Shown here: positions 1 to 64,000 of the stretch, piece after piece
Layout: each line of letters starts with the position of its first letter
Numbering within the stretch: position 1 is the first letter of the stretch
Source of the DNA: a bacterium
Lineage (GTDB): Bacteria > Sysuimicrobiota > Sysuimicrobiia > Sysuimicrobiales > Segetimicrobiaceae
Reading direction: 5' to 3'
NCBI GenBank assembly: GCA_036275835.1
Contig: DASUDA010000191.1
Coordinates: 263 to 64,262, forward strand
Length of the DNA: 64,000 bases
Notes under the pieces: generated by a model
Databases searched by the model: none
Seen by the model: only the letters and a program-made list of their open reading frames with translations
What the model was told of the DNA's origin: nothing
Translations under genes and position numbers: made by a program

Positions 1-918
1 CTGAAGCGTCTTCTGGTCCCGCTCGACGGATCCCGTCTGGCGGAGGCCGTCCTCCCCGCGAGCGTCTCTCTGGCCGGCCGCCTCGACGCCCGGCTCACCC
101 TCCTCTATGTCATGGAGCGCACCGCTCCGGCCACCGCTCACGGGGATCGCCACCTGACGCTCGTGTCCGAGGCCGAGCGCTACCTCGATGAGGTCGCCGG
201 CCGGTGCCGGACGGAGGGGGTCGAGGTGGACCGGCACGTCCATCCCAACGAGGTCGGAGATGTCGCGCGAAGCATCGTCGACCACGCGGCAGAGATGGCG
301 GCCGACCTGGTCGTTCTCGCCACCCACGGCGCGGGAGGGGCCCGGCGCGTGCTCTTCGGGAGCGTCGCCCAGCAGGTTCTCCGCCGGGGCGTCCGGCCGG
401 TCCTGCTGGTCCGCCCTCCGGCCGCGGGCCCGGCGGCCGGTCTTCCCGCGTTTTCCCTCCGCCGCCTGCTCGTGCCGCTGGACGGCACGTCCGCCTCTCA
501 GGCCGCGCTGCCGATCGCAACCCTCATCGCCCGGGCGTATGAGGCCGACCTGCTGCTCCTCAGGATCGTGCCGACCCTGGCGACGGTCTCGGGCGATCGG
601 GCCGGTACCGCGCTGCTCGTGCCGACGGCCACGGCGGCGTCGCTCGACCTGGAGGAGACGGAAGCCCGGAGATCCCTCGAGGAACTCGCGGCGACGCTCC
701 GCGCCCAGGGCCTCCGGGCGTCCGCCGTCGTGGGTCGAGGCAACCCTTGGCAGGGTCTCCTGGATGGCGCCGCGCAGGCGGGCGTGGAGATGATCGTGAT
801 GGCCACTCACGGCCGGGCCGGACTCGACGCGGCCTTCTCCGGGAGTGTGGCCTCCCGCGTGGTGGCGAAGTTTACGCGTCCCCTCCTGCTCGTCCGGTCT
901 CCCCGCTCCGCTGATTGA
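1..918 (+). CDS. Universal stress protein with tandem UspA domains; 5' end lies outside the window
   Basis: The frame is open from base 1 and the ORF track shows the internal part (112..918). Two repeats of the UspA-type pattern are present (LLVPLDGS ... VVLATHG...GSVA ... VLLVR). The stop is at 916-918. Confidence 0.75.
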   Translation: MKRLLVPLDGSRLAEAVLPASVSLAGRLDARLTLLYVMERTAPATAHGDRHLTLVSEAERYLDEVAGRCRTEGVEVDRHVHPNEVGDVARSIVDHAAEMAADLVVLATHGAGGARRVLFGSVAQQVLRRGVRPVLLVRPPAAGPAAGLPAFSLRRLLVPLDGTSASQAALPIATLIARAYEADLLLLRIVPTLATVSGDRAGTALLVPTATAASLDLEETEARRSLEELAATLRAQGLRASAVVGRGNPWQGLLDGAAQAGVEMIVMATHGRAGLDAAFSGSVASRVVAKFTRPLLLVRSPRSAD

Positions 919-943
919 CACAGGAAACCTGCGAGGCTATACT
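915..943 (+). promoter_or_regulatory. Near-consensus sigma-A/sigma70 promoter: TTGACA, 17-nt spacer, TATACT
   Basis: Read directly: ttgaca at 915-920, a 17-nt spacer, tatact at 938-943. It overlaps the USP stop codon and points toward prkA. Confidence 0.5.
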
Positions 944-1080
944 CGGCTCAAAGTTTCACGGCCCAACGCGCGACAGTCGATGACGCCAGAGCCATCACAC
1001 GAGCGCACCGGATAGTCACGCAGAACAGGAGACGGCGCAACATCGAACCAGGGCCCATGCGATCCAGCGGGAGGGCGTAA

Positions 1081-1133
1081 GGAAACTCAGCGAGGGAGCC
1101 AGGAGGCTCCAGCGCTGGGTTTCCGCCTTTTCT
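1081..1133 (+). terminator. Strong composite hairpin followed by a U-rich tract; intrinsic terminator or attenuator in the prkA leader
   Basis: Three stacked helices (6+5+6 bp) can be drawn: GGAAAC-t-CAGCG-ag-GGAGCC-agga-GGCTCC-ag-CGCTG-g-GTTTCC. This is followed by gCCTTTTCTgg. It lies about 135 nt downstream of the consensus promoter and about 170 nt upstream of the prkA start. Confidence 0.45.
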
Positions 1134-1301
1134 GGCAGCACGCGGTATGACAAACGCGTGACGTGGCGGTCGGAACTGGGACCTGTCATGCGCCGTACAA
1201 GAGGGGAAAGAGGATGTCGCCATATTCGCCGAGTGGGGTAAGAACAGGTCTGAAGGGACTCTGATCCGACCGAAAACTTGCCGCAGAGCCCGGTGGAGGT
1301 T

Positions 1302-2966
1302 ATGAACAACATCACCACAGTTGAGGCTTTTCTCGCAGCGACCCGCACCGACCGGCGTCTCACCCGCACCACTCTGCACTACATCTCCGACATGATCGAT
1401 TACTTCGGGAAAGCCAAGGTGTTCGAAGGCATCTACGGCATGGACCATCAGCTCGACGACATCGTCGCGTTCTTCAAGGGGTACGCGATGAGCATGGAGC
1501 GGCGTCTGCTGCTCCTCGTCGGGCCCCAGGGCTCCGGCAAATCCATGACCGTGGACAAACTGAAGCGCCGGCTCGAGGAGTACTCACAAAAACCCGACGG
1601 CGCGCTCTACGCGGTGGAGGGATGCCCGTTTCACCAGCACCCCTTCGACCTGATCCCGCCGGACGCGCGGGAGGCGGAAGGCATCTGGTGGCACCCCGAG
1701 GCCGTGCCCTGTCCCGTCTGCGAGCGCACGATGGCCCAGCACGAGGGGTGGCGCACGGTTCCGGTCGGACGGATCTTCATCTCGGCCCGGGACAAGATCG
1801 GCGTGGCCAAGCATACGCCGACCGACCTCCGGCGCGAGGATATCACGAACTTTGTCGGCAACATCAACTTTGCGATGCTCAAGGAGCGCGGGTCGATGTA
1901 CGACCCCGACGCCTACGACTTCGAGGGGAAGGTGATCTGGGCCAATCGGGGGATCCTGGACTGGACCGAGGTCTTCAAGAGCCGCCGTCAGCTTCTCTCC
2001 CTCCTCCTGGAGCTGATTCAGTCGAAGCGGATCGACCTCGCCAACTTCCCCACCGTGCACATCGATACCGTCGTCATCGGCCACACGAACTACCCGGAGT
2101 ACAACGTCTTCCTCTCCGAAGACATCATGGAGCCGCTGCGGGGACGGATCCACAAGGTGGACTTTCCGTACAACGTGGACGTCGGGGGCGAGACGCAGAT
2201 CTACCGCGGACTCGTGGACCGGGCCAACTCCGTTCGGGGGGAGACCCGGCACGTCCCCCAGGACGTGTACGAGCTCGCCGCGACGTACGCCGTGCGGACG
2301 CGGCAGGACTCCCAGGGGCTGCGCGGGCTCTCGCCGCGATTCTTCGAGGACACGTTCTCGCTGGCGTACACCCGGGCGGGGCGGTGCATCGATCTCGAGG
2401 TCATCACCGACTCCATCGAGAAGGCGTTCGACCACCAGTCCATCAAGGACCTCAACCAGAAGGACCTGCTCAAGACGTTTGAAGAGACGAAGATGGAGTT
2501 TGTCAACAAGAAGGTCGATCTGATCGTGGAGAAGATCGTCCCGACCCACTTCTACGATTACGCGCAGAACCTCTACCTGAACTATCTGGACGCGGCCGCC
2601 CACAGCGTCCTGGGCGAGGCCCTCGGGGACGGCGAGAAGGAGCTCATCGAGGAAGTGGAGGGCATCCTCGTGCAGAAGCGCCAGATCAGCCGGCAGGGGC
2701 GGGTGGCGTTCCAGAACGTGCTCCTGGAGCGCCGCGAGGAGCTCCGGCGGATGAGCTACCGGGACAACGAACACCTGCGCGGGGCCATGAACGAGATCGT
2801 CTTCAACAAGATCAAGAATTGCCTCCGGCTCTACGAGAAGACAGAGGAGGTGGACGCGAAGAGCCGCGACCTGCTGGAGGTCCTCCAGCGGAGCGCGATC
2901 GAGGAGCACGGCTACTGCCCGGCCTGCGCCCGGGCGCTGTTCAAAATCATCGGACGCAGCGTCTAA
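1302..2966 (+). CDS. prkA: PrkA family serine protein kinase (AAA-type, YeaG-like)
   Basis: Walker-like motif LLLLVGPQGSGKS plus conserved PrkA central and C-terminal regions. The ORF track begins at TTG 1278. I prefer the in-frame ATG at 1302, which is preceded by GGTGGAGG. Confidence 0.85.
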   Translation: MNNITTVEAFLAATRTDRRLTRTTLHYISDMIDYFGKAKVFEGIYGMDHQLDDIVAFFKGYAMSMERRLLLLVGPQGSGKSMTVDKLKRRLEEYSQKPDGALYAVEGCPFHQHPFDLIPPDAREAEGIWWHPEAVPCPVCERTMAQHEGWRTVPVGRIFISARDKIGVAKHTPTDLRREDITNFVGNINFAMLKERGSMYDPDAYDFEGKVIWANRGILDWTEVFKSRRQLLSLLLELIQSKRIDLANFPTVHIDTVVIGHTNYPEYNVFLSEDIMEPLRGRIHKVDFPYNVDVGGETQIYRGLVDRANSVRGETRHVPQDVYELAATYAVRTRQDSQGLRGLSPRFFEDTFSLAYTRAGRCIDLEVITDSIEKAFDHQSIKDLNQKDLLKTFEETKMEFVNKKVDLIVEKIVPTHFYDYAQNLYLNYLDAAAHSVLGEALGDGEKELIEEVEGILVQKRQISRQGRVAFQNVLLERREELRRMSYRDNEHLRGAMNEIVFNKIKNCLRLYEKTEEVDAKSRDLLEVLQRSAIEEHGYCPACARALFKIIGRSV

Positions 2967-2969
2967 GCG

Positions 2970-4124
2970 ATGAAGATTCACCGAGGGCGGATCGCCCAGT
3001 ACAAGCACGATCAGCTCCTGCGGGAGTATCTGAAGCAGAACCTCAACGACCTCATCCAGCAGAAGGAGCTGATCATCGACGGAAAAGTGAAGACCCAGAT
3101 CGTCACCCTCGATCTCCCCACGCTCAAGTTCGGGGAAGAAACGCAGTATCTGGCCCAGGGAGTCGGCAGCGGAGGCGGGGCCGGCGGCAGCGCCGGGGCC
3201 GGTGCGGGGACGGATCAGATCCAGGCGTTGGGGGGGCTGCTGGGCGGCGACCACCACGGGAAGGAGCTGCACGTCGAGCTCGATTTCGACGAGTTCGTCA
3301 AGCTGGCGCAGGAGGTGCTCCTCGACGAGCTCCGTCTGCCGACGTTTCACGAGCCTGCGCGCTCGGGCGAGGTGGAGAGCGAGGACACGCCGGAGCTCGA
3401 TGACCTGGACCGGATCGGACTGCGGGCGGATCTCAACCTGGAAGAGACGATGGTGCAGAGCCTGCTGCGCAACACGCGCGAGCGGGGCGTGCCGGACTAC
3501 GACGTCGATGTGCAGCAGGACGCCTGGTACTTCATCGAAGACCCCACGACCTTTCAGAACAATCGGTCTGTCGAGGTCTACGTCCTGGACATCTCGGGCT
3601 CGATGCGCGGCGAGTACCTGGCCTTGGTGCGGAAGACGATCTTCATCCTCTGGCACTATCTCGAGCGCCGGTACCCGACGAACCTCCGGCGGTACGTCGT
3701 CTTCCAGGATGTCGCCGAGGAGAAGACCCGGGACGAGTTCTTCTGCGTCGAGTCGAGCGGGGGAACGCACATCAGCACGGGGTTTGAGAAGGCGGTCGCC
3801 TTGCTCGACGGCGTGACGGAGTACGACAAATTCCTCTTCATCTTCACGGATGGGGAGACCAGCTCCGGCGACTTCGACCTGGCGAAGAAGAAGTACGAGG
3901 AGGCGCTGGGGGCGTTCGACCTCGTCTGCTACGGCCACGTGAACCCGGGGGGCCGGGGCATCGGAGGGTTCAGCGAATACGTCCAGGAAGCCGTGAAAGC
4001 TCGCGCGGCGGCGGTGTTCGCCAACCTCGTGGATCTCGAGACGATCCGGTCGGCGATGAAGGACTTTCTCGCCTTCTTCGACGCCCGGACCGCCCGGCGC
4101 TACGCCGGGACGGCCCCGCGGTGA
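2970..4124 (+). CDS. yhbH: YhbH/YeaH family protein (DUF444, vWA-like), the usual partner of PrkA
   Basis: It starts 4 nt after the prkA stop. The C-terminal vWA-like region (VLDISGSM ... FTDGETS) is present. The prkA-DUF444-spoVR order is the conserved triad. Confidence 0.8.
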   Translation: MKIHRGRIAQYKHDQLLREYLKQNLNDLIQQKELIIDGKVKTQIVTLDLPTLKFGEETQYLAQGVGSGGGAGGSAGAGAGTDQIQALGGLLGGDHHGKELHVELDFDEFVKLAQEVLLDELRLPTFHEPARSGEVESEDTPELDDLDRIGLRADLNLEETMVQSLLRNTRERGVPDYDVDVQQDAWYFIEDPTTFQNNRSVEVYVLDISGSMRGEYLALVRKTIFILWHYLERRYPTNLRRYVVFQDVAEEKTRDEFFCVESSGGTHISTGFEKAVALLDGVTEYDKFLFIFTDGETSSGDFDLAKKKYEEALGAFDLVCYGHVNPGGRGIGGFSEYVQEAVKARAAAVFANLVDLETIRSAMKDFLAFFDARTARRYAGTAPR

Positions 4125-4140
4125 GACGGGGGCGGCGTCG

Positions 4141-5307
4141 ATGAGCGTCATGCTGACGGAATACCAACGCGTCATTGAGCGGCTCGAAGGCCTCGCGCAT
4201 GATCGCGGACTGGCGTTTGACCCGGTGATCTTCGAGCTCACCGACAGCGACGAGATCGCCGAGGTCGCGAGCATGGGGCTGCCCAACAGGTTCATCCACT
4301 GGTACTGGGGAGGAGCATACAAGGAGCTCGTCACCCAGCAGAACAAGGAGGTCTTCAGCATCCTGGAGCTGGTGCTGAACACCTCGCCCTCCCACGCGTT
4401 TCTGCGGAGCACCAATACCTATCTGCAGAATGTGCTCGTGATCGCCCACGTCTTCGGCCACGCCGACTTTTTCACGAACAATCACTGGTACCGGAAGTCC
4501 AACAAGAATATGCTGAACGAAGCCGAGCGCCATGCCCGTGTGATCCGGGTGTATGAGCAGCAGCACGGGCGGGATCGGATCGAGAAGCTGCTGGACGCCT
4601 TGCTCACCGTCGCGACGTCGGTGAACGCGTTCGAGCGGAGCCCCCAAGAGCGACGCAAGCGCCTGATCTATTACTTGGAGGAGCGGGCTCCCCTCGAGGA
4701 CTACGAACGGTCGCTTCTGGAGGCCATCTGTGAGGAAGCGGAGTATTTCGATCTGATCCAGCGGACGCACATTATCAATGAGGGCTGGGCGACATTCGTC
4801 GAGGCGGAGCTGCTCACGCGCCTCCTGACCGCGCGGGAGTGGGCCAGCATCTCCGTGCAGCTGTGCAACCGTCCCGCGCCCTACACCATCGGCTACACGC
4901 TGTTCAGGCACCTGCGGGATCTCCAGGGGTTTGACCGGGCCCTGGAGATCCGGCAATTTTATGAGGACATCAGCCTGATCGACATGGTCCTCACAGAAGA
5001 GCTGGTCCGGCGCCTGGACATCTTCGTCTACGACCCGAAGGAGAAGCAGAAGAGCTACGATCTGCAAAAGGTCAAAGACATGCTGATCACGCAGAAGCTG
5101 TACAAAGGGGAGCCGCGGATTGAAGTGGACCCGGCCTCCCATGGGCGGGACCTGCTGCTCGCCCACCTGGACGAGGATCGGAAGCTGGAGCCGAAGCGGG
5201 TCGGCCTCTTCTTGAAGGCCGTGCACTCGCTGTGGCGCAATCCCGTGAAGCTGCGCGCCAACGGCAAAGTCTACACGTACGACCGGCGCGGCCTGTCCTC
5301 GACGTAG
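4141..5307 (+). CDS. spoVR: SpoVR family protein
   Basis: It contains the SpoVR family patterns HWYWGG ... HVFGHADFF ... NEGWATF and is the third gene of the conserved prkA-yhbH-spoVR module. Confidence 0.85.
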   Translation: MSVMLTEYQRVIERLEGLAHDRGLAFDPVIFELTDSDEIAEVASMGLPNRFIHWYWGGAYKELVTQQNKEVFSILELVLNTSPSHAFLRSTNTYLQNVLVIAHVFGHADFFTNNHWYRKSNKNMLNEAERHARVIRVYEQQHGRDRIEKLLDALLTVATSVNAFERSPQERRKRLIYYLEERAPLEDYERSLLEAICEEAEYFDLIQRTHIINEGWATFVEAELLTRLLTAREWASISVQLCNRPAPYTIGYTLFRHLRDLQGFDRALEIRQFYEDISLIDMVLTEELVRRLDIFVYDPKEKQKSYDLQKVKDMLITQKLYKGEPRIEVDPASHGRDLLLAHLDEDRKLEPKRVGLFLKAVHSLWRNPVKLRANGKVYTYDRRGLSST

Positions 5308-5442
5308 CCGGCGGCGCAGACCGTCTTCTTGGAGCGGACCGCGCTCTCCCGACGCAAATCGCTCTCACGGTGACCCATAGGGGGCGCCCGCCGGCCTCCC
5401 CGGCGCAGGGGATGAGCGGTTCGCTTCGAAATCCTGGCGAGG

Positions 5443-5949
5443 ATGGACGTCCTGGAAGTCAAGCGTACCCTCGGCGGCGGCGTCCGCACATATCCGTGCC
5501 AGGCGGTAGAGATGACCGGGGAGCGGGCGGTCCTCCTCTACACGTTGCCGCAGCCTGGCCGCGTCGCTGATCTGGCCCTTCCCGCCGGGACCCTCACCAT
5601 CGCCTACTACTGGGCCGGCCGCCCGTACAACGTCTATCACTGGATCAGCCCGGAGGGGGAGACTCTCGCGTATTATTTCAATTTAAGCGGTCCGGTCTTC
5701 TTCACCCACGAGACGGTCGAATGGGAGGATCTGGAGGTCGACATCATGGTGACTCCCGATGGGCACGTCCGCGTGTTGGACGAAGACCGGCTTCCCGAGG
5801 GCGCCGCGACGCGTCTCGGGGAGATCGCCCGGGGACGCGACCGTGTCCTGCGCGAGTTCCCTCAGGTGGTCCGGGAGGTGGAGGCCGCGTCCCGGGCCCT
5901 GCGTGCGCGCGACGGGGGCCCACGGGCGCGCGGCTCGAGGACCCCATGA
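5443..5949 (+). CDS. DUF402 domain protein (FomD/YgaC-like putative nucleoside di/triphosphatase)
   Basis: The length and sequence pattern (YYWAGRPYNVYHWISPEGE ... EDLEVDIMV) fit the DUF402 fold. This is a family-level call only. Confidence 0.5.
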   Translation: MDVLEVKRTLGGGVRTYPCQAVEMTGERAVLLYTLPQPGRVADLALPAGTLTIAYYWAGRPYNVYHWISPEGETLAYYFNLSGPVFFTHETVEWEDLEVDIMVTPDGHVRVLDEDRLPEGAATRLGEIARGRDRVLREFPQVVREVEAASRALRARDGGPRARGSRTP

Positions 5950-6692
5950 TGCGGCTGCGCCAGCGGGTGGCCGTGGTGACGGGGTCGAGCCGGGGGATCG
6001 GGCGGGCGATCGCTCAGGCATTCGCCCGCGAAGGCGCCGCGGTGATCCTGAACGCGGCACGGTCGGTCGCGGACGCGCGCGCCGTCGCGATGGCGATCAC
6101 CGCGGCCGGAGGGAAGGCGCTGGCCGTGCAGGCGGACGTCGGCCGCCCGGCCGAGGCCCGTGGACTGATCGCCCGCGCGGTAGAGGAGTTCGGGCGGGTG
6201 GACATCCTGGTCAACAACGCGGGGATCGTGGACCGCAGCGGCCTATGGGAGATCACCGAAGAAGCGTGGGAGCGGATGATCGCCGTCCATGTCACCGGGC
6301 CATTCTTCGCCAGCCTGGCGGCGGGCGAAGTCATGGTGCGGCAGGGACAGGGTGTCATCATCAACATCGCCTCGATGCGGGGGATCGCCCCCGGGACCGG
6401 TCCCGTACACTACAACGTCAGCAAGGCGGCGGTGCTCATGCTCACGAAGTGCCTGGCGCGCGATCTTGCCCCGCAGGTCAGGGTGAACGCGATCGCGCCC
6501 GGATACACGGAGACGGCGTTTCACGCCGACCGCACGATCGCCGAGCGGGAGAAAATTACGGCGCGCATTCCTCTCGGACGGTTCGGCCACCCGGAGGAGG
6601 TCGCCCGTGCCGCCGTCTTTCTGGCCACGGACGACGGCGCGTACATGACCGGGCAGACGCTGGTGCTGTCGGGCGGAGTCGTCATGGTGTAA
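5946..6692 (+). CDS. SDR family oxidoreductase (FabG-like 3-oxoacyl reductase)
   Basis: TGSSRGIG Rossmann motif, a NNAG motif, and the catalytic S...Y..K (YNVSKAA). Its ATGATG start overlaps the preceding stop (ATGA). Confidence 0.85.
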   Translation: MMRLRQRVAVVTGSSRGIGRAIAQAFAREGAAVILNAARSVADARAVAMAITAAGGKALAVQADVGRPAEARGLIARAVEEFGRVDILVNNAGIVDRSGLWEITEEAWERMIAVHVTGPFFASLAAGEVMVRQGQGVIINIASMRGIAPGTGPVHYNVSKAAVLMLTKCLARDLAPQVRVNAIAPGYTETAFHADRTIAEREKITARIPLGRFGHPEEVARAAVFLATDDGAYMTGQTLVLSGGVVMV

Positions 6693-6754
6693 TTCGCGGT
6701 TCGTGGCAGCCCGCGAAGCGGGTCAAACGTCAGGCGGTGTACTCGGGAACGGGT

Positions 6755-7231
6755 CTACGTATCCGACAGCTTCTTCTCGAAATCGGCGGGTTTGACATTG
6801 TGAAGGAACTTCTTAAACTCCTCTACTTCATGTTCGTCAAACGCCTTCTTGAGCAAAATGCCCCCGGCGGCGACCTTCTCTTCCACATAGATCGGCGCCT
6901 CGGTCCGGAGAGCCAGGGCGATCGCGTCACTCGGGCGCGAGTCCACGACAACGTCGGTGCCGTTGCTCTTCAAATGAATCTCGGCAAAGTAGGTGCCGTT
7001 CTGAATATCTGTGACGACGATGCGGGTCACGCTCACCGTGAGCTGGGTGAGTATCTGGCGAATCAGGTCGTGCGTCATCGGGCGGGGCATGTGCACTCCC
7101 TGGAGTTCCAGCGCGATGGATTGGGCTTCCGGCGTCCCGATCCAGATCGGCAACGCGAGGGTCTCAGCCTTGTCCACGAGCAGCACGACCGGATTCATCT
7201 GCTGATCCATCGCCACGGTCCGCACTTTCAT
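6755..7231 (-). CDS. Bifunctional nuclease family protein (DUF151/BFN)
   Basis: BFN-like N-terminus (VVLLVDKAETLALPIWIG..AQSIALEL). The ORF track extends to 7315. I chose the internal Met at 7231 because it matches typical family length. Confidence 0.6.
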   Translation of the reverse strand: MKVRTVAMDQQMNPVVLLVDKAETLALPIWIGTPEAQSIALELQGVHMPRPMTHDLIRQILTQLTVSVTRIVVTDIQNGTYFAEIHLKSNGTDVVVDSRPSDAIALALRTEAPIYVEEKVAAGGILLKKAFDEHEVEEFKKFLHNVKPADFEKKLSDT

Positions 7232-7540
7232 CCAGATCATGCGCCCGCCTCCTACATGCGTGACCTGACTGCCGACCACGCCCATTATAACAGAGGAGTC
7301 CACAAGTATCATCACGTCCGGCCGGCGGAATCATCCGGCAACCCGGAGAGTACTGCCGGGGGTTCTGAGGAAGAAAGAGTAAGATCAGGGTCCGATTCCT
7401 GCGTCTCCCTCCCGCGGGGTGATCATCTCCTCAATGAAGGAGCCGTACTTCCTCAGGCCATCCTCGCGTCCGCACTGTGATTCCTCTCGCCGCCATGCGC
7501 ACCCGCCGGGAGGTTGCCGAAGAGGGTATACTAGGGCGGG

Positions 7541-8977
7541 ATGACTCGGACGGCAGAGCATGCTCCTGTGAAAACTGACCACGCCGCTCTCCTTGACGTC
7601 CGCCTCAGTGCGGCGATCGCGCTCGGCAAGGCGACGGCCACCCTGAGCCGCTTTCTCCACTGGGGCGGAGGCACGACGATGCCGGGGCGAGTCGCCCGGG
7701 CGGTGGAGCCGCGTCTCCTGCGGCGTCTCTCCGGGCGCCTCTCCGGCGGCAGCGTGGTGATTGCCGGGACGAATGGGAAGACGACGACTGCCCACCTGCT
7801 GGTCCATATCATGCGGGCGGAGGGCCACCGGCCGGTGCACAATCGCGCGGGGGCCAACCTGGCCGCCGGTATCGCGTCCGCGCTCGTCGAGCAGGCCGAC
7901 ATTCGAGGCCGGCCGCGGGGAGATCTCGGCATTTTCGAGGTGGACGAGGCGACGGTGCCGCGCGTGATGCCGGTCCTCGCCCCGCGCGTCGTCGTGTTCA
8001 CAAACCTGTTCCGCGACCAGCTGGACCGCTACGGGGAGATCGACTACATCGCCGGCCTGTGGCGGTCCGCGGGGACGGCGGTTCCCTGGGATCTCGTGTA
8101 TGTCGCCAACGCCGACGATCCCCTGGTCTTCGACGCGGTGAGGGACCTGCCGGGCAGGCTCGTGACGTTCGGCGTTGAGGATGAGCGCCACGCGCTTCCG
8201 GCGATGGAGCACACGGCGGAGGCCCGATACTGCTACCGCTGCGGCACGCCCTACGAATACGCGGTGACCTACTTCGGCCACATGGGCACCTACCGCTGCC
8301 CCACCTGCGGTGTCCACCGCCCCACCCCCGATCTGATCGCGCGTGATCTTGCGCTCGCAGGGCCCGACGGAAGCGAAATGACGATCGAAGCGACGGGGGG
8401 AGGTGCGGTGCGGGTTCGCACCGTGCTGCCGGGGCTCTTCAATGTCTACAACGTCCTTGCCGCCACGGCGGCGGCCCTCCAGCTCGGCGCGTCCCTGCGC
8501 CGCGCGGGAGACGCCCTGGCCTCCTTTGCCCCCGCCTTCGGCCGGGCTGAGCGTGTGCGGGTCGGTGAGCACGAGGTGCAGATGCTGCTCGTCAAGAATC
8601 CGGCCGGGTTCAATGAGGTCCTGCGCACGGTCCTGGCCGCGGGTCCGCTGCCGGTTGTTCTCATTGCCATCAACGACCAGATCGCGGACGGTCGGGACGT
8701 CTCCTGGCTGTGGGACGTCGACGTGGAAATGCTCGCCGGCCGGGTCGGCCGGGTGATCGTGACCGGCCTCCGGGCCGAGGACATGGCGGTGAGGCTGCGG
8801 TACGCTGGAGTCCCGCAGGACGCGATTGAAGTCGAGCATGCGTATGACCGGGCGCTCCGTCGCGCGTTCGACCACTCCACCGCCGGAAGGGTGTTCGTGC
8901 TCCCGACGTACACCGCGATGCTGGCACTGCGCGGCGTCCTCGAGCGCTGGGGGGCGGTGAGGGGGTTCTGGGAATGA
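7541..8977 (+). CDS. murT: Lipid II isoglutaminyl synthase, Mur-ligase-like subunit MurT
   Basis: Mur ligase P-loop GTNGKTTT, a Cys-rich ribbon (CYRCG...CPTCG), and the C-terminal DUF1727 region. It is followed by gatD with an ATGA overlap. Confidence 0.85.
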   Translation: MTRTAEHAPVKTDHAALLDVRLSAAIALGKATATLSRFLHWGGGTTMPGRVARAVEPRLLRRLSGRLSGGSVVIAGTNGKTTTAHLLVHIMRAEGHRPVHNRAGANLAAGIASALVEQADIRGRPRGDLGIFEVDEATVPRVMPVLAPRVVVFTNLFRDQLDRYGEIDYIAGLWRSAGTAVPWDLVYVANADDPLVFDAVRDLPGRLVTFGVEDERHALPAMEHTAEARYCYRCGTPYEYAVTYFGHMGTYRCPTCGVHRPTPDLIARDLALAGPDGSEMTIEATGGGAVRVRTVLPGLFNVYNVLAATAAALQLGASLRRAGDALASFAPAFGRAERVRVGEHEVQMLLVKNPAGFNEVLRTVLAAGPLPVVLIAINDQIADGRDVSWLWDVDVEMLAGRVGRVIVTGLRAEDMAVRLRYAGVPQDAIEVEHAYDRALRRAFDHSTAGRVFVLPTYTAMLALRGVLERWGAVRGFWE

Positions 8978-9726
8978 GTCCGACGCTGCGCATCTGCCAT
9001 CTCTATCCCGACCTCCTGAACCTCTACGGAGACAGAGGGAACATCATCGTGCTCGTCACCCGCGCACGCTGGCGCGGGATCGAGGCGACCGTGACCGAGG
9101 CGCCTCTCGGGACGCGCATCACCCCGGACGGCGCCGACCTGTTCTTCATCGGCGGCGGAGAGGACCGCCAGCAGCGCATCGCCGCCGGAGACCTCGCCGC
9201 CATGAAGCGCGGACCGCTGGAGGAGGCTGTGGACGATGGCGCGGTCGTGCTCGCCGTGTGCGGCGGTTATCAGCTCGTCGGCCGGTTCTACCGCCCAGCA
9301 GAGGGGGATGATCTCCCAGGAATCGGTCTGCTGGATCTCTGGACGGAGCATCCCGGTCCGCAGGCCCGCCGCCTGATCGGCAACCTTGTCATCCAGCCGG
9401 AGGACGGGGATCCGCCGCTCGTGGGGTTCGAGAATCACGGAGGGCGCACCCGCCTCGGGCCGGGAGCGCGGCCGCTGGGGCGGGTGATCTCCGGCTTTGG
9501 CAATAACGGCGAAGACGGGTGGGAAGGCGCGGTGTCGAAGCGGGTATACGGGACGTATTTGCATGGGCCCCTGCTGCCGAAAAACCCCGTGTTCGCCGAC
9601 CGCCTCATTCGCGAGGCGCTCAACCGGCGGCACCGCGGGTTCGAGCTTCCCCCGCTTCCCAACATGCTGGAGGAGCAAGCTCGCGCCGCGATCCTCGCGC
9701 GGATCGGCAAGACCACCTCTGCCTGA
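8974..9726 (+). CDS. gatD: Lipid II isoglutaminyl synthase, glutaminase subunit GatD (CobB/CobQ-like GATase)
   Basis: Catalytic Cys in AVCGGYQL and the His region YGTYLHGP. It is translationally coupled to murT. Confidence 0.85.
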   Translation: MSPTLRICHLYPDLLNLYGDRGNIIVLVTRARWRGIEATVTEAPLGTRITPDGADLFFIGGGEDRQQRIAAGDLAAMKRGPLEEAVDDGAVVLAVCGGYQLVGRFYRPAEGDDLPGIGLLDLWTEHPGPQARRLIGNLVIQPEDGDPPLVGFENHGGRTRLGPGARPLGRVISGFGNNGEDGWEGAVSKRVYGTYLHGPLLPKNPVFADRLIREALNRRHRGFELPPLPNMLEEQARAAILARIGKTTSA

Positions 9727-9761
9727 CGGCGTCTGTGGACCGTCGCCGCGGCCTCGCGCGC

Positions 9762-10985
9762 GTGTCGTCCGGGATCGCCCGTCCCCTCCTGGGGGTCGCA
9801 GCGGTGATGGGACTGGCGGAACTGGGATTCGCGACGGTCATCCCCCTGCTTCCCCTGTACCTGAAGGAGCGCCTGGGCGCGAGCGCCACGCTCGTCGGCG
9901 TCGTGGTCGCGACCTTCGCCGCCGTGGAAACGGTCTTCAAGACCGTGTGGGGAAGCCTGGCCGACCGGATCGGGCGCCGTCCTGTTGTCATCGGCGGTCT
10001 CCTCTTCAGCAGCGCCGCGCCGATCCTGATGGCTTTCCTGCGGGTGCCGGTGCTGTTCATTCCTCTGCGGGTGATCGATGGAACAGGGAGCGCGGCGTTG
10101 TGGCCCTCCGCGGCCGCGGCAATGGCGGACAGCGCGAGTGACGAGAACCGCGCCACAGCGATGGGTACCCTGAACATGTTCTTCCTCTCGGGGCTGGCGC
10201 TGGGGCCGGTCCTCGGCCTGTTCGTGGCCGGCACGTTCGGAGATTACCGCGTGGGATTCTACCTTGCCAGCGCCCTTTTGCTCGTCGCCGCCGGCGTGGC
10301 GGCGCTTGTCTTCCGCGATCGTCGTCCGCGCCCGCAGGGCACGCGGGCGCGCGTCACTGGCGGGGGGATCGGCAGCGCCCTCCGGAGCATCTGGAAATCT
10401 CCCATCCTGCCGGCGATGCTGGCCGTAGCGTTCGTCCAGATGTTTGGGGTGGGGCTGCTCGCTCCGATTCTCGTCATTTATGCGCATGAGGTCGTGCAGC
10501 TCAGCGACCAGGTGATCGGCGCCGTATTCCTTGTGATGGTTTTGGCCGTGGCGATGGCGTCGGTCCCCGGGGGCCGGCTCGCCGACCGGATCGGGCGGTC
10601 CCGGACCGTGGCCTGGGGGATGGTCCTGGCGAGCGCGGGTATGTGGCTGCTCCCCCTGGCCGGGAAGGGAAATCTGGCGGTCCTCGCTGCCTCCGCCGTG
10701 CTTCTCGGCGGGAGTTACGCTGTGTCGTCCCCGGCCTGGCTTGCGCTGATGAGCGAGGCGGCGCCCGCGGGCAGCACCGGCGTGGTCATGGGCGCCTCAG
10801 AAACCGCTCAAGGAGCGGGGCTCGTCATCGGGCCGGTCCTCGGCGGCCTCTTGTACGATCATGCCGGACCGCGGGCCCCATTTCTGGGGAGCGCGCTTCT
10901 TCTCACCGCGGGCACGGTCCTGGCGATCCTGGCTTTCGGCCGCGGGCGAGCGCACGCCCAGCGTCTGCGCCGCCCCACGCTGTAA
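9762..10985 (+). CDS. MFS transporter
   Basis: Twelve-helix hydrophobic profile and MFS loop motifs (GSLADRIGRR..., GRLADRIGR). The start is uncertain: GTG 9762, with GTG 9735 and ATG 9807 as alternatives in the same frame. Confidence 0.7.
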   Translation: MSSGIARPLLGVAAVMGLAELGFATVIPLLPLYLKERLGASATLVGVVVATFAAVETVFKTVWGSLADRIGRRPVVIGGLLFSSAAPILMAFLRVPVLFIPLRVIDGTGSAALWPSAAAAMADSASDENRATAMGTLNMFFLSGLALGPVLGLFVAGTFGDYRVGFYLASALLLVAAGVAALVFRDRRPRPQGTRARVTGGGIGSALRSIWKSPILPAMLAVAFVQMFGVGLLAPILVIYAHEVVQLSDQVIGAVFLVMVLAVAMASVPGGRLADRIGRSRTVAWGMVLASAGMWLLPLAGKGNLAVLAASAVLLGGSYAVSSPAWLALMSEAAPAGSTGVVMGASETAQGAGLVIGPVLGGLLYDHAGPRAPFLGSALLLTAGTVLAILAFGRGRAHAQRLRRPTL

Positions 10986-11293
10986 CCGCCACAGGTATCC
11001 GGAAGACTTCCGCGTTCTCTTCACAAGGTCTAAAAGGGTGCCCATGGGGGCATAAGCGTTTCTGCTCGACATCAGAAAGGCGGCGGAGACCCTTTTTCCA
11101 TGAGATCAGCACGGTGCGTCCCCCCCTTCGCGCCGGCTGGGGCCTTGGGGGGTCACCGCCGCGTTTTGCGGGCCGCGCGCGCGGCCCGTCCAAGGGTGGG
11201 TCGGGCAGGCACCGAGATCACGCCATCCGCACGGAGGGCGAAGCAGCCACCTGGTGATGCACTGAGCCTGCTCCATTCCTGGGGTGATCCCAC

Positions 11294-11845
11294 ATGAAAC
11301 TGGGAGGGCTTCTCCTGGTCCTTCCGATCCTCCTGGCCCTGGTCCCGTCCTCTCCCACGCGGGCCGGCGCGGACCAAGAGTACGCACAGCGGCGTGGGGT
11401 GAAGGTCACGGAGTACGGTCAGGGGCACGCGTTGTGTCCGGTGAGGAGGTTCGTCATTGGAAACGTGGCCGTCCGCGGAGGTCATTGCTACATCCCGGTC
11501 GTTGTCCGCGACAGCGAGGGCACATTCCTGGCGTTCGCAGATCCGCCGGTGAGGATTCACCGGGACCAGCTCGTTCGCCTGGACACTCCCGAAGGAATCA
11601 GCCTGAGGGCCCGCATCCTCTACCGCGTGCCGATGCCGGCGCAGACGTCCGGTCAGACGCTCCCCATTCCGATGAACACGCTGCAACTGGTACGCCTGCG
11701 CCAGGTGGACGAGGAGGTGGAGGACAGTAACGCCGACACGAATGGGGGGCTCGAGATCACTCATGTCGTGAGCTCGCGGCTGACCGTTATCATGACCGAC
11801 GCGCCGCTGCCGAACACGGGCGTGACGTTTGTCGTGCGCTTCTGA
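11294..11845 (+). CDS. Hypothetical secreted protein with an N-terminal signal peptide
   Basis: The hydrophobic leader MKLGGLLLVLPILLALVPSSPTRAGA is followed by a non-repetitive sequence. GC3 is good. I did not recognise a family. Confidence 0.5.
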   Translation: MKLGGLLLVLPILLALVPSSPTRAGADQEYAQRRGVKVTEYGQGHALCPVRRFVIGNVAVRGGHCYIPVVVRDSEGTFLAFADPPVRIHRDQLVRLDTPEGISLRARILYRVPMPAQTSGQTLPIPMNTLQLVRLRQVDEEVEDSNADTNGGLEITHVVSSRLTVIMTDAPLPNTGVTFVVRF

Positions 11846-11947
11846 GCCCGCGGGTCGGCGGTGCGCGTCTAAATTTCCGGCTTTACGTGTACGTAGCAAC
11901 GGGGGTCGCCAGCCCAACGAGACGGCCGACCCCAGGAAGGTGAGACG

Positions 11948-12715
11948 ATGCAGAATCTTCATCGACGTGCAGATGATGGGCCGGTGTCGCTGCGCGGGCA
12001 GGACGGGCACACCATAATGCAGGGCGGCCGCGCAGGCGTCCTGGCCGGAGTCGCCGCAGCGTGGTTCCTGTTGGGCCTCGTCGTAATCTATCCTGCGAGC
12101 GGCCTCGCTCTGACTATGCAGCATAACCCGCACAGGTACCTGACATTCGCCGGGAGGCATCAGATCCTGGTCTGGATGGTCAACGTCCTGGGCGGCATGC
12201 TGTTCCCGCTCCTGGCCGTGGTGCTGCTGTTCGCCCTGGCCGAGCGGTTCCGCGACGACGCGCCTGATCGCGCGCGGATCGGCGGAGCGATCGGGATCGT
12301 CGGGGCGATGGGGTATGCCATCGAGGCTCTGATCAGGCAGGTGGGGTTCGGATCCCTCGTTCCGATGTACGCCCAGAACAAAGCGGGGGCCGCGTACGCC
12401 TTCTACGCGCTCAACGGCACGGCGAACTCCTTCGATGCCCTGGGCGGGGTCGGCGTCGGCATCGCCGCGCTCGTTTTCGGTAACATCATGCTGGGGATGA
12501 GCCGGTACGGACAACTAGGGTATCTGAGCGTCCTCGTGGGGACCCCGTTGATCCTCTCGGCCTTCGTTCCCCACGTGATCCTTACCCTGATCGCGTCCAT
12601 TCTCTCGATCACCTGGTTCATCTGGGTGGGCTATCTCATGTACATGGAAGCCGCGCCCGAGGGCGGCCGCATCCGGTTCGGCGTGGCCGCGAAGAGAGCG
12701 ACGAGAGGCGCGTAA
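11948..12715 (+). CDS. Hypothetical integral membrane protein (about 6 TM helices, DUF4386-like)
   Basis: A good RBS (AGGAAGGTGAG) precedes ATG 11948. The protein has multiple hydrophobic helices. No known catalytic motif was found. Confidence 0.5.
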   Translation: MQNLHRRADDGPVSLRGQDGHTIMQGGRAGVLAGVAAAWFLLGLVVIYPASGLALTMQHNPHRYLTFAGRHQILVWMVNVLGGMLFPLLAVVLLFALAERFRDDAPDRARIGGAIGIVGAMGYAIEALIRQVGFGSLVPMYAQNKAGAAYAFYALNGTANSFDALGGVGVGIAALVFGNIMLGMSRYGQLGYLSVLVGTPLILSAFVPHVILTLIASILSITWFIWVGYLMYMEAAPEGGRIRFGVAAKRATRGA

Positions 12716-12743
12716 CAGGACCATCCAACGCGTCGTACCGCGG

Positions 12744-12791
12744 GGGCCGGTGGAGGCAGTCTTCCACCGGCCCTGCAGTCTGTTTGTAGTT
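12744..12791 (+). terminator. Putative intrinsic terminator after the membrane-protein gene
   Basis: A 10-bp stem (GGCCGGTGGA / TCCACCGGCC) with an 8-nt loop is followed by an interrupted T-rich stretch (ctgcagtctgtttgtagttt). Confidence 0.35.
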
Positions 12792-12952
12792 TACTGCTCT
12801 GTGCTTCGGGTCTTCTTCCATTGCCGCCACGAAGGATCGGGAGAGAACACGCTGACCATGCTTCAGTATTCGTGGAATTGGATACCAGAAAATTCACGGT
12901 GGGCACATCCTTGGCGGATGCGGCGGTTTGGGGACTTCCTATCTCCCTCGCC

Positions 12953-12981
12953 TTGACCCCCTCAATAGCCATCCATATACT
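12953..12981 (+). promoter_or_regulatory. Near-consensus sigma-A promoter: TTGACC, 17-nt spacer, TATACT, upstream of the DJ-1/PfpI gene
   Basis: Read directly. The reading frame against the ORF track confirms the coordinates. It is followed by a ~50-nt leader and the RBS GGGGGTGA. Confidence 0.5.
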
Positions 12982-13038
12982 GAGACCTGTACATGCCTGT
13001 ATCGACTCAGGCGGGACACATCCCCCGGGGGTGATGTG

Positions 13039-13581
13039 ATGGATCTTAGCGGCAAGAAGGTGGCGGTGCTCGCGGAAGATCACTACGAGAACCTGGAACT
13101 CTGGTATCCTGTTCTGCGGCTGCGCGAGGCCGGGGCCCAGGTGACGATCGTGGGCCCGAAGGCGGGAGAGACGTACAAGAGCAAGGAGGGGTATCCGGCG
13201 AAGGCCGACATCTCGATGGAGGATGCCCGGGCCTCCGAGTTCCACGCCGTGGTCGTGCCCGGCGGATACGCGCCGGACCGGATGCGGCGGTATCCGGCGA
13301 TGCTCCGTTTGGTCCGGGAGGCGTTTGAGCAGGGGAAGGTCGTGGCGGCGATCTGCCACGCGGCCTGGGTGCCGATCTCAGCCGGGATCGTGAAGGGCAG
13401 GACGATGACGTGTGTCAGCGCCGTCAAGGATGACGTCATCAACGCCGGGGCCCGCTACGTCGACCAGGAAGTCGTCGTCGACGGCAACCTGATCACCTCG
13501 CGGACGCCCCCGGACCTGCCGGCGTTCTGCCGCGAGATCATCAAGGCGCTCAGCGCAGCCAAAGTCGCCGCCCGGGCGTAA
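13039..13581 (+). CDS. DJ-1/PfpI family protein (glyoxalase III / intracellular protease type)
   Basis: Conserved nucleophile elbow AICHAAW, and VVVPGG, in a DJ-1/PfpI-length protein (180 aa). Confidence 0.85.
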   Translation: MDLSGKKVAVLAEDHYENLELWYPVLRLREAGAQVTIVGPKAGETYKSKEGYPAKADISMEDARASEFHAVVVPGGYAPDRMRRYPAMLRLVREAFEQGKVVAAICHAAWVPISAGIVKGRTMTCVSAVKDDVINAGARYVDQEVVVDGNLITSRTPPDLPAFCREIIKALSAAKVAARA

Positions 13582-13612
13582 CGGGGGTGGTCTGCTGCCG
13601 GGCCCACCCGGT

Positions 13613-14275
13613 GTGCCCCGCGTGATCCTGGATGGGTTTCCGGTGGGTCCGGTCGGAGCGAACTGCTATATCTTTGGCGATGAGTCCACCGGCGACGTCT
13701 TTGTGATCGATCCGGGAGACGAGCCGGACCGAATCCTCGACACGCTGCGGAAGCGAGGCGTCCGCGCCGCGGCGATCGTGAACACGCACGGACACTTCGA
13801 TCATGTCCAGGGCGTCGAAGCGGTGCGCCAGGCTACGGGCGCGCCGTTCTGGATTCACGAAGCGGAGCGCGACGTTCTGGCGCACGGCCCTGCCCGCGCG
13901 AAGATGATGTTCGGTATCGACCTCCCGCCCTCGCCGGTGCCGAACCGATGGCTCCGGGAGGGGGACCGGCTGCAGGTAGGCGCTCTCGCCCTGGATGTCA
14001 GGCACACACCCGGGCACAGTCCCGGAGGAGTGTGCCTCCTGGGAGACGGTCTCGCCTTCGTCGGAGATACGCTGTTTGCGGGAAGCATCGGGCGAACGGA
14101 CATTCCGGGCGGGGACCTCGACACGCTCCTCGCTTCGATCGCCCGCGTGCTCCTGCCGCTTCCGGAGGACACGGTCTGCTATCCGGGCCACGGCCCCGAC
14201 ACGACGATGGGAGAGGAGAAGCGCACAAATCCATTTCTGGTTCCGCTCGTGCGCAGGTCTCCTGAGGACGAATAG
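13613..14275 (+). CDS. MBL-fold metallo-hydrolase (hydroxyacylglutathione-hydrolase-like)
   Basis: HxHxDH motif (THGHFDHVQG) plus the downstream His/Asp ligands (TPGHSPG, GDTLF). Confidence 0.85.
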   Translation: MPRVILDGFPVGPVGANCYIFGDESTGDVFVIDPGDEPDRILDTLRKRGVRAAAIVNTHGHFDHVQGVEAVRQATGAPFWIHEAERDVLAHGPARAKMMFGIDLPPSPVPNRWLREGDRLQVGALALDVRHTPGHSPGGVCLLGDGLAFVGDTLFAGSIGRTDIPGGDLDTLLASIARVLLPLPEDTVCYPGHGPDTTMGEEKRTNPFLVPLVRRSPEDE

Positions 14276-14326
14276 AAAACCTTCTTACACGGGTCGAAAA
14301 CCATCCCAGAAACGAGGTGAGCTCTC

Positions 14327-14752
14327 ATGCTTCAGCACCTGTTCGGCGGACTGGCACCCTGGGGACCTGATTTCCTGCGCCTGGGCGCGGGGATCATCTT
14401 TGTCATGCACGGGTACCCGAAGCTGTTCGGTGCGAAGCCCGGCCCGAAGGGCTTTGCCGGATATCTTCAGAGCATGGGATTCAGTCCGCCGCTCTTCTGG
14501 GCCTACCTGGTCGCCCTCGCGGAGTTCTTGGGGGGAGTCTGCTTCCTCCTCGGGTTTCTCACGCGCCTCTTCGCGCTCGTCCTTGCCCTCGAGTTCCTGG
14601 TCATCATTCTCAAGGTGAAGTGGGCCAAAGGTCTCGATCTCGGCAAGGGCGGCTGGGAGTACGACTGGGCGCTGTTGATGATGGCGCTCTCGCTTCTAGT
14701 GACGGGCCCCGGGCGGTGGGCGCTCGACAGCAGGATTCCAACCGGGTTCTGA
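14327..14752 (+). CDS. DoxX family membrane protein
   Basis: Four TM helices and the DoxX pattern (GAGIIFVMHGYPKLFG). Confidence 0.75.
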   Translation: MLQHLFGGLAPWGPDFLRLGAGIIFVMHGYPKLFGAKPGPKGFAGYLQSMGFSPPLFWAYLVALAEFLGGVCFLLGFLTRLFALVLALEFLVIILKVKWAKGLDLGKGGWEYDWALLMMALSLLVTGPGRWALDSRIPTGF

Positions 14753-14772
14753 CCGGCACTGAACGATAGTCC

Positions 14773-15510
14773 GTGCCGGTGCCGCCTCCCCCGCGCCTGG
14801 TCTTCGTGCACGGCGCGGGGGGAACGTCTCGTGGCTGGGACCTGCAGCGCCTGGCCTTTCCGGAGGCGCTGGCTGTCGACCTTCCGGGCCGCGGCGGCGA
14901 GCGACCTGCATACCGGCGGATCGAAGATTCTGCCGCCTGGCTCCGGGCGGCCGGGCGCGCAGAGGGGTGGTTCCCGGCTGTCCTGGCGGGACACTCGATG
15001 GGCGGAGCGATCGCCCTGTGGTCGGCTCTTTCCTACCCGGACGATCTCGCGGGCCTCGTGCTGATTGCCACAGGAGCCCGCCTCCGGGTGGCTCAGGCGA
15101 TCCGTGAGATGCTGGCCTCCGATTACCCGGCGGCGGTGGACGCGATCATCGCGCGGTCGCTCGGCCCGGGTGCGGATCCCAGGCTCGCGCGCAGGCTCGG
15201 CGAGGCCATGAGGGCTGTCCCGGCGGAGGTCACCGCGGCGGACTTCCAGGCCTGCGACACCTTCGACGTCATGGGACGTCTCGAGGAGATCCGCATCCCG
15301 GCGCTCGTGATCGCCGGACGCGAGGATCAGATGACGCCTCCGCGGTACGCGGAGTTCCTGCATGCGCACCTGACCCGGTCCCGCCTGGCCTGGGTGGAGG
15401 GAGCAGGGCACATGGTGCACGTCGAGCGGCCCCGGGAGGTGAATGAGGCGATTCGCCTATTCCTGGACGATCTCGGCGCTGCCGGCACTGGTCATCCTGC
15501 GCAAGGGTAG
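14773..15510 (+). CDS. Alpha/beta hydrolase; first gene of the putative catabolic operon
   Basis: VFVHGAGG oxyanion region and the nucleophile elbow GHSMGG. It has a GTG start. Confidence 0.75.
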
Positions 15511-15553
15511 CCGAGGGGAGGACCGGCTCCGGACGCCGGGGAATACTCGCGCG

Positions 15554-16363
15554 ATGAAGCCCGCCACGAATCTGCGTCAACGAGAGGGAGCGTCCCCCCG
15601 GGACCTCCGGCTGCGTATGCGCCGCGGGGAATGGCAGACCCCGACCGCCGGGCTGGCCCCCGGGTTTGCCCAGGCGAACCTGGTGGTCGTGTCCCGGGAG
15701 ATGGCGTACGACTTCCTCGTGTTTTGTCAGCGGAACCCGAAACCCTGTCCGCTTATTGATGTGACCGATCCGGGGAGCCCTGAGCCGGCCTTCGCCGCTC
15801 CGGGGGCAGACCTGCGGACCGACCTCCCCCGGTACCGCGTGTACCGGCAGGGGAGGCTGGACGCCGAGGAGACCGAGATCACCCGCTGCTGGCGGCCCGA
15901 TCTTGTGGGGTTTCTCCTGGGATGCTCGTTCACGTTCGAGGGGGCGATGCAGCGCGCCGGGCTCCCCGTCCGCCACATTGAGGACGGCCGGAACGCTCCG
16001 ATGTACGTCACGGCCATCCCCTGCCGCCCTGCAGGCCCGTTCCGTGGCCCCATGGTCGTCAGCATGCGGCCGTTTCCCCCGGGAGACGTTCCACGCGCGA
16101 TGCTCGTGACGGGGCGCTATCCCCGCGCGCACGGGGCCCCCGTCCACGCCGGCGATCCAGGGGCGATCGGCATCCGGGACCTCGCCCGTCCGGAGTTCGG
16201 AGACCCTCCACGGATGGAACCGGGAGAGGTGCCGGTGTTCTGGGCGTGTGGGGTGACCCCGCAGGCCGTAGCCCAGGCCGCCAGTGTCGATTTCATGATC
16301 ACCCACGCGCCCGGGCACATGTTCATCACCGATCTTCTCGACGAGGATCTGGCGGCCGGCTGA
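15554..16363 (+). CDS. YcsI/UPF0317 (DUF1445) putative hydro-lyase; D-glutamate-cyclase-like
   Basis: Family-typical blocks [63 protein letters not shown]. The ATG at 15554 was chosen from within the longer track ORF. Confidence 0.75.
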
Positions 16364-16388
16364 CCCACGACGCGACCACGGGCTGGAG

Positions 16389-17681
16389 GTGAAGATCATG
16401 CAGCGGCATCGTGTCACGCGACGCGGCTTCCTGAAGCTGTCCGGGGTGGCCGCCCTGGCCGCAGGCGGGTGGCGGGCCGGTCCGGCGTCGGCACAAGCGG
16501 AGGAGATCAAGATTGGAGCCCTCTACCCGCTCACGGGGTCGCTGGCCCGGGTCGGGGCGAACATGAAGAAGGCCGTGGATCTCGCGGTCGAGATCATCAA
16601 CGCACCGCACCCCGAGCTCGCCCCCCTTACCCTGGCGGCCTCGTCCGGGCTGCCTCGCCTCGGGGGGCGCAGGATCCGCCTGGTGTGGGCGGACGCCAAG
16701 GATCCGGCGACAGCGCGGGCGGAGGCGGAGCGGCTCATCGACGAGGAAAAAGTCGTCGCGTTGATGGGATGTTACGCCAGCGCGTTCACCGCCACGGCCA
16801 GCCTGGCGGCGGAAACCCGAGGCGTTCCGTTTGTGAACCCGGAATCCTCCTCGCCCACCCTCACCAAGCGGGATTTCAAGTGGTTCTTCCGCACCGGGCC
16901 GCACGATGGGATCTTCACCGCGATGTTCTACAAGATGTTCGCCGACCTCAAGACGCAGGGCCGGCGCATCGGCAAGATCGCGATCCTCTCGGAGAACACC
17001 GAGTTCGGCGCCAGCGCAACACGCGTAGAAGAAGAGATGGGTAAGAGTGAAGGCTATCAACTGGTGGCGCGCGAGATGTACACCTCTCCCCCGGCGAGCC
17101 TCGATGCCGAGCTGACCCGCATCCGGGCATCCGCACCCGACGCGCTCATCGCCAATGGCTACCTGATCGATGCTGTGACGACGATCAGGACGCTCAAGAC
17201 GATGGGGTACTTCCCGCCGGCGCTGGTGGCGCAGGATTCCGGCTACGTCCTTCCCGACTACGTGAAAGACACGGGCAAGGACGGAGACTACATTATCAGC
17301 CGGGCGTCGTGGGCGTTGGGCCTCGGCGTGCGCAAGCCGCTTGTCCGGAAAGTCAACGATGTGTACCGCAGCCGCTACAATGAGGACATGGACGAGACGA
17401 ATGCGCGGAGTTTTACGGGGCTCCTCGCGCTGGCGGATGCCATCAACCGGGGGGGCGGGACCGGGCCCACACTGATCCTCCAAGGGCTGCTCACAACGAA
17501 CATTCCCGGGGGAGAGACGATCATGCCGTGGCAGGGGATCAAGTTTGACAAGGATGGCCAGAACATGTACGCCATCGGCGTCATGGTGCAGTTGCTCGGC
17601 GGCCAGTACAAGGTCGTCTGGCCGTTCGATCTGGCGGAGACGGCGGTCGTCTGGCCCGCCCCGGCGTGGGCGAACCGCTGA
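16389..17681 (+). CDS. ABC transporter substrate-binding protein (Liv/branched-chain amino acid type) with a Tat-like signal
   Basis: RRGFLKLSGVAALAAG twin-arginine leader and a periplasmic-binding-protein type I fold pattern. Confidence 0.8.
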   Translation: MKIMQRHRVTRRGFLKLSGVAALAAGGWRAGPASAQAEEIKIGALYPLTGSLARVGANMKKAVDLAVEIINAPHPELAPLTLAASSGLPRLGGRRIRLVWADAKDPATARAEAERLIDEEKVVALMGCYASAFTATASLAAETRGVPFVNPESSSPTLTKRDFKWFFRTGPHDGIFTAMFYKMFADLKTQGRRIGKIAILSENTEFGASATRVEEEMGKSEGYQLVAREMYTSPPASLDAELTRIRASAPDALIANGYLIDAVTTIRTLKTMGYFPPALVAQDSGYVLPDYVKDTGKDGDYIISRASWALGLGVRKPLVRKVNDVYRSRYNEDMDETNARSFTGLLALADAINRGGGTGPTLILQGLLTTNIPGGETIMPWQGIKFDKDGQNMYAIGVMVQLLGGQYKVVWPFDLAETAVVWPAPAWANR

Positions 17682-17761
17682 CCGTCCGGCGGCCCCTCTC
17701 GGTCCATTTGGGGGAGCCCACCCCGCGCCTGCGGGGGTAGTCCCTCCGACAGCCGCAGCGC

Positions 17762-18628
17762 GTGGATCTCTTTCTCGCCGCGTCTGTCAACGGCCTCATC
17801 ATGGGACTCGTCTATGCCCTGGTGTCCCTGGGCCTCGGATTGATCTGGGGCGTCATGGACGTGGTGAACTTTGCGCACGCGGAGTACATGATGCTGGCGA
17901 TGTACGCTACCTTTTTTGCCGGCGGGTGGCTGCACCTGGACCCCTTCGGAGCGCTTCCGCTGGTCGCCCTGCTGGGATTCGCCGCCGGAGTGGGGACGTA
18001 CGTGGTCCTGATCCGCCGGATCGTGGGCGCCTCGATGGTCACCCAGATCTTCGCGACCTTTGGGCTGCTGTTCTTTCTCCGCTACCTGGCCTTCGCCGTT
18101 TTCGGCCCCGATTTCCGCGGGATCACCTGGCCTCTCGCGGGCGGCAGCATCGAGATCGCCGGCGTGCCGGTGAGCACGGCCAAAGCCCTGGCGGCGTCGG
18201 CGGCGCTCGTCACTTACGCGGGTCTGCACATGTTCTTACAGTACACGAAGACCGGAAAAGCCCTCCAGGCCGCGGCCCAGAACCCGGTCGCCGCCCTCGC
18301 CCTCGGGATTGAGGTGGACCGGATGTACGCGCTGGCGTGGGGCCTCAGCATCGCCACGGCTGCGGTCGCCGGGAACTTCCTCCTCCCGTTCTACCAGGTC
18401 AGCCCCACGGTGGCCGATGCCTTCCTGTTGATCACGTTTGCGAGTGTCGTGCTCGGCGGGTTCGGCAGCCTGCTCGGGCCGCTGGTGGGGGGTGTGGCGA
18501 TCGGGCTCATTGAAGGGATCGCCGGGACGCTGATCTCGCCGACGTTCAAATTGTTCTTTGTCTTTGCGGTGTTTCTGCTCGTGCTCTTCCTGCGGCCCGC
18601 GGGGCTCCTCGGCGCAGCGCAGAGATGA
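17762..18628 (+). CDS. Branched-chain amino acid ABC transporter permease (LivH-like)
   Basis: Polytopic membrane protein with the LivH-type N-terminus (LIMGLVYALVSLGL). Confidence 0.8.
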   Translation: MDLFLAASVNGLIMGLVYALVSLGLGLIWGVMDVVNFAHAEYMMLAMYATFFAGGWLHLDPFGALPLVALLGFAAGVGTYVVLIRRIVGASMVTQIFATFGLLFFLRYLAFAVFGPDFRGITWPLAGGSIEIAGVPVSTAKALAASAALVTYAGLHMFLQYTKTGKALQAAAQNPVAALALGIEVDRMYALAWGLSIATAAVAGNFLLPFYQVSPTVADAFLLITFASVVLGGFGSLLGPLVGGVAIGLIEGIAGTLISPTFKLFFVFAVFLLVLFLRPAGLLGAAQR

Positions 18629-20388
18629 CGGTTCTCGCCGGGGCCCTCTGGGCCGGGCTGGCGGTCCTTCCCGCGGTCGTCCACAACGCCTACTTTCTCA
18701 ACGGGATGATCCTCGTCTTCATCTACGGGACCGCCGCGCAGGCGTGGAACCTCCTGGGGGGCTATTGCGGACAGCTCTCGTTCGGGCACGCGGTGTTCTT
18801 TGGGGTCGGCGCCTACACGAGCACGCTTCTCCTCATTCACGCCGGGGTCACCCCCTGGAGCGGGATGTGGGCGGGGGCGGCGCTTGCCGCGCTTCTCTCG
18901 CTCATCGTGGGCTACCCGACGTTTCGCTTGCGGCGCCACTACTTCGCGCTGGCGACGCTGGCGCTCGCGGAGATGGTACGGATCCTGTTCCTCAACTGGC
19001 CGTTCGTGGGCGCCGCGGTCGGGGTCTACCTGCCTCTCTCCTTGATGAACCGGCCTTGGGCGTTCATGTGGAATACGAAGCCGCCCTACTACGAGGCGGC
19101 TCTTGCGCTGTTCGGCCTCGCCTGCGCGCTGGTGGCGGTCACCGACCGGACGCGGCTGGGTCTGTACCTCCGCGCGATCGATCAGGACGAGGACGCGGCT
19201 GCGGCGCTGGGCATTCCCGCCCGGAAATATAAGCTGCTCGCGATGGGCCTCAGCGCCGCCCTCACCGCCCTGGCGGGATCCGTGTTCGCCCAATACATCC
19301 TCTACATCGACCCGTCGACTGTTCTCGATCCGTCGCGGTCCGTGCTGTTCGCGGTCATGGCCCTGCTGGGAGGCCGAGGAACCGTGATCGGTCCCGCGCT
19401 GGGGGCCGGATTCCTCACGCTGCTCTCGCAGTACGCCGGCGGCACGCTGGGCGGTCTTGGCCGCGGCTACGATTATGTCTTGTACGGGCTGGCCATCATG
19501 CTCGTCGCCGTGTACGAGCCGCGGGGTCTCGTGGGCGTTCTCGCCCTCCTCGGCCGGGCGATGCGGCGGGGGCCGAGGCGGCCGGTGACCACCGCGCCGG
19601 TTCCATCCCCCGGCGCCGGCCCGCGCGGGGCCGATCCCCGGACGTCACTTCTCGATGTCGAAGCGCTCGTGAAGCGGTTCGGAGGAGTAGAGGCGCTGCG
19701 GGGAGTCACCCTAAGCGTGCGGCGGGGGGAGATCGTGGGAGTCCTGGGGCCGAACGGCGCCGGAAAATCCACGCTCTTCGACTGCATTACCGGGTTCACG
19801 GTGCCGTCGGGGGGGACCATCGTCCTTCGGGCCGGCGGCAGCGACCGCGTGCTGGCGGGCCGCGCTCCCGCGTGGATCGCGCAGCAGGGGCTCGCGCGGA
19901 CGTTTCAGCTCATCCGCGTCTTCCCCGGTCTGACGGTTCTGGAAAACATGCTGGCCGGGCAGGAGCACCGGGGCGAGCCGCTTTTCCACGTGTTTCGATC
20001 GAGCCCTCGCGAGGTCCGGGAACGGGTGGAAGACCTTCTGCGGCTTGTCGGGCTCGAGGGGTCCCCGGACGCCCTCGCGGGGGAACTGTCGTATGGGCAG
20101 CAGAAGCTGCTCGCGCTGGCGATGACGCTCGTCCGCGGCCCGCGCCTGGTCTTGCTCGACGAGCCGGTAGCGGGCGTGACCCCCGCCGTGATCGAACGGC
20201 TGAAGAACCACATCCGCGCGCAGAACGCCGCGGGCGTCACCTTCCTGATCATCGAGCACAACATCGACGTCCTGACGGAACTGGCCGACCGTCTCTACTT
20301 CCTGGCGGACGGCCGCGTCGTGACGGAGGGGCCGCCTGAGGCCATTCAGCGGAGCGAGGAGGTCCTGAGCCTGTACTATGGACGGTAG
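18625..20388 (+). CDS. Fused LivM-type permease (N-terminal ~300 aa) and LivG-type ATP-binding domain (C-terminal)
   Basis: A hydrophobic N-terminal half is followed by GPNGAGKST Walker A, the LSYGQQK signature and the Walker B LLDEP, all in one uninterrupted frame. Confidence 0.8.
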   Translation: MTVLAGALWAGLAVLPAVVHNAYFLNGMILVFIYGTAAQAWNLLGGYCGQLSFGHAVFFGVGAYTSTLLLIHAGVTPWSGMWAGAALAALLSLIVGYPTFRLRRHYFALATLALAEMVRILFLNWPFVGAAVGVYLPLSLMNRPWAFMWNTKPPYYEAALALFGLACALVAVTDRTRLGLYLRAIDQDEDAAAALGIPARKYKLLAMGLSAALTALAGSVFAQYILYIDPSTVLDPSRSVLFAVMALLGGRGTVIGPALGAGFLTLLSQYAGGTLGGLGRGYDYVLYGLAIMLVAVYEPRGLVGVLALLGRAMRRGPRRPVTTAPVPSPGAGPRGADPRTSLLDVEALVKRFGGVEALRGVTLSVRRGEIVGVLGPNGAGKSTLFDCITGFTVPSGGTIVLRAGGSDRVLAGRAPAWIAQQGLARTFQLIRVFPGLTVLENMLAGQEHRGEPLFHVFRSSPREVRERVEDLLRLVGLEGSPDALAGELSYGQQKLLALAMTLVRGPRLVLLDEPVAGVTPAVIERLKNHIRAQNAAGVTFLIIEHNIDVLTELADRLYFLADGRVVTEGPPEAIQRSEEVLSLYYGR

Positions 20389-21103
20389 CCCGGCGCTGCT
20401 GGCGGTGGACGATCTCCACGCCGGCTACGGCCAGCAGGAAGTGCTGCGCGGAGTGACGCTCACCGTGCGGCCGGCGGAGACCGTCTGCATCATCGGCCCC
20501 AACGGCGCGGGAAAGTCGACGCTGCTCCGCACGGTGTTCGGCTTCCTCCGTCCCGCCCGGGGCACGATCTTCTTCGCCGGGACCTCTCTCGTCGGCCGCC
20601 GGCCTCCGGAGATCCTCCGGCAGGGGATCGCCTACGTGCCACAAGGGGTCAGCGTCCTTCCGCACCTCAGCGTGGAGGACAACCTCCTGCTCGCCGCCTA
20701 CATCCGGGAGGACCACGGCGTGCGCGGCGACATCGAGCGCTTGCTGGTGTCTTTCCCCGCGCTTGCGGAGCGCCGGCGCCGGCCCGCCCGGACCTTGAGC
20801 GGTGGTGAGCGGCGGATGCTGGAGATCGCGCGCATCCTGCTGGTGCATCCCCGGCTCGTGTTGCTGGATGAGCCGACGATCGGCCTGGCGGGCGTCGTGA
20901 TGGAGTTTGTCTATGAGAAGATTCGCGAGTTTCACCGCCGCGGCGTGGCGGTGCTGCTCGTCGAGCAAAATGCGCGCACGGCGCTGCGCCACAGCCACCG
21001 GGCCTACGTCCTCGAGCAGGGGCGCGTGCGGTTCGAGGGAAGCGGCGAAGAGATCCTGGCCCACCCGGACGTGCGGCGGGTCTATCTGGGGGAACGCGTA
21101 TGA
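20378..21103 (+). CDS. ABC transporter ATP-binding protein (LivF-like)
   Basis: GPNGAGKST Walker A, LSGGERRML signature, and Walker B LLDEP. Confidence 0.85.
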   Translation: MDGSPALLAVDDLHAGYGQQEVLRGVTLTVRPAETVCIIGPNGAGKSTLLRTVFGFLRPARGTIFFAGTSLVGRRPPEILRQGIAYVPQGVSVLPHLSVEDNLLLAAYIREDHGVRGDIERLLVSFPALAERRRRPARTLSGGERRMLEIARILLVHPRLVLLDEPTIGLAGVVMEFVYEKIREFHRRGVAVLLVEQNARTALRHSHRAYVLEQGRVRFEGSGEEILAHPDVRRVYLGERV

Positions 21104-23166
21104 CCGGCGCCCGGTGCCGGATCGGCGTGGACGTCGGAGGGACGTTTACCGACCTCATCGCCGCGCCCGAGGACGGCGGCGGTCTCATCCCGGTCAAGCT
21201 CCTCAGCACGCCCCGCTCGCCGGCGGACGGCGTGATCGACGCGCTCACCCGGTTCCTCGGGGGAAACGACGCGAACGCGAGCTACCTGGTGCACGCGTCC
21301 ACGATCGGCACAAACCTGTTCCTCGGCCAGATGGGACTCACCCTTCCCCGCACAGCCCTGGTGTGCACCGAAGGGTTTCGTGACGTCCTCGAGATCGGCC
21401 GCCAGCGCCGCGCCGAGTTGTACAATCTCTTCTATCAGCGGCCTCGCGCCCTCGTCGACCGCCGGCATCGAATCGGGATCCCGGAACGAATCGATTGGGA
21501 GGGGCGCGTCGTGCGTCCTCTCGATGAAGAGAGCGTCCGCGCCGCGGGCCGCCGGCTCGCCGCCGAAGGCGTCGAGGCCGTGGCGATCGCGTTTCTGCAC
21601 AGCTACGCCAATCCGGCGCACGAGCGGCGGGCGAAGGCGCTGCTGGCCGAGATCCTGCCGCAGGCCGTCGTCATCGCGTCCAGCGAGGTGGACCCCGAAT
21701 ACCGGGAGTACGAGCGCACGAGCACGACAGTCGTCAACGCCGTGCTCTCACCCGTCGTGTCGCGATATCTCCGCAGCCTCGCCCACCGCTTGCCGCAGGG
21801 GATGTCCGGGACGCCGCTGTACGCGATGCAGAGCAGCGGGGGCATCACGACGATCGAGGGCGCGGCGGCGACCCCCGGCGCGGTCATCGAATCTGGCCCT
21901 GCCGCGGGCGTCGTCGGCGCCGCCGCGTTCGCCCGGACCCTGGGCCTCGCCCGCGCGCTCAGCTTTGACATGGGCGGCACGACCGCCAAGGCCGGCGCCG
22001 TGATCGACGGCCGGCCGGAGGTCGTCACGGAGTACGAAGTCGGCGGCGTGGTGCACGCCGGAAGGATCGTGCGCGGCAGCGGCTATCCCGTCCGCTCCCC
22101 GTTCATTGACCTGGCCGAGGTGAGCGCGGGCGGCGGCACCGTGGCCTGGGTGGACGACGCCGCGCTGCGCTGCGGGCCGGTGAGCGCGGGCGCGGATCCT
22201 GGGCCCGCCTGTTACGGCCTCGGGGGCGACCGCCCAACGGTCACAGACGCTCACCTGGCGCTTGGCCTGCTGTCTCCGGAAGGCCTCCTGGGAGGGCGGA
22301 TGGGTCTGTCGCGCAGCGCCGCGGAGCGCGCGCTCAAGACGGTTGCCGGCCCGCTGGGGTTGGAGCTCACCGCCGCCGCCGCCGGAATCCTGGAGGTCGT
22401 CAACGCGCAAATGGCCCGGGCGCTCCGGATCGTCTCGCTCGAGCGCGGCCATGATCCGCGGGAGATGGTGATGGTGGCGTTCGGCGGCGCCGGACCGATG
22501 CACGCGGCGGCGCTCGCCGACGATCTGGGCATCAGGGAGGTGGTGATCCCCGCGACCCCCGGCCTGTTCTCGGCGGTGGGATTGCTGGCGGCCGATCTCC
22601 GGTGCGACCGCGTGGAGAGCGTCATGCGGCCGCTGGCGCATGTCGACGGCGCCTGGCTGGAGACACGATTTCGCCACCTCGACGCGGAGGCGCGGCAGGC
22701 CGTGCAAGACGGCGACGGGCGGCGGAGGGTGGTCGTACAGCGGGGTCTCGATCTCCGCTACATCGGGCAGTCGTACGAACTGACCGTGCCGGGCGAGGTG
22801 GGGGTGGAGAAGGCGGCGGAGGCGTTCCGGGCCCGCCACGCGGACATTTACGGATACGCGCCCGCCCAGGAACCGGTCGAGGTCGTGAACGTGCGCGTGA
22901 CGGCGTTTGGGATCATGCCGTCCCTCGCATTCGAGGCGGCGCGCGCCGCCTCGCCATCCGCGCATGCACCGCAGACCCGGCAGGCGTATCTTGCGGGCCG
23001 GTGGGAAGAGGTCCCGGTCCTGACCCGGAGCGCGCTCGAGCCGGGACGGCACGTGGCCGGCCCCGCGATCGTCGAAGAGAGCGATGCCACGACGGTCGTT
23101 CCTCCCGGATGGTCGGTGCGCGCCGAGCAGGCGGGAACGCTCCGCATGAGGAGGACCCGGATGTAA
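21100..23166 (+). CDS. hyuA: Hydantoinase/oxoprolinase family protein, A subunit (HyuA-like)
   Basis: N-terminal GVDVGGTFTD and overall hydantoinase A architecture (688 aa). Its start overlaps the upstream stop. Confidence 0.85.
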   Translation: MTGARCRIGVDVGGTFTDLIAAPEDGGGLIPVKLLSTPRSPADGVIDALTRFLGGNDANASYLVHASTIGTNLFLGQMGLTLPRTALVCTEGFRDVLEIGRQRRAELYNLFYQRPRALVDRRHRIGIPERIDWEGRVVRPLDEESVRAAGRRLAAEGVEAVAIAFLHSYANPAHERRAKALLAEILPQAVVIASSEVDPEYREYERTSTTVVNAVLSPVVSRYLRSLAHRLPQGMSGTPLYAMQSSGGITTIEGAAATPGAVIESGPAAGVVGAAAFARTLGLARALSFDMGGTTAKAGAVIDGRPEVVTEYEVGGVVHAGRIVRGSGYPVRSPFIDLAEVSAGGGTVAWVDDAALRCGPVSAGADPGPACYGLGGDRPTVTDAHLALGLLSPEGLLGGRMGLSRSAAERALKTVAGPLGLELTAAAAGILEVVNAQMARALRIVSLERGHDPREMVMVAFGGAGPMHAAALADDLGIREVVIPATPGLFSAVGLLAADLRCDRVESVMRPLAHVDGAWLETRFRHLDAEARQAVQDGDGRRRVVVQRGLDLRYIGQSYELTVPGEVGVEKAAEAFRARHADIYGYAPAQEPVEVVNVRVTAFGIMPSLAFEAARAASPSAHAPQTRQAYLAGRWEEVPVLTRSALEPGRHVAGPAIVEESDATTVVPPGWSVRAEQAGTLRMRRTRM

Positions 23167-23216
23167 CTCGGCGGCCGACCATGCCTCGCGGACGCCATTA
23201 AGCGACTACTCTGGAG

Positions 23217-24860
23217 GTGACGACGCGACTGGTGAGACCCGATCCCGTCACGGTCGAAGTGATCCGGAACGCGATGGTGTACGCGGCGGAAGAGATGGGC
23301 CTCTCTCTCCGGAACGCGAGCTATTCCCCGAACATCAAGGAGCGGATGGACCACTCCTGCGCTCTGTTTGATGCGGACGCCCGCCTGATCGCGCAGGCGG
23401 AGCACATTCCCGCCCACCTGGGCTCGATGCCGCTGGGCGTGCGGAACACGGTGCCGTTGCTCCGCGCCCGGCCTCAGCACCCCGGCGACGTCTTCATCAT
23501 CAACGATCCCTACATCGCCGGCACCCACCTCAACGACATCATGGTGATCCGACCGCTCTTCCATCAGGGAGAGATCATCGGGTACAGCGCCAACAAGGCC
23601 CACCACGTGGACGTCGGCGGCCGCACGCCGGGCAGTCTCAGCAGCGATGCCCGGGAACTGTGCGAAGAAGGGGTGCGGATCCCTCTTCTGCCCATCATCC
23701 GCGAGGGGCGCGAAGTTCCGGAAACGGTCGAGATGATCCTGGCCAACGTCCGGTCCCCGGACACCACGCAGGGCGACCTCCGGGCGCAGATCGCGGCGGC
23801 CTCCCTGGGCGAGCGGCGCGTGGCCGAGCTCCTGGCGCGGCACGGGTGGGAGCGCATGGAGGCGGCCTGGGCGGCGATTCTCGATCAGGGGGAGGCGCAG
23901 GCGCGCCGCGCGTTTGCGTCGCTGCCCCCCGGCCGGTACGCGGCCGAGGACTGCCTGGAGGACGACGGCACACCGGGCGGGCTCCTCTGGCTGCGCGTCG
24001 CGGTCACGGTGGATCCCGCCGCGGTCCGCGTGGATTTCAGCGGAACGGATCCTCAGGTGCCCCGGCCGATCAATGCGGTGTTCGGAGTGACCGTGGCCGG
24101 AGCGGTCTACGCTCTGAAGGCCGTGTGCGATCCTGGGACGCCGATGAATGAGGGCTGGCTGCGTCCGGTCGAGGTCATCGCCCCGCCCGGCACGGTGATC
24201 AACCCCGTCCGTCCGGCCCCGGTGGGCGTGGGGAACACAGAGACCAGCCAGCGTGTGGCCGACGTGGTGCTGCGCGCGCTCGCCGAGGCCGTCCCGGCCC
24301 GGGTGCCGGCAGCGTCAAACGGGTCGATGAGCAACGTGACCGTGGGTGGGTTCGATTCCCTCCGCGCTCGCCCGTGGACGTTTTACGAGACGATCGCCGG
24401 TGGGATGGGGGGACGGCGGGGGCTTGACGGAATCGACGGCATTCACTGCAACATGACGAACACGATGAACACGCCGATCGAGGCGATCGAGCAGGGGCTG
24501 CCTCTCCGGTTTCTCGCCTACGAGTTTCGCCCAGGGACGGGCGGCCGGGGGCGGTGGCGGGGCGGGTGCGGCGTCTGCCGGGCGTGGGAGCTGCTCGCGG
24601 ACGAGGCGACGGTCTCGATCCTCACCGAGCGCACCCGGGTCGCGCCGTGGGGCCTGGCCGGGGGGGAATCGGGCGGGCTGGCCCGCCATCGCGTGCGCAG
24701 GGCTGACGGCCGTGAGGAGGTGCTGCCGCCGAAGCACACCACCCGCCTGCGTCGCGGCGATGTTCTGATCATGGAGACCCCGGGCGGCGCCGGGTACGGG
24801 GATCCGGCGGATCGCGATCCGGCGGCGGCGCGGCGGGACCGGGAGAACGAACTGGCCTGA
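23217..24860 (+). CDS. hyuB: Hydantoinase B/oxoprolinase family protein, B subunit (HyuB-like)
   Basis: N-terminal DPVTVEVIRNAMVYAAEEMG and the rest of the hydantoinase B family pattern (547 aa). Confidence 0.85.
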   Translation: MTTRLVRPDPVTVEVIRNAMVYAAEEMGLSLRNASYSPNIKERMDHSCALFDADARLIAQAEHIPAHLGSMPLGVRNTVPLLRARPQHPGDVFIINDPYIAGTHLNDIMVIRPLFHQGEIIGYSANKAHHVDVGGRTPGSLSSDARELCEEGVRIPLLPIIREGREVPETVEMILANVRSPDTTQGDLRAQIAAASLGERRVAELLARHGWERMEAAWAAILDQGEAQARRAFASLPPGRYAAEDCLEDDGTPGGLLWLRVAVTVDPAAVRVDFSGTDPQVPRPINAVFGVTVAGAVYALKAVCDPGTPMNEGWLRPVEVIAPPGTVINPVRPAPVGVGNTETSQRVADVVLRALAEAVPARVPAASNGSMSNVTVGGFDSLRARPWTFYETIAGGMGGRRGLDGIDGIHCNMTNTMNTPIEAIEQGLPLRFLAYEFRPGTGGRGRWRGGCGVCRAWELLADEATVSILTERTRVAPWGLAGGESGGLARHRVRRADGREEVLPPKHTTRLRRGDVLIMETPGGAGYGDPADRDPAAARRDRENELA

Positions 24861-25659
24861 CCTCCCGGCAGAGCCGCACCGCGAGGGCCACCAGTTCCGC
24901 GTTGTCGCGAGCGAGCGCGCCATCCGGGCCGACCGTCGTGTCCTCCAGGCCGATGCGAATGTCGTGGCCCCCCACGATCGCCGACCGCAGCACCGCCCAC
25001 GTGGCGAGGCCGTTCCCGTGGTGCACCTGCCGCAGCGTCACCCCGGCGTCCTCGAGACGGGCGCTGATGGCGCTGGCGACCGCGACGGCCCGCGCGGAAT
25101 CCTCCGCGGTCGGCTCGATGAGGACGCGCAGACAGCTCTGAGGGAGCCCGCTCCCCAGAAAGCGGTCGGCGTCGTCGGTGTCCCAGAGCCCGGCCTCGAT
25201 CCCCACGCCGTCACGGATGAGCGCACGGCAGAGGTCGTGAACCCCCTCTTCCCGGACGTTGACGGAGACAAAGTCCGGCTTCACCCTCCACTCCGAGACA
25301 TGCGCGATGCGCCGCGTCAGGTCGGGCTCCGCGTCCGCGATGGTGCTGAGACCGACGGGCACGCCGGGGCACGCCCTCCGGATCGCGGCGACGACGGCGT
25401 CGACCGTGGCGGGCTCAAGCGTTTGCGCGCCGTCCGGGCGCAGCGCATGAACATGGAGCGCCCCCGCCCCGGCGGCGATGGCCCCGGCGGCGGCACGGGC
25501 GATCTCGTCGGGCGAGATCGGGACGGCGGGATGCTGGGCCCGTGTCGTGCCGCCGTTGAGGCAGGCCTTGAGCAGAATGCGTTCATCCACGCTCCGGTGT
25601 TCTCCCCTGTGGGGAGGGCTTCCTACGCCGCGGCACGTATCAGATGACAGGAGCGCCAT
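24769..25659 (-). CDS. BKACE family protein (DUF849; 3-keto-5-aminohexanoate cleavage enzyme-like)
   Basis: Family N-terminal block ILLKACLNGGTTRAQHPAVPISPDEIA. I trimmed the 547-aa track ORF to the in-frame ATG at 25659. The 3' end overlaps hyuB convergently by about 90 nt, and the tail is Pro/Arg-rich. Confidence 0.65.
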   Translation of the reverse strand: MALLSSDTCRGVGSPPHRGEHRSVDERILLKACLNGGTTRAQHPAVPISPDEIARAAAGAIAAGAGALHVHALRPDGAQTLEPATVDAVVAAIRRACPGVPVGLSTIADAEPDLTRRIAHVSEWRVKPDFVSVNVREEGVHDLCRALIRDGVGIEAGLWDTDDADRFLGSGLPQSCLRVLIEPTAEDSARAVAVASAISARLEDAGVTLRQVHHGNGLATWAVLRSAIVGGHDIRIGLEDTTVGPDGALARDNAELVALAVRLCREVRPVRSPGPAAPPPDRDPPDPRTRRRPGSP

Positions 25660-25698
25660 GTCGCCGCGAGGGTCACAACGTCGCGCGCGGGCAGGAGG

Positions 25699-26478
25699 GT
25701 GTCCGTGGGGCGGGCCGTGGACATTAACTGCGACCTGGGGGAGAGTTTCGGCGCGTACACGATCGGGGACGACTCCGCGATGATGCCCGTCATCACGTCC
25801 GCCAACATCGCGTGCGGGTTTCACGGGGGAGACCCGCTGGTGATGGAGCGCACCGTGCGCCTGGCGCGCGAGCATGGAGTCGAGATCGGGGCGCATCCGG
25901 GTTTTCCCGACCTGTGGGGGTTCGGCCGCCGCGAGATGCGCTTGTCCGCCGACGAGCTCCGGGCGGTGCTCACATATCAGATCGGCGCCCTGTGGGCGTT
26001 CGCCCGCGCCCAGGGGACGCGGCTGCAGCACGTCAAGCCCCATGGCGCCCTGTATAATATGGCGGCCAACGACGCGGGATGGTCGCGCGTCATCGCCGGC
26101 GCGATCGCCAGCATCGATTCCGGTCTGATTCTGGTGGCGTTGCACGGCTCCGTCATGGAGCGCTCTGGCCGGGACGCGGGCCTGCGGGTTGGCCGCGAGG
26201 CGTTCGGGGACCGCGCCTATAACGCGAACGGGACCCTGGTGCCCCGCGCGCGTCCCGACGCGCTCATCACGGAACCCGCGGCGGTGGCCCGCCGCGTCGT
26301 CGAGATGGTCACGGAGGGGACCGTGGAAACAGTGGACGGCGGTGAGATTCGCCTGGCCCCCGACACGCTCTGCTTCCACGGCGATACGCCGGGAGCGCCT
26401 CGCCTCGCTCACGCAGCACGGGATGCGCTCGTGCGCGTTGGCGTGGAGATCGCGCCGATGGGCCGATGGCTCTCGTGA
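25699..26478 (+). CDS. pxpA: 5-oxoprolinase subunit A (LamB/YcsF family)
   Basis: LamB/YcsF blocks (DINCDLGESFG, NIACGFHGGDP, HVKPHGALYN). No pxpB/pxpC homologs are present in the window. Confidence 0.85.
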   Translation: MSVGRAVDINCDLGESFGAYTIGDDSAMMPVITSANIACGFHGGDPLVMERTVRLAREHGVEIGAHPGFPDLWGFGRREMRLSADELRAVLTYQIGALWAFARAQGTRLQHVKPHGALYNMAANDAGWSRVIAGAIASIDSGLILVALHGSVMERSGRDAGLRVGREAFGDRAYNANGTLVPRARPDALITEPAAVARRVVEMVTEGTVETVDGGEIRLAPDTLCFHGDTPGAPRLAHAARDALVRVGVEIAPMGRWLS

Positions 26479-27362
26479 CGTCCTCCCGCGCCGCCGGCCT
26501 CGACTGGCGGCTCACCCTCGCGTTCATCGACACGGCTGGCGGCGAGATGGAGCGCGCCCGGCTGCGCGGCCTGCTCGGCCGCGCCCGTCCGGATCCCAAG
26601 GCCGTTCTCACGCTTGAGGCGCGGCAGAATCTCGACGGCGGGTTTCCGCACGACCTGATCCACCAGGGGCAGCCTTCTACGATTCGGGCGACGGCAACCG
26701 CGCTCACCTGGCTGGAGGACCTCGGTCTCCGCGGTGGCCCCCTCGTTGACCACGTCCTCACCTTTCTTCTGGCGGTTCAGCGGCCCGACGGCTCCTGGGA
26801 CGAACCCCCGGGTGTGCTCCGCTACGGGCCGCCGACGCACCTCATACCCGGCGATCCTAGGGTTCGGGCCCTCTCCACCGCGCTGGCGGCCTACTGGCTC
26901 GCACGGATGCGGTATGGAGGTGATGCGATCTCACGCGCCGTCGCATACCTGCGGGCGCGCCAGGCGCCGGACGGGCGCTTCCTGGGATTTCTTCGGACGA
27001 CGTGGCTGGGGACGGCTCTTTTCAGGCTCGTGGAGGGGGAGGACTCGGCCTGCGCCGGACGGGGCCTTGAGGCGCTTTCAGCCGTGGACGCGAACCGGTG
27101 GCATCCCGGCGCCTTGGCCGGGATGCTCGCCTGCCTGGCGGAGGTGGGTGTGCCGGAGAACCAGCCGCTCATCGCGCGCAGCCTTGCGCGCCTGCGGAGC
27201 CTCGCCCGGCTCGACGGATCGTGGCTGTCCGAGGACGGTGACCTCTCTCCTGTGGAGCTGACCCTGCGGGCGCTGCGCGCGCTCCTCCTCTATGGCGCCG
27301 TCTCCCCCGGGCCGGAGCGGGATGTGGCGGGGCCACCGGCCGTACCTCGCGGACGCCCCTGA
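26466..27362 (+). CDS. Prenyltransferase/squalene-oxidase-repeat (alpha-alpha toroid) protein, function unknown
   Basis: Repeated Q..DG(S/R)(W/F) motifs (QNLDGGFPHD, QRPDGSWDE, QAPDGRF, LDGSWLSE). It overlaps the pxpA stop by 13 nt. Confidence 0.55.
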   Translation: MALVTSSRAAGLDWRLTLAFIDTAGGEMERARLRGLLGRARPDPKAVLTLEARQNLDGGFPHDLIHQGQPSTIRATATALTWLEDLGLRGGPLVDHVLTFLLAVQRPDGSWDEPPGVLRYGPPTHLIPGDPRVRALSTALAAYWLARMRYGGDAISRAVAYLRARQAPDGRFLGFLRTTWLGTALFRLVEGEDSACAGRGLEALSAVDANRWHPGALAGMLACLAEVGVPENQPLIARSLARLRSLARLDGSWLSEDGDLSPVELTLRALRALLLYGAVSPGPERDVAGPPAVPRGRP

Positions 27363-27412
27363 TCGACTATGATGGGGGCGACGACGCGACCGGCGGCGCA
27401 AGCGGCGCAAAG

Positions 27413-27751
27413 ATGAGCATCCAGGTGCTTCAGCAGATCCAGGGCGTGGTGAGCGAGGCAGTCGAGGAGCGCCGCGGACTCGTCGTCTACTCCAGGTTGG
27501 AACCGGCGGAGATGGACCGTCTTGCCCGCCGGCTCGAGCGAGAAGCGCTTGAGAAGATCCGGCGCCTTCTTCCTGAGCAGACGGTGGACCAGCGGGTGCT
27601 CGGCGTTCGGCACCGCCTGGAGCGGATGGAGAATGAACTCACCGAACTAGGAGGGCACGGCGAGATCCGGGAAACCAGCCGGCAAATGCAGACCGATGAG
27701 ATCGTGTGGCAGGCGTTTGAAGATATTGCGTGGATGCTCGGGGTGGAGTAA
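27413..27751 (+). CDS. Hypothetical protein (112 aa, charged and helical)
   Basis: The ORF has good GC3 bias. I did not recognise a family. Confidence 0.4.
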   Translation: MSIQVLQQIQGVVSEAVEERRGLVVYSRLEPAEMDRLARRLEREALEKIRRLLPEQTVDQRVLGVRHRLERMENELTELGGHGEIRETSRQMQTDEIVWQAFEDIAWMLGVE

Positions 27752-27762
27752 GCCGGGGCGGC

Positions 27763-28134
27763 CTATCGCCGGCGGCCGCCGCGCTTGGCTTCGGTGTTCC
27801 GCTTGAGGTCGAGGAGACGCTCTTCGCTTTCCTTCAAGAACTTGGCCAGTTTGTCTTCGAAAGACGCCTTCGCCTTCGCGCGCGCCTGACGTTCCGCCGG
27901 GTCCAGCGCCTGCTTGACCGAGAGATCGAGCTTGCCTTTCTCATTGTAGCCGAGCACCTTGACCTTGACGCGCTCCTGTTCTTTCAGGTAGTCACGCACG
28001 TCTTTGACATAGGTGTCGGCAATCTCGGAGATGTGAACGAGGCCGCTCTTTCCATCGGGGAGTTCTACGAAAGCGCCGTAGTGGGTGATTTTGACGACGA
28101 CGCCTTCCAAAATCGTACCTGCCTCAAGACTCAT
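27763..28134 (-). CDS. S1 RNA-binding domain protein (YabR/general stress protein 13-like)
   Basis: S1 domain pattern (EGVVVKITHYGAFVEL..GLVHISEI) with a Lys/Arg-rich C-terminal tail. It sits in the position of Firmicute yabR. Confidence 0.8.
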   Translation of the reverse strand: MSLEAGTILEGVVVKITHYGAFVELPDGKSGLVHISEIADTYVKDVRDYLKEQERVKVKVLGYNEKGKLDLSVKQALDPAERQARAKAKASFEDKLAKFLKESEERLLDLKRNTEAKRGGRRR

Positions 28135-28173
28135 GCCCGACTTGCAGTCCCCTCCTGAAAACGATGCCTGCAG

Positions 28174-28202
28174 ATTATATCTTACTCGCCAAAGGGTGTC
28201 AA
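28174..28202 (-). promoter_or_regulatory. Perfect consensus sigma-A promoter on the minus strand (TTGACA, 17-nt spacer, TATAAT) driving the S1-domain gene
   Basis: The reverse complement of 28174-28202 reads TTGACAccctttggcgagtaagaTATAAT. The RBS AGGAGGGG follows before the start at 28134. Confidence 0.6.
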
Positions 28203-28246
28203 GAAATTGAGGGCCTCGAACCTCTCAAACGGCCGCAAAAACGGCG

Positions 28247-28756
28247 CTAGACACGCAGCCACCCGAACAGGTGCTTGAGGAATTCGCGCAGCCGGGCCGC
28301 CCAGTGCGGGGCCCCGGCAGTCTGATGGCGGCGGCCGGCGGGGTCGGAGACCGCGGCGTCTTTGGCGTGCGTCGGGCCGGACGTGGGGGAGCCGGGCGGA
28401 ACGATCAACAGCTCGATCTCGCCGGGCCGGACGAGACCGAGCTGTTCGCGCGCCAGCCGCTCGATGTAGCGGTCGTCTGTCTGAAGCCGGTGGATCTCTT
28501 CCCGGAGACGCTGATTCTCGGCGATGAGATCCCGGCGATGCTGTTCCAATCTCGCGGCCTCCCGCGCCAGGCCGTAGGTGCGGGCGTATTGCACGGACAG
28601 GGCGAAGAGCATCGCCGCCGCGGCGCACGCGACCGCGATTCTGCAGAGGCGCCGCAGAGGATCCGGCGCCGGCCGGTGCCCGCCCGGCGAGGCCGCCGGT
28701 CCCGAGCGGGGGGACTGTGCCGGAGGAGAGGCCGGTGGATCGCCGCCGCGTCTCAC
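28247..28756 (-). CDS. divIC: Septum formation initiator (FtsB/DivIC family)
   Basis: A TM segment (CRIAVACAAAAMLFALSV) is followed by a coiled coil (RLEQHRRDLIAENQRLREEIHRLQ). The start is uncertain. I propose GTG 28756, which overlaps the upstream stop (GTGA). The alternative is ATG 28612. Confidence 0.6.
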   Translation of the reverse strand: MRRGGDPPASPPAQSPRSGPAASPGGHRPAPDPLRRLCRIAVACAAAAMLFALSVQYARTYGLAREAARLEQHRRDLIAENQRLREEIHRLQTDDRYIERLAREQLGLVRPGEIELLIVPPGSPTSGPTHAKDAAVSDPAGRRHQTAGAPHWAARLREFLKHLFGWLRV

Positions 28757-29511
28757 CGGCGGAACATCAGCGCGATCATCCGGGGCGGCAGCGACCAGAG
28801 CCAGGGGAGCGCGAGGGCGCCGAGGCCGATGAGGAGAGCTATTCGGACGCGCGGCCACATGTCAAACGACCGGAGCGCATGGCGCCAGAACGGCGTGAGG
28901 GTCCCCTCCTGCTGGAGGTGGAACCACGCCACCGCGACCTGGCGGAGATACCGAGTGGTTTCGGGAAACGGCGGCACGCCGCCGTGTTGGGCCACTTCGC
29001 CCGCGCCGGCATTGTACGCAGCGACGGCCAGCACTGTGTTTCCTCCAAACTGATCGACGAGGCGGCGGAGATAGACGGTGCCCACTTCGAGGTTTGCGGC
29101 CGGGTCCTCCATGCAGGGCGGCGAGGTCAGCCGGGCGATCGCCGGGGCGCACCTGGACCGATAGCCGATCTCTCGCCAGGTCGCCGGCATCACCTGCATC
29201 AAACCGTAGGCGCCACGCAGCGAGCGGGCGTGTGCGTCGAAGCCGCTTTCGGCCATGACGATCGCGGCGACGAGCGCGGGGTTCAGGCGGTACGCGGAGG
29301 CGGTCTCGTTGATCAGGTCTGCATAGGGAAGGGCGCGCACCGCGCGGGCGACGGCCGCATCACGCGTGAATCGGGCGACGGCCGTCTGGACGTGGGCCGT
29401 TGTCATGTAGGTGACCGTGAGGGCGATAAGGAGGACTACCGCGCAGACAGCGCCGTACACGCCTGTCCAACGCGGCATTCCTCCCGGGCTGCAGCCGGGA
29501 GCCATGATCAC
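28753..29511 (-). CDS. Lytic transglycosylase (SLT domain) with an N-terminal membrane anchor
   Basis: SLT catalytic block AESGFD..S..GA.GLMQVMPAT and a downstream AYNAG. Confidence 0.8.
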   Translation of the reverse strand: MIMAPGCSPGGMPRWTGVYGAVCAVVLLIALTVTYMTTAHVQTAVARFTRDAAVARAVRALPYADLINETASAYRLNPALVAAIVMAESGFDAHARSLRGAYGLMQVMPATWREIGYRSRCAPAIARLTSPPCMEDPAANLEVGTVYLRRLVDQFGGNTVLAVAAYNAGAGEVAQHGGVPPFPETTRYLRQVAVAWFHLQQEGTLTPFWRHALRSFDMWPRVRIALLIGLGALALPWLWSLPPRMIALMFRR

Positions 29512-29558
29512 CTTCCCCTTCTGGATGAGCCGCCCGACTCCTCCCGCCGATCAGGCGT

Positions 29559-30887
<1,329 letters not shown>

Positions 30888-30935
30888 CTAGCGCCTCCAC
30901 GTCTCCGGGATCTGCGGCCAGAAGATGGCCGCAGG

Positions 30936-31190
30936 TCACTCCGGTGGGCTCTCCTCCAGCACCTCGCAGAATCGTTCCGGGTTCTGCCGTGGCGAGTCCG
31001 GAACGGTCAGTACCCGGGCCCGGATGCGCCGGTCCGCCACCTCGACGGTGATGAGGTCGCCCGCCCGCACGGCGGCGGAGGCAGAGGCCGGATGGCCGTT
31101 CAGTGCGACCCGGCCGGCATGGCACAGCCTGTTGGCCAGGGCCCGGCGCCGGACGAGGCGGCTGATCTGGAGGAACTTATCGAGCCGCAC
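30936..31190 (-). CDS. S4 domain RNA-binding protein (YabO/Hsp15-like)
   Basis: MRLDKFLQISRLVRRR S4 motif in an 84-aa protein. It overlaps the mazG 3' end by 14 nt. Confidence 0.75.
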   Translation of the reverse strand: MRLDKFLQISRLVRRRALANRLCHAGRVALNGHPASASAAVRAGDLITVEVADRRIRARVLTVPDSPRQNPERFCEVLEESPPE

Positions 31191-32010
31191 GCCAGAGGGA
31201 ATGGAGTTCGTCGGGCGTGTACTCGCCGAGCCGCCGGCCTGCCTTTCGCGCGGCCGCTTCCAGGCGTGTGAACCGGTCCTTGAATTTTGCGGACGCGGCG
31301 CGCAGCGCCAACTCGCCGTCCAATCCGAGATACCGGGACAGGTTCGCGGCGGTGAACAGGAGATCGCCCAATTCGTCCGCGATGTCCTCCGGAGGGCCGC
31401 TGGCCGCCGCGCGCTCGAGTTCGGTGAGCTCCTCCCGGATCTTGACGATCGCGGCGTGGAGGTCGGGCCAGGTAAACCCGGCCCGGGCGGCCCGGGCCTG
31501 CATGTGCTGCGCGAGCATCAATGCCGGCAGCGTGCGCGCGAGGCCGTCGAGGGCGCTCTGCCCGTCCGCCGCGGCGCCGCCTGTCCCATCCTGGCCGCGG
31601 TGGAGGCTTCCATCATGCGACGCCCGCGCCTGCGCCCGTTCTTCGTCCTTGATCGCATCCCACCGGGCCACGACCCCCTCGGCCCCGCTCACCTGGGCCT
31701 CCCCGAAGACGTGCGGGTGCCGGCGGACAAGTTTCTCTGCGAGGCTGGCGACCACATCGTTGATCGTGAACGCGCCCGCTTCCGCGGCCATCTGCGCATG
31801 AAACACCACCTGGAGCAGCAGATCCCCGAGTTCTTCCCGAAGCCGGTCCGGCGCGCCGTCATCAATGGCCTCCAGAGCCTCGTAGGTCTCTTCCAGGAGA
31901 TACGGGCGCAGAGACGCGTGGGTCTGCTCGCGGTCCCAGGGGCATCCCCCCGGCCCTCGGAGGCGCGCCATGATCGCCACCAATTCATCAAACGTCGGAC
32001 GGTCGCCCAT
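31177..32010 (-). CDS. mazG: Nucleoside triphosphate pyrophosphohydrolase MazG (tandem MazG domains; yabN position)
   Basis: Two EExYE/EELGDLLxQVVFHA-type MazG motifs. I trimmed the 407-aa track ORF to the internal ATG at 32010, because the upstream part is Arg/Ser-rich. Confidence 0.85.
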   Translation of the reverse strand: MGDRPTFDELVAIMARLRGPGGCPWDREQTHASLRPYLLEETYEALEAIDDGAPDRLREELGDLLLQVVFHAQMAAEAGAFTINDVVASLAEKLVRRHPHVFGEAQVSGAEGVVARWDAIKDEERAQARASHDGSLHRGQDGTGGAAADGQSALDGLARTLPALMLAQHMQARAARAGFTWPDLHAAIVKIREELTELERAAASGPPEDIADELGDLLFTAANLSRYLGLDGELALRAASAKFKDRFTRLEAAARKAGRRLGEYTPDELHSLWRAAR

Positions 32011-32080
32011 CTTCTCGGTCTCCTCTCCCCTCTCCGCGTGCCGTGATCCGCTGGGGTGATTGTCGATCCGCGCTCGCCGA

Positions 32081-35000
32081 TCAGCGCGTGCGGTCGGGCC
32101 GGGAGTTCCGCGCCCCCGAGGCGGCCGGCTGATGCGCGTCCGCAGAACTGTCCCCAACGGGTGTCCGGACACGCCCGGCTCCCTCACCCATTCCTGTGGC
32201 CAGCCGGCCGAGGACCTCGCCGAGTAGGCGGACGATCTCCCCGAATCCTCCGCCGGCCGTCTGGATGAGGAGACCGTCCGGCGTCCACCGGGCGCGGTCG
32301 CCTGATCCTGCCAAAAAAGCGCGCACGCGATCGTCCACGCCGTCCGGATCCGCGAGCCGGAGCAGCACGCCACCGCGCTCCCGGGAGATCGCCGCCACAC
32401 CGGCCCGGCGGGCCAGAATGCGCAGCCGGATCACCTCCGCCAGGTTCTGCGCCGGCTCCGGGAGCGGTCCGTACCGATCTCGCAGTTCCGCGATCACAGC
32501 CTCGCCCTCTTCGCTCGTCTGGGCTGCCGCCAGGCGGCGATAGGCGGCCATCCGCTGCGGCGGCGAGGCGATGTATCCTTCCGGCAGATACGCGCCCGCT
32601 TCCAGATTCACCGTCACCTCGGGGACCTCTTCGACGATCTCGCCGCGGACCTCTCGGATCGCCTCATCCAGCAGATGCGTATACAGGTCGAACCCGACGG
32701 CAGCCAGGTGCCCATGTTGTTCCGCCCCGAGCAGGTTCCCGGCTCCGCGGATCTCGAGGTCCCGCATCGCTAGGCGAAGCCCGGAGCCGAGTTCGACAAA
32801 CTCCCGCATGGCGACAAGACGCTGTTCCGCGTCGGGTGTGAGGCGCGCGTGGCGCGGGTAGAGCAGGTAGGCGTAGGCCTGACGGTCGGCGCGCCCGACG
32901 CGGCCGCGGAGCTGGTAGAGCTGGGCGAGTCCGAGCAGGTGGGCATCCTCGATGATGATCGTGTTCACCCGGGGGATATCCAGGCCGATCTCCACGATCG
33001 TCGTGCACACCAGGACGTCGTACCGGCCCCCCAGGAAGTCGAGCATCACCTCTTCCAAGCGCGCCTCGGGCATCTGGCCGTGGGCCACCCCCACGCGCGC
33101 CCCTGGGACCGCCCGCCGGATCCGCTGGGCCGCCCGCTCAATCGTCTCCACCCGATTGTGAACGACGTAGACCTGACCGTCCCGCTCCAGCTCTCTTTGG
33201 ATCGCCTCCTGGATCAGCGCCGGCTCTTCCTCTCGGATGAACGTCCGGATCGGCTGGCGGGCGTCCGGCGGGGTCTCCATCACCGAGAGGTCCCGCAGGC
33301 CGGTGAGGGACATGTGCAGGGTGCGCGGAATCGGGGTGGCGGTCAGCGTCAGCACGTCCACCTGGGTCCGCAGTTTTTTCAGGCGTTCCTTGTGCGCGAC
33401 GCCGAACCGCTGCTCCTCGTCTATGATGACGAGGCCGAGCGCGTGGAACGAGACCGAGGGGCTGAGCAGCGCGTGGGTGCCGATCACGACGTCCACCGCT
33501 CCGGCGCGGAGGGCATCCAGGATCTCCTTCTGTTCCCGGGGCGTGCGAAACCGGCTGAGCATCTCGATGCGAATGGGAAACGCGGCGAACCGCTCGCGGA
33601 ACACCGTGTAGTGCTGCTGCGCGAGGATCGTCGTGGGAACCAGGACGGCGACCTGCTTGCCGTCCATCACCGCTTTGAATGCCGCGCGCAGGGCTACCTC
33701 GGTCTTCCCATAGCCCACGTCCCCGGCGACAAGACGGTCCATCGGACGCGGCGCCTCCATGTCCCGCTTCACGTCGTCGATCGCCTTCCGCTGGTCCGGC
33801 GTCTCCTCGTAGGCGAAGGCTTCTTCCATTTCCCGCTGCCACGGAGTATCGGGAGCGAACGTGTGTCCCCGGACCTGCTCGCGCGACGCGTACAGTTCGA
33901 GCAGGTCCCGCGCCATCTCGCGCGCCCGCTCCTTGACCCGCCGCTTTTCCCGCTCCCACTCCATGCCGCCCAGCCGGTGGATCTGCGGCGTCTGATCGTC
34001 CACGCCGATGTACCGCTGGACGAGGTTGATCTGGTCTGTCGGGACGTACAGCGCGTCTCCCTGCGCGTACTCCAGGTGCAGGTAGTCGCGTTCTCCTCCA
34101 TCGATCGTGAGACGCTCGAGCCCCCGGTACACGCCAATCCCGTGGTTGACGTGTACGACGAGGTCCCCGGGCGCGAGTTCCGTCCAGCTCGCGAGACGGG
34201 CGCTGTCCCGAAGCCACCGCATCTGCCGCCTGCGGCGTTGCCAGCCGAGGATCTCGCTGTCCGTGATCACCACCAGGTCGTCCAGCGTGAATCCCTCGGT
34301 GAGCCCCTGGGGCACGGCCACGACGCTCCCCGGCGCGGGGGGGTCCTGAAGATGCTCCACCACGCCGGCCGCCACCCCGTGCTCGCCGAACAACTCCCCG
34401 ACCCGGTGGGCCTGCCGGCTCGCGACAACGACCCGGCGCCCCGCATCTACCCACTGCCGCAGGTGGCGCGCCAGCGCGTCCGTCTGGCCGGCGAATGACT
34501 CGACCGCTCCAAACGGCATCTCCGCCACCTCACCTCGCGACGGCCGGCGCAGCGCCGACAGCGAAGCGATCCGGTGGGTGGACAGCGCCTGGGCGACCCT
34601 GTCCCAGGGGACGAGGGAAAGCGGCGCCGGGTTCCGGCCCGCCTCAACGGCGCGCCGGTGAATGGCGGCGGCCTGCTGGTACAGCGAGTGCGCCTGCCGG
34701 GCCGTTTCATCCGGCTCGTCGATCACGCAGACCGCGCCTGAAAGGGCGTCCGGGAGCGCGGGTCCGGGCTCCTCCGATCCGGGTCGTTCTGGGGAGGCCG
34801 ACCCCGGCGCGCGGGCGGGCAGAAGCGTGATCTCCGGGATCTGGTCGACGGTGCGCTGGGTGTCCGGGTCGAACACCCGGACTGACTCGATCTCGTCCCC
34901 GACCCATTCGATGCGCACCGGCCGGGTCTCGGTCGAGGGGAAAACGTCGATCAATCCTCCGCGGAGCGCCATCTCCCCGGGAGCGTGGACGAGATCGGTC

Positions 35001-35506
35001 CGTTCGTACCCGCCGGCGGCGAGGCGCGAGACGACCTCTTCGAGTCTCTGGGGCGTTCCCGGGCGCAGATCCACGCGAAGCGCCTCGACGCGGCGGGGGT
35101 CCGGCGGCGGGGACAGGAACCCGGCCGGCGGGGCGATGACGACAACAGAATCCCCCCGGCGGACGTCCTCCAGGAGCCGCTGGCGCATCCCTTCGGTCTC
35201 CACCGACGGAGGATCCTCGGGGTTGAGCGCCTCCCAGGGGGCGAGAAGGTGCACCCGATGCCCGTCGGGCGGGAGGAACGCGGCAAGGTCATCGGCCAGC
35301 TTTTCGGCCTGCTCCCTCCCCGGTGTCAGGATGAGCCAGACCGGGATTTCGTCGCCGCCCTGCGCGACAAGGGCAGCGACCAAGAACGCCTTCGCGGCTC
35401 CGGCGGGACCAACAATCCACGGCCGCCGGCCACTGGTGACGTGCCCGTAAATCGCGAGAAACTCCCGTCTGCGCTGCAGAAGCGGGAGGATACCAGACAA
35501 CGGCAT
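32081..35506 (-). CDS. mfd: Transcription-repair coupling factor Mfd
   Basis: 1141 aa, with UvrB-like N-terminus, RecG-like helicase motifs (GDVGYGKTEVALRAAF, DEEQRFGV) and the TRG/C-terminal regions. Confidence 0.95.
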   Translation of the reverse strand: MPLSGILPLLQRRREFLAIYGHVTSGRRPWIVGPAGAAKAFLVAALVAQGGDEIPVWLILTPGREQAEKLADDLAAFLPPDGHRVHLLAPWEALNPEDPPSVETEGMRQRLLEDVRRGDSVVVIAPPAGFLSPPPDPRRVEALRVDLRPGTPQRLEEVVSRLAAGGYERTDLVHAPGEMALRGGLIDVFPSTETRPVRIEWVGDEIESVRVFDPDTQRTVDQIPEITLLPARAPGSASPERPGSEEPGPALPDALSGAVCVIDEPDETARQAHSLYQQAAAIHRRAVEAGRNPAPLSLVPWDRVAQALSTHRIASLSALRRPSRGEVAEMPFGAVESFAGQTDALARHLRQWVDAGRRVVVASRQAHRVGELFGEHGVAAGVVEHLQDPPAPGSVVAVPQGLTEGFTLDDLVVITDSEILGWQRRRRQMRWLRDSARLASWTELAPGDLVVHVNHGIGVYRGLERLTIDGGERDYLHLEYAQGDALYVPTDQINLVQRYIGVDDQTPQIHRLGGMEWEREKRRVKERAREMARDLLELYASREQVRGHTFAPDTPWQREMEEAFAYEETPDQRKAIDDVKRDMEAPRPMDRLVAGDVGYGKTEVALRAAFKAVMDGKQVAVLVPTTILAQQHYTVFRERFAAFPIRIEMLSRFRTPREQKEILDALRAGAVDVVIGTHALLSPSVSFHALGLVIIDEEQRFGVAHKERLKKLRTQVDVLTLTATPIPRTLHMSLTGLRDLSVMETPPDARQPIRTFIREEEPALIQEAIQRELERDGQVYVVHNRVETIERAAQRIRRAVPGARVGVAHGQMPEARLEEVMLDFLGGRYDVLVCTTIVEIGLDIPRVNTIIIEDAHLLGLAQLYQLRGRVGRADRQAYAYLLYPRHARLTPDAEQRLVAMREFVELGSGLRLAMRDLEIRGAGNLLGAEQHGHLAAVGFDLYTHLLDEAIREVRGEIVEEVPEVTVNLEAGAYLPEGYIASPPQRMAAYRRLAAAQTSEEGEAVIAELRDRYGPLPEPAQNLAEVIRLRILARRAGVAAISRERGGVLLRLADPDGVDDRVRAFLAGSGDRARWTPDGLLIQTAGGGFGEIVRLLGEVLGRLATGMGEGAGRVRTPVGDSSADAHQPAASGARNSRPDRTR

Positions 35507-35562
35507 GGGACAGCCTCCGCCCGACTATTCTACGGGAGCGAGGAAAAATGCGTCAACGAGCG

Positions 35563-37383
35563 CTATCGCTCGCGTGCGATGGGAGGAGTCGGGGTTGTGG
35601 CGCGGCGGCCCCGGTACCAGTTGGTGATCGGCAGCCGCCTATCTTTCCCAAACGCCTTTGGCGTGATCTTGATTCCCGGAGGCGCCTGCCGGCGCTTGTA
35701 CTCGCTGCGGTCGACCATCGTAATGACGCGCGCGACGGTCGCCGGATCGAACCCCTGGGCCACGATCTCCTCAGCCGGCCGGTCGTCCTCGACGTACAGT
35801 TTGAGGATCGGATCCAGTACCTCGTACGGGGGAAGAGTATCCTGGTCGGTCTGGTCTTCGCGCAGTTCCGCGGTCGGCGCACGCGACAGGACCCCGTCGG
35901 GGATCGCCGGTCGACTCCCCCGGGCATTGCGCCACCGGGCAAGGCGATAGACGAGCGTCTTCGGCACGTCTTTGAGGACCGCGAATCCCCCCGCCATGTC
36001 GCCGTACAGGGTGGCGTACCCCACGCTCAGCTCGCTCTTATTCCCGGTCGTCAGGACAAGCCAGCCGAACTTATTGGAAAGGGCCATTAATATATTGCCC
36101 CGCGTCCGAGCCTGCAGGTTCTCCTCGGCCACGTCGCGGGGGCGGCCCGCGAATGCGCTGGTCAGCGTCTCACCGTAGGCTGCGACGACCGTGTCGATCG
36201 GGAGGTCGAGGACGGTAATCCCGAGGGCCCGGGCCACGTCGGCCGCGTAGCGCCGGCTGGCGTCGGACGTGAACCGGGACGGCATCGTCACGCCCCGGAC
36301 GGCATCGGCTCCCAGGGCGTCCGCCGCGATCGCGGCGACGAGCGAGGAGTCCACCCCGCCGCTCAGACCGATGGCGACGGTCCGGAACCCGTTCTTCCGC
36401 ACATAGTCCCGCGTTCCGAGAACGAGCGCCCGGTAGATTTCTTCGACTTCTTCCGGCGGGTCTACGATCTGTCCGTCCGGCAGGGCCGCGCCCATGGCGC
36501 CAGCCGGCTGCGGCGGGGAGACGCTCGCGGGCAGGGGCTCGAGGGGGTGGGGCGAGAGGGTGTAGACGGGGGCGCGCACCCCTTCTCCCTGGAGCGCATC
36601 GGAGGTCCTGATCGGGTTGTACCGGCGGATCCCGCGGATCGCCTCCACGTCCAGATCCGCGACGACCAGGGCCTCCTCGAACGCCGGTCCGCGGGCGACC
36701 ACCCATCCGGCGGGGTCGATGATCACGCCCGTCCCATCGAACACGAGCTCATCCTGGCCGCCGACGAGGTTGTTGTACGCCAGCGCCACCGCGTAGTCGC
36801 GCGCGCGGGTCTTGAGCATCTCCTCCCGCACGCGCCACTTGCCGGCGAAGTAGGGAGAACCGTTGATGTTGATCGCCACGAGGGCACCGGCGAGGGCCTG
36901 CGCCAGGAGAGGTCCGCCCGGCGCCCAGATGTCCTCGCAGATCGTGACACCGACCGGTACGCCGTGAATGATGAACACCGGGCTCTCGGTTCCTGGCTGG
37001 AAGTACCGTTTCTCGTCGAACACCCCGTAGTTCGGAAGCCGCATCTTGTGGTACACACCGGCGATCCGCCCCTCGGCGAGCACCGCCGCGGCGTTGTACA
37101 GGTGGTCGCCGGAGTCGGCAAAACCGACGACCGCCACCGTACGGGTGGCGTGGCGCGCGATCTCGGCCAGGCAGGCCAGGTTCTCCTGGATGAAGTCGGT
37201 CTTGATCAAGAGATCTTCGGGGGGATAGCCCGTGACCGCCAGTTCCGGGAACGAGACGACGTCCGCCCCGAGGGACTGCGCTTCGTCCAGACGTTCGGTG
37301 ATCTTGCGAGTGTTCCCCTCGAAGTCTCCGACGGTCGTATTGATCTGCGCCATCGCGATGCGGAACCGCTGCACCATCGTCAT
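35563..37383 (-). CDS. nadE: Glutamine-dependent NAD+ synthetase (N-terminal CN-hydrolase domain plus NadE)
   Basis: N-terminal nitrilase-like MAQINTTVGDF..E followed by the SGGVDSS PP-loop, in a 606-aa protein. Confidence 0.9.
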   Translation of the reverse strand: MTMVQRFRIAMAQINTTVGDFEGNTRKITERLDEAQSLGADVVSFPELAVTGYPPEDLLIKTDFIQENLACLAEIARHATRTVAVVGFADSGDHLYNAAAVLAEGRIAGVYHKMRLPNYGVFDEKRYFQPGTESPVFIIHGVPVGVTICEDIWAPGGPLLAQALAGALVAININGSPYFAGKWRVREEMLKTRARDYAVALAYNNLVGGQDELVFDGTGVIIDPAGWVVARGPAFEEALVVADLDVEAIRGIRRYNPIRTSDALQGEGVRAPVYTLSPHPLEPLPASVSPPQPAGAMGAALPDGQIVDPPEEVEEIYRALVLGTRDYVRKNGFRTVAIGLSGGVDSSLVAAIAADALGADAVRGVTMPSRFTSDASRRYAADVARALGITVLDLPIDTVVAAYGETLTSAFAGRPRDVAEENLQARTRGNILMALSNKFGWLVLTTGNKSELSVGYATLYGDMAGGFAVLKDVPKTLVYRLARWRNARGSRPAIPDGVLSRAPTAELREDQTDQDTLPPYEVLDPILKLYVEDDRPAEEIVAQGFDPATVARVITMVDRSEYKRRQAPPGIKITPKAFGKDRRLPITNWYRGRRATTPTPPIARER

Positions 37384-37472
37384 CCCTCTCCAGCACTATT
37401 ATACACCGCGCCGCGACCTCTCCGCGGACGGCGGGTCTGCCGGGCGGAGCGGGCGTGGCCGCTGATCCCGGG

Positions 37473-37515
37473 CAAAAACGCGGCGGCCTGCGCGAAAGTC
37501 CGAGCAGGCCGCCGC
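37473..37515 (-). terminator. Intrinsic terminator downstream of glnA (minus strand)
   Basis: Minus-strand RNA: GCGGCGGCCUGC-ucggacuuucgc-GCAGGCCGCCGC followed by GUUUUUG. This is a 12-bp GC stem with a U-tract. Coordinates were verified against the glnA stop and nadE start. Confidence 0.75.
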
Positions 37516-37548
37516 ATACTCGCGGTGGTCGAAGTCTACCTGCTATCC

Positions 37549-38991
37549 TTACACGTCGTAGTAGAGGAAAAACTCATACGGCACCGGTCGGATGTTGACT
37601 TCATGAGCCTCCTTGACCCGCTTGTATTGGATCCACGTCTCCAGCAGGTCCCGCGTGAACACGTCGCCTTCCAGGAGGAACTCGTGGTCGGCCTCCAGCG
37701 CATCCAGGGACGCGGTGAGAGACCCCGGAACGTTCTTGATTCTCGCGGCGTCCTCGGGATCCAGTTCATAGGTGTTCTTGTCGAGCGGCCCGAACCCCGC
37801 CTTGACGGGGTCGATCTTCCGCTTGATGCCGTCCACACCGGCCATCAGCATCGCCGCGAACGCCAGGTAGGGGTTGCAGCTCGAGTCCGGCGGCCGGAAC
37901 TCGATCCGCTTGGCGGAGGCCGACGCCGGCCCGGTGTAGTACACGGGAATTCGTACACAGGCGCTCCGGTTGCGCTGGCTGAACGCGATATTGACCGGCG
38001 CTTCGTAGTGCGGCACGAGCCGCCGGTAGGAGTTCGTGGTCGGCGCGCACAGCCCCATGAGGGCGTCCACGTGCGTGAGCAGTCCCCCGATGTAGTAGAG
38101 CGCGTCCTGGCTGAGTTCCGCGTAGCCCCCCTCGCGATAGAAAAGGTTTTGGCCGTTCTTCCAGATGCTCTGGTGGACGTGCATGCCGGACCCGTTGTCC
38201 CCAAACAGGGGCTTCGGCATGAACGTCACGGTCATCCCATGCCGCCGGGCAACGTTCTTGGTGATGTACTTGTAGCAGAGGAGGTTGTCTGCCATCCGGG
38301 TGAGGGAGGCGTACTTCATGTCGATCTCCGACTGGCCGGCGGTGGCCACCTCATGGTGCTGCATCTCGACCTCGATCCCCCACTTCTCCAGCTCCAGCGT
38401 CATCTCGCTGCGGATGTCCATCAGCGCGTCGGAGGGCGGGGCGGGGAAGTAGCCTTCCTTATTGCGGAGCCTGTACCCCAACCCGGGCTGCCCGGTGTTC
38501 CAGATGCCCTCCTGGGAGTCGATGCTGTATCCCATCCTGTGGGGGAGCACGTCATACTGCACGTTGGTGAAGATGAAGAACTCGGCCTCGGGGCCGAAAT
38601 AACTCACGTCCCCGATCCCCGATGCTTTGAGGTGCGCTTCCGCCTTCTGGGCCACATAGCGGGCGTCGCGGGTATAGGGCCTTCCTGTCACCGGATCGTT
38701 CACGTTGCAGATGACCGTCAGGGTCGGGATCTCCGTGAACGGGTCAGGCCGCGCGGTGGCCGGGTCGGGCATCAAGAGCATGTCGCTCTCCTCGATCGCC
38801 TGGAAGCCCCGGATGCTGCTCCCGTCGAACCCGATCCCGCGCTTAAACGCCTTCTCGTCTATCTGGCTCGCCGGGATCGTGGTGTGCTGCCAGAGCCCCG
38901 GGACGTCCACAAATTTCAGGTCCACCATTTTGATGCCACGGTCCTTGATGTATGCCACCACATCCTGTGCGGTCATCTCTTTGTTGGTCAT
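37549..38991 (-). CDS. glnA: Glutamine synthetase type I
   Basis: 480 aa with classic GSI blocks (DLKFVD..G, GSS..GF, NAYRRL-type region NSYRRLVP, and the adenylylation-region context). Confidence 0.95.
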
Positions 38992-39218
38992 TCCCCCACC
39001 TCCATGCCCCGGCCCGGGACAGGATCTTGGTCATGCGCGGGCACACGAAAACGCCTCCCGAGCACATGCTCGAAAGGCGTCGCGGCCCGAGGTACGGCTC
39101 AGTACCCAGCGATTCTTATACCATGCCGGCGCGATGGAGTCAACAGCACCGCGTCTCACGGGCGCCAGGAGTTTCGCCACGCGCTCTTGTACTCGTTCAC
39201 GGGATCGGGGAAAGCGCG

Positions 39219-40715
39219 ATGGCGAGCCTTGCGGCAGCCGTTGATCAGGGAACGACCAGCACGCGCTTCATGGTCTTCGACCATGCAGGCAAGGTGGTCG
39301 CTGTGGATCAGAAAGAGCATGAGCAGATCTACCCGAAGCCCGGTTGGGTCGAGCACAACCCCATGGAAATCTGGGAGCGAACCCGCGACGTCATCGACGG
39401 GGTCCTGAAGAAGGGCGTGGTGAATCCCCGGGACATCTCTGCCGTGGGGGTGACCAACCAGCGCGAGACGACTGTCGTCTGGGACAAGGCCACCGGCCGT
39501 CCCGTCTACAACGCGATCGTGTGGCAGGACACCCGCACCGATACGATCTGCAATGACCTGGCCAAAGACGGCGGCCGGGACCGCTTCCGCGCCAAGGTCG
39601 GCCTCCCGCTGGCGACCTATTTCTCCGGCCCGAAGATTAAGTGGATTCTGGACAATGTGAGCGGCGCGCGCGCCCGGGCCGAGCGGGGCGAGATCCTGTT
39701 CGGCAACATCGATACATGGGTGATCTGGAACCTCACCGGCGGCCCCCGGGGCGGCGTGCATGTGACCGACGTCTCCAACGCCTCGCGCACCATGCTGATG
39801 AACCTCGACACACTCGATTGGGACCCCGAGATCCTCAGGATCATGGGGGTGCCGCGGGCCATGCTCCCGGCGATCAAGGCGTCGAGCGAGGCGTACGGCA
39901 CCGCCGAGGGCGCGCTCGCGGGAATCCCCGTGGCGGGCGACCTCGGTGACCAGCAGGCGGCGCTCATCGGCCAGACGTGCTTCTCCGCCGGTGAAGCCAA
40001 GAACACCTATGGCACCGGCTGCTTCATGCTGCTCAACACCGGCACCAGGGCGGTTCAATCCAAGGCCGGCCTGCTGACCACGCTGGCGTACAAGATCGGC
40101 AAAGAGAAGGCCGTGTATGCGCTGGAAGGGTCGATCGCCATCACCGGCGCGCTGGTGCAATGGCTGCGCGACAACATAGGCCTGATCCGGAAGTCCGCCG
40201 ACGTGGAAGCGCTGGCCAGAACGGTGGAGGACAACGGCGGTATCTACTTTGTCCCCGCGTTTTCCGGCTTGTTCGCGCCTTACTGGAAGAGCAACGCCCG
40301 CGGCGTGATCGTCGGCCTGACGCGCTACGTCAACAAAGGCCACATCGCACGGGCGGCGCTGGAAGCCACCGCCTACCAGACGCGCGAAGTGCTCGACGCG
40401 ATGAACAAGGACTCCGGCGTGAACCTCACCGCGCTCAAGGTGGACGGCGGCATGGTCTTCAACGACACACTGATGCAGTTTCAAGCCGACATCCTGGGCG
40501 TAACCGTCATCCGCCCGATCGTCGCCGAGACCGCGTCGCTCGGCGCGGCGTACGCCGCCGGTCTGGCGGTGGGCTTCTGGGAGAAGGTCGAAGAGCTGCG
40601 CGCCAACTGGGGCAAAGACAAGGAGTGGCGGCCCAGGGTGGACACGGCCACCCGCGAACGGCTCTACAAGGGCTGGCTCAAGGCCGTCACCCGGACATTC
40701 GACTGGGTCGAGTAG
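39219..40715 (+). CDS. glpK: Glycerol kinase
   Basis: N-terminal [11 protein letters not shown] and full FGGY kinase pattern. I chose the internal ATG at 39219 from within the track ORF. Confidence 0.95.
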
Positions 40716-40770
40716 CACACTCCCGTGATGCCGCCCGGGGCCGACGCGGCGGAGGGGGCGGACGCGTCGC

Positions 40771-42390
40771 ATGGCCAATCTGAGCACGGACATCCTGGTG
40801 ATCGGCGGCGGCTCGACGGGGCTGGGCGTGCTCCGCGACGCGGCCCTGCGCGGTTTCCGCGTGATCCTTGTGGAGAAGGGCGATCTTGCGCACGGGACCA
40901 CAGGACGCTATCATGGCTTGCTGCACGCGGGCGGGCGGTACGCCGTGAAAGACCCCGTCTCCGCTCGAGAGTGCATTCAAGAAAACCGGATCCTCCGCCG
41001 GATCGCCGCCGACTGCATCGAAGATACCGGGGGGCTGTTCGTCATCACTCCCTGGGACGACCCGGCTTACGGCGACGCATTCCTGCGCGGCTGCGCCGCC
41101 TGCGGTGTGCCGGCAGAAGAGATCTCCCCGGCGGACGCCCTCCGCCGTGAGCCCCGCCTGAATCCCGGGATCTCGCGCGCCTTCGTCGTCCCCGATGCCG
41201 CCATGGACTCCTTCAAAACGCTGTGGGCTAACGCGCGGGATGCGCAGACCCGCGGGGCGCAGGTCCTGACATACCACCGTGTCATGCGGTTGCTCACGCA
41301 GAACGGCGCGGTCGCCGGCGCCGTCGTGCAGAACGTGCGCACCGGTGAAGAGCGCGCCATCGGCGCCGACTTCACCGTGAACGCCTCGGGCGCGTGGGCC
41401 GGGCAGATCGCGGCGATGGCCGGCCTGCGGGTGACGGTTCTGGCGGGCAAGGGCATCATGATCGCCATGAACCACCGCCTTGTGCAGATGGTGGTGAACC
41501 GCTGCAAGCTTCCCTCGGATGGCGACATCATCGTACCCATCCGCACCGTCTGCGTCATCGGCACGACCGACGTCCGCGTTCCCGACCCGGATGAGTACGA
41601 CATCGAGCCGCGCGAAGTCCAGCTCATGCTCGAGGAGGGCGAGAAGCTCGTGCCCGGTTTCCGGCAGGCCCGGGCGCTGCGTGTGTGGGCGGGTGTGCGC
41701 CCCCTCTACCAGGAGCACCGGCCCGACGAGGTGGTCGACACGCGCGAGGTGAGCCGTACCTACACGCTGCTGGACCACCCGCTGCGGGACGGCGTGCAGA
41801 ACTTCATCACCATTACCGGCGGCAAATTCACCACCTACCGCCAGATGGCCGAAGTGACGATGGACGCCGTGTGCCGTGACCTCGGCGTGGAGCGACCGTG
41901 CACGACCGCCCAAGTCCCGCTGCCGGATTCAGAGGCGGGCCGCTACTACTGGCTGGGCGCGCGGCTCGCGTCCCGTGAGAAGACGCTGCATCAGGATCAG
42001 CTCATTTGCGAGTGCGAGTTGATCGCCCGGCACCGTCTGGAAGAGGCGTTCGTCGCTCGCGCGACGACCGACCTCGACGATATCCGGCGCACGCTGCGCC
42101 TGGGAATGGGGCCGTGCCAGGGCGGGTTCTGCATCTACCGCGCCACCGGCATCCTGCACGCCCTTCGCACCGCGCCGCCGTCCTCGGAGGCGCCGGGTCT
42201 GCGGGAGCCGTCATCGCCGGGGACGCCTGCGCTCGCGCCGCACCGTGAGGCCAACTCCGCGCTCGTTCGCTTCCTGCAGGAACGCTGGAAAGGTGTGCGC
42301 CCTCTGCTGTGGGGCGACCAGCTGCGCCAGGCCCGCCTCGACGACTGGATTTTCCAGGGGCTGCTGGATGCCGAGCATCTGCCGCAATGA
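40771..42390 (+). CDS. glpA: Anaerobic glycerol-3-phosphate dehydrogenase subunit A
   Basis: FAD motif DILVIGGGSTG and a GlpA-type C-terminal BFD-like [2Fe-2S] region (CECE...GPCQGGFC). Confidence 0.9.
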   Translation: MANLSTDILVIGGGSTGLGVLRDAALRGFRVILVEKGDLAHGTTGRYHGLLHAGGRYAVKDPVSARECIQENRILRRIAADCIEDTGGLFVITPWDDPAYGDAFLRGCAACGVPAEEISPADALRREPRLNPGISRAFVVPDAAMDSFKTLWANARDAQTRGAQVLTYHRVMRLLTQNGAVAGAVVQNVRTGEERAIGADFTVNASGAWAGQIAAMAGLRVTVLAGKGIMIAMNHRLVQMVVNRCKLPSDGDIIVPIRTVCVIGTTDVRVPDPDEYDIEPREVQLMLEEGEKLVPGFRQARALRVWAGVRPLYQEHRPDEVVDTREVSRTYTLLDHPLRDGVQNFITITGGKFTTYRQMAEVTMDAVCRDLGVERPCTTAQVPLPDSEAGRYYWLGARLASREKTLHQDQLICECELIARHRLEEAFVARATTDLDDIRRTLRLGMGPCQGGFCIYRATGILHALRTAPPSSEAPGLREPSSPGTPALAPHREANSALVRFLQERWKGVRPLLWGDQLRQARLDDWIFQGLLDAEHLPQ

Positions 42391-43658
42391 CCTACGATGT
42401 CATCGTGATCGGCATCGGCCTTGCCGGTCTCACCGCGGGCGTGCACCTTGCTCAGGCGGGGCGGCGTGTGTTGATGCTCGCCAAAGGCGTGGGGGGGACG
42501 CACCTCGGCAGCGGGACGATTGACGTGCTCGGCTATGGGGATGAGCTGATCGAGCGCCCCGCGGCCGCGTTCCCGGACTTTCTCGCCGCCCGCCCGGATC
42601 ACCCCTACGCCCGCACCGGGCTCCCGGCGCTCCGGGCTGCCGCCGCCTGGTTCCTGCGCACGCTGGAGGCCGACGGCTACCCCTTCGCCGGCTCACTGGA
42701 GGACAACCTTCTCCTCCCCACCGCCGTCGGCGCGGTCAAGCCATCGGCCCTCGTCGCGCGGACCATGGCTGCCGGCGATCTGCGCTCCGGGGGACAGGTC
42801 CTCATCGTCGGCTTCCGCAACCTGAAGGATTTCTATCCCGCGCTCCTGTCGGATAACCTCGCCCACGCGAGGCTGCCCGACGGCGCGGGCGTCTCGGCCC
42901 GGTCGATCCTGGTTGATCCTCCCGGTCTCGCGGACGAAGCCGATCTCTCGCCCCTCGACCTTGCCCGCGCCTTCGACCGCCCGGACTTTCGCGCCGCCCT
43001 CGCCGCCGATGTGCGCCCTCAGCTCCGGCCCGGCGAGCGGGTCGGCTTGCCGGCGGTCATCGGTCTCCGGGATCCGCTCGCGGCCTGGCAGGATCTCGAG
43101 GGGCGTTTGGGCGCGCCCGTGTTCGAGATCCCGATGCTGCCGCCGTCCATCCCGGGCATGCGCATCTTTGAGCGGCTCGACCGGGCGCTCCGGGCGGCGG
43201 GCGCGCGCGTGCATATTGGATTCCCCGTGATCGAGGCTCATGTGGCCCGCGGCCGCTGCACGGGCGTGACGACGGGGGGAGCAGCCCGGTCGTATACCTG
43301 GCGGGCGCAGCATGTCGTCCTCGCCGCCGGAGGCATCGCCAGCGGCGGCATCGTCGCCGAATCGGACGGCACCGTCCGCGAGGCTGTGTTCGGTCTGCCG
43401 GTCGTCGGGCGGCCCGCGCCCGAATCGCCCCGCTTTCTTCCCGGGTATTTCGACCGGCACCCGTTCAACCGCGTCGGTCTCGCCGTGGACGACAGCCTGC
43501 GGCCGCTGGACAGCGGAGGCCGTCCGGTCATCATCAATGTACGCGCCGCGGGGGCGATGCTCGCCCACGCCGAGCCGTGGCGCGAAAAATCCGGCGACGG
43601 GATCAGCCTGGCCACCGGCTACCGCGCAGCGAACAGCATTCTGGAAGAACCGCGATGA
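42387..43658 (+). CDS. glpB: Anaerobic glycerol-3-phosphate dehydrogenase subunit B
   Basis: FAD motif DVIVIGIGLAG. Its ATGA start overlaps the glpA stop. Confidence 0.85.
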   Translation: MTYDVIVIGIGLAGLTAGVHLAQAGRRVLMLAKGVGGTHLGSGTIDVLGYGDELIERPAAAFPDFLAARPDHPYARTGLPALRAAAAWFLRTLEADGYPFAGSLEDNLLLPTAVGAVKPSALVARTMAAGDLRSGGQVLIVGFRNLKDFYPALLSDNLAHARLPDGAGVSARSILVDPPGLADEADLSPLDLARAFDRPDFRAALAADVRPQLRPGERVGLPAVIGLRDPLAAWQDLEGRLGAPVFEIPMLPPSIPGMRIFERLDRALRAAGARVHIGFPVIEAHVARGRCTGVTTGGAARSYTWRAQHVVLAAGGIASGGIVAESDGTVREAVFGLPVVGRPAPESPRFLPGYFDRHPFNRVGLAVDDSLRPLDSGGRPVIINVRAAGAMLAHAEPWREKSGDGISLATGYRAANSILEEPR

Positions 43659-44869
43659 TGGTCGCAGACGACGTCCGGCTCACACTCGACCATTGCGTGA
43701 AGTGCAACGTCTGCAACACCTTTTGCCCCGTCTCGAACGTGACGCCGCTCTTCCCCGGGCCGAAATACGTCGGCCCGCAGGCCGAGCGCTTCCGGCTGGG
43801 GGAGGTCTCGCCCGATGCGTCGCTCGACTACTGCTCCGGGTGCGGCATCTGCACGCTGGTCTGCCCGCAGGGTGTCCGGATCGCGGAGATCAACACGAAG
43901 GCGCGTGCCGCCATGGTGGGTGGAAAGATCTCGCTGCGCAACCGCGTGCTGGCCCGCCCCGCGACCCTGGGCCGCCTCGCGCAGCCGATCGCCCCGCTGG
44001 CGAACCTGGCCCTTCGGCTCCGCCCGCTGCGCTGGCTTCTGGACGTCGTCCTCGGCGTCCACCGCGCCGCACCTCTACCCGCGTTTTCCTCCGCGAGTTT
44101 CCAAGGCTGGGCGAGGCGGCACACACCGCCGGTACAGGCGAAGCGCACGGTCGTCTACTTCCACGGGTGCAGCACCAACTATTATGAGCCGCGCCTCGGG
44201 AGGGCCGCCGTGGCCGTGCTCGAGCGCAACGGCTGCCGTGTCATTATCCCGCCTCAAGGTTGCTGCGGCCTGCCGCTGCAGTCCAACGGTGATTTCACCG
44301 GCGCCCGCCGCTACGCGCGCGACCTAGTGGCGCAGCTGCTGCCGTATGCGGCGCAGGGCCTCAACATCGTCACCACCTCCACGAGCTGCTCGCTCATGCT
44401 CAAGCGCGAATACCGCGAGATCCTCGGCCTCGACTCTCCCGACGTTCGTCGGGTGTCGGAGCGCACGTATGATATCTGCGAATACCTGCACGACCTGCAT
44501 GACCAGGGCGAGCTTGATGCCGGCTTTGCCCCGCTCGGTATAACGGTGGCCTATCACGCGCCGTGCCAGCAGAGGGGCCACGGCATCGGCAAGCCCGCGC
44601 TCGATCTTCTCGCGCTTGTCCCAGGTCTGCGCGTGATCGAGATGGACGCGGACTGCTGCGGCACGGCGGGGACGTACGGCTACAAGCGCGAGAAGTACGC
44701 CATCGCGATGGCGGTGGGCGAGAGACTGTTCCGCGACATTCACGCCGCCGGCGCCGACCTGTCCGTCTGCGACAGCGAGACCTGCCGCTGGCAGATCGTG
44801 CACGGCTCAGGCCGCCCGTCCGTCCATCCCGTGTCGGTGCTGGCTCAAGCGTACGGATGGTCTCCGTGA
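43655..44869 (+). CDS. glpC: Anaerobic glycerol-3-phosphate dehydrogenase subunit C (Fe-S/CCG domain protein)
   Basis: Two 4Fe-4S ferredoxin motifs (CVKCNVCNTFCP, CSGCGICTLVCP) and Cys-rich CCG repeats. Its start overlaps the glpB stop. Confidence 0.85.
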   Translation: MMVADDVRLTLDHCVKCNVCNTFCPVSNVTPLFPGPKYVGPQAERFRLGEVSPDASLDYCSGCGICTLVCPQGVRIAEINTKARAAMVGGKISLRNRVLARPATLGRLAQPIAPLANLALRLRPLRWLLDVVLGVHRAAPLPAFSSASFQGWARRHTPPVQAKRTVVYFHGCSTNYYEPRLGRAAVAVLERNGCRVIIPPQGCCGLPLQSNGDFTGARRYARDLVAQLLPYAAQGLNIVTTSTSCSLMLKREYREILGLDSPDVRRVSERTYDICEYLHDLHDQGELDAGFAPLGITVAYHAPCQQRGHGIGKPALDLLALVPGLRVIEMDADCCGTAGTYGYKREKYAIAMAVGERLFRDIHAAGADLSVCDSETCRWQIVHGSGRPSVHPVSVLAQAYGWSP

Positions 44870-44875
44870 GTCCCC

Positions 44876-45010
44876 GTGGTCGGCCTTGTTCTCGTCTCGC
44901 ATAGCGCGAAATTGGCCGAAGGCGTCGCCGAGCTGGCGCGCGGCATGGCGGGGCCGGATGTGCGCATTGCGGCGACAGACGGGCTTGCGCTGCCGGACCA
45001 TCCTCTCGGG
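44876..45010 (+). pseudogene. Remnant of a dhaM-like (dihydroxyacetone kinase phosphotransfer subunit, EIIA-Man-like) gene
   Basis: The first ~45 aa (MVGLVLVSHSAKLAEGVAELARGMAGPDVRIAATDG...GTD) resemble the DhaM N-terminus. The frame then degenerates into Arg/Pro-rich sequence that is antisense to the opposite-strand gene. Confidence 0.35.
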
Positions 45011-45068
45011 ACCGATGTCCAGCTGGTTCTGCCCTCGCCGTGCCGTTGCTCGTGGGTCCGGGTAGGTT

Positions 45069-46886
45069 TTAGCGGCGCGGGCGGCGCGCGCGCGTTCGAG
45101 AGCTCGGCGAACGCCGCGCTGACGGGCGCCGCCGTGAGCGCACGGGGCGGCGCGTGGTCGCCCGGGGACGGGTCTTGGATCCCGCGCGCCCACCCCGGGT
45201 TCGAGAGGCCGGCGATGCGGCTTTCTTCTGAGGCATCGGCCGGGGAAGGCGCCGGGCCGCCGCCCCGGAGGAGGACGGTGCGGGGACGACGCCGCCCACC
45301 GGCACAAGTTCGAACCGCGCCGTTGGCGCCGGCACCGCGGCCCCTCTCACAGCTCCCGGGGCGATCCGGAAGACGGGGCAGAGGAGCACCTCGATCCGGC
45401 CGCCCCCCGGCGCAAACATCGCGGGCAGGTGGAGCGTGCGCAGCCCCACGATCGTGATCGGGCCGGTGGGCGGGGTACTGAGCCACCGCCGCGAGGTCTC
45501 ATACGCCGGCGTCCCGGGGACGGTGACCGCGGTGATGCGCGTCCGGCCGGCTGCGTCGCCAAACGCGAACTGGAACGGCTTCCCCTCGACGAACTGGCTG
45601 CGGCCGCCGAGGAACCGGCCGGTCATGTAGACGTAGGCCGTTTCTGTGGGAGGCACGTGCCGAAACGTCATCATGGCGCCGGTGAACGCCAGCCGGGTTG
45701 GCGTCTGGAAATCCGGGAAGGGGATCGGGTGGACGCTCCCCACCTGCGTCCACTCGGGACCCCCGGGGGCATCCAGGGAGATCGGCGGGAACATTAAGCC
45801 GCGCTCCGTCGACACCGTTCGCACGGGATGGATCTCCAGGAGGTGCGGCACCGCGGGATGTGCCACGGAGACATGGTCGGGAAGCAGGCGGAGGAAGCCC
45901 GTCACCGTGACGCGCTGCTGCGTGGCGATCACCTCATCGAGCAGCTGCCCATAAGTGCTGCGGGCCGTGCCGCCGGCCTCGAGCGCGCCCGGCCGGACGA
46001 CGTTCTGGATGACGCACGCGATCTGGCCGTCGCGGTCGCCCGCCGGGGTAGCCATCAGGCCGAACGCGATGCCGAGGCCGTAGGCGCCTTCTGCCGTTCT
46101 TCCCGTGACATATCCTTCGACGGTCACTTCGGCCCCCGGACCGAACCGGAGGTAGGCCAGGGGCTCGGCCCCGGAGATCACCAGGTCGGCCCCTCCCGCC
46201 CCCCCAGGGAGGATCCGGATCCCGCCGAGGATGCGGAGTAGATCCGCGGGAGTTCGGACCTCGATCCGTCCCGGGCGCTGCGCGGGGGTGTGCCGGCGGA
46301 GCTCGTCCGAGACGAGGATGGCGTGGGCGATATCCCGCATGGGCGTCCTGGTGTTCCGGCTCTGGCGCTGGATACGCTGGAACGCCTCGTGCTCGTCGAT
46401 GCCCTCGCGCTTCATCAGGATCCCCTTCGCCCGCTCCACCATCTTGCGGGTCTCCAGGGTCTCTTTGAACGATCCGACCTCCTGCTGCAGGGCGCGGAGC
46501 TCCGCGAAGCGCGCCATTGCGATCTCGATCGCCGGGACAAGCTCGGCCTCCCGCACGGGCTTGACCAGATAGGCGAGCACCCCGGCTTCCTGCGCGCGAT
46601 GGACGAGGTCGCGCTCGCTCCAGGCGGTCAGCAGGATGATCGGCCGCGGCGATCTCGTCATGATCGTGGACGCGGCGGAGATCCCGTCGAGGCCCGGCAT
46701 CTTGATGTCCATGAAGATGAGGTCGGGAGAGGTCTTGCCCGCCAGGGTGACCGCGTCCTCGCCGTCTCCGGCCTCGCCGACGACTTTGTAGCCATGCTCC
46801 TCCAGCATCGTCCGCAGACCCAACCGGATCACGGGCTCGTCGTCGGCGATCAGGATGCGCAGCGCTTCGGCCATCGCGTCGCGCAC
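45069..46886 (-). CDS. ANTAR response regulator (REC + ANTAR) with an uninterrupted ~400-aa C-terminal extension of unknown function
   Basis: REC domain (ILIADDEP...D..MPGLDG...KP), then an ANTAR helix block (ETRKMVERAKGILMKREGIDEHEAFQRIQRQSRNTRTPMRDIAHAI). The frame then continues with no stop through about 300 aa of protein-like sequence with good GC3 bias, and ends in a Pro/Arg/Ser-rich tail. Its start overlaps the kinase stop (TGATG). Confidence 0.6.
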   Translation of the reverse strand: MRDAMAEALRILIADDEPVIRLGLRTMLEEHGYKVVGEAGDGEDAVTLAGKTSPDLIFMDIKMPGLDGISAASTIMTRSPRPIILLTAWSERDLVHRAQEAGVLAYLVKPVREAELVPAIEIAMARFAELRALQQEVGSFKETLETRKMVERAKGILMKREGIDEHEAFQRIQRQSRNTRTPMRDIAHAILVSDELRRHTPAQRPGRIEVRTPADLLRILGGIRILPGGAGGADLVISGAEPLAYLRFGPGAEVTVEGYVTGRTAEGAYGLGIAFGLMATPAGDRDGQIACVIQNVVRPGALEAGGTARSTYGQLLDEVIATQQRVTVTGFLRLLPDHVSVAHPAVPHLLEIHPVRTVSTERGLMFPPISLDAPGGPEWTQVGSVHPIPFPDFQTPTRLAFTGAMMTFRHVPPTETAYVYMTGRFLGGRSQFVEGKPFQFAFGDAAGRTRITAVTVPGTPAYETSRRWLSTPPTGPITIVGLRTLHLPAMFAPGGGRIEVLLCPVFRIAPGAVRGAAVPAPTARFELVPVGGVVPAPSSSGAAARRLPRPMPQKKAASPASRTRGGRAGSKTRPRATTRRPVRSRRRPSARRSPSSRTRARRPRR

Positions 46887-48535
46887 TATGTCCCGGCCGG
46901 CCGCGGCATCGTGATGACGGCCCGCACGCCGCCGGCGTTGGTCAGCGAGATCCGGCCTTTGAGGTCATCCTGCACAAGCGTGCGCACGATCTGCAATCCG
47001 AGATCGGCCGACCGGTCGGGGGAGAAGTCCTCGGGCAGCCCGACACCGTCGTCCCGGACCTCCAGCCGGAGCGCGTCGCGGCCGAGCGTGAGGGTGATCG
47101 TCACCTGGCCGCCCGATCTCCCGGGGAACGCGTGCTCCATCGCGTTCTGCAGGAGTTCGTTCACGACGAGTGCCAGCGACGTGGCTTGTTGGGTCGGCAG
47201 GGTCGGGTCATCGCCGTCGATCCGGACGTCTAGGGCGAATCCCGGAGGCGCCATGGTCTGAGTCACCGTGTGGACGACGCGCTCGAGCATCGCGCGGACG
47301 GCCACCTGATGGAGCCCCTCCGCGGCCAGGATCTCGTGCACCGCGGCGATGCTGAGGATCCGGTTGATCGTGGACGTGAGGACTTCCCGGCCGGAGACCT
47401 CCCGCCCGTCCCGCATCTGCAGCCGCAGAAGCATCGCGATCGTTTGCAGGTTGTTCTTCACGCGGTGATGCATCTCGCGCACCATCGCCGACTTGACGAC
47501 CAGCCCTGCGTTCTCGATCGCCAGCGCCGTTTGATTCGCGAGCGTCTGCAGCATGTTGATCTCGGACTGCGTAAACTCGTGGCGCCGGCCCGTGTAGCAG
47601 TTGACCACGCCGAGTGTCCGGTCCCGCACTCGCAGGGGGACGGAGAGCAGCGACTCGACATCGACCCGCTCGGACAGCTCGCGCGGGTGAAATCGGGGGT
47701 CGGCCCCGAGATCGGTGCTCATCACGGGCTGCCCTGTGGCGGCGGCTTCGCCGGGGATCCCCTCCCCCACCCGCAGCGTCAGCCGCGGCCGGGGATGCCC
47801 GGTGTCCGGGTGGGCGGCGGCGAGGACCAGTTCTCCACCGTCCATCAGCATCAGCGTGCACAGCGGCGCATCGAAGGCGCGGGCGGCCATCTCGACCAGC
47901 AGCCGGAGGATCTGCTCGAGATACAGGGGCGAGGTGAGGGTCTCACTGACCTCCGCGAGCGTGCTGAGCTCCATGATCCGGCGCCGCATGGTGTCGTAGA
48001 GTCGCGCCTTCTCCAGCGCGCCGCTGGCGAGGTCCGCGATGATGCTGAGAAGTTCCACTTCATCCTCGCTGTACTCGTGCGTGCCGGTCGTCTGCACGTT
48101 GATCGCCCCGAACACTTTGCCGCCGACCGCGAGGGGCACGGCGAGGAGGGACTGAAAGAGGCTCTCGTGGGTCTCCGGCAGATATTTGAATCGCGGGTCG
48201 GCGGTCGCGTTCGTGGCGGCGACCGGTTCGCCCCTCTGGGCCGCCCACCCGGTCAGGCCTTCACCCAGCCGGAGCCGGGCCTGCCCCACCGATTCGGGGG
48301 CCAGCCCGGTGGTGGCCTTGAGCACCAGGTATTCTCCCGACGCGTCGAGCAGATAGATGGAGCAACTGTCGACCCGCATGACATCCGCGGTGTTGCGGGT
48401 GATGAGGGTGAGGGTCGTGTCGAGGTCCAGAGCCGCGCTGATCGCGCGGCTGATCTCGCGGAGGGCGGAGATTTCCGCCGCCTTCCGGGCGACCTGCTCC
48501 GCGAGGTCCGGCGTCCGCCTCCGTACCGGGGTCAT
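46886..48535 (-). CDS. Sensor histidine kinase with tandem GAF domains (HisKA_2 type) plus HATPase_c
   Basis: Two GAF-like regions, then the H-box EMHHRVKNNLQTIAMLL, then ATPase motifs (NELLQNAMEHAF, DDGVGLP, GLGLQIV). Confidence 0.85.
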   Translation of the reverse strand: MTPVRRRTPDLAEQVARKAAEISALREISRAISAALDLDTTLTLITRNTADVMRVDSCSIYLLDASGEYLVLKATTGLAPESVGQARLRLGEGLTGWAAQRGEPVAATNATADPRFKYLPETHESLFQSLLAVPLAVGGKVFGAINVQTTGTHEYSEDEVELLSIIADLASGALEKARLYDTMRRRIMELSTLAEVSETLTSPLYLEQILRLLVEMAARAFDAPLCTLMLMDGGELVLAAAHPDTGHPRPRLTLRVGEGIPGEAAATGQPVMSTDLGADPRFHPRELSERVDVESLLSVPLRVRDRTLGVVNCYTGRRHEFTQSEINMLQTLANQTALAIENAGLVVKSAMVREMHHRVKNNLQTIAMLLRLQMRDGREVSGREVLTSTINRILSIAAVHEILAAEGLHQVAVRAMLERVVHTVTQTMAPPGFALDVRIDGDDPTLPTQQATSLALVVNELLQNAMEHAFPGRSGGQVTITLTLGRDALRLEVRDDGVGLPEDFSPDRSADLGLQIVRTLVQDDLKGRISLTNAGGVRAVITMPRPAGT

Positions 48536-48551
48536 TCCCCTGCCCGACGCC

Positions 48552-50936
48552 TCAGCGCGCTTTGCCGGAGCGCACGAGAGGCTCCCCGGGGCGACCTGCC
48601 GGCATGAGCTCGGCCGCCTCGATCTCCTGGGGTGTGATCCTGCTGCGCCGGTTCATGGCGACGGCCCCGGCCATAAAGAGAAGGGCGGCCGCCACGATGG
48701 CGACCCGCACGCTCCCGCCGAGCGGGGCGATCGCCACCGGAGCGATGAGAATGCTGACGAGATTCATGACCTTGATCAGCGGGTTGAGGGCCGGGCCGGC
48801 CGTATCCTTCAGCGGGTCCCCCACGGTATCGCCGATGACCCCCGCCTTGTGGAACTCCGTGCCTTTGCCGCCCAGAAAGCCGTCCTCGATCTTCTTTTTG
48901 GCGTTATCCCAGGCGCCCCCGGTGTTGGCCATGAACACGGCCAGGAGCTGGCCCGTCAGGATCGCGCCGGCGAGGAAGGCCCCCAGGGGGGCGGCCCCGA
49001 GCCCCATCGCCACCATGATCGGCGCCGCGATCGCGACGACCGCGGGGGACAGGAGTTCCCGCTGCGCCGCCCGGGTCACGATATCGACGGTCCGCTGGTA
49101 GTCCGGCCTCGCCGTCCCCTCCATGATCCCGGGGATCTCGCGGAACTGCCGGCGGACCTCCTCGACCACGTCAAACGCCGACCGCCCCACGGCGCGGATC
49201 AGGAACGCGGAGACGAGGAACGGAACGGCGCCGCCGAGCAAGAGCCCGATGAAGATCAGGGGCAGGTTGACCTGGATCCCCACGCGGGTGAGCGCTTCCG
49301 CCGCCGCGGTCCCGCCCTGGGCCAGAGCCTGGCCGAAGCTTTCCGCCGACGGGAGGAGATGGGCCTGGTCCACGAACGACCGGAACAGCGCCGTTGCCGC
49401 GATCACCGCGGTGGCGATCGCAAACCCCTTCGTCAGCGCCTTCGTCGTATTGCCGGCCTGGTCCAGATGGGCGACGATCCGGCCGGCCCGTGAGCCCTCG
49501 CCCCGTTCCACGCCCGACATCTCGAAGATTCCGTTCGCGTTGTCCACGATCGGCCCGTAGGTGTCCATCGCCAGAATGTATCCGGTCATTGTGAGGAGGC
49601 CGAGCCCGGCCAGGGCGACCCCGTATCCGGCCAGCGCCAGGTCGCCCTGGAAGATCGTATACGAGGCCAGGATCGTGGCGCTGATCGCCAGGATCGCCCA
49701 CACGGAGGACTCCAGCCCGTACCCCAGACCGGACAGGAGAAACGTCGCAGGGCCCGTCTTGGTGGAGTACGCCATCTCCGTCACCGGGCGCTTGTTCGGG
49801 GACGTGAACTGGTCCGTCAGCCACTTGATGACGAGGGCCAGCGCGAGTCCGGTGAGGATCGCGAACGAGAACCTCCAGTCGGGGGTGCCGGTCCGCGGGT
49901 CGGTCAGGTAGAAGGCGTTGACCAGGCCGACCCCCGCGACCGCGGCGACGGCGGAGATCCACAGCCCGCGCGTGATGGGCCCCATCGCGTTTTCCGTCTC
50001 GCCGGGCCCGGCCCGGACTGACCATGTCCCCACGATCGATGCGAACACGCCGACGGCCTGGACGAGAAGCGGGAACAGGATCAGCTTGAGGGCGACCGCC
50101 GGTGCCGCCGGTCCGTACAGCCGCTGGAAATGAGGATCGAGCAGGGCCCCGGCGCCCAGGATGATCGCCGCGACGAGCGTGACCTCGTACGACTCGAAGA
50201 CGTCCGCGGCCATTCCGGCGCAATCTCCGACGTTATCGCCCACATTGTCGGCGATCGTGGCTGCGTTGCGGGGATCATCCTCCGGAATGCCCACTTCGAC
50301 CTTGCCCACCAGGTCGGCTCCCACGTCGGCCACCTTGGTGTAGATCCCGCCGCCGACGCGCATGAATGAGGCGACGAGCGATCCGCCGAACCCAAAGCCG
50401 ATCAGCACCCGGGTCGCGTCTCCCCGGAAGAGCACGAAGATGATCGTCGCGCCGAGGAGCCCCAAACCCACCGTGAACATCCCCGAGACGGTGCCGGCCT
50501 GGAATGCGGTCTCCAGCGCTTCCTTGAAGCTGTGCGTCGCGGCATAGGCCGTCCGCACGTTCCCGCGAACAGCCAGATTCATCCCGACGAAACCGGCCCC
50601 GTAACTCGCCAGGCACCCCATCAGAAACGCCAGGGCGACTCCGATCGCGAGGGTCGGGCTGGCGTTCATCGTCCGATACAGAACGAAGAGGGCGAGGGTG
50701 ATGAGGGCGATGAACACAGACATCGTGCGAAACTGCCGTCCCAAGTAGGCGGCCGCCCCCTCCTGAATCGCTGCGGCAACGGCCTGCATGGACGGCGGCC
50801 CGGGATCGCGCCGGAGCACGCGCACGCTCAGCACCCACCCGTAGGCCAGCGCCGCCGCGGCGGTCCCCAGAACAAGCCATAGCAGCAGGGTCTCAACCCC
50901 GCCGAACAAGGGGAGGGTCACGCTCGATTCGCTCAT
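48552..50936 (-). CDS. hppA: Membrane-bound proton-translocating pyrophosphatase (H+-PPase / V-PPase)
   Basis: 794 aa and highly hydrophobic, with H+-PPase signature regions ([40 protein letters not shown]-like, [16 protein letters not shown]). Confidence 0.9.
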   Translation of the reverse strand: [794 protein letters not shown]

Positions 50937-51002
50937 TCAGAACCCCCCTGCAGAAGCCCCTCTGGAGAACGCTTGAGATCTTCTAGGGCGCGCGGCGCCC
51001 CC

Positions 51003-51032
51003 ATCATATCAGAGTCCCGAGTCGCCCTTCAA
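51003..51032 (-). promoter_or_regulatory. Candidate promoter for hppA (TTGAAG, 18-nt spacer, TATGAT, with a TG extension)
   Basis: The reverse complement reads cTTGAAGggcgactcgggactcTGaTATGATggggg, about 60 nt upstream of the hppA start. Confidence 0.35.
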
Positions 51033-51050
51033 GGAGAACGCGCCCTGGAA

Positions 51051-51075
51051 GGCCGGAAAATGCGCGTTTTCAGGC
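51051..51075. promoter_or_regulatory. Inverted repeat GGCCgGAAAAtgcgcgTTTTCaGGCC immediately after the DUF192 stop and upstream of the hppA -35
   Basis: Read directly as a 9-bp interrupted palindrome. It has no clean U-tract. It could be a weak terminator or an operator. Confidence 0.3.
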
Positions 51076-51078
51076 CAA

Positions 51079-51597
51079 TCAGGGGCCCTTGGCCGGATCC
51101 GGGAGGAAACTGATCTGAGCGCCCGCGTCGATCCCGTGCTGGGCGAAGAACCCCTGGTTGACCTCCAGGGCGTAGCGGTAGGGGCGGGGAGGGGCGTAGA
51201 GTGCCACGGGATTGGCCGGGTCGGGCTCGACTTTCATGTCCATCATGCTCACGATGTGCCAGCCGGAGTCGATGAAGGCGATCGACAGCGGGATGAGGGT
51301 GTCCTTCATCCAGAACGCCCCTTTTGTGGCGTCGGCAAATGCGAACAGCATCCCAGCGTCCGGCTCGAGCGTCGTCCGGCACATCAGCCCGTACTCCTGA
51401 GTGTCATGTGTGTCGGCGATTTCGACGCGGACCTGTGTGGTCTGCCCGGCCTCGGTAAACGTCACAATTCCGTGCTTGTAGGGAAACGACAGCGCCTGGC
51501 AGGGGCCGTCTGCCGATCCCGGGCCGGCGCCGAGAAGCGCCGCCACGACTGCCGCCGCGCCTGTTGCGACTACCGCCGCCACCCTCTGCATGCGCAT
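51079..51597 (-). CDS. DUF192 domain protein with an N-terminal signal/anchor
   Basis: A hydrophobic N-terminus and DUF192-like core (VEIADTHDTQEYGLM..LEPDAGMLFAF). Confidence 0.6.
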   Translation of the reverse strand: MRMQRVAAVVATGAAAVVAALLGAGPGSADGPCQALSFPYKHGIVTFTEAGQTTQVRVEIADTHDTQEYGLMCRTTLEPDAGMLFAFADATKGAFWMKDTLIPLSIAFIDSGWHIVSMMDMKVEPDPANPVALYAPPRPYRYALEVNQGFFAQHGIDAGAQISFLPDPAKGP

Positions 51598-51669
51598 ACC
51601 GCGCCTCCGTCCCTGCGTCCGAGCCCCACGCGCATCCGCGTGCCGCGCGGCGCCTGTGACGCGCCGTTT

Positions 51670-53238
51670 CTACCGGGCCAGGGCCTCCAGCCACCCCAGG
51701 ATTCGCGGGACGGCGGGGTTGTCGACCGCCACTTCGACGTCGAGATGAGTATACTCCGGCAGATACTCCATGCTCACCTCCTGAGGCGGCGTGGCGATCC
51801 GGCGGAGGTAAAAGACGGTCTCGCCGGAGTTGCGGATCAGGCCGTGCCCTGCTCCGATGATCAGGAGCGGGAGCGAGGTGTACCTCACCTGGGTCAGGCT
51901 GAGGTATTGGCGGGCAAAGGGATCGCTTGTGTCGAGGCCGGCGCCGAGGCCGATATCAAGGACCAGCCGCCAGGGCACATACCACTGGGTGAAATCTCCT
52001 CCCGGCCGCAGGATCGCCTCCTCGAGCATCCGCAGGTCCACACGCCCGCGCGGAATGCTCCTGTCGTAAGGAATCCAGCGGATGAGCGTGTCCCCCGGAG
52101 CTGGCTGCCCGCTCCGGAGATCCAGCAGTCCCCCGGGGGCGATGCCCTCCGGATCTGGAATATGCTGGAAGACCCCCCGCGGACTGCCGACCCCCGTGCG
52201 GATAAAGAGATCCGACTGCATTTGGTCGGAGAGAATGGCGCCCAGCAGGGCTTCGTTTGTGATCGAGAGGCCCCGTCTCGGTGGGAACGGGAAATAACTG
52301 GCCTCGTCAGGCCGCAGGTACGCGTACGCCGCCACCACGTCAAACAGGAGGCTGTCCTCCGTCCGCGCCAGGCTCGAGGTATCGGTAAAGGGGCCGACCC
52401 GCCGGCCGGAATCCGGGGCGACGAGGTCTTCCACTCCGGGGATGCGGCCGACAAATGGGAGGCGGAATCCGCGCGTATACTCCGCCGGCGCCAGGCGCGG
52501 GATGATCCTGAGCGGGAGACCATCCAGCAGCAGGAGGCCCTGGAGATCGTGCGCTCCGGCCTCTTCCGAGGGAGCGGGAACGTCTTTTGCCAGCGGCACG
52601 GGAACCGGGCCCGGGATTCGTCCGAAGTCGTATCCCGCATACATGGCGGCCAGGATTGCGCCCAGCGAGTGGCCCCCGAGGATCACGCGCGTCTCGGGAA
52701 ACCGCCGGCGCACTTCCTGAACGACGGCGCGGATGTCCCGCAGGTGCATGTCGAGCCCCCAGAACGCGGCGTACCCCGCGGCGTTCCTGTCGAGCCGATG
52801 AAACGTCTGGCCGTCGATCGGCATCCTGCCGAAGTAGTAGGCGAGCGCGAAATCGGGATGATGATAGTCCAGCGCGGCCTCGACGCCCCGCCGGTCCTGC
52901 AGGAGGCTGGGGCGCGATTCGACGACCCACACCTCCAGCGTGCGCCCGCGGGCGACGAGCGCCCGAGCGAGAAGGTCGAGCGTGTTCGGCCCGGAGTTCA
53001 GTCCCGGGATGAGCACCAGGCCGGTGCGGGGGTCCGGGGACCCCGGGATGTAATAGCGGAAGGCTCGGATCCGGTTGAGCAGGGCGGGTGTGTGAGGCTC
53101 GTCGAGGCCCTCAAGCACGATGTGCTCGCGCGTGACGCTCTCGGCGGAGGCGGCGCCGCGCGCCGGTTCCGTCACGCCGACGGGCGCCGTCGCGCAGACG
53201 ATCAGGAGCAGCACTCCTGCAGGGGGAAGGCGGCTCAT
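51670..53238 (-). CDS. Secreted alpha/beta hydrolase (lipase/esterase-like)
   Basis: Signal peptide MSRLPPAGVLLLIVCATAPVGV and the nucleophile elbow GGHSLGA. I chose the internal ATG at 53238 from within the 592-aa track ORF. Confidence 0.65.
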   Translation of the reverse strand: MSRLPPAGVLLLIVCATAPVGVTEPARGAASAESVTREHIVLEGLDEPHTPALLNRIRAFRYYIPGSPDPRTGLVLIPGLNSGPNTLDLLARALVARGRTLEVWVVESRPSLLQDRRGVEAALDYHHPDFALAYYFGRMPIDGQTFHRLDRNAAGYAAFWGLDMHLRDIRAVVQEVRRRFPETRVILGGHSLGAILAAMYAGYDFGRIPGPVPVPLAKDVPAPSEEAGAHDLQGLLLLDGLPLRIIPRLAPAEYTRGFRLPFVGRIPGVEDLVAPDSGRRVGPFTDTSSLARTEDSLLFDVVAAYAYLRPDEASYFPFPPRRGLSITNEALLGAILSDQMQSDLFIRTGVGSPRGVFQHIPDPEGIAPGGLLDLRSGQPAPGDTLIRWIPYDRSIPRGRVDLRMLEEAILRPGGDFTQWYVPWRLVLDIGLGAGLDTSDPFARQYLSLTQVRYTSLPLLIIGAGHGLIRNSGETVFYLRRIATPPQEVSMEYLPEYTHLDVEVAVDNPAVPRILGWLEALAR

Positions 53239-53281
53239 AGGTCGGTCTACACAAGACAAATACGTTTGGGGTGGACAGGAA

Positions 53282-54556
53282 ATGCCCTGCCTGGCCGCGA
53301 ACCGACAGTCCTCCGTGACCGAGTTCGACGTCATCGTCGTGGGAGCGGGTCCAGCCGGCTCCGAGGCGGCGCGCGCGTCTGCGCGGGCCGGGCTGCGCAC
53401 CCTGGTGGTGGAGGAGCACGGCTCCGTCGGAGCGCCGAGCCACTGCACGGGTAAGCTGTCACATCACGCCTTCCGCGAGTTCGATCTGCCCGCGGCCCTC
53501 GCCCAGAACGCGGTGAGCGCTGCGGTGTTCCACTCGCCCGGCGGCGTCTCCGTCCGCCTGCGGCGGGCGGCCGTGGATTCCTACGTCGTGGATCGCGTCG
53601 CCTTCGACCGGTGGCTCGCGGCCCGTGCCGCGGACGCAGGTGCCCGCGTGCTCACGGGTATCCGCATCGTGCACGCAGAGCGGGAGAACGGCAGAATGGT
53701 CGTCCGCGGCCAGCGCCGCGGGCGGCGCGAGGAGACGTTCGTCGCGCGGTGCCGGCTCATCATCGACGCGGAAGGCGCCTCTCCGCGCCTGCCGGGCACG
53801 CTGGGCGTTCGCCTGCCGCGCCGGTACGCGCTCGGCCTGCAGTACGAGATGCGGGGCGTTGGCGCGCTTATCCCGGATACCCCCGAGACGTTTTTCGGCA
53901 GTGAGGTGGCCCCGGGATTCTTCGCCTGGCTGATGCCGGTGGGCGGAAGTCGCGCCCGCGTGGGACTATGCGTAGATCCCCGACTGACCCGGCGCGCTCC
54001 GGTCTGGTACCTCGAGCGTCTCCTCGCCACTCACCCGGCGCTCCGGGACCGGGTGGCCGGAGCGGTGGTGGAACAGAAGGTCGCGGGCCGGATCCCCCTG
54101 CTGACGGCGCGATTCACGGCCGGCACAGACGGGATGGTTGTGGTCGGGGATGCCGCCGGCCAGGTCAAGGCCACGTCGGGCGGAGGCATCTACTTTGCGA
54201 TGATCGCCGGCCGCATCGCGGGCGAGGTGGCGGGTCGGTCCGCCGCGAGGGAGCGGACGGCCGCGGCCGCGTACGAACGGCGATGGCGGCAATACCTCGG
54301 GCGTGAGGTCGCGTTCACGGCGTTCGGCCGGCATGCGATCAATCGGCTCTCCGACGGTGAACTGGATCTGATCCTGCGTCTGATCGCCGAGAGCCCGCGC
54401 ATTCGGGCCAGTATCGAGGCTGCGGGCGACACACAGTTTCAGTCGCGCGTCTTCCTTCCGCTCCTGCGCGGTCTGGCGGCCGTCGGGCTTCGCCGGCCGG
54501 CCGTGATTCCCCTCGTCGGGAAGGCGCTTCTCCAGGGGATGCTGGCGCAGGTGTAA
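53282..54556 (+). CDS. Geranylgeranyl reductase family FAD-dependent oxidoreductase
   Basis: DVIVVGAGPAGSEAAR dinucleotide motif and a GGR-family pattern (VVGDAAGQVKATSGGGIYFA). The ATG at 53282 is only 43 nt from the divergent hydrolase start. Confidence 0.8.
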   Translation: MPCLAANRQSSVTEFDVIVVGAGPAGSEAARASARAGLRTLVVEEHGSVGAPSHCTGKLSHHAFREFDLPAALAQNAVSAAVFHSPGGVSVRLRRAAVDSYVVDRVAFDRWLAARAADAGARVLTGIRIVHAERENGRMVVRGQRRGRREETFVARCRLIIDAEGASPRLPGTLGVRLPRRYALGLQYEMRGVGALIPDTPETFFGSEVAPGFFAWLMPVGGSRARVGLCVDPRLTRRAPVWYLERLLATHPALRDRVAGAVVEQKVAGRIPLLTARFTAGTDGMVVVGDAAGQVKATSGGGIYFAMIAGRIAGEVAGRSAARERTAAAAYERRWRQYLGREVAFTAFGRHAINRLSDGELDLILRLIAESPRIRASIEAAGDTQFQSRVFLPLLRGLAAVGLRRPAVIPLVGKALLQGMLAQV

Positions 54557-54652
54557 GGCGCTACACTCGCATTTCCCGCTGGGTGCTTTCGGACACCTTT
54601 GATGAGAGGAGTGCGGGCGTCAAAACGGAAAATCTCCGTTGAGGAAGGTTTG

Positions 54653-55999
54653 ATGATGCAACCGGAGACGAAATACGCGCGCAGCGGAGAGATTCGCGTT
54701 GCCTACCAGGTGACCGGTGAAGGGCCGGTCGACCTGGTGTGGGCTCCCGGGACCGCATCGCACCTCGATCTTGATTGGGATTTCCCCGCCAAGGCCAGGT
54801 TCATTCGAAGCCTCAGCTCGTTCTGCCGGCTCGTTCGGTTTGATAAGCGCGGGACCGGGCTCTCCGACCGTCCGCGCAGTGTCTCGACACTGGAGGAGCG
54901 CACGGACGACATCCGCGCGGTGATGGACGCGGTGGGCAGCGAGCGAGCCGCGCTTTTTGGCGTTTCGGAAGGCGCGTCGATGGCGTGCCTGTTCGCCGCG
55001 ACGTACCCACAGCGAGTTCATTCGCTCATTGTGTGGGGTGGTCAGGCTCGTTGGGTGCAGGCTGAAGACTATCCATGGGGCCTGAGCCCGAAAGCGCACG
55101 CTCAAATGATCGCGGACCTTCGTGAAAACGGGGTCACGCTCGAGTACCTCACGGGCTCGGGGGCAGGTCTGGGCCGTCGTGTCGATCCCGCGTTCCTTGA
55201 CTGGTTTCTTCGCTATTGCCGGTCGGCGGCGAGCCCGTCCGCCGCGGCGGCCCTGGAGGAGATGAACGGTCAGATCGATATCCGCAATATCTTGCCGACC
55301 ATCCGGGTACCGACGCTGGTGATGAACCGGACTGAAGATCCGGGCGCGCACATCGAGGCGGCCCGCGCGCTCGCGGCCTGTATCCCGGGCGCCAAGTTTG
55401 CGGAGTTCCCGGGCGCGACGCACTCGATGTTCTCGATCGAGCCCGAGCGCGTGCTTGCCGAAATCGAGGAGTTTGTAACTGGGACCCGCGCAGTTGCCAT
55501 GGCAGACCGGTTTCTTGCCTCGGTGCTCTTTCTCGACATCGTGGGATCGACCGAGCGGGCGGCCCAACTCGGAGACGCCGACTGGCGAGATCTCCTGGAG
55601 CGCTACCGCGCGGTCGTCCGTCGCCACCTCGCTGAGTTTGACGGGACCGAGGTGGACATGGCGGGAGATGGGCTCTTCGCCAGGTTTGATGGCCCTACGC
55701 GCGCCATCCGGTGCGCCTGCGCGATCAGCCGCGCCGTTCGCTCCATGGGGATTGAGGTCAGGGCCGGAGTGCACACCGGTGAGGTCGAACGGATGGGTGA
55801 TCAGGTACGCGGGATCGCGGTGCACATCGGAGCGCGGGTCATGGAACGGGCCGGGCCGGGAGAAGTGGTGGCGTCCAGAACCGTCAAGGATCTCGTAGCA
55901 GGGGCGGGTATTCGATTTGCGGACCGAGGCCCGCATGCCCTCAAAGGCATTTCCGAGGAGTGGCAATTGTTCGTCGTGGTGCAGAACGACATGGAGTGA
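54653..55999 (+). CDS. Alpha/beta-hydrolase domain fused to a class III adenylate/guanylate cyclase domain
   Basis: The N-terminal half has hydrolase-fold blocks (VWAPGTASH, GVSEGASM). The C-terminal half has the cyclase pattern (VLFLDIVGSTERA...EVDMAGDGLFARFDG...GVHTGEVE). The RBS GAGGAAGG precedes ATG 54653. Confidence 0.8.
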   Translation: MMQPETKYARSGEIRVAYQVTGEGPVDLVWAPGTASHLDLDWDFPAKARFIRSLSSFCRLVRFDKRGTGLSDRPRSVSTLEERTDDIRAVMDAVGSERAALFGVSEGASMACLFAATYPQRVHSLIVWGGQARWVQAEDYPWGLSPKAHAQMIADLRENGVTLEYLTGSGAGLGRRVDPAFLDWFLRYCRSAASPSAAAALEEMNGQIDIRNILPTIRVPTLVMNRTEDPGAHIEAARALAACIPGAKFAEFPGATHSMFSIEPERVLAEIEEFVTGTRAVAMADRFLASVLFLDIVGSTERAAQLGDADWRDLLERYRAVVRRHLAEFDGTEVDMAGDGLFARFDGPTRAIRCACAISRAVRSMGIEVRAGVHTGEVERMGDQVRGIAVHIGARVMERAGPGEVVASRTVKDLVAGAGIRFADRGPHALKGISEEWQLFVVVQNDME

Positions 56000-56003
56000 T
56001 CAT

Positions 56004-56025
56004 CGCGGGGAGGAGAATCCCCGCG
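56004..56025 (+). terminator. Hairpin CGCGGGGA-ggagaa-TCCCCGCG directly after the cyclase stop; a weak terminator candidate
   Basis: An 8-bp perfect stem is present. The downstream tract is only moderately T-rich (tagcacgaatcttgattc). Confidence 0.3.
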
Positions 56026-56043
56026 TAGCACGAATCTTGATTC

Positions 56044-57285
56044 ATGCGCATCATCGCGGATCTCCACCTCCACTCGAAGTTCAGCCGGGCGACGAGCAGA
56101 GAGATGGACGTGGAGAACCTCTCCCGGTGGTGCGGCCTCAAAGGGATCACCGTCGTCGGCACCGGCGATTTCACCCACCCCGTGTGGCTGCGGGAGCTCA
56201 AAGCCAAACTCCGCCCGACCGGCCGCGGTCTGTACACATTCGGCACGCAGCACTTCATGCTCACGGTCGAAGTCAGTAACATCTATCCGCAGGGCGGGCG
56301 CCTCCGAAAGATTCACAACATCCTTCTGGCCCCGAGTTTCGAGGTGGTTGACAGGATCAACGCCGTGATGGCGCGGTTCGGCAGCCTCATGGCCGATGGC
56401 CGGCCGACGCTGTCGCTGCCCTGCGACAAATTCGTCGAGTACGTGATGGAGATCTCCCCGGAGTGCGTGGTGATTCCCGCGCACGCGTGGACGCCGTGGT
56501 TCTCCCTGTTCGGCAGCCACTCCGGGTTCGACTCCCTGCGGGAGTGCTTCGGAGATCAAACCCGGCATGTCTGCGCGGCGGAGACGGGCCTCAGCAGCGA
56601 TCCTCCGATGAACTGGCGTCTCTCGCAGCTGGACGCGGTGATGCTGGTGAGCAATTCGGACGCGCATTCGCCGGCGAAGCTGGGCAGAGAGGCCAACGTC
56701 TTCGAGTGCGAACCGGATTACGCGGAGATCACGCGCATTCTCAGGACGCGCGACCGTTCGAAGTTTCTGTATACCATCGAGTTCTTTCCCGAGGAAGGCA
56801 AGTACCACTTCGACGGACATCGGGCATGCCAGCAGCGTCTCTCTCCGCGTGAGACGAGAGCCGCGCGGGGCCAGTGCCCGGCGTGCGGCCGCCCCGTCAC
56901 GGTCGGCGTGATGTCCCGAGTCGAGGAGCTCGCGGATCGCGCGTCCGCGTCTGCGGAGGGACGGGTCCCGTTCCGCCACCTCATCCCTCTCGAGGAAATT
57001 ATCGCTGAAGCCCTGGACACGCAGCCGGGAACCGGGACGGTTCGGGAAGAATACCTCCGTCTCGTTCAGGCGTGCGGCAGCGAATTCGCGGTCCTCCTGG
57101 ACGTTCCTCTCGACGAGCTGTCCCGACATGCGCGCCCTCGCATCGTGGAGGGCCTGCGCCGCGTTCGTGAGGGGCGGGTGGTGATCCGTCCCGGGTATGA
57201 CGGGGTCTTCGGCGAGATCCACATCTTCGAGGGCGCCGGGGAAGAGCCTCGCGTCGAGCAGCCCGCGCAGACGAGCCTCTTCTGA
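56044..57285 (+). CDS. Endonuclease Q (EndoQ)-like PHP-domain nuclease with a Cys4 zinc finger
   Basis: N-terminal DLHLHS...VVGTGDFTHP PHP-type metal site, conserved NSDAHSP, and the CQQ...C...CPACG zinc-finger region. The overall match to archaeal EndoQ is from memory and was not searched. Confidence 0.65.
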   Translation: MRIIADLHLHSKFSRATSREMDVENLSRWCGLKGITVVGTGDFTHPVWLRELKAKLRPTGRGLYTFGTQHFMLTVEVSNIYPQGGRLRKIHNILLAPSFEVVDRINAVMARFGSLMADGRPTLSLPCDKFVEYVMEISPECVVIPAHAWTPWFSLFGSHSGFDSLRECFGDQTRHVCAAETGLSSDPPMNWRLSQLDAVMLVSNSDAHSPAKLGREANVFECEPDYAEITRILRTRDRSKFLYTIEFFPEEGKYHFDGHRACQQRLSPRETRAARGQCPACGRPVTVGVMSRVEELADRASASAEGRVPFRHLIPLEEIIAEALDTQPGTGTVREEYLRLVQACGSEFAVLLDVPLDELSRHARPRIVEGLRRVREGRVVIRPGYDGVFGEIHIFEGAGEEPRVEQPAQTSLF

Positions 57286-57346
57286 GTTGCGGGTCTCCCC
57301 CGCGCGCACGGCGGGCCGGGCCGCACCCCCGCGCCGCCCCACCGTT

Positions 57347-58507
57347 GTGCTTCATCCCGGCCGCGACGAGCGCATCCAGGCGGGGCATCTCTGGGTCTAC
57401 CGGAACGAGATCGCCAGGATCGAAGGGAGTCCCGAAGACGGGGACGCCGTCACGGTCCGTACGGCGGCGCGGCGTGCCCTCGGCACGGGCCTGCTCAACA
57501 CGCAGTCCCTCATCACCGTCCGCCTGCTCACCTCGGGCGAGCACACCCTTGATGAGGCGTTTTTCCGGGCCCGTCTAGAGGCCGCGCTCTCGCTCCGCTC
57601 CCGGATCACCGCGGGGACTACCGCCTGCCGCCTGGTCTTCGGGGAAGGGGACCTCCTGCCCGGGTTGATCGTCGACCGGTATGGTCAGGTACTGGTGGTG
57701 CAGACCCTGACCCTCGGGATGGACCGCCGCAAGCCGCTGCTGGTCCGCCTTCTGGGCGACCTTCTCAGTCCGCGCGGGATCTTTGCCCGCAACGACCCCG
57801 CCGTGCGCCGCCTGGAGGGGCTCCCACGTGAGACGGGGTGGCTGGCCGGCGGTGGGCCGACCGAGGTGGAGATCGAGGAGGGCAGCCTCCGGTTCGTGGT
57901 GGACGTGGCGCGAGGTCAGAAGACCGGGTTCTTCCTCGACCAGCGCGAGAACCGGTCCCATGTCGCCACCCTCGCCTCCGGGGCGCACGTTTTGGATTGC
58001 TTCGCGTACACGGGAGCGTGGGGGATTCACGCTGCGCGGCGCGGGGCCGCGTCGGTCACCGGAGTGGAGATCTCCGCCGACGCCACAGCACAGGCAGAGC
58101 GCCACGCCGCGATGAACGGAGTCGGGGATCGGTGCCGCTTCGTGGGCGAGAACGCTTTCGATGAGCTCCGGCGGCTCGCGAGCGCGCGCGCCCGCTTCGA
58201 CCTCGTCATCCTCGATCCGCCGGCGTTCGTCAAGACCCGGGCGGCGCTTCCGGCGGGACTGGCCGGGTACAAGGAGATCAACCTCCGCGCGCTCAAGGTC
58301 CTGCGACCGGGCGGCTGGCTGGTCACATGCTCGTGCTCCTACCACGTGGACGAGGCGCGCCTCCGGGAGACCGTGCGAGAGGCGGCCAAGGACGCCGGCC
58401 GCGGGATCCGCGTCGTCGAAAGCCGCTCCCAGGCCCGAGATCACCCCGTGCACCCCGCCATGCCCGAGACCCGGTATCTGAAATGCCTGATTCTGTGGGT
58501 GGAGTGA
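57347..58507 (+). CDS. rlmI: Class I SAM-dependent rRNA (cytosine-C5) methyltransferase, RlmI/RlmK-like (PUA + MTase)
   Basis: GHLWVY PUA-like N-terminus, the SAM motif VLDCFAYTGAWG, and DPPAF. I propose a GTG start at 57347 within the track ORF, which overlaps the upstream gene. Confidence 0.75.
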   Translation: MLHPGRDERIQAGHLWVYRNEIARIEGSPEDGDAVTVRTAARRALGTGLLNTQSLITVRLLTSGEHTLDEAFFRARLEAALSLRSRITAGTTACRLVFGEGDLLPGLIVDRYGQVLVVQTLTLGMDRRKPLLVRLLGDLLSPRGIFARNDPAVRRLEGLPRETGWLAGGGPTEVEIEEGSLRFVVDVARGQKTGFFLDQRENRSHVATLASGAHVLDCFAYTGAWGIHAARRGAASVTGVEISADATAQAERHAAMNGVGDRCRFVGENAFDELRRLASARARFDLVILDPPAFVKTRAALPAGLAGYKEINLRALKVLRPGGWLVTCSCSYHVDEARLRETVREAAKDAGRGIRVVESRSQARDHPVHPAMPETRYLKCLILWVE

Positions 58508-58556
58508 CCGCGACGACCGGGCACCGCCGCCGCCCCCCCGAGGGGCGCAGGCGTGG

Positions 58557-58585
58557 TTGCAGGCCCCCGGGGAAGTCCTTATAAT
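58557..58585 (+). promoter_or_regulatory. Near-consensus sigma-A promoter: TTGCAG, 17-nt spacer, TATAAT
   Basis: Read directly: ttgcag at 58557-58562 and tataat at 58580-58585. It lies about 50 nt after the rlmI stop. Confidence 0.5.
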
Positions 58586-58621
58586 GAAGTAGGCGATGTT
58601 TGACAGCACGAGACCGGGCTC

Positions 58622-58660
58622 GGAGGAGGACAGCGGTGCGGGTTCTCCTCCTTGTTTTTT
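58622..58660 (+). terminator. Hairpin plus U-tract (GGAGGAG ... CTCCTCC then TTGTTTTTTGGGG) between the promoter and the R3H-ATPase gene
   Basis: A 7-bp perfect stem with a 16-nt loop is followed by T6 within a T-rich run, about 40 nt downstream of the promoter and about 40 nt upstream of the TTG start at 58701. Confidence 0.5.
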
Positions 58661-58700
58661 GGGGCGGACCCCCTTCCGGCGACAAGGTGTGGTGAGGTGA

Positions 58701-60227
58701 TTGGTGGCAGGCGCCCAGATTCACATCACGGATAATCTGGATCTGCTGTTGGGCGTCCTCCCTCCGCACATCCGGGAGCAGATCGAGCAGCAGACCGACC
58801 GGGACGCGCTTCTCGAAGTTGTGCTCGACCTCGGGCGGGAGCCCGAAGCCCGGTTCCCCGGCCGCGTCGTGCGGCTCTCCGACACGTTCGTGACCCGGGA
58901 GGAGATGCAGCATGTGACAGGCCGGGTCGGCGCGTTCGGAAAGGACAATCGCGCGGGCATCGAACGGACCCTCCACCGCATCTCGGCGCTCCGCAATCGC
59001 GCGGGGGAGATCATCGGACTCACGCTGCGCGTGGGACGCGCGGTCTACGGCACGGTGGACATCGTGCGTGACGTGATCGATTCCGGTCAGAGTGTTCTCC
59101 TCGTTGGGCGCCCCGGCGTGGGAAAGACGACGCTGCTGCGGGAAGCCGCCCGCGTGCTCTCCGATGAGGTGGGGAAGCGGGTGGTCGTCGTGGACACCAG
59201 TAACGAGATCGCCGGAGACGGCGACATCCCCCACCCCGGCATCGGCCGGGCGCGGCGGATGCAGGTGCCGTACCCGGAGCTCCAGCACGCGGTGATGATC
59301 GAGGCGGTGGAGAACCACATGCCCGAAGTGATCGTCATCGACGAGATCGGCACAGAGGCCGAGGCGCTGGCCGCCCGGACGATCGCCGAGCGCGGGGTCC
59401 AGTTGATCGCCACCGCGCACGGGAACACGCTGGACAACCTCCTGCAGAACCCGACGCTGTGCGATTTGATCGGGGGGATTCAGGCCGTCACCCTCAGCGA
59501 TGAGGAGGCGCGCCGCCGCGGGACCCAGAAGACCGTTCTCGAGCGGAAAGCGCCGCCGACGTTTGACGTCGTCATCGAGATTCAGGAGAAGGATTGCCTG
59601 GCCGTGCACCACAATGTGGCGCAGGTCGTGGATCGGTTCCTCCGGGGGACCGTGCCCCATGCGGAGATCCGGACCCGCACGCCGGAGGGCGAAGTGCGGA
59701 TTGCCAGTGCCAAGGCGGAGTCGGTCCCGGCTCCGGCGGCGACTGACGGTCAGACACCGTCTCTTCCTCACAAGATTGTACGGATCTACCCGTATGCGGT
59801 GAGCCGCAACCGCCTGGAGCGCGCGATTCGCGAGCTGCGCGTCCCGGCCGGCATCGCGGACACCCTCTACGACGCCGATGTTCTCCTGACCCTCAAGTCT
59901 CAGGAGAAGCGCCAGCCGAAGCGGCTGCGGGAGGCGGGCACACGGGGGCTGCCCACCCACATCATCAAGAGTAACACCCTCTCCCAGATCGAGGCCGTGC
60001 TCCGCGAGATCTTCGGCGTCGAAGACAGGTTGAGCAGTGAGGAGATCGCGCTCCGGGAAGTCGAGGAGGCGATCTCTGAGGTGATGTCCGCCGCGCAGCC
60101 GGTGGAGCTGTCCCCCCAAAACTCCTACGTCCGCCGCCTCCAGCACCAGCTGGTCCAGCGTTACGGCCTCACGTCCGAGAGTAAAGGAAACGATCCGTTC
60201 CGGCGAGTGGTGATCTATCCGCAGTGA
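58701..60227 (+). CDS. AAA-family ATPase with a C-terminal R3H nucleic-acid-binding domain (SpoIIIAA/Ycf45-like)
   Basis: Walker A GRPGVGKTTLL and Walker B VIVIDEIG in a SpoIIIAA-like core. The C-terminal ~150 aa are R3H-like. It has a TTG/GTG start after the RBS GGTGAGGTGA. Confidence 0.7.
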   Translation: MVAGAQIHITDNLDLLLGVLPPHIREQIEQQTDRDALLEVVLDLGREPEARFPGRVVRLSDTFVTREEMQHVTGRVGAFGKDNRAGIERTLHRISALRNRAGEIIGLTLRVGRAVYGTVDIVRDVIDSGQSVLLVGRPGVGKTTLLREAARVLSDEVGKRVVVVDTSNEIAGDGDIPHPGIGRARRMQVPYPELQHAVMIEAVENHMPEVIVIDEIGTEAEALAARTIAERGVQLIATAHGNTLDNLLQNPTLCDLIGGIQAVTLSDEEARRRGTQKTVLERKAPPTFDVVIEIQEKDCLAVHHNVAQVVDRFLRGTVPHAEIRTRTPEGEVRIASAKAESVPAPAATDGQTPSLPHKIVRIYPYAVSRNRLERAIRELRVPAGIADTLYDADVLLTLKSQEKRQPKRLREAGTRGLPTHIIKSNTLSQIEAVLREIFGVEDRLSSEEIALREVEEAISEVMSAAQPVELSPQNSYVRRLQHQLVQRYGLTSESKGNDPFRRVVIYPQ

Positions 60228-60937
60228 GCGCCCCCCCTGTCCCCCCTGCGCGGGTGGGGACCTTCCTGACCCTGGAGGGGCCTGAGGGGGCGGGGAAGAC
60301 CACTCAGAGCCGTCTTCTCGCAGAGCATCTGCGCGCCGCAGGACACAGTGTCGTGCACGCCCGCGAACCGGGTGGCACCGCCATCGGCGAACAGGTCCGG
60401 ATCCTCCTGCTCGATCCCCGGCACCGTGAGATGGCCGCCCGCACAGAGATGCTCCTGTTTGCCGCCTCCCGCGCCCAGCTCGTTGCCGAGGTGGTTGCTC
60501 CCGCCCTGGCGCGCGGAGCGCTTGTCGTGTGCGAACGATACGTGGACGCGTCCCTCGCCTACCAGGGCGTCGGCCGCGGCCTCGGCGTGGAGGTCGTTCG
60601 GGCCGTGAACGCCGCGGCGACCGGGGGGGTGTCCCCCGACCTGACCCTGCTCCTCGATGTCGACGCGGCCACGGGGTTGCGGCGGGCCCGCGGACCCTCC
60701 AGCGCCTCGGGCCCGGAGAGCGAGGGGGGCGACGGGGACCGCATAGAGCGGGAAGCGGTGGCTTTCCATGTGCGGGTCCGAGAGGGGTTTTTGGCCCTTG
60801 CCAGGAATGAGCCTCAGCGGATCAAGGTGATAGATGCTCGTGGGTCGGTGGATGACGTCCAGCGAGAGATCCGCGCGGCGGTGGACGGGTTTCTCGGCCG
60901 CCGGCGGTCGGGACGTCAGGGGAGGGACCTCCCGTGA
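60224..60937 (+). CDS. tmk: Thymidylate kinase
   Basis: P-loop LEGPEGAGKTT, the DRY-like CERYVDAS, and the LID region. Its GTG start overlaps the upstream stop (GTGA). Confidence 0.9.
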   Translation: MSAPPVPPARVGTFLTLEGPEGAGKTTQSRLLAEHLRAAGHSVVHAREPGGTAIGEQVRILLLDPRHREMAARTEMLLFAASRAQLVAEVVAPALARGALVVCERYVDASLAYQGVGRGLGVEVVRAVNAAATGGVSPDLTLLLDVDAATGLRRARGPSSASGPESEGGDGDRIEREAVAFHVRVREGFLALARNEPQRIKVIDARGSVDDVQREIRAAVDGFLGRRRSGRQGRDLP

Positions 60938-61263
60938 AGCTGATCCTCGCGATCGTCCAGGAGAAGGACTCCCGGCGTTTGATGGAGGGCCTGGTGGCGG
61001 CAGAGTTTCAGGCGACGATGCTGGCGAGCACAGGCGGATTCCTCCGGGAAGGCAACGCGACGATTCTCGTCGGCGTGGAGGCGAACCGCGTCGATGATGT
61101 CCTGGCCGTCATTCAGAAGTACGGCCGTGTGCGCGAGCAGCTCGTGAGCCCGCTGCCGCCTGTCGTCGAACCCGTGGACTCGTATATCTCCTATCCCGTG
61201 AAGGTACAGGTCGGGGGCGCGATCGTCTTCGTTCTGGACGTGGAGCGGATGGTCAAGATTTAG
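60934..61263 (+). CDS. darA: PII-like cyclic-di-AMP receptor DarA/PstA (YaaQ/DUF970 family)
   Basis: MKLILAIVQEKDSRRL ... ATMLASTGGFLREGNATILVGVE matches the YaaQ/DarA pattern. It sits between tmk and holB, as in Bacillus. Confidence 0.8.
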   Translation: MKLILAIVQEKDSRRLMEGLVAAEFQATMLASTGGFLREGNATILVGVEANRVDDVLAVIQKYGRVREQLVSPLPPVVEPVDSYISYPVKVQVGGAIVFVLDVERMVKI

Positions 61264-61283
61264 CTGAGGTCCTCCGTTCCCTC

Positions 61284-62285
61284 ATGCCCTTTCGCGATCT
61301 GATCAACCAGCGGCACGCCCAGGCCCTGCTCCACAGCGCTCTCCAGAGCGGCCACATCTCGCACGCCTACCTGTTCGTCGGCCCGTCCGGGGTCGGCCGC
61401 CTGGCCACCGCTCGGGCGTTTGCCCAGGCGCTCCTCTGTGCGGTCGGCGGGTCCGACGCGTGCGGCCGGTGCCTGGCCTGCCGCAAGGTCGTCGCCGGGA
61501 CGCATCCAGATCTCCGCATCCTCGCTCCTGGTCGCACCGAGACAGGGGTGGAGCGGCGGGCGGTCGTCATCGAGCAGATCCGGGCCCTCAAGCGCGACGC
61601 GGCGTATCCTCCGTACGAGGCGCGGTGGAAGGTCTTCATCGTCGAGGACGCCGAGGCGATGCGGGCGGAGGCGGCAAACAGCCTCCTCAAGGTGCTGGAA
61701 GAACCCCCCCCGGGGGTCGTGATCATCCTGCTCGCGGAGTCCACGGCGTCGCTGCTCCCCACGCTCGTCTCGCGCGCGCAGATCATCAGCTTCTCCTTCG
61801 TGCCCCCCGCGGAAATCGCGCAGGCGCTCACCGCGCGGGGCGTGCCCTCGGCGCGGGCCCGCTATCTCGCCGCGATCTCGGGCGGGCGTGTGGGCAAGGC
61901 GCTCGGAGCGGCGGGCGCGGACGCCGAGCCGTTCGACCGCCGGGCCGATGTGCTCGAGACCCTTGCCGCGATTGCGCGCGGTGACGTCGTTGCGCGCCTC
62001 AACGCAGCGGAGGCGGTGTCGCGACTCCGGGAGGACGTCGAGGGGTGGCTGGACATCGCGCTTCTGTGGGTCCGTGATCTCCTCATCTGGCAGGAGACGC
62101 GCGACCCCGCCCTCCTCGTGAACCTGGACTCCGGACGCGAGGTCGCGGAGTGGGCAGGCCGCGCCCAGGGAGCCGGCCTCCGGCGCACCGCCGAGGCGAT
62201 CGAGCAGGCGAAGGAGAACCTGCGGCGTAACCTCAATCCCCGGCTCGTTTTGGAGGAGCTCTTCGTCCGCATGGAGACCGGTTAG
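61284..62285 (+). CDS. holB: DNA polymerase III delta-prime subunit
   Basis: HAYLFVGPSGVGR P-loop-like motif, the zinc module CGRCLAC, and the SRAQ arginine finger (TLVSRAQ). Confidence 0.85.
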   Translation: MPFRDLINQRHAQALLHSALQSGHISHAYLFVGPSGVGRLATARAFAQALLCAVGGSDACGRCLACRKVVAGTHPDLRILAPGRTETGVERRAVVIEQIRALKRDAAYPPYEARWKVFIVEDAEAMRAEAANSLLKVLEEPPPGVVIILLAESTASLLPTLVSRAQIISFSFVPPAEIAQALTARGVPSARARYLAAISGGRVGKALGAAGADAEPFDRRADVLETLAAIARGDVVARLNAAEAVSRLREDVEGWLDIALLWVRDLLIWQETRDPALLVNLDSGREVAEWAGRAQGAGLRRTAEAIEQAKENLRRNLNPRLVLEELFVRMETG

Positions 62286-62503
62286 CGGAAGATCCCGCGG
62301 AAAAGGATCAGGGCCGCCAGCACCAGCATACCCACGACCCACCAGGGGATGCGCCGCCGAGGGACAGCGCGCGTCTCTGGGTTGGCGCACGCGTCGCAGT
62401 AGTTGCCCGTGCGCAGCCGCACCAGGCACGCCGCGCACAAGGGCTTCCCGCACCCCGCGCAGTATCCGAGAGCGGCGCGCTCGGGATGGTTGGCACACTT
62501 CAT
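62282..62503 (-). CDS. Small zinc-ribbon (B-box-like) protein with a C-terminal TM helix (73 aa)
   Basis: MKCANHPERAALGYCAGCGKPLCAACLVRLRTGNYCDACA (4 Cys pairs), then WWVVGMLVLAALILF. Its ATG overlaps the nfo stop (ATGA). I trimmed it from the 252-aa track ORF. Confidence 0.55.
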   Translation of the reverse strand: MKCANHPERAALGYCAGCGKPLCAACLVRLRTGNYCDACANPETRAVPRRRIPWWVVGMLVLAALILFRGIFR

Positions 62504-63381
62504 CGGCGGGACCGCAGCAGGGCGTGGACAGAGGGCCGGGGCGGTGCAGAGTCCCGGAGCCGCTTGAGGATCGCGATGTTCCGGCGATCCGGGCCGGTGT
62601 GCGCGAACCCCGGGGTCTCGATGAAGCCCGGGAGATCTCGAAGCACCGGATGGGCCAGCACCGCGCCAAATCCCTCGCGCCCGATCAGCCCCTCGCCGAT
62701 GTTCTCGTGGCGGTCGAGGTGGGATCCCAGTCCGCTCTTGGAGTCGTTCAAGTGCAGCGCGCGAAGGTGCCGTAGCCCGATGATCCGGTCGAACGCGCCC
62801 ACCATGCCCGCCACGCCGCCGGGTGTACGGAGGTCCCAGCCCGCGGCGAAGAGATGGGCCGTATCGAGACACACGCCGAGCCGCCGCGAGCCGCCGGCCG
62901 CGTCGAGGACCGCGCGCAATTCCTCGAACGTCCCTCCGATGCTCCCCCCGGCGCTCCCCTCGAGCAGGACCATCGCTTGGGTGCTCTCGCGAAGCGCGCT
63001 TCGCAGCGCCCTCGCAACCCGGGCCCGGGCGGTCGTCCAAGATGTGCCTCGCGCGCTTCCGATATGGGTGATGGCGGCCAATCCCCGAAGTGCGTCCATG
63101 CCCTGAAGGCTGTGGGCCAGCGCCCCGACCGACCGCCGATAGAGCACCGAATCGGGCGAGGCAAGATTGATCAGGTACGGGGTGTGGGCGACGAGCGGAT
63201 CCAGGCCGGCCGCAGCCCGCTTCCGGCGAAACTCATCAAGATCTTCCGCCGGATAGAGCACCAGGCGCCACTGGCGGGGGCTCCCCACGAAAATCTGCAG
63301 ACACTCGCACCCGATCGCCTGGGCCCGCGGGATCGCGTCATAGATGTGGCCGCGGATGGAGACGTGGGCGCCGAGGGGCAC
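62500..63381 (-). CDS. nfo: Deoxyribonuclease IV (endonuclease IV, AP endonuclease family 2)
   Basis: Conserved Nfo blocks (GAHVS..G, ECLQIF, LVAHTPYLINL, LCLDTAHLFAAGWD). Confidence 0.9.
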   Translation of the reverse strand: MPLGAHVSIRGHIYDAIPRAQAIGCECLQIFVGSPRQWRLVLYPAEDLDEFRRKRAAAGLDPLVAHTPYLINLASPDSVLYRRSVGALAHSLQGMDALRGLAAITHIGSARGTSWTTARARVARALRSALRESTQAMVLLEGSAGGSIGGTFEELRAVLDAAGGSRRLGVCLDTAHLFAAGWDLRTPGGVAGMVGAFDRIIGLRHLRALHLNDSKSGLGSHLDRHENIGEGLIGREGFGAVLAHPVLRDLPGFIETPGFAHTGPDRRNIAILKRLRDSAPPRPSVHALLRSRR

Positions 63382-63480
63382 GGGCAGAGGTTCGGGGCCG
63401 TACCCGGCCCTCTCCTCCGGAGGGAGTCCCTCTCACTCGGGCGAACCTGCGAAACACGAAGTTCTCCAGGGAGGATGGCG

Positions 63481-64000
63481 ATGCAAGAGACCGAACGGCG
63501 GGGGTTCACTACGCGGGCCATTCACGGCGGCCGCATCCCGGATGCCCACAAGTCGGTGGCGGCGCCCATCTACCAGACGGCGACGTTCCGGTACGATACC
63601 GTGGAGGAAGGAGCCCGGCTGGCCGCCGAGACAGGCCCGGGATACATCTACACCCGGTGGGGAAATCCGACGATCGACCTCTTCGAACAGAAGATGGCCA
63701 TCCTGGAGGGGGGCGAGGCGGCGCTCGGCACGTCCTCCGGCATGGCGGCCATCGCCACGGCGGTGGTGAGTCTCCTCCGGGCCGGCGATCATGTGATCGC
63801 CCCCAAGGCCGTCTATCAGGCGACGTTCGAATTGTTCCACCGGGTGCTGCCTGGATACGGCATGGAGGTGACGTTTCTCGACAACCCGGACGTGAGCGCC
63901 TACGAGCGTGCGCTGCGGCCGCAGACCAGGCTCCTCTACATCGAGACGCCGAACAACCCCCTTCTCGGCATCATCGACATCGCCGCGGTAGTGGGGCTGG
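63481..64000 (+). CDS. PLP-dependent cystathionine gamma-synthase / O-acetylhomoserine sulfhydrylase family (Cys/Met metabolism); 3' end outside the window
   Basis: TRAIHGG...APIYQTATF N-terminus of the MetB/MetC/MetY family. An RBS GGGAGG precedes the ATG. The frame is still open at the window end. Confidence 0.8.
   Translation, partial: MQETERRGFTTRAIHGGRIPDAHKSVAAPIYQTATFRYDTVEEGARLAAETGPGYIYTRWGNPTIDLFEQKMAILEGGEAALGTSSGMAAIATAVVSLLRAGDHVIAPKAVYQATFELFHRVLPGYGMEVTFLDNPDVSAYERALRPQTRLLYIETPNNPLLGIIDIAAVVGL

Follow-up and report, generated by a model that had tools for sequence, protein, structure and literature searches.

The genes at positions 15554-24860 of the window (the whole 64-kb stretch of DNA that we analyzed) probably form an operon for the uptake and utilization of 5-oxoproline (pyroglutamate). 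Our searches established which families the proteins belong to, that the binding protein is homologous to a proven pyroglutamate binder, that catalytic residues are kept, and that the gene neighborhoods are conserved; the substrate, the activity of HyuAB, and any role of YcsI are inferred. The locus appears to be a version of the established "transporter + ATP-dependent 5-oxoprolinase + YcsI" cluster in which a eukaryote-type enzyme family has been swapped in. This reading follows from the SAR11_0655-family solute-binding protein, the frequency with which DUF1445 accompanies PxpABC, and the occurrence of HyuAB in the PxpABC position. Families were assigned by Pfam and NCBIfam profile searches of the ORFs of the locus, which are as follows.

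14773-15510, plus strand: alpha/beta-fold hydrolase, generic esterase or lactonase type (Pfam Abhydrolase_6, E = 3.7e-24)
15554-16363, plus strand: YcsI/UPF0317/DUF1445 "putative hydro-lyase," 269 aa (D-Glu_cyclase/DUF1445 PF07286, E = 1e-64)
16389-17681, plus strand: periplasmic/extracytoplasmic solute-binding protein, SAR11_0655 family (Peripla_BP_6)
17762-18628, plus strand: LivH-type ABC permease (BPD_transp_2, E = 3e-32)
18625-20388, plus strand: fusion of a LivM-type permease and a LivG-type ATPase (BPD_transp_2 + ABC_tran)
20378-21103, plus strand: LivF-type ABC ATPase (ABC_tran + BCA_ABC_TP_C)
21100-23166, plus strand: HyuA, predicted ATP-binding (alpha) subunit (Hydant_A_N, Hydantoinase_A, Hydant_A_C)
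23217-24860, plus strand: HyuB, predicted metal-dependent (beta) subunit (Hydantoinase_B, E = 3e-199)
24769-~25590, minus strand: BKACE (E = 1e-32)
25699-26478, plus strand: lone PxpA (LamB/YcsF) (PF03746, E = 8e-101)
26466-27362, plus strand: squalene-hopene-cyclase-like repeat protein (weak repeat matches alone, E = 3e-7)

A preliminary description of this DNA had reported a tightly joined, co-directional cluster of eight genes at 14773-24860. All of its ORFs were recovered at the same coordinates, and every family call was upheld, including DUF1445/YcsI at 15554-16363. In the sequence, successive genes lie 43, 25, 80, -4, -11, -4, and 50 nt apart. Because the tight co-directional run begins upstream, at a DJ-1 gene (12928) followed by genes for an MBL-fold protein (13613) and DoxX (14327) with gaps of 31, 51, and 20 nt, a 5' operon boundary at 14773 is not established. 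Scans for promoters and terminators gave no signal above chance within the cluster, so we infer co-transcription from spacing and conservation only. The absence of PxpB and PxpC was also confirmed, as neither was found anywhere in the 64-kb window by tblastn or by profile HMMs built from 34-36 sequences.

The ABC importer is of the Liv type and has all five functions. Its binding protein matches PDB 8WCH over its full length (E = 1.6e-87, 297 bits), with the next PDB match at 62 bits. The structure 8WCH is the complex of SAR11_0655 with L-pyroglutamate (Kd < 5 nM), and the SAR11_0655 gene adjoins pxpABC (PMC11485210). The window protein is only 38% identical to SAR11_0655; of the 79 columns invariant across SAR11_0655 and five Pxp-linked homologs, it retains 61. 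This homology supports the earlier suggestion that the locus imports and ring-opens an oxoproline-like lactam. Of all branches of the SAR11_0655 family, that of the window lineage diverges most, keeping 77-80% of the family-invariant columns versus 91-97% in other loci, and the conserved GAYYSSVT loop carries S117A and V118F in the window protein. Reading of the sequence also revealed a twin-arginine signal, RRGFLK, and a likelier start codon, the ATG at 16398.

Binding proteins 36-55% identical to SAR11_0655 are encoded in co-directional SBP-LivH-LivM-LivG-LivF-PxpA-PxpB-PxpC-DUF1445 blocks in Anaerolineae (locus L015), a deltaproteobacterium (L027), and Syntrophorhabdaceae (L057). The LivH permease is 40-45% identical to permeases of DUF1445/Pxp loci. 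The LivM-LivG fusion is real, with BPD_transp_2 (residues 24-294) and ABC_tran (residues 358-516) in a single ORF that scores 190 bits with the NCBIfam LivG model, and it recurs in L006, L015, L027, L090, and L095. The LivF model scores 192 bits on 20378-21103.

HyuA is spanned over its full length by three Hydantoinase_A-family domains, and HyuB matches positions 1-519 of the 519 in the Hydantoinase_B profile. HyuA keeps the ATP-site Asp11 in the motif GVDVGGTFTD (for the role of this residue in the enzyme family, see PMC8453981), and the metal ligands D41, H99, D102, and H124 of CapB align with HyuB D45, H104, D107, and H129. The solved structures that score highest are those of 7HK5, a fused 1288-aa "N-methylhydantoinase," and of the caprolactamase CapAB (6YRA). 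HyuA scores 393 bits with 7HK5, 364 with 6YRA_A, and 223 with acetone carboxylase; the corresponding scores of HyuB are 298, 246 (6YRA_B), and 65. These PDB comparisons and the NCBIfam models place HyuAB outside the acetone-carboxylase clade, as the preliminary reading required. The two-module architecture and catalytic residues are common to OPLAH/OXP1, CapAB, OplBA, and N-methylhydantoinase HyuAB, and like other ATP-dependent lactamases the pair has an actin-like ATP site (alpha) and an Asp-His-Asp-His metal site (beta). HyuA is thus predicted to be the ATP-binding subunit of a hydantoinase/oxoprolinase-family lactamase, and HyuB its metal-dependent, ring-opening subunit; we propose that they are the large and small subunits, respectively, of a 5-oxoprolinase.

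In the proposed pathway, the Tat-exported binding protein would capture pyroglutamate or a very close analog outside the cell, and the LivH/LivM-LivG/LivF transporter would bring it in. HyuA would then phosphorylate the lactam with ATP, and the metal site of HyuB would hydrolyze the ring so activated, yielding glutamate; such a mechanism has been proposed for the enzyme family. HyuAB would occupy the slot held by PxpABC in most bacteria, a non-orthologous replacement, and YcsI would be an extra component acting on one member of the 5-oxoproline/glutamate pair.

A gene-neighborhood survey showed that the adjacency of DUF1445 and HyuAB is conserved in relatives, another point on which the preliminary reading depended. 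HyuAB adjoins DUF1445 in place of Pxp genes in L008, L089, L090, L093, L094, L095, and L101 (HyuB 79-88% identical), and in L090 and L095 all eight genes stand in the same order as in the window. Farther afield, HyuAB takes the PxpABC position beside DUF1445 in an Armatimonadota MAG (L006; HyuB 61% identical, same ABC type) and a Thermoleophilaceae MAG (L031). Against the favored reading, the syntenic relatives L001 and L004 keep DUF1445 (about 80% and 71% identical) and lack both HyuAB and the importer. Also against it, the neighbors of an 81% identical HyuAB in L109 are a dipeptide-type ABC system, a C45 peptidase, and a PLP enzyme, and DUF1445 is missing there. Orthologs of the alpha/beta hydrolase (62-71% identity) hold the same position in L090 and L095, and the gene is missing from the minimal DUF1445-HyuA-HyuB loci L089, L093, L094, and L101. 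It is an optional accessory gene, seen only in versions of the module with the ABC importer. Its best NCBIfam matches are PcaD-like and far under the cutoffs, and its best PDB match is the carboxylesterase 5FRD (117 bits).

Family membership leaves the lactam unfixed, since in P. putida one Pxp paralog acts on butyrolactam and another on 5-oxoproline, while the HyuAB-type OplBA acts on valerolactam. The same architecture could serve a different cyclic amide, such as 2-pyrrolidinone, a substituted or hydroxylated pyroglutamate, 6-oxopipecolate, or a hydantoin, with the hydrolase processing a precursor. We consider this rather unlikely, though it deserves serious attention. HyuAB- and Pxp-type enzymes with proven valerolactam/caprolactam or butyrolactam specificity exist, and the divergent binding protein with its altered loop would fit such a substrate, as would the aldehyde dehydrogenase that follows the module in L006 and the pairing of the importer with the hydrolase, needless for 5-oxoproline itself, that is seen in the window, L090, and L095. 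However, only one relative of the binding protein has been characterized; it is specific for L-pyroglutamate, and its homologs adjoin pxpABC in four phyla. The partners of DUF1445 are chiefly 5-oxoprolinase genes and 5-oxoproline transporters. The pair is not a CapAB equivalog: against cutoffs of 1000 bits, HyuA reaches roughly half with the CapA NCBIfam model (493 bits) and HyuB roughly a quarter with the CapB model (284 bits). The window has no genes for the further processing of GABA, aminovalerate, or N-carbamoyl amino acids. Family searches detected no carbamoylase, hydantoin racemase, omega-aminotransferase, or aldehyde dehydrogenase at the locus, and the absence of these required enzymes disfavors a hydantoin or caprolactam route. 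The context, with a pyroglutamate-type importer and YcsI, is also unlike that of caprolactam, valerolactam, and creatinine/hydantoin clusters.

YcsI scores 404 bits with NF003969 ("putative hydro-lyase"; cutoff, 324) and matches PDB 3DB9 and 2PIF with E values of 1e-97 to 1e-100. Since the DUF1445 match begins at residue 46 of the longer ORF starting at 15443, the 15554 start and the length of 269 aa agree with the homologs, which occur across phyla at 53-96% identity. We surveyed DUF1445 at 80 loci from different species. Pxp genes lie within 6-10 kb in 36-37 of the 80 (about 46%); among the 43 loci whose flanks extend 5 kb or more in both directions, the count is 23. An NRAMP/YcsG-type gene, the transporter type on which C. 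glutamicum and B. subtilis depend to use 5-oxoproline (PMC13274462), is found in 19 of the 80, and DUF1445 often has either this 5-oxoproline transporter or the ABC type of the window alongside. YcsI is a conserved extra component of 5-oxoprolinase clusters with two unrelated enzyme types and at least two transporter types. Because it accompanies such different partners, the likeliest role of YcsI is to act on a small molecule, one of the 5-oxoproline/glutamate pair, and not to serve as a structural subunit of either enzyme type.

The preliminary description had raised the possibility of specificity for the D-enantiomer. Here YcsI would be a D-glutamate cyclase, HyuAB a D-specific or non-stereospecific oxoprolinase, and the substrate 5-oxo-D-proline or D-glutamate. 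PF07286 is one of two domains of the mouse D-glutamate cyclase, and the extreme conservation of DUF1445 (53-79% identity in every genomic context) suggests one chemistry tied to 5-oxoproline. The expectation was not borne out, however, and we judge it unlikely. Cyclase activity was measured on the DUF1445+DUF4392 fusion DGLUCY, in which the catalytic domain is unassigned. The window contains no DUF4392 domain or gene, and the DUF4392 and Pxp contexts of bacterial DUF1445 are mutually exclusive (15 versus 37 loci, with an overlap of 0 of 80). If a cyclase and an oxoprolinase both worked on one enantiomer, the known reaction directions imply an ATP-wasting futile cycle; moreover, the characterized binding-protein homolog binds the L form. 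What DGLUCY and YcsI have in common is PF07286 and the theme of 5-oxoproline chemistry.

It is very improbable that these genes are chance neighbors in a variable slot with no common function. The region from DJ-1/MBL to the repeat protein does vary among close relatives, and no promoter or terminator signal delimits a unit, but at four of the junctions neighboring genes overlap or leave a short gap, DUF1445-HyuA-HyuB is repeated in this order on at least seven contigs from the lineage and in two other phyla, and parallel DUF1445 + ABC + PxpABC blocks occur in unrelated phyla.

The genes downstream of hyuB had been tentatively included in the system, a view that did not survive the survey. PxpA is a clear family member (359 bits with NF003814; cutoff, 226), yet PxpA and BKACE are found at 0 of 48 HyuB-relative loci, including five close relatives with sequence downstream of hyuB, in which the slot holds a minus-strand NAD_binding_2 dehydrogenase. 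The repeat protein is the local backbone; together with a 112-aa ORF it persists in L001 without PxpA, HyuAB, or the importer. It is scarcely credible that PxpA works with HyuAB as a hybrid enzyme and that all of 14.8-27.4 kb is one system: PxpA does lie 840 nt downstream of hyuB, and it is present in the DUF1445 region of L004, which lacks HyuAB, and after DUF1445 and ABC genes without PxpBC in L010, but these survey results, the opposite-strand gene between hyuB and PxpA, and the start/stop coupling of PxpA to the repeat-protein gene speak against it. The lone PxpA is a neighbor whose relation to the module is uncertain.

The 5-oxoproline operon that we favor has close counterparts in the B. 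subtilis operon pxpA(ycsF)-ycsG-ycsI-pxpB(kipI)-pxpC(kipA) (PMC10448178) and the C. glutamicum utilization cluster pxpTABC (PMC13274462). Both combine a 5-oxoproline transporter with an ATP-dependent 5-oxoprolinase, as the window is predicted to do, and B. subtilis also has YcsI, whose NCBIfam equivalog model the window protein passes. They differ in having an NRAMP-type transporter (YcsG/PxpT) rather than a Liv-type ABC importer and PxpABC rather than HyuA/HyuB; the window lacks PxpB and PxpC, and its nearby PxpA is not conserved with the module. The L-pyroglutamate ABC transporter of Pelagibacter ubique HTCC1062, SAR11_0655 (Clifton et al., Nature 2024; PMC11485210), resembles the window in its binding-protein family, its five-function Liv-type importer, and its adjacent 5-oxoprolinase, whereas its neighbor enzyme is PxpABC and the window binding protein belongs to a divergent branch.

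The combination had been called an undescribed pathway. This does not hold for its three functional slots (importer, ATP-dependent 5-oxoprolinase, and YcsI), which are already described in the B. subtilis, C. glutamicum, and SAR11 clusters; it does hold for HyuAB as the putative enzyme, and only the enzyme slot is new. The locus also helps to narrow down the role of the conserved protein YcsI.

The ORFs lie where the preliminary description put them, and Pfam and NCBIfam profile searches upheld all of its family assignments. The genes of the cluster (14773-24860) and its downstream neighbors are as follows:

14773-15510, plus strand, alpha/beta hydrolase
15554-16363, plus strand, YcsI (DUF1445)
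16389-17681, plus strand, Peripla_BP_6 binding protein
17762-18628, plus strand, LivH-type permease
18625-20388, plus strand, LivM-LivG, a true fusion
20378-21103, plus strand, LivF
21100-23166, plus strand, HyuA
23217-24860, plus strand, HyuB
24769 to about 25590, minus strand, BKACE
25699-26478, plus strand, PxpA
26466-27362, plus strand, repeat protein with nothing but weak squalene-cyclase-repeat matches

Successive genes from 14773 to 24860 are separated by 43, 25, 80, -4, -11, -4, and 50 nt. For YcsI, the start at 15554 is favored over 15443 because of the alignment and the length of its homologs (267-269 aa). The tight co-directional run already begins upstream with DJ-1 (12928), followed by an MBL-fold gene (13613) and DoxX (14327), so the 5′ boundary of the cluster at 14773 is not fixed. 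Scans for consensus promoters and terminators inside the cluster gave no signal above chance. The reported absence of PxpB and PxpC was confirmed across the whole window by tblastn and by purpose-built HMMs (34 and 36 sequences); the three subunits of PxpABC, the usual prokaryotic 5-oxoprolinase, are therefore not encoded together here, PxpA being present alone. On balance, we think that the cluster serves pyroglutamate (5-oxoproline). The binding protein and ABC system would capture and import it, and HyuAB would then open the ring to yield glutamate at the expense of ATP, with YcsI as an accessory enzyme of the cluster and the alpha/beta hydrolase as an optional extra.

A PDB search with the window binding protein returned 8WCH as the best match over its full length (E = 1.6e-87, 297 bits), with the next sequence at 62 bits. 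This structure is SAR11_0655, crystallized with co-purified L-pyroglutamate (Kd < 5 nM). Its importer, which has pxpABC in its genome context, was presented in 2024 as an ABC transporter of a new class (PMC11485210). The window protein shares 38% identity with SAR11_0655 over 398 residues; for the binding proteins of other DUF1445 loci, the value is 36-55%. Homology to SAR11_0655 is full length and sets the window protein clearly apart from other Liv-type binding proteins. The association with 5-oxoprolinase genes is also shared: the window importer adjoins HyuAB, and homologs adjoin PxpABC in loci L015, L027, L057, and L083. When we considered the 79 columns that are invariant in SAR11_0655 and five Pxp-linked homologs, the window protein kept 61 (77%), compared with 91-97% in the binding proteins of L006 (Armatimonadota), L012, and L076. 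The divergent columns include two substitutions in the conserved GAYYSSVT loop (S117A and V118F), and the window importer may therefore have shifted in specificity. At its N-terminus, the protein carries a twin-arginine motif, RRGFLK, as read from the sequence.

To place the cluster among its relatives, we surveyed 80 DUF1445 loci (L008-L087) from different species, with 53-79% identity and flanks of up to ±10 kb, using the window proteins, E. coli PxpB and PxpC, and unbiased clustering of adjoining ORFs as screens. Pxp genes were found near DUF1445 in 36-37 of the 80 loci; of the 43 loci whose flanks reach at least 5 kb in both directions, 23 had them. Nineteen loci carried an NRAMP/YcsG-type gene, and 7-10 carried a Liv-type ABC system with a window-like binding protein. 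DUF4392 (GLUCM-like_C, Pfam-confirmed) was detected in 15 loci, none of which had Pxp; in bacteria, DUF1445 is accompanied by DUF4392 or by Pxp, but never by both. HyuAB accompanied DUF1445 in two surveyed loci, L008 (a short contig from the genome survey) and L031 (a Thermoleophilaceae MAG), and in the separately found L006, where DUF1445, HyuB-HyuA, and the ABC type of the window all adjoin. A single co-directional block in the order SBP-LivH-LivM-LivG-LivF-PxpA-PxpB-PxpC-DUF1445 occurs in L015 (Anaerolineae), L027 (a deltaproteobacterium), and L057 (Syntrophorhabdaceae). C. glutamicum takes up 5-oxoproline through the NRAMP-type PxpT, and B. subtilis needs the NRAMP-type YcsG for 5-oxoproline use (PMC13274462). 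Collectively, these associations reveal a recurring set that consists of YcsI, a 5-oxoproline transporter, and an ATP-dependent 5-oxoprolinase, in which the transporter and the enzyme each come from interchangeable families.

Other arrangements were also seen around DUF1445. In L031 (403-3717), DUF1445 is followed by an opposite-strand MFS transporter and then HyuA, and this MFS protein may represent a third kind of transporter for that slot; an MFS gene also adjoins DUF1445 in L001, a relative of the window, and in L010, an NC10 MAG. The L010 region (5564-16836) contains an M20 peptidase, a 2-hydroxyacid dehydrogenase, MFS, DUF1445, a pyroglutamate-type ABC system, and then PxpA, with no PxpB, PxpC, or HyuAB within 10 kb. 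Its binding protein is 55% identical to SAR11_0655.

HyuA and HyuB are full-length members of the hydantoinase/oxoprolinase (ATP-dependent lactamase) family. HyuA contains the three domains Hydant_A_N, Hydantoinase_A, and Hydant_A_C (E = 1e-93, 3e-49, and 3e-14), and HyuB matches Hydantoinase_B (E = 3e-199); the genes are adjacent, with a gap of 50 nt. HyuA and HyuB scored 393 and 298 bits against 7HK5 and 364 and 246 bits against caprolactamase (CapAB, 6YRA), compared with 223 and 65 bits for the alpha-type and beta-type subunits of acetone carboxylase, and the NCBIfam models of acetophenone carboxylase (Apc) scored far under their cutoffs. Both subunits thus lie outside the acetone-carboxylase clade, which removes an objection that the preliminary description had raised against its own proposal. 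The ATP-site Asp is kept (HyuA D11, as CapA D11), and HyuB D45, H104, D107, and H129 correspond in the alignment to D41, H99, D102, and H124, the metal ligands of CapB. HyuAB are not CapAB equivalogs: the two models (NF050156 and NF050157) have cutoffs of 1000 bits and gave scores of 493 and 284.

Family membership gives no substrate, since characterized enzymes differ in the lactam that they use: 5-oxoproline is not a substrate of CapAB, OplBA acts on valerolactam, and the P. putida Pxp paralogs are divided between butyrolactam and 5-oxoproline. Lys40 of CapA is the reported discriminator between oxoprolinases and lactamases. The same machinery could act on another lactam. Two observations qualify the case for 5-oxoproline: the module in L006 is followed by an aldehyde dehydrogenase, and L109 (1-11629) encodes HyuAB that are 81% and 74% identical to those of the window without DUF1445, beside a dipeptide-type ABC system (SBP_bac_5, permease, and fused ATPases), a C45/AAT-family hydrolase, and a PLP-dependent enzyme. 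However, next to YcsI and an importer of the pyroglutamate type, HyuAB stands where PxpABC would otherwise be, and the locus encodes neither the carbamoylase or racemase of a hydantoin route nor the aminotransferase or aldehyde dehydrogenase of an omega-lactam route. These features argue for 5-oxoproline. From this context, we infer that HyuAB is probably a 5-oxoprolinase (EC 3.5.2.9), and we regard a different lactam as an unlikely substrate, if one to be taken seriously. Searches for 7HK5 and 9H03, aimed at identifying the fused "N-methylhydantoinase," returned nothing. The Aspergillus lamA/lamB lactam locus, whose LamA is of the urea-carboxylase (PxpBC-like) type, was considered as a precedent for HyuAB with PxpA; the comparison was dropped because the family of LamA is unstated in the literature found.

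The window YcsI scored 404 bits with NF003969, whose equivalog cutoff is 324, over positions 6-264 of the 266 in the profile, and matched both PF07286 (E = 1e-64) and the UPF0317 structure 3DB9 (E = 1e-100). Conservation of DUF1445 was very strong in every gene context, and a quick neighbor-joining tree was mostly taxonomy-like, with the HyuAB-linked sequences forming one clade. An AlphaFold2 model built from a 14-sequence alignment had a mean pLDDT of 51, too poor for a fold search, and the two solved relatives, 3DB9 and 2PIF, are named merely "UPF0317 protein." A literature search on the function of bacterial YcsI/DUF1445/UPF0317 and on 5-oxo-D-proline metabolism found the mouse enzyme alone. 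The label "D-glutamate cyclase" derives from this enzyme, DGLUCY, which is a fusion of DUF1445 and DUF4392. Its activity (EC 4.2.1.48) is given for the two-domain protein and assigned to neither domain by its paper, which describes DUF4392 as more broadly conserved among animals than DUF1445. In contrast to DGLUCY, the window encodes DUF1445 without a fused or adjacent DUF4392, and tblastn with a Pfam-confirmed bacterial DUF4392 as the query detected no homolog in the 64 kb.

The preliminary description had raised a possible pathway for the D-enantiomer. If a cyclase and an oxoprolinase both worked on one enantiomer, they would form a futile cycle, so such a pathway needs an extra step, for example, epimerization. 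The idea of a two-thiol racemase found no support when the DUF1445 alignment was compared with E. coli glutamate racemase (MurI) by hhalign (probability of 0.07%, in a low-power test), and the neighborhood survey found no D-specific genes. We therefore consider a D-enantiomer pathway improbable. Since the 5-oxoprolinases that YcsI accompanies belong to two unrelated families, and the importers to at least two, YcsI would be expected to act on a metabolite rather than to serve as a subunit; its distribution suggests that it may catalyze one reaction on a 5-oxoproline- or glutamate-type metabolite and belong to neither enzyme. A more speculative version of this role, which the same breadth of partners favors, is that YcsI makes the "wrong" enantiomer usable, with the cluster (PxpABC or HyuAB) salvaging D-glutamate or D-pyroglutamate to L-glutamate. 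Peptidoglycan debris would then be the source of the salvaged compounds and ATP the price of L-glutamate. The N-acetylation/racemization route reported for D-glutamate catabolism would be a parallel. The lack of both profile similarity to glutamate racemase and D-specific neighbors counts against such salvage, and we consider it doubtful.

The lineage of the window is uncultivated and high in GC (about 68%), and the closest species-level genome match is labeled "Bacillati bacterium ANGP1." Two relatives, L001 and L004, encode DUF1445 proteins about 80% and 71% identical to that of the window and have neither the ABC genes nor HyuAB. Their shared backbone runs from MurT-GatD, MFS, DJ-1, MBL, and DUF1445 to the repeat protein, an ORF of about 112 aa, an S1-domain gene, DivIC, SLT, enolase, MazG, and Mfd. 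Other contigs of the lineage, with HyuB 79-88% identical, have one of two layouts. A minimal core of DUF1445-HyuA-HyuB is found in L089, L093, L094, and L101, and L008 shows the same DUF1445-HyuA start. The full order of the window (abhydrolase-DUF1445-SBP-LivH-LivMG-LivF-HyuA-HyuB) recurs in L090 and L095. The conserved unit is thus DUF1445-[ABC]-HyuA-HyuB, with the hydrolase present solely where the importer is. With the DUF1445-HyuAB adjacency kept in lineage contigs, L006, and L031, we regard chance adjacency as very improbable, even with two relatives lacking HyuAB.

Between hyuB (or DUF1445) and the repeat gene, L001, L004, L090, L094, L095, and L101 carry a minus-strand NAD_binding_2 dehydrogenase, a slot occupied in the window by BKACE and PxpA. 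Both pass their family models (BKACE/DUF849, 113.6 bits against a Pfam cutoff of 24.8; PxpA, 359 against 226 bits for NF003814). The preliminary description had noted BKACE, PxpA, and the repeat protein as flanking the system. PxpA and BKACE were absent from all 48 loci retrieved with HyuB, which makes the three neighbors rather than parts of the module; a PxpA-HyuAB hybrid that includes these flanking genes is very improbable. The genes hyuB and BKACE (minus strand, stop at 24769) converge with their 3′ ends overlapping by 92 nt (24769-24860), and the stop of PxpA overlaps the start of the repeat gene (26466-26478), which is followed by an ORF of about 112 aa without a Pfam match. This trio (25699-27751) recurs in L004 (5485-7590), and the repeat gene and small ORF persist in L001, which lacks PxpA.

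Several features elsewhere in the window were also recorded. A perfect sigma-70 consensus (TTGACA, 17 nt, TATAAT; 12 of 12 positions) lies on the minus strand at 28174-28202, 40 nt upstream of the S1-domain gene (27763-28134, minus strand). A MurT-like ligase and GatD-like amidotransferase pair (7535-9726) is syntenic in L001. Enzymes of this type amidate the D-glutamate of peptidoglycan precursors; we found no link between this pair and the DUF1445-HyuAB module. A PrkA/DUF444/SpoVR triad is located at 1254-5307, with a tandem universal stress protein ahead of it (1-918). Housekeeping and regulatory genes make up a block at 37549-50936. It encodes glutamine synthetase, a glycerol kinase accompanied by GlpA/B/C-like dehydrogenase genes, an ANTAR response regulator together with a GAF histidine kinase, and a membrane H+-pyrophosphatase.

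The locus had been put forward as an undescribed pathway. It is not a new kind of pathway, as each of its slots is known; what is new is the replacement of PxpABC by HyuAB next to YcsI, together with how widely the family of pyroglutamate ABC importers occurs beyond SAR11. To our knowledge, bacterial OPLAH-family members of known substrate act on other lactams, and Pxp is regarded as the prokaryotic 5-oxoprolinase. Our results point to a two-subunit, eukaryote-type (OPLAH-family) enzyme as the 5-oxoprolinase at work in an uncultivated lineage from soil, as well as in some Armatimonadota and Actinomycetota. They also carry the class of pyroglutamate ABC importers beyond marine SAR11 into phyla of soil and groundwater, where these importers are regularly linked with a 5-oxoprolinase and YcsI. 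Because YcsI keeps its place through swaps of enzyme and transporter, and because the DUF4392 context excludes the 5-oxoprolinase context, the long-standing YcsI/UPF0317 problem is narrowed, and both the function of YcsI and the question of whether bacteria possess an OPLAH-type 5-oxoprolinase become directly testable.

Follow-up and report, generated by a model that had tools for sequence, protein, structure and literature searches.

Within the window, that is, the whole 64,000-nt stretch of DNA analyzed here, three genes follow one another on the minus strand. The first, hppA (48552-50936), encodes a membrane H+/Na+-translocating pyrophosphatase of 794 aa (Pfam H_PPase, E 2.2e-240), the second a sensor histidine kinase of 549 aa with a GAF-GAF-HisKA_2-HATPase_c architecture according to Pfam (46886-48535), and the third a response regulator, listed as an open reading frame of 605 codons from a GTG start (45069-46886). 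The positions and strand of all three, as well as the 16-nt gap separating hppA from the kinase gene, are those given in the original prediction. Kinase and regulator genes are indeed tightly coupled, but not by the TGATG overlap proposed at first: the kinase stop codon is TAG (46888-46886), and the junction TAGTG creates a 1-nt overlap with the possible GTG start. Because homologue N-termini read MAEALRIL, the ATG at 46874 is favored as the likely true start, yielding a protein of 601 aa and an intergenic gap of 11 nt. Across nine relative loci, the two genes overlap by up to 4 nt or lie up to 16 nt apart.

A consensus scan upstream of hppA identified a minus-strand promoter (51003-51032; TTGAAG, 18-nt spacer, TG-TATGAT), of which TTGAA and TATGATG are conserved in an alignment of 8 loci (A10). 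Sequence comparison also revealed an inverted repeat, GAAAACGCGCATTTTC (51056-51071, minus strand), upstream of this promoter; GAAAA-N6-8-TTTTC is found there in 6 of the 8 aligned loci, and the repeat is a candidate operator. The gene order DUF192-hppA-kinase-regulator-glnA-nadE-mfd, with 0 to 5 genes inserted between regulator and glnA, is shared by the window and all nine relative loci, with hppA heading the conserved hppA-kinase-regulator unit in each of them. The earlier view of these three genes as one unit is borne out at the level of synteny, which supports the idea that kinase and regulator would be co-transcribed with hppA from the conserved promoter. In the window and in six of the nine relative loci, insertions split the regulator from glnA, so that the linkage between the two could be historical. 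In the window, the insertion is a glycerol cluster, glpK-glpABC (39222-44869; Pfam), which ends in a truncated dhaM-like remnant on the plus strand (44876-45010; EIIA-man positions 1-35 of 116, E 1e-4). The dhaM fragment noted previously is real; it lies outside the regulator system and is unrelated to regulator integrity.

The kinase is PdtaS-like yet lacks a PAS domain. Its first GAF domain most resembles those of PtsP/EI-Ntr and NifA, kinase residues 23-180 matching the NCBIfam PtsP model with E 2.3e-35 and the NifA model with E 3.7e-26. The regulator comprises, in this order, REC, a coiled-coil linker, ANTAR, a linker of ~15 aa, a domain of ~320 aa that we will henceforth refer to as X, and a polycationic disordered tail. 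REC (residues 11-120; 46527-46856, minus strand; Pfam Response_reg, E 6e-28) retains D15, D16, D60, T87, and K109, as judged by conservation in alignment A1, and the RNA-binding ANTAR domain (residues 141-191; 46314-46466, minus strand) scores 74.7 bits against a Pfam cutoff of 27.3. Past ANTAR, the frame runs for 414 further codons before a stop, in agreement with the ~400-codon extension originally described.

A search with the extension alone retrieved 58 proteins; nearly all are REC+ANTAR proteins of 575-615 aa, come from independent assemblies, and show 63-97% identity across the extension. The complete REC-ANTAR-extension-tail architecture is shared, at this level of identity, by 48 independent homologues from metagenomes or MAGs, with assemblies drawn from JGI, ENA, NCBI, and Logan. 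Conservation reaches about residue 532 in alignments A1 and A2, and the strong GC3 bias remarked upon earlier (0.78-0.94, at a GC2 close to 0.5) extends to residue ~525. In the regulator frame, purifying selection acts on the extension, whose dN/dS is 0.10-0.30 versus 0.09-0.13 for REC-ANTAR. No conserved stop or start was found at the ANTAR-extension junction in the homologue alignments. Given homologues of the same architecture and purifying selection, the first of the two readings originally offered, a genuine REC-ANTAR-X fusion, is virtually certain, and the regulator is a genuine conserved gene of the uncultured soil phylum Candidatus Sysuimicrobiota. The second, in which an assembly error, frameshift, or deletion fused an ordinary REC-ANTAR gene of ~200 aa to an independent gene downstream, could draw on the truncated dhaM remnant on the opposite strand and on the existence of free-standing X homologues, which implies that REC-ANTAR and X were once separate genes, but its chances are negligible in view of the one continuous frame in 48 independent assemblies, the coding-potential tests passed against relatives, the X dN/dS of 0.1-0.3, the lack of a conserved stop or start at the junction, and the quite different appearance of the one visibly frameshifted copy, the truncated homologue P0054, whose sequence is R/P/G-rich nonsense from about residue 365 onward.

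The extension matches no family in Pfam, NCBIfam, PHROG, or PADLOC. A confident AlphaFold2 model of X (mdc4e1aed78d4; pLDDT 84.2, pTM 0.82), obtained with free-standing relatives in the alignment, consists of two units, each with the β1-β2-β3-α-β4-β5 topology of a canonical OB-fold. On the basis of this model and Foldseek, the first half comprises an N-terminal helix (RTPADLLRIL) and OB-fold 1 (residues ~211-361; 45804-46256, minus strand) and the second half an inter-OB segment and OB-fold 2 (residues ~362-532; 45291-45803, minus strand), with dN/dS values of 0.13-0.30 and 0.10-0.17, respectively. OB-fold 1 matches the anticodon-binding OB domains of AspRS, AsnRS, and LysRS as well as SSB, and OB-fold 2 matches tandem-OB proteins (editosome 4dni, Teb1 3u58, LEF-3 7ypo, HIN 3rlo). 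Foldseek probabilities for these single-domain matches are 0.99-1.0, while TM-scores are low (~0.2), the fold being supported at the single-domain level only. Moreover, one member of the X family matches Pfam tRNA_anti-codon (E 0.0015), and Arg and aromatic residues on the OB strands (R132, Y217, F224, F239, R282, and R306) are conserved in fused and free-standing forms alike. According to the model, X is very probably a tandem OB-fold, and we describe it as a previously undescribed double OB-fold domain joined to an ANTAR response regulator.

Free-standing relatives of X are rare, ~300 aa long and 24-39% identical, and can be aligned over their whole length with X residues 10-310; sequence comparison indicates that X descends from this rare family of free-standing proteins. 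Two of them, P0060 and P0118, which are 64% identical to each other, are encoded 130-190 nt downstream, on the same strand, of a GAF/LytS-type kinase and a REC-LytTR regulator. This neighborhood, with its DNA-binding LytTR regulator, occurs in one high-GC lineage only, and no two-component neighbors were seen beside the low-GC free-standing homologues. The association with a LytTR rather than an ANTAR regulator suggests that X may serve two-component signaling in a manner unrelated to RNA. Most free-standing members carry a polar cluster (alignment A8: D64, D66, H68, C84, E85, H120, H132, E135, H137, and D156), which is partly gone in the fused proteins, where DxDxH has become GLGIAF, CE has become CV, and DCPD has become DAPG; P0118 also lacks it, with CKLTN and IFDLNP instead. 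With a median net charge of -1 and a pI of 6.7, the core of X is roughly neutral, and the free-standing homologues are for the most part acidic (pI 4.9-5.8), which is uncommon among nucleic-acid binders.

The 73-aa tail (45072-45290, minus strand), assigned as disordered and polybasic from homologue composition, is rich in Arg, Ser, Pro, Thr, and Ala and contains no acidic residues. A tail of 46-86 aa with 29-43% Lys/Arg and a median net charge of +23 is present in all 48 homologues, which is at odds with the supposed decay of the extension into a Pro/Arg/Ser tail. In the true frame, Lys accounts for 6.6% of residues, compared with at most 1% in the other five frames, and no stop occurs within 592 codons; the tail GC2 of 0.88 results from its Arg/Pro/Ala/Ser/Thr composition.

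Fold and charge together suggest, tentatively, RNA binding by both X and the tail. The OB-fold also occurs in some enzymes, such as family I pyrophosphatase and staphylococcal nuclease, and the Asp/His/Glu/Cys cluster of most free-standing members, together with the syntenic co-transcription of hppA and regulator, could point to an enzyme or degenerate enzyme (e.g., a metal-dependent phosphoesterase or nuclease with an OB-like barrel), possibly tied to the pyrophosphate metabolism of hppA. This is highly improbable, as neither a pyrophosphatase nor a nuclease is among the top 50 Foldseek matches from the PDB or the viral library, X has no Pfam or NCBIfam HMM match, and the cluster varies within the family. 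Other OB-folds bind ligands or proteins, and X could instead be a ligand-binding or protein-docking module of two-component signaling in general rather than an RNA-binding accessory. The fused domain would then gate or localize ANTAR activity, for instance by supplying a second input or docking to the kinase or another partner, and RNA contact would come from the basic tail alone. The two-component genes beside P0060 and P0118, the mostly acidic free-standing proteins, and the resemblance of their polar cluster to a ligand or metal site agree with such a role. It is nevertheless rather unlikely: these neighbors are confined to a single lineage, the cluster has been eroded in the fused proteins and is absent from P0118, and the fused lineage gained its +23 tail directly after X, as would fit nucleic-acid contact.

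The element suggested for the hppA leader, an ANTAR dual-hexaloop motif, was not found there; a related element lies in the leader of glnA instead. The glnA gene (37549-38991, minus strand; Pfam Gln-synt_N and Gln-synt_C, E 2.9e-124; syntenic in 9 loci), encoding glutamine synthetase and proposed here as the regulated gene, is followed by nadE (35563-37383, strand -; Pfam NAD_synthase and CN_hydrolase). The glnA promoter read from the sequence (39115-39143, minus strand; TTGACT, 17-nt spacer, TG-TATAAG) has its TTGAC and TGGTATAA invariant in alignment A5. Two hexaloop hairpins, supported by covariation and a covariance model and proposed as the ANTAR binding site, are located at 39075-39107 (minus strand): P1 reads GGGUAC-UGAGCC-GUACCU and P2 GGGC-CGCGAC-GCCU. 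In the hairpin alignment of 11 loci, 95.6% of cells are paired, and P2 pair 31-44 is GC in five, AU in three, and GU in three. Covariance model R1 scores 47.8 bits at the window site (E 1.9e-9), and its significant copies number exactly one per glnA-containing locus (10 relatives and the window), in each case upstream of glnA, in a search covering gene flanks of about 20 kb per genome. An intrinsic terminator followed by a UUUU tract (39048-39080, minus strand; covariation and minimum-free-energy fold) contains the P2 3' arm in its own 5' arm, four nucleotides being common to both. Its alignment has 92.6% of cells paired and four pairs with compensatory changes, the minimum-free-energy fold of the leader holds P1 and the terminator (z = -3.99), and column 44 covaries both with column 31 (P2) and with column 71 (terminator). 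The ANTAR hexaloop consensus includes A1 and G4 (PMC3369931, PMC8164766); G4 is kept in P2 in 11 of 11 loci and in P1 in 8 of 9, while A1 is replaced by mostly U in P1 and always C in P2, and P1 is degenerate in loci L008 and L011. Read from covariation, the glnA attenuator very likely represents a real terminator/antiterminator switch.

We propose that the Sysuimicrobiota REC-ANTAR-X regulator would act as an antiterminator at the glnA leader, with X and the tail as putative RNA contacts, a model to which, as to control of the switch by this regulator, we give an even chance. The cytoplasmic GAF-GAF-HisKA_2 kinase would sense a metabolite, probably one linked to nitrogen status, and phosphorylate REC, whereupon an activated ANTAR dimer would bind the nascent glnA leader at the two hexaloop hairpins. 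Alternative pairing of P2 and terminator is shown by covariation; bound regulator holding P2 would block the terminator and allow read-through into glnA-nadE. Judging from fold and charge, the OB tandem and the basic tail may add non-specific or single-strand RNA contacts, so that the regulator would bind the transcript more tightly or stay on it longer. The model is supported by the likeness of the first GAF domain to those of PtsP and NifA and by the regulator and its kinase being the only REC, ANTAR, or kinase genes in the window. Alternatively, the architecture could be as described and the RNA target lie elsewhere in the genome, e.g., in translation control, which has been proposed for ANTAR targets of mycobacteria, with another factor running the glnA attenuator. 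The missing consensus A1, the separate glnA promoter, the insertions parting glnA from the regulator in most loci, and a target search confined to gene flanks leave room for this, as do the ANTAR RNAs overlapping start sites that are described from actinobacteria (PMC8164766). We consider it the less probable reading, since the window holds no second ANTAR gene, the element has the geometry that defines an ANTAR target (two hexaloop hairpins joined by a linker of 2-4 nt, the second sharing sequence with the terminator), regulator and glnA are neighbors, now or ancestrally, in every locus examined, and Geobacter provides a precedent in the REC-ANTAR pair GnfK/GnfR, which antiterminates nitrogen genes via a GGC-hexaloop-GCC site (PMC2995071).

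Like EutV, AmiR, NasT, PdtaR/Rv1626, and GnfR, the regulator combines REC, a coiled coil, and ANTAR with all phospho-acceptor residues. As in ANTAR systems, and GnfK/GnfR in particular, it is paired with a HisKA_2-type kinase, and hexaloop hairpins compete with an intrinsic terminator in a nearby leader that precedes a nitrogen-assimilation gene; P2 of the glnA leader, GGGC-CNNGAY-GCCY, is similar to the GnfR site GGC-AANGGC-GCC. Unlike the ANTAR consensus, the glnA-leader loops lack A1; known ANTAR regulators end at most ~20 aa past the ANTAR helices (~190-210 aa in total), whereas the fusion regulator continues for 414 aa; and, by synteny, the pair is co-transcribed with hppA. The kinase is GAF-GAF, in contrast to the GAF-PAS PdtaS and to GnfK, which has no sensor domain. 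With Mycobacterium PdtaS/PdtaR, the system shares a cytoplasmic GAF-containing HisKA_2 kinase and a REC-ANTAR regulator, but differs in its GAF-GAF input, in the adjacency of both genes within an hppA operon, and in a regulator three times longer. JGI annotates several homologues of the fusion regulator as PdtaR.

The two five-stranded barrels of X resemble those of the class IIb aminoacyl-tRNA synthetase anticodon-binding domain (tRNA_anti-codon, PF01336), bacterial and phage SSB, and tandem-OB proteins (Teb1/RPA, editosome KREPA, baculovirus LEF-3, and HIN domains), and X shares with OB-fold nucleic-acid binders the helix between β3 and β4 and the conserved Arg and aromatic residues on the strands. 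As a putative nucleic-acid binder, it departs from them in lacking sequence-level membership and in its neutral to acidic core, and its barrel orientation matches no solved tandem OB (TM ~0.2). Polybasic tails rich in Lys, Arg, Ala, and Pro are found on bacterial nucleic-acid-binding proteins, for example at the C-termini of mycobacterial HupB and actinobacterial topoisomerase I. The regulator tail is likewise of low complexity, strongly cationic, and acid-free, with a sequence that varies and a composition that is conserved; unlike these tails, it has no PAKKA-type repeats, is rich in Arg, Ser, and Thr, and is joined to an RNA-binding antiterminator.

ORF calling places three minus-strand genes where the original prediction had put them: hppA (48552-50936; Pfam H_PPase, E 2e-240), a kinase gene whose product has the Pfam architecture GAF-GAF-HisKA_2-HATPase_c (46886-48535) and a 605-codon regulator gene (45069-46886), in whose product Pfam places Response_reg at residues 11-120 and ANTAR at 141-191. 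The receiver (Response_reg, E 6e-28) carries its phospho-acceptor site, with D15, D16, D60, T87 and K109 all present and invariant or nearly so in protein alignment A1, and the ANTAR match (PF03861) scores 74.7 bits (cutoff 27.3). Past ANTAR, a further 414 codons remain open in the regulator frame, and this continuation is conserved in 48 homologues. GC3 is 0.78-0.94 and GC2 near 0.5 as far as approximately residue 525, confirming the strong GC3 bias reported earlier; genuine coding sequence looks like this when the genome has about 70% GC.

A search with the extension alone as query (residues 196-549) returned 58 proteins from JGI, ENA, NCBI and Logan assemblies, nearly all 575-615 aa long with precomputed REC and ANTAR domains and 63-97% identical over the extension. 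Alignment shows conservation unbroken from REC through the motif ELVPVGG at residue 532. Pairwise Nei-Gojobori comparison of the regulator with six relatives gave dN/dS values of 0.09-0.13 for REC-ANTAR, 0.13-0.30 for the first half of the extension, 0.10-0.17 for its second half and 0.41-0.70 for the polybasic tail, indicating that the extension is translated in the regulator frame under purifying selection. Of the two readings originally offered for the long ORF, a genuine fusion of REC-ANTAR to a further domain (X) is therefore borne out, while a frameshift or deletion merging two genes is ruled out by this in-frame selection and by the homologues of identical architecture. A frameshifted contig probably does underlie one shorter database homologue, P0054 (417 aa), which drifts into Arg/Pro/Gly-rich nonsense after about residue 365 and serves as a negative control for the intact frame in the window. 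Named family members belong to Candidatus Segetimicrobium genomatis (ANGP1) of the phylum Candidatus Sysuimicrobiota, and the architecture is so far restricted to this one uncultured phylum.

The Pro/Arg/Ser end of the protein had been taken as a sign of decay, a view that does not hold. A tail of 46-86 aa follows ELVPVGG in all 48 homologues, with 29-43% Lys+Arg, 0-3 acidic residues and a median net charge of +23; its sequence varies and its composition is held. Across nine loci, the true tail frame contains no stop in 592 codons, and Lys makes up 6.6% of it versus at most 1% in the five other frames. On this compositional evidence, the tail is a conserved polycationic and apparently disordered feature. 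Coding on the opposite strand was considered as a cause of its high GC2 and rejected, as the Arg/Pro/Ala/Ser/Thr codon makeup accounts for that value.

One gene order recurs in nine relative loci, where the regulator shares 66-80% identity with that of the window over the extension: alpha/beta-hydrolase-like gene (missing in L014), DUF192, hppA, GAF-GAF kinase, regulator, and then glnA, nadE (glutamine-dependent), mfd and mazG. In the window, a 592-aa ORF at 51670-53448 (minus strand), upstream of DUF192, has no Pfam match at E ≤1e-5, and its counterparts in eight of the nine relative loci match Hydrolase_4 faintly, weakly or not at all; this neighbour is conserved and is a putative gene without assigned function. 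Within the hppA-kinase-regulator cluster, the two junctions vary in the relatives between an overlap of 4 nt and a spacing of 34 nt. The gap between hppA and the kinase in the window is 16 nt, as previously stated. The junction between kinase and regulator reads TAGTG and not TGATG: the kinase stop is TAG, with a 1-nt overlap and GTG as a possible regulator start. An ATG at 46874, 11 nt past the kinase stop, is favoured as the likely start over this GTG, since homologue N-termini read MAEALRIL. Conserved order and short gaps support, at the level of synteny rather than direct evidence, the proposal that the three genes form one transcription unit. This unit is preceded by a conserved promoter, TTGAAG-18 nt-TG-TATGAT. 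Approximately 20 nt upstream of its −35 element lies the inverted repeat GAAAACGCGCATTTTC (51056-51071, minus strand), kept in the form GAAAA-N6-8-TTTTC in six of eight loci, a candidate operator for a putative regulator.

Between the regulator and glnA, the relatives carry either nothing or small variable cassettes (ArsR, AHSA1, glyoxalase, ABM, DinB), one of them with a transposase, and in the window the interval is occupied on the plus strand by glpK-glpA-glpB-glpC and a 35-residue dhaM remnant (39222-45010, Pfam). Because differing cassettes occupy one site, this interval is an insertion hot spot, and the dhaM fragment, earlier read as a hint of damage to the regulator, marks that hot spot instead.

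The core of the extension, X (45291-46256, minus strand), matches no family in Pfam, NCBIfam, PHROGs or PADLOC, so that the extension represents a protein family that these collections lack; when PDB sequences were searched with a profile, no match fell below E 0.19. Only 19 matches to X came out of an exhaustive phmmer search covering 1.84 billion cluster representatives. Among them are free-standing proteins of about 300 aa, 26-39% identical, which align to X residues 10-310 and whose N-terminus falls at the helix RTPADLLRIL, with which X begins. X is thus a once-independent gene fused behind ANTAR via a linker of about 15 aa. Searching for further free-standing members with a profile of alignment A3 was swamped by the fused family; a profile built on free-standing members only (A8) recovered approximately 30 clusters of them, each carrying the annotation hypothetical, bringing the fused and free-standing forms together to approximately 80 clusters.

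AlphaFold2 run on close homologues alone gave a pLDDT of 52.5 with an unreliable C-terminal half, and with the free-standing relatives in the alignment a pLDDT of 84.2 and a pTM of 0.82. The latter model predicts the OB topology beta1-beta2-beta3-helix-beta4-beta5 twice, in unit 1 as E52-62, E72-77, E88-92, H110-121, E124-133 and E149-159 and in unit 2 as E217-227, E237-242, E249-254, H259-267, E276-284 and E299-309, and X is accordingly modelled as a predicted tandem OB-fold. Foldseek against the PDB retrieved the OB domains with which AspRS, AsnRS and LysRS bind anticodons, SSBs and engineered OBodies, as well as the tandem-OB structures of editosome protein 4dni, Teb1, LEF-3, HIN domains and Thermus SSB; the matches to AspRS, AsnRS, LysRS, SSB, Teb1, 4dni and LEF-3 have E 1.9e-4 to 1e-3 and probability 0.9-1.0. 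Phage SSBs and LEF-3 came from the viral library. TM-scores (TMq) were about 0.2, low because only one barrel superposes at once, and the similarity supports the assignment at the level of the single domain or fold only. The Pfam model tRNA_anti-codon (PF01336) matches one of 11 family members, a free-standing one (E 0.0015), and neither it nor related models match the window protein at E up to 5.

Whether this fold would bind single-stranded nucleic acid is weighed differently by different features. Arg and aromatic residues that fused and free-standing X have in common on their OB strands, and the attached +23 tail, suggest that it may; the charge of the core, approximately neutral in fused X and acidic in most free-standing members, counts against generic nucleic-acid binding. 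A metal or catalytic site was likewise considered for X: most free-standing members have a polar Asp/His/Glu/Cys cluster, but the fused proteins have lost part of it and it is absent in the free-standing homologue P0118, and catalysis is for this reason not proposed.

The strongest alternative to a role of X in RNA contact is that X serves as a ligand- or partner-binding accessory of two-component systems. In a lineage of 65-68% GC, the free-standing homologues P0060 and P0118 (L015 5665-8906; L016 5723-8909; L017 4363-7549) are encoded immediately after genes for a histidine kinase of the GAF/LytS type and for a REC-LytTR regulator, a neighbourhood that is an independent tie of X to two-component systems. 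X may form a new family of accessory domains, free beside LytS/LytTR and fused to REC-ANTAR here, in which case the regulator could gain a second, kinase-independent input. This neighbourhood is, however, seen in that one lineage only and missing from the low-GC homologues. In the high-GC lineage, the free-standing X genes have their own AT-rich, promoter-like region. The low-GC genes (L018 and L019 at 34% GC, and L020-L023) lie on contigs of low gene density, in the company of a multicopper oxidase, ParB and a solitary receiver-domain protein some 3.4 kb distant. A metagenome locus scan for free-standing homologues gave only four short contigs with uninformative neighbours.

A candidate target of the regulator is found at the glnA leader (39048-39143, minus strand), where an alignment of 11 loci resolves a near-consensus promoter (TTGACT-17 nt-TG-TATAAG), two hairpins and a terminator. 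Hairpin P1 has the form GGUAC-hexaloop-GUACC and P2 the form GGGC-CNNGAY-GCCY, separated by a linker of 2-4 nt; the terminator, of 11-12 bp followed by a U tract, begins its 5' arm with the 3' arm of P2. The same element is present at L001 11818-11880, L004 ~11260 and L005 ~1401 and upstream of glnA in L008-L014. Over the 11 loci, P1 and P2 are 95.6% paired and the terminator 92.6%, with an 11-bp core stem and compensatory changes at four pairs. Alignment columns 41-44 are common to P2 and the terminator; the outer pair of P2 is GC, AU or GU, and its 3' base (column 44) also covaries with its terminator partner, a signature of two mutually exclusive structures. Unaided, the leader RNA folds as P1 plus terminator (z = −3.99), so that P2 would require stabilisation. 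Comparative analysis thus shows the glnA leader to be a predicted terminator/antiterminator switch, with the features of an attenuator.

Covariance model R1, which describes P1 and P2, gives a single significant match in each glnA-containing locus, always at glnA, and no second glnA-type element in the window or the 11 loci, every hppA leader included. The ANTAR dual-hexaloop motif proposed for the hppA leader was found neither by hexaloop scanning of the window nor by R1 in any hppA leader, and this leader has neither a terminator nor a dual hairpin. Rfam gave no match in the whole window at the gathering threshold and, at E up to 10, only chance terminator-like matches in the glnA leader. 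Scanned naively for strict A1/G4 dual hexaloops, the window yielded seven sites versus 2.9 expected from shuffles, which was treated as not enriched; hppA, the kinase and the regulator have no such site in their vicinity. The best of the seven, 25814-25856 (plus strand), combines a 9-bp stem with loop ACGGGG and a 4-bp stem with loop AGCGCA and sits within overlapping long ORFs.

According to the proposed mechanism, the kinase would respond to a cytoplasmic metabolite and phosphorylate the regulator, an ANTAR dimer would clasp both hairpins, P1 and P2, of the nascent glnA transcript and block termination, and X and the tail would contribute single-strand or electrostatic RNA contacts. GAF1 of the kinase resembles most the GAF domains of PtsP and NifA, and the system contains the sole REC, ANTAR or kinase genes in the 64-kb window, both of which fit a role in nitrogen metabolism. 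Through the conserved, probable co-transcription with hppA, a proton-pumping pyrophosphatase, the synthesis of glutamine and NAD may be coupled to energy or pyrophosphate status. That X and the tail are a new output module making the regulator a composite antiterminator is a tentative and, in our judgement, somewhat unlikely reading. As such an antiterminator, the protein would read the hexaloop hairpins through ANTAR and hold on to neighbouring single-stranded RNA, or to the elongation complex, with a tandem OB clamp and cationic tail. The GAF kinase, REC-ANTAR-X and glnA attenuator would together constitute a testable nitrogen-assimilation circuit in Sysuimicrobiota, to our knowledge a phylum without cultured members.

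ANTAR regulators are widespread, and in all architectures known to us ANTAR is C-terminal and the sole output; an OB-fold module and a polycation behind it suggest antitermination from more than one RNA-contacting element, or gating by an extra domain. Proteins of the AmiR/NasT/EutV/PdtaR/GnfR class end soon after ANTAR, whereas here 414 residues follow. Likewise, PdtaS/PdtaR-type systems have a GAF-PAS sensor, whereas the sensor here is GAF-GAF: Pfam detects HisKA_2 and HATPase_c in the kinase but no PAS. Described ANTAR targets comprise two stem-loops of at least 3 bp, hexaloops with A1 and G4 and a 2-25 nt linker, and a terminator competes with the second of the hairpins (PMC3369931, PMC8164766). 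The glnA leader shares the two hexaloop hairpins, the short linker and the P2-terminator overlap. G4 is kept in all 11 P2 loops and eight of nine P1 loops, P1 being degenerate in two loci, but A1 occurs in only two of nine P1 loops and is absent from every P2 loop, the first loop base being mostly U in P1 and always C in P2. The closest precedent for the candidate glnA target is, by analogy, Geobacter GnfK/GnfR, in which a REC-ANTAR regulator antiterminates nitrogen genes via CAGGCAANGGCGCC, a GGC-hexaloop-GCC hairpin (PMC2995071). In the searchable literature, neither an ANTAR protein carrying an OB module at its C-terminus nor an hppA-ANTAR operon was found described. Regulators of this class, attenuation of this logic and the OB-fold itself are already known; their combination, the X domain family and the divergent loop consensus are new.
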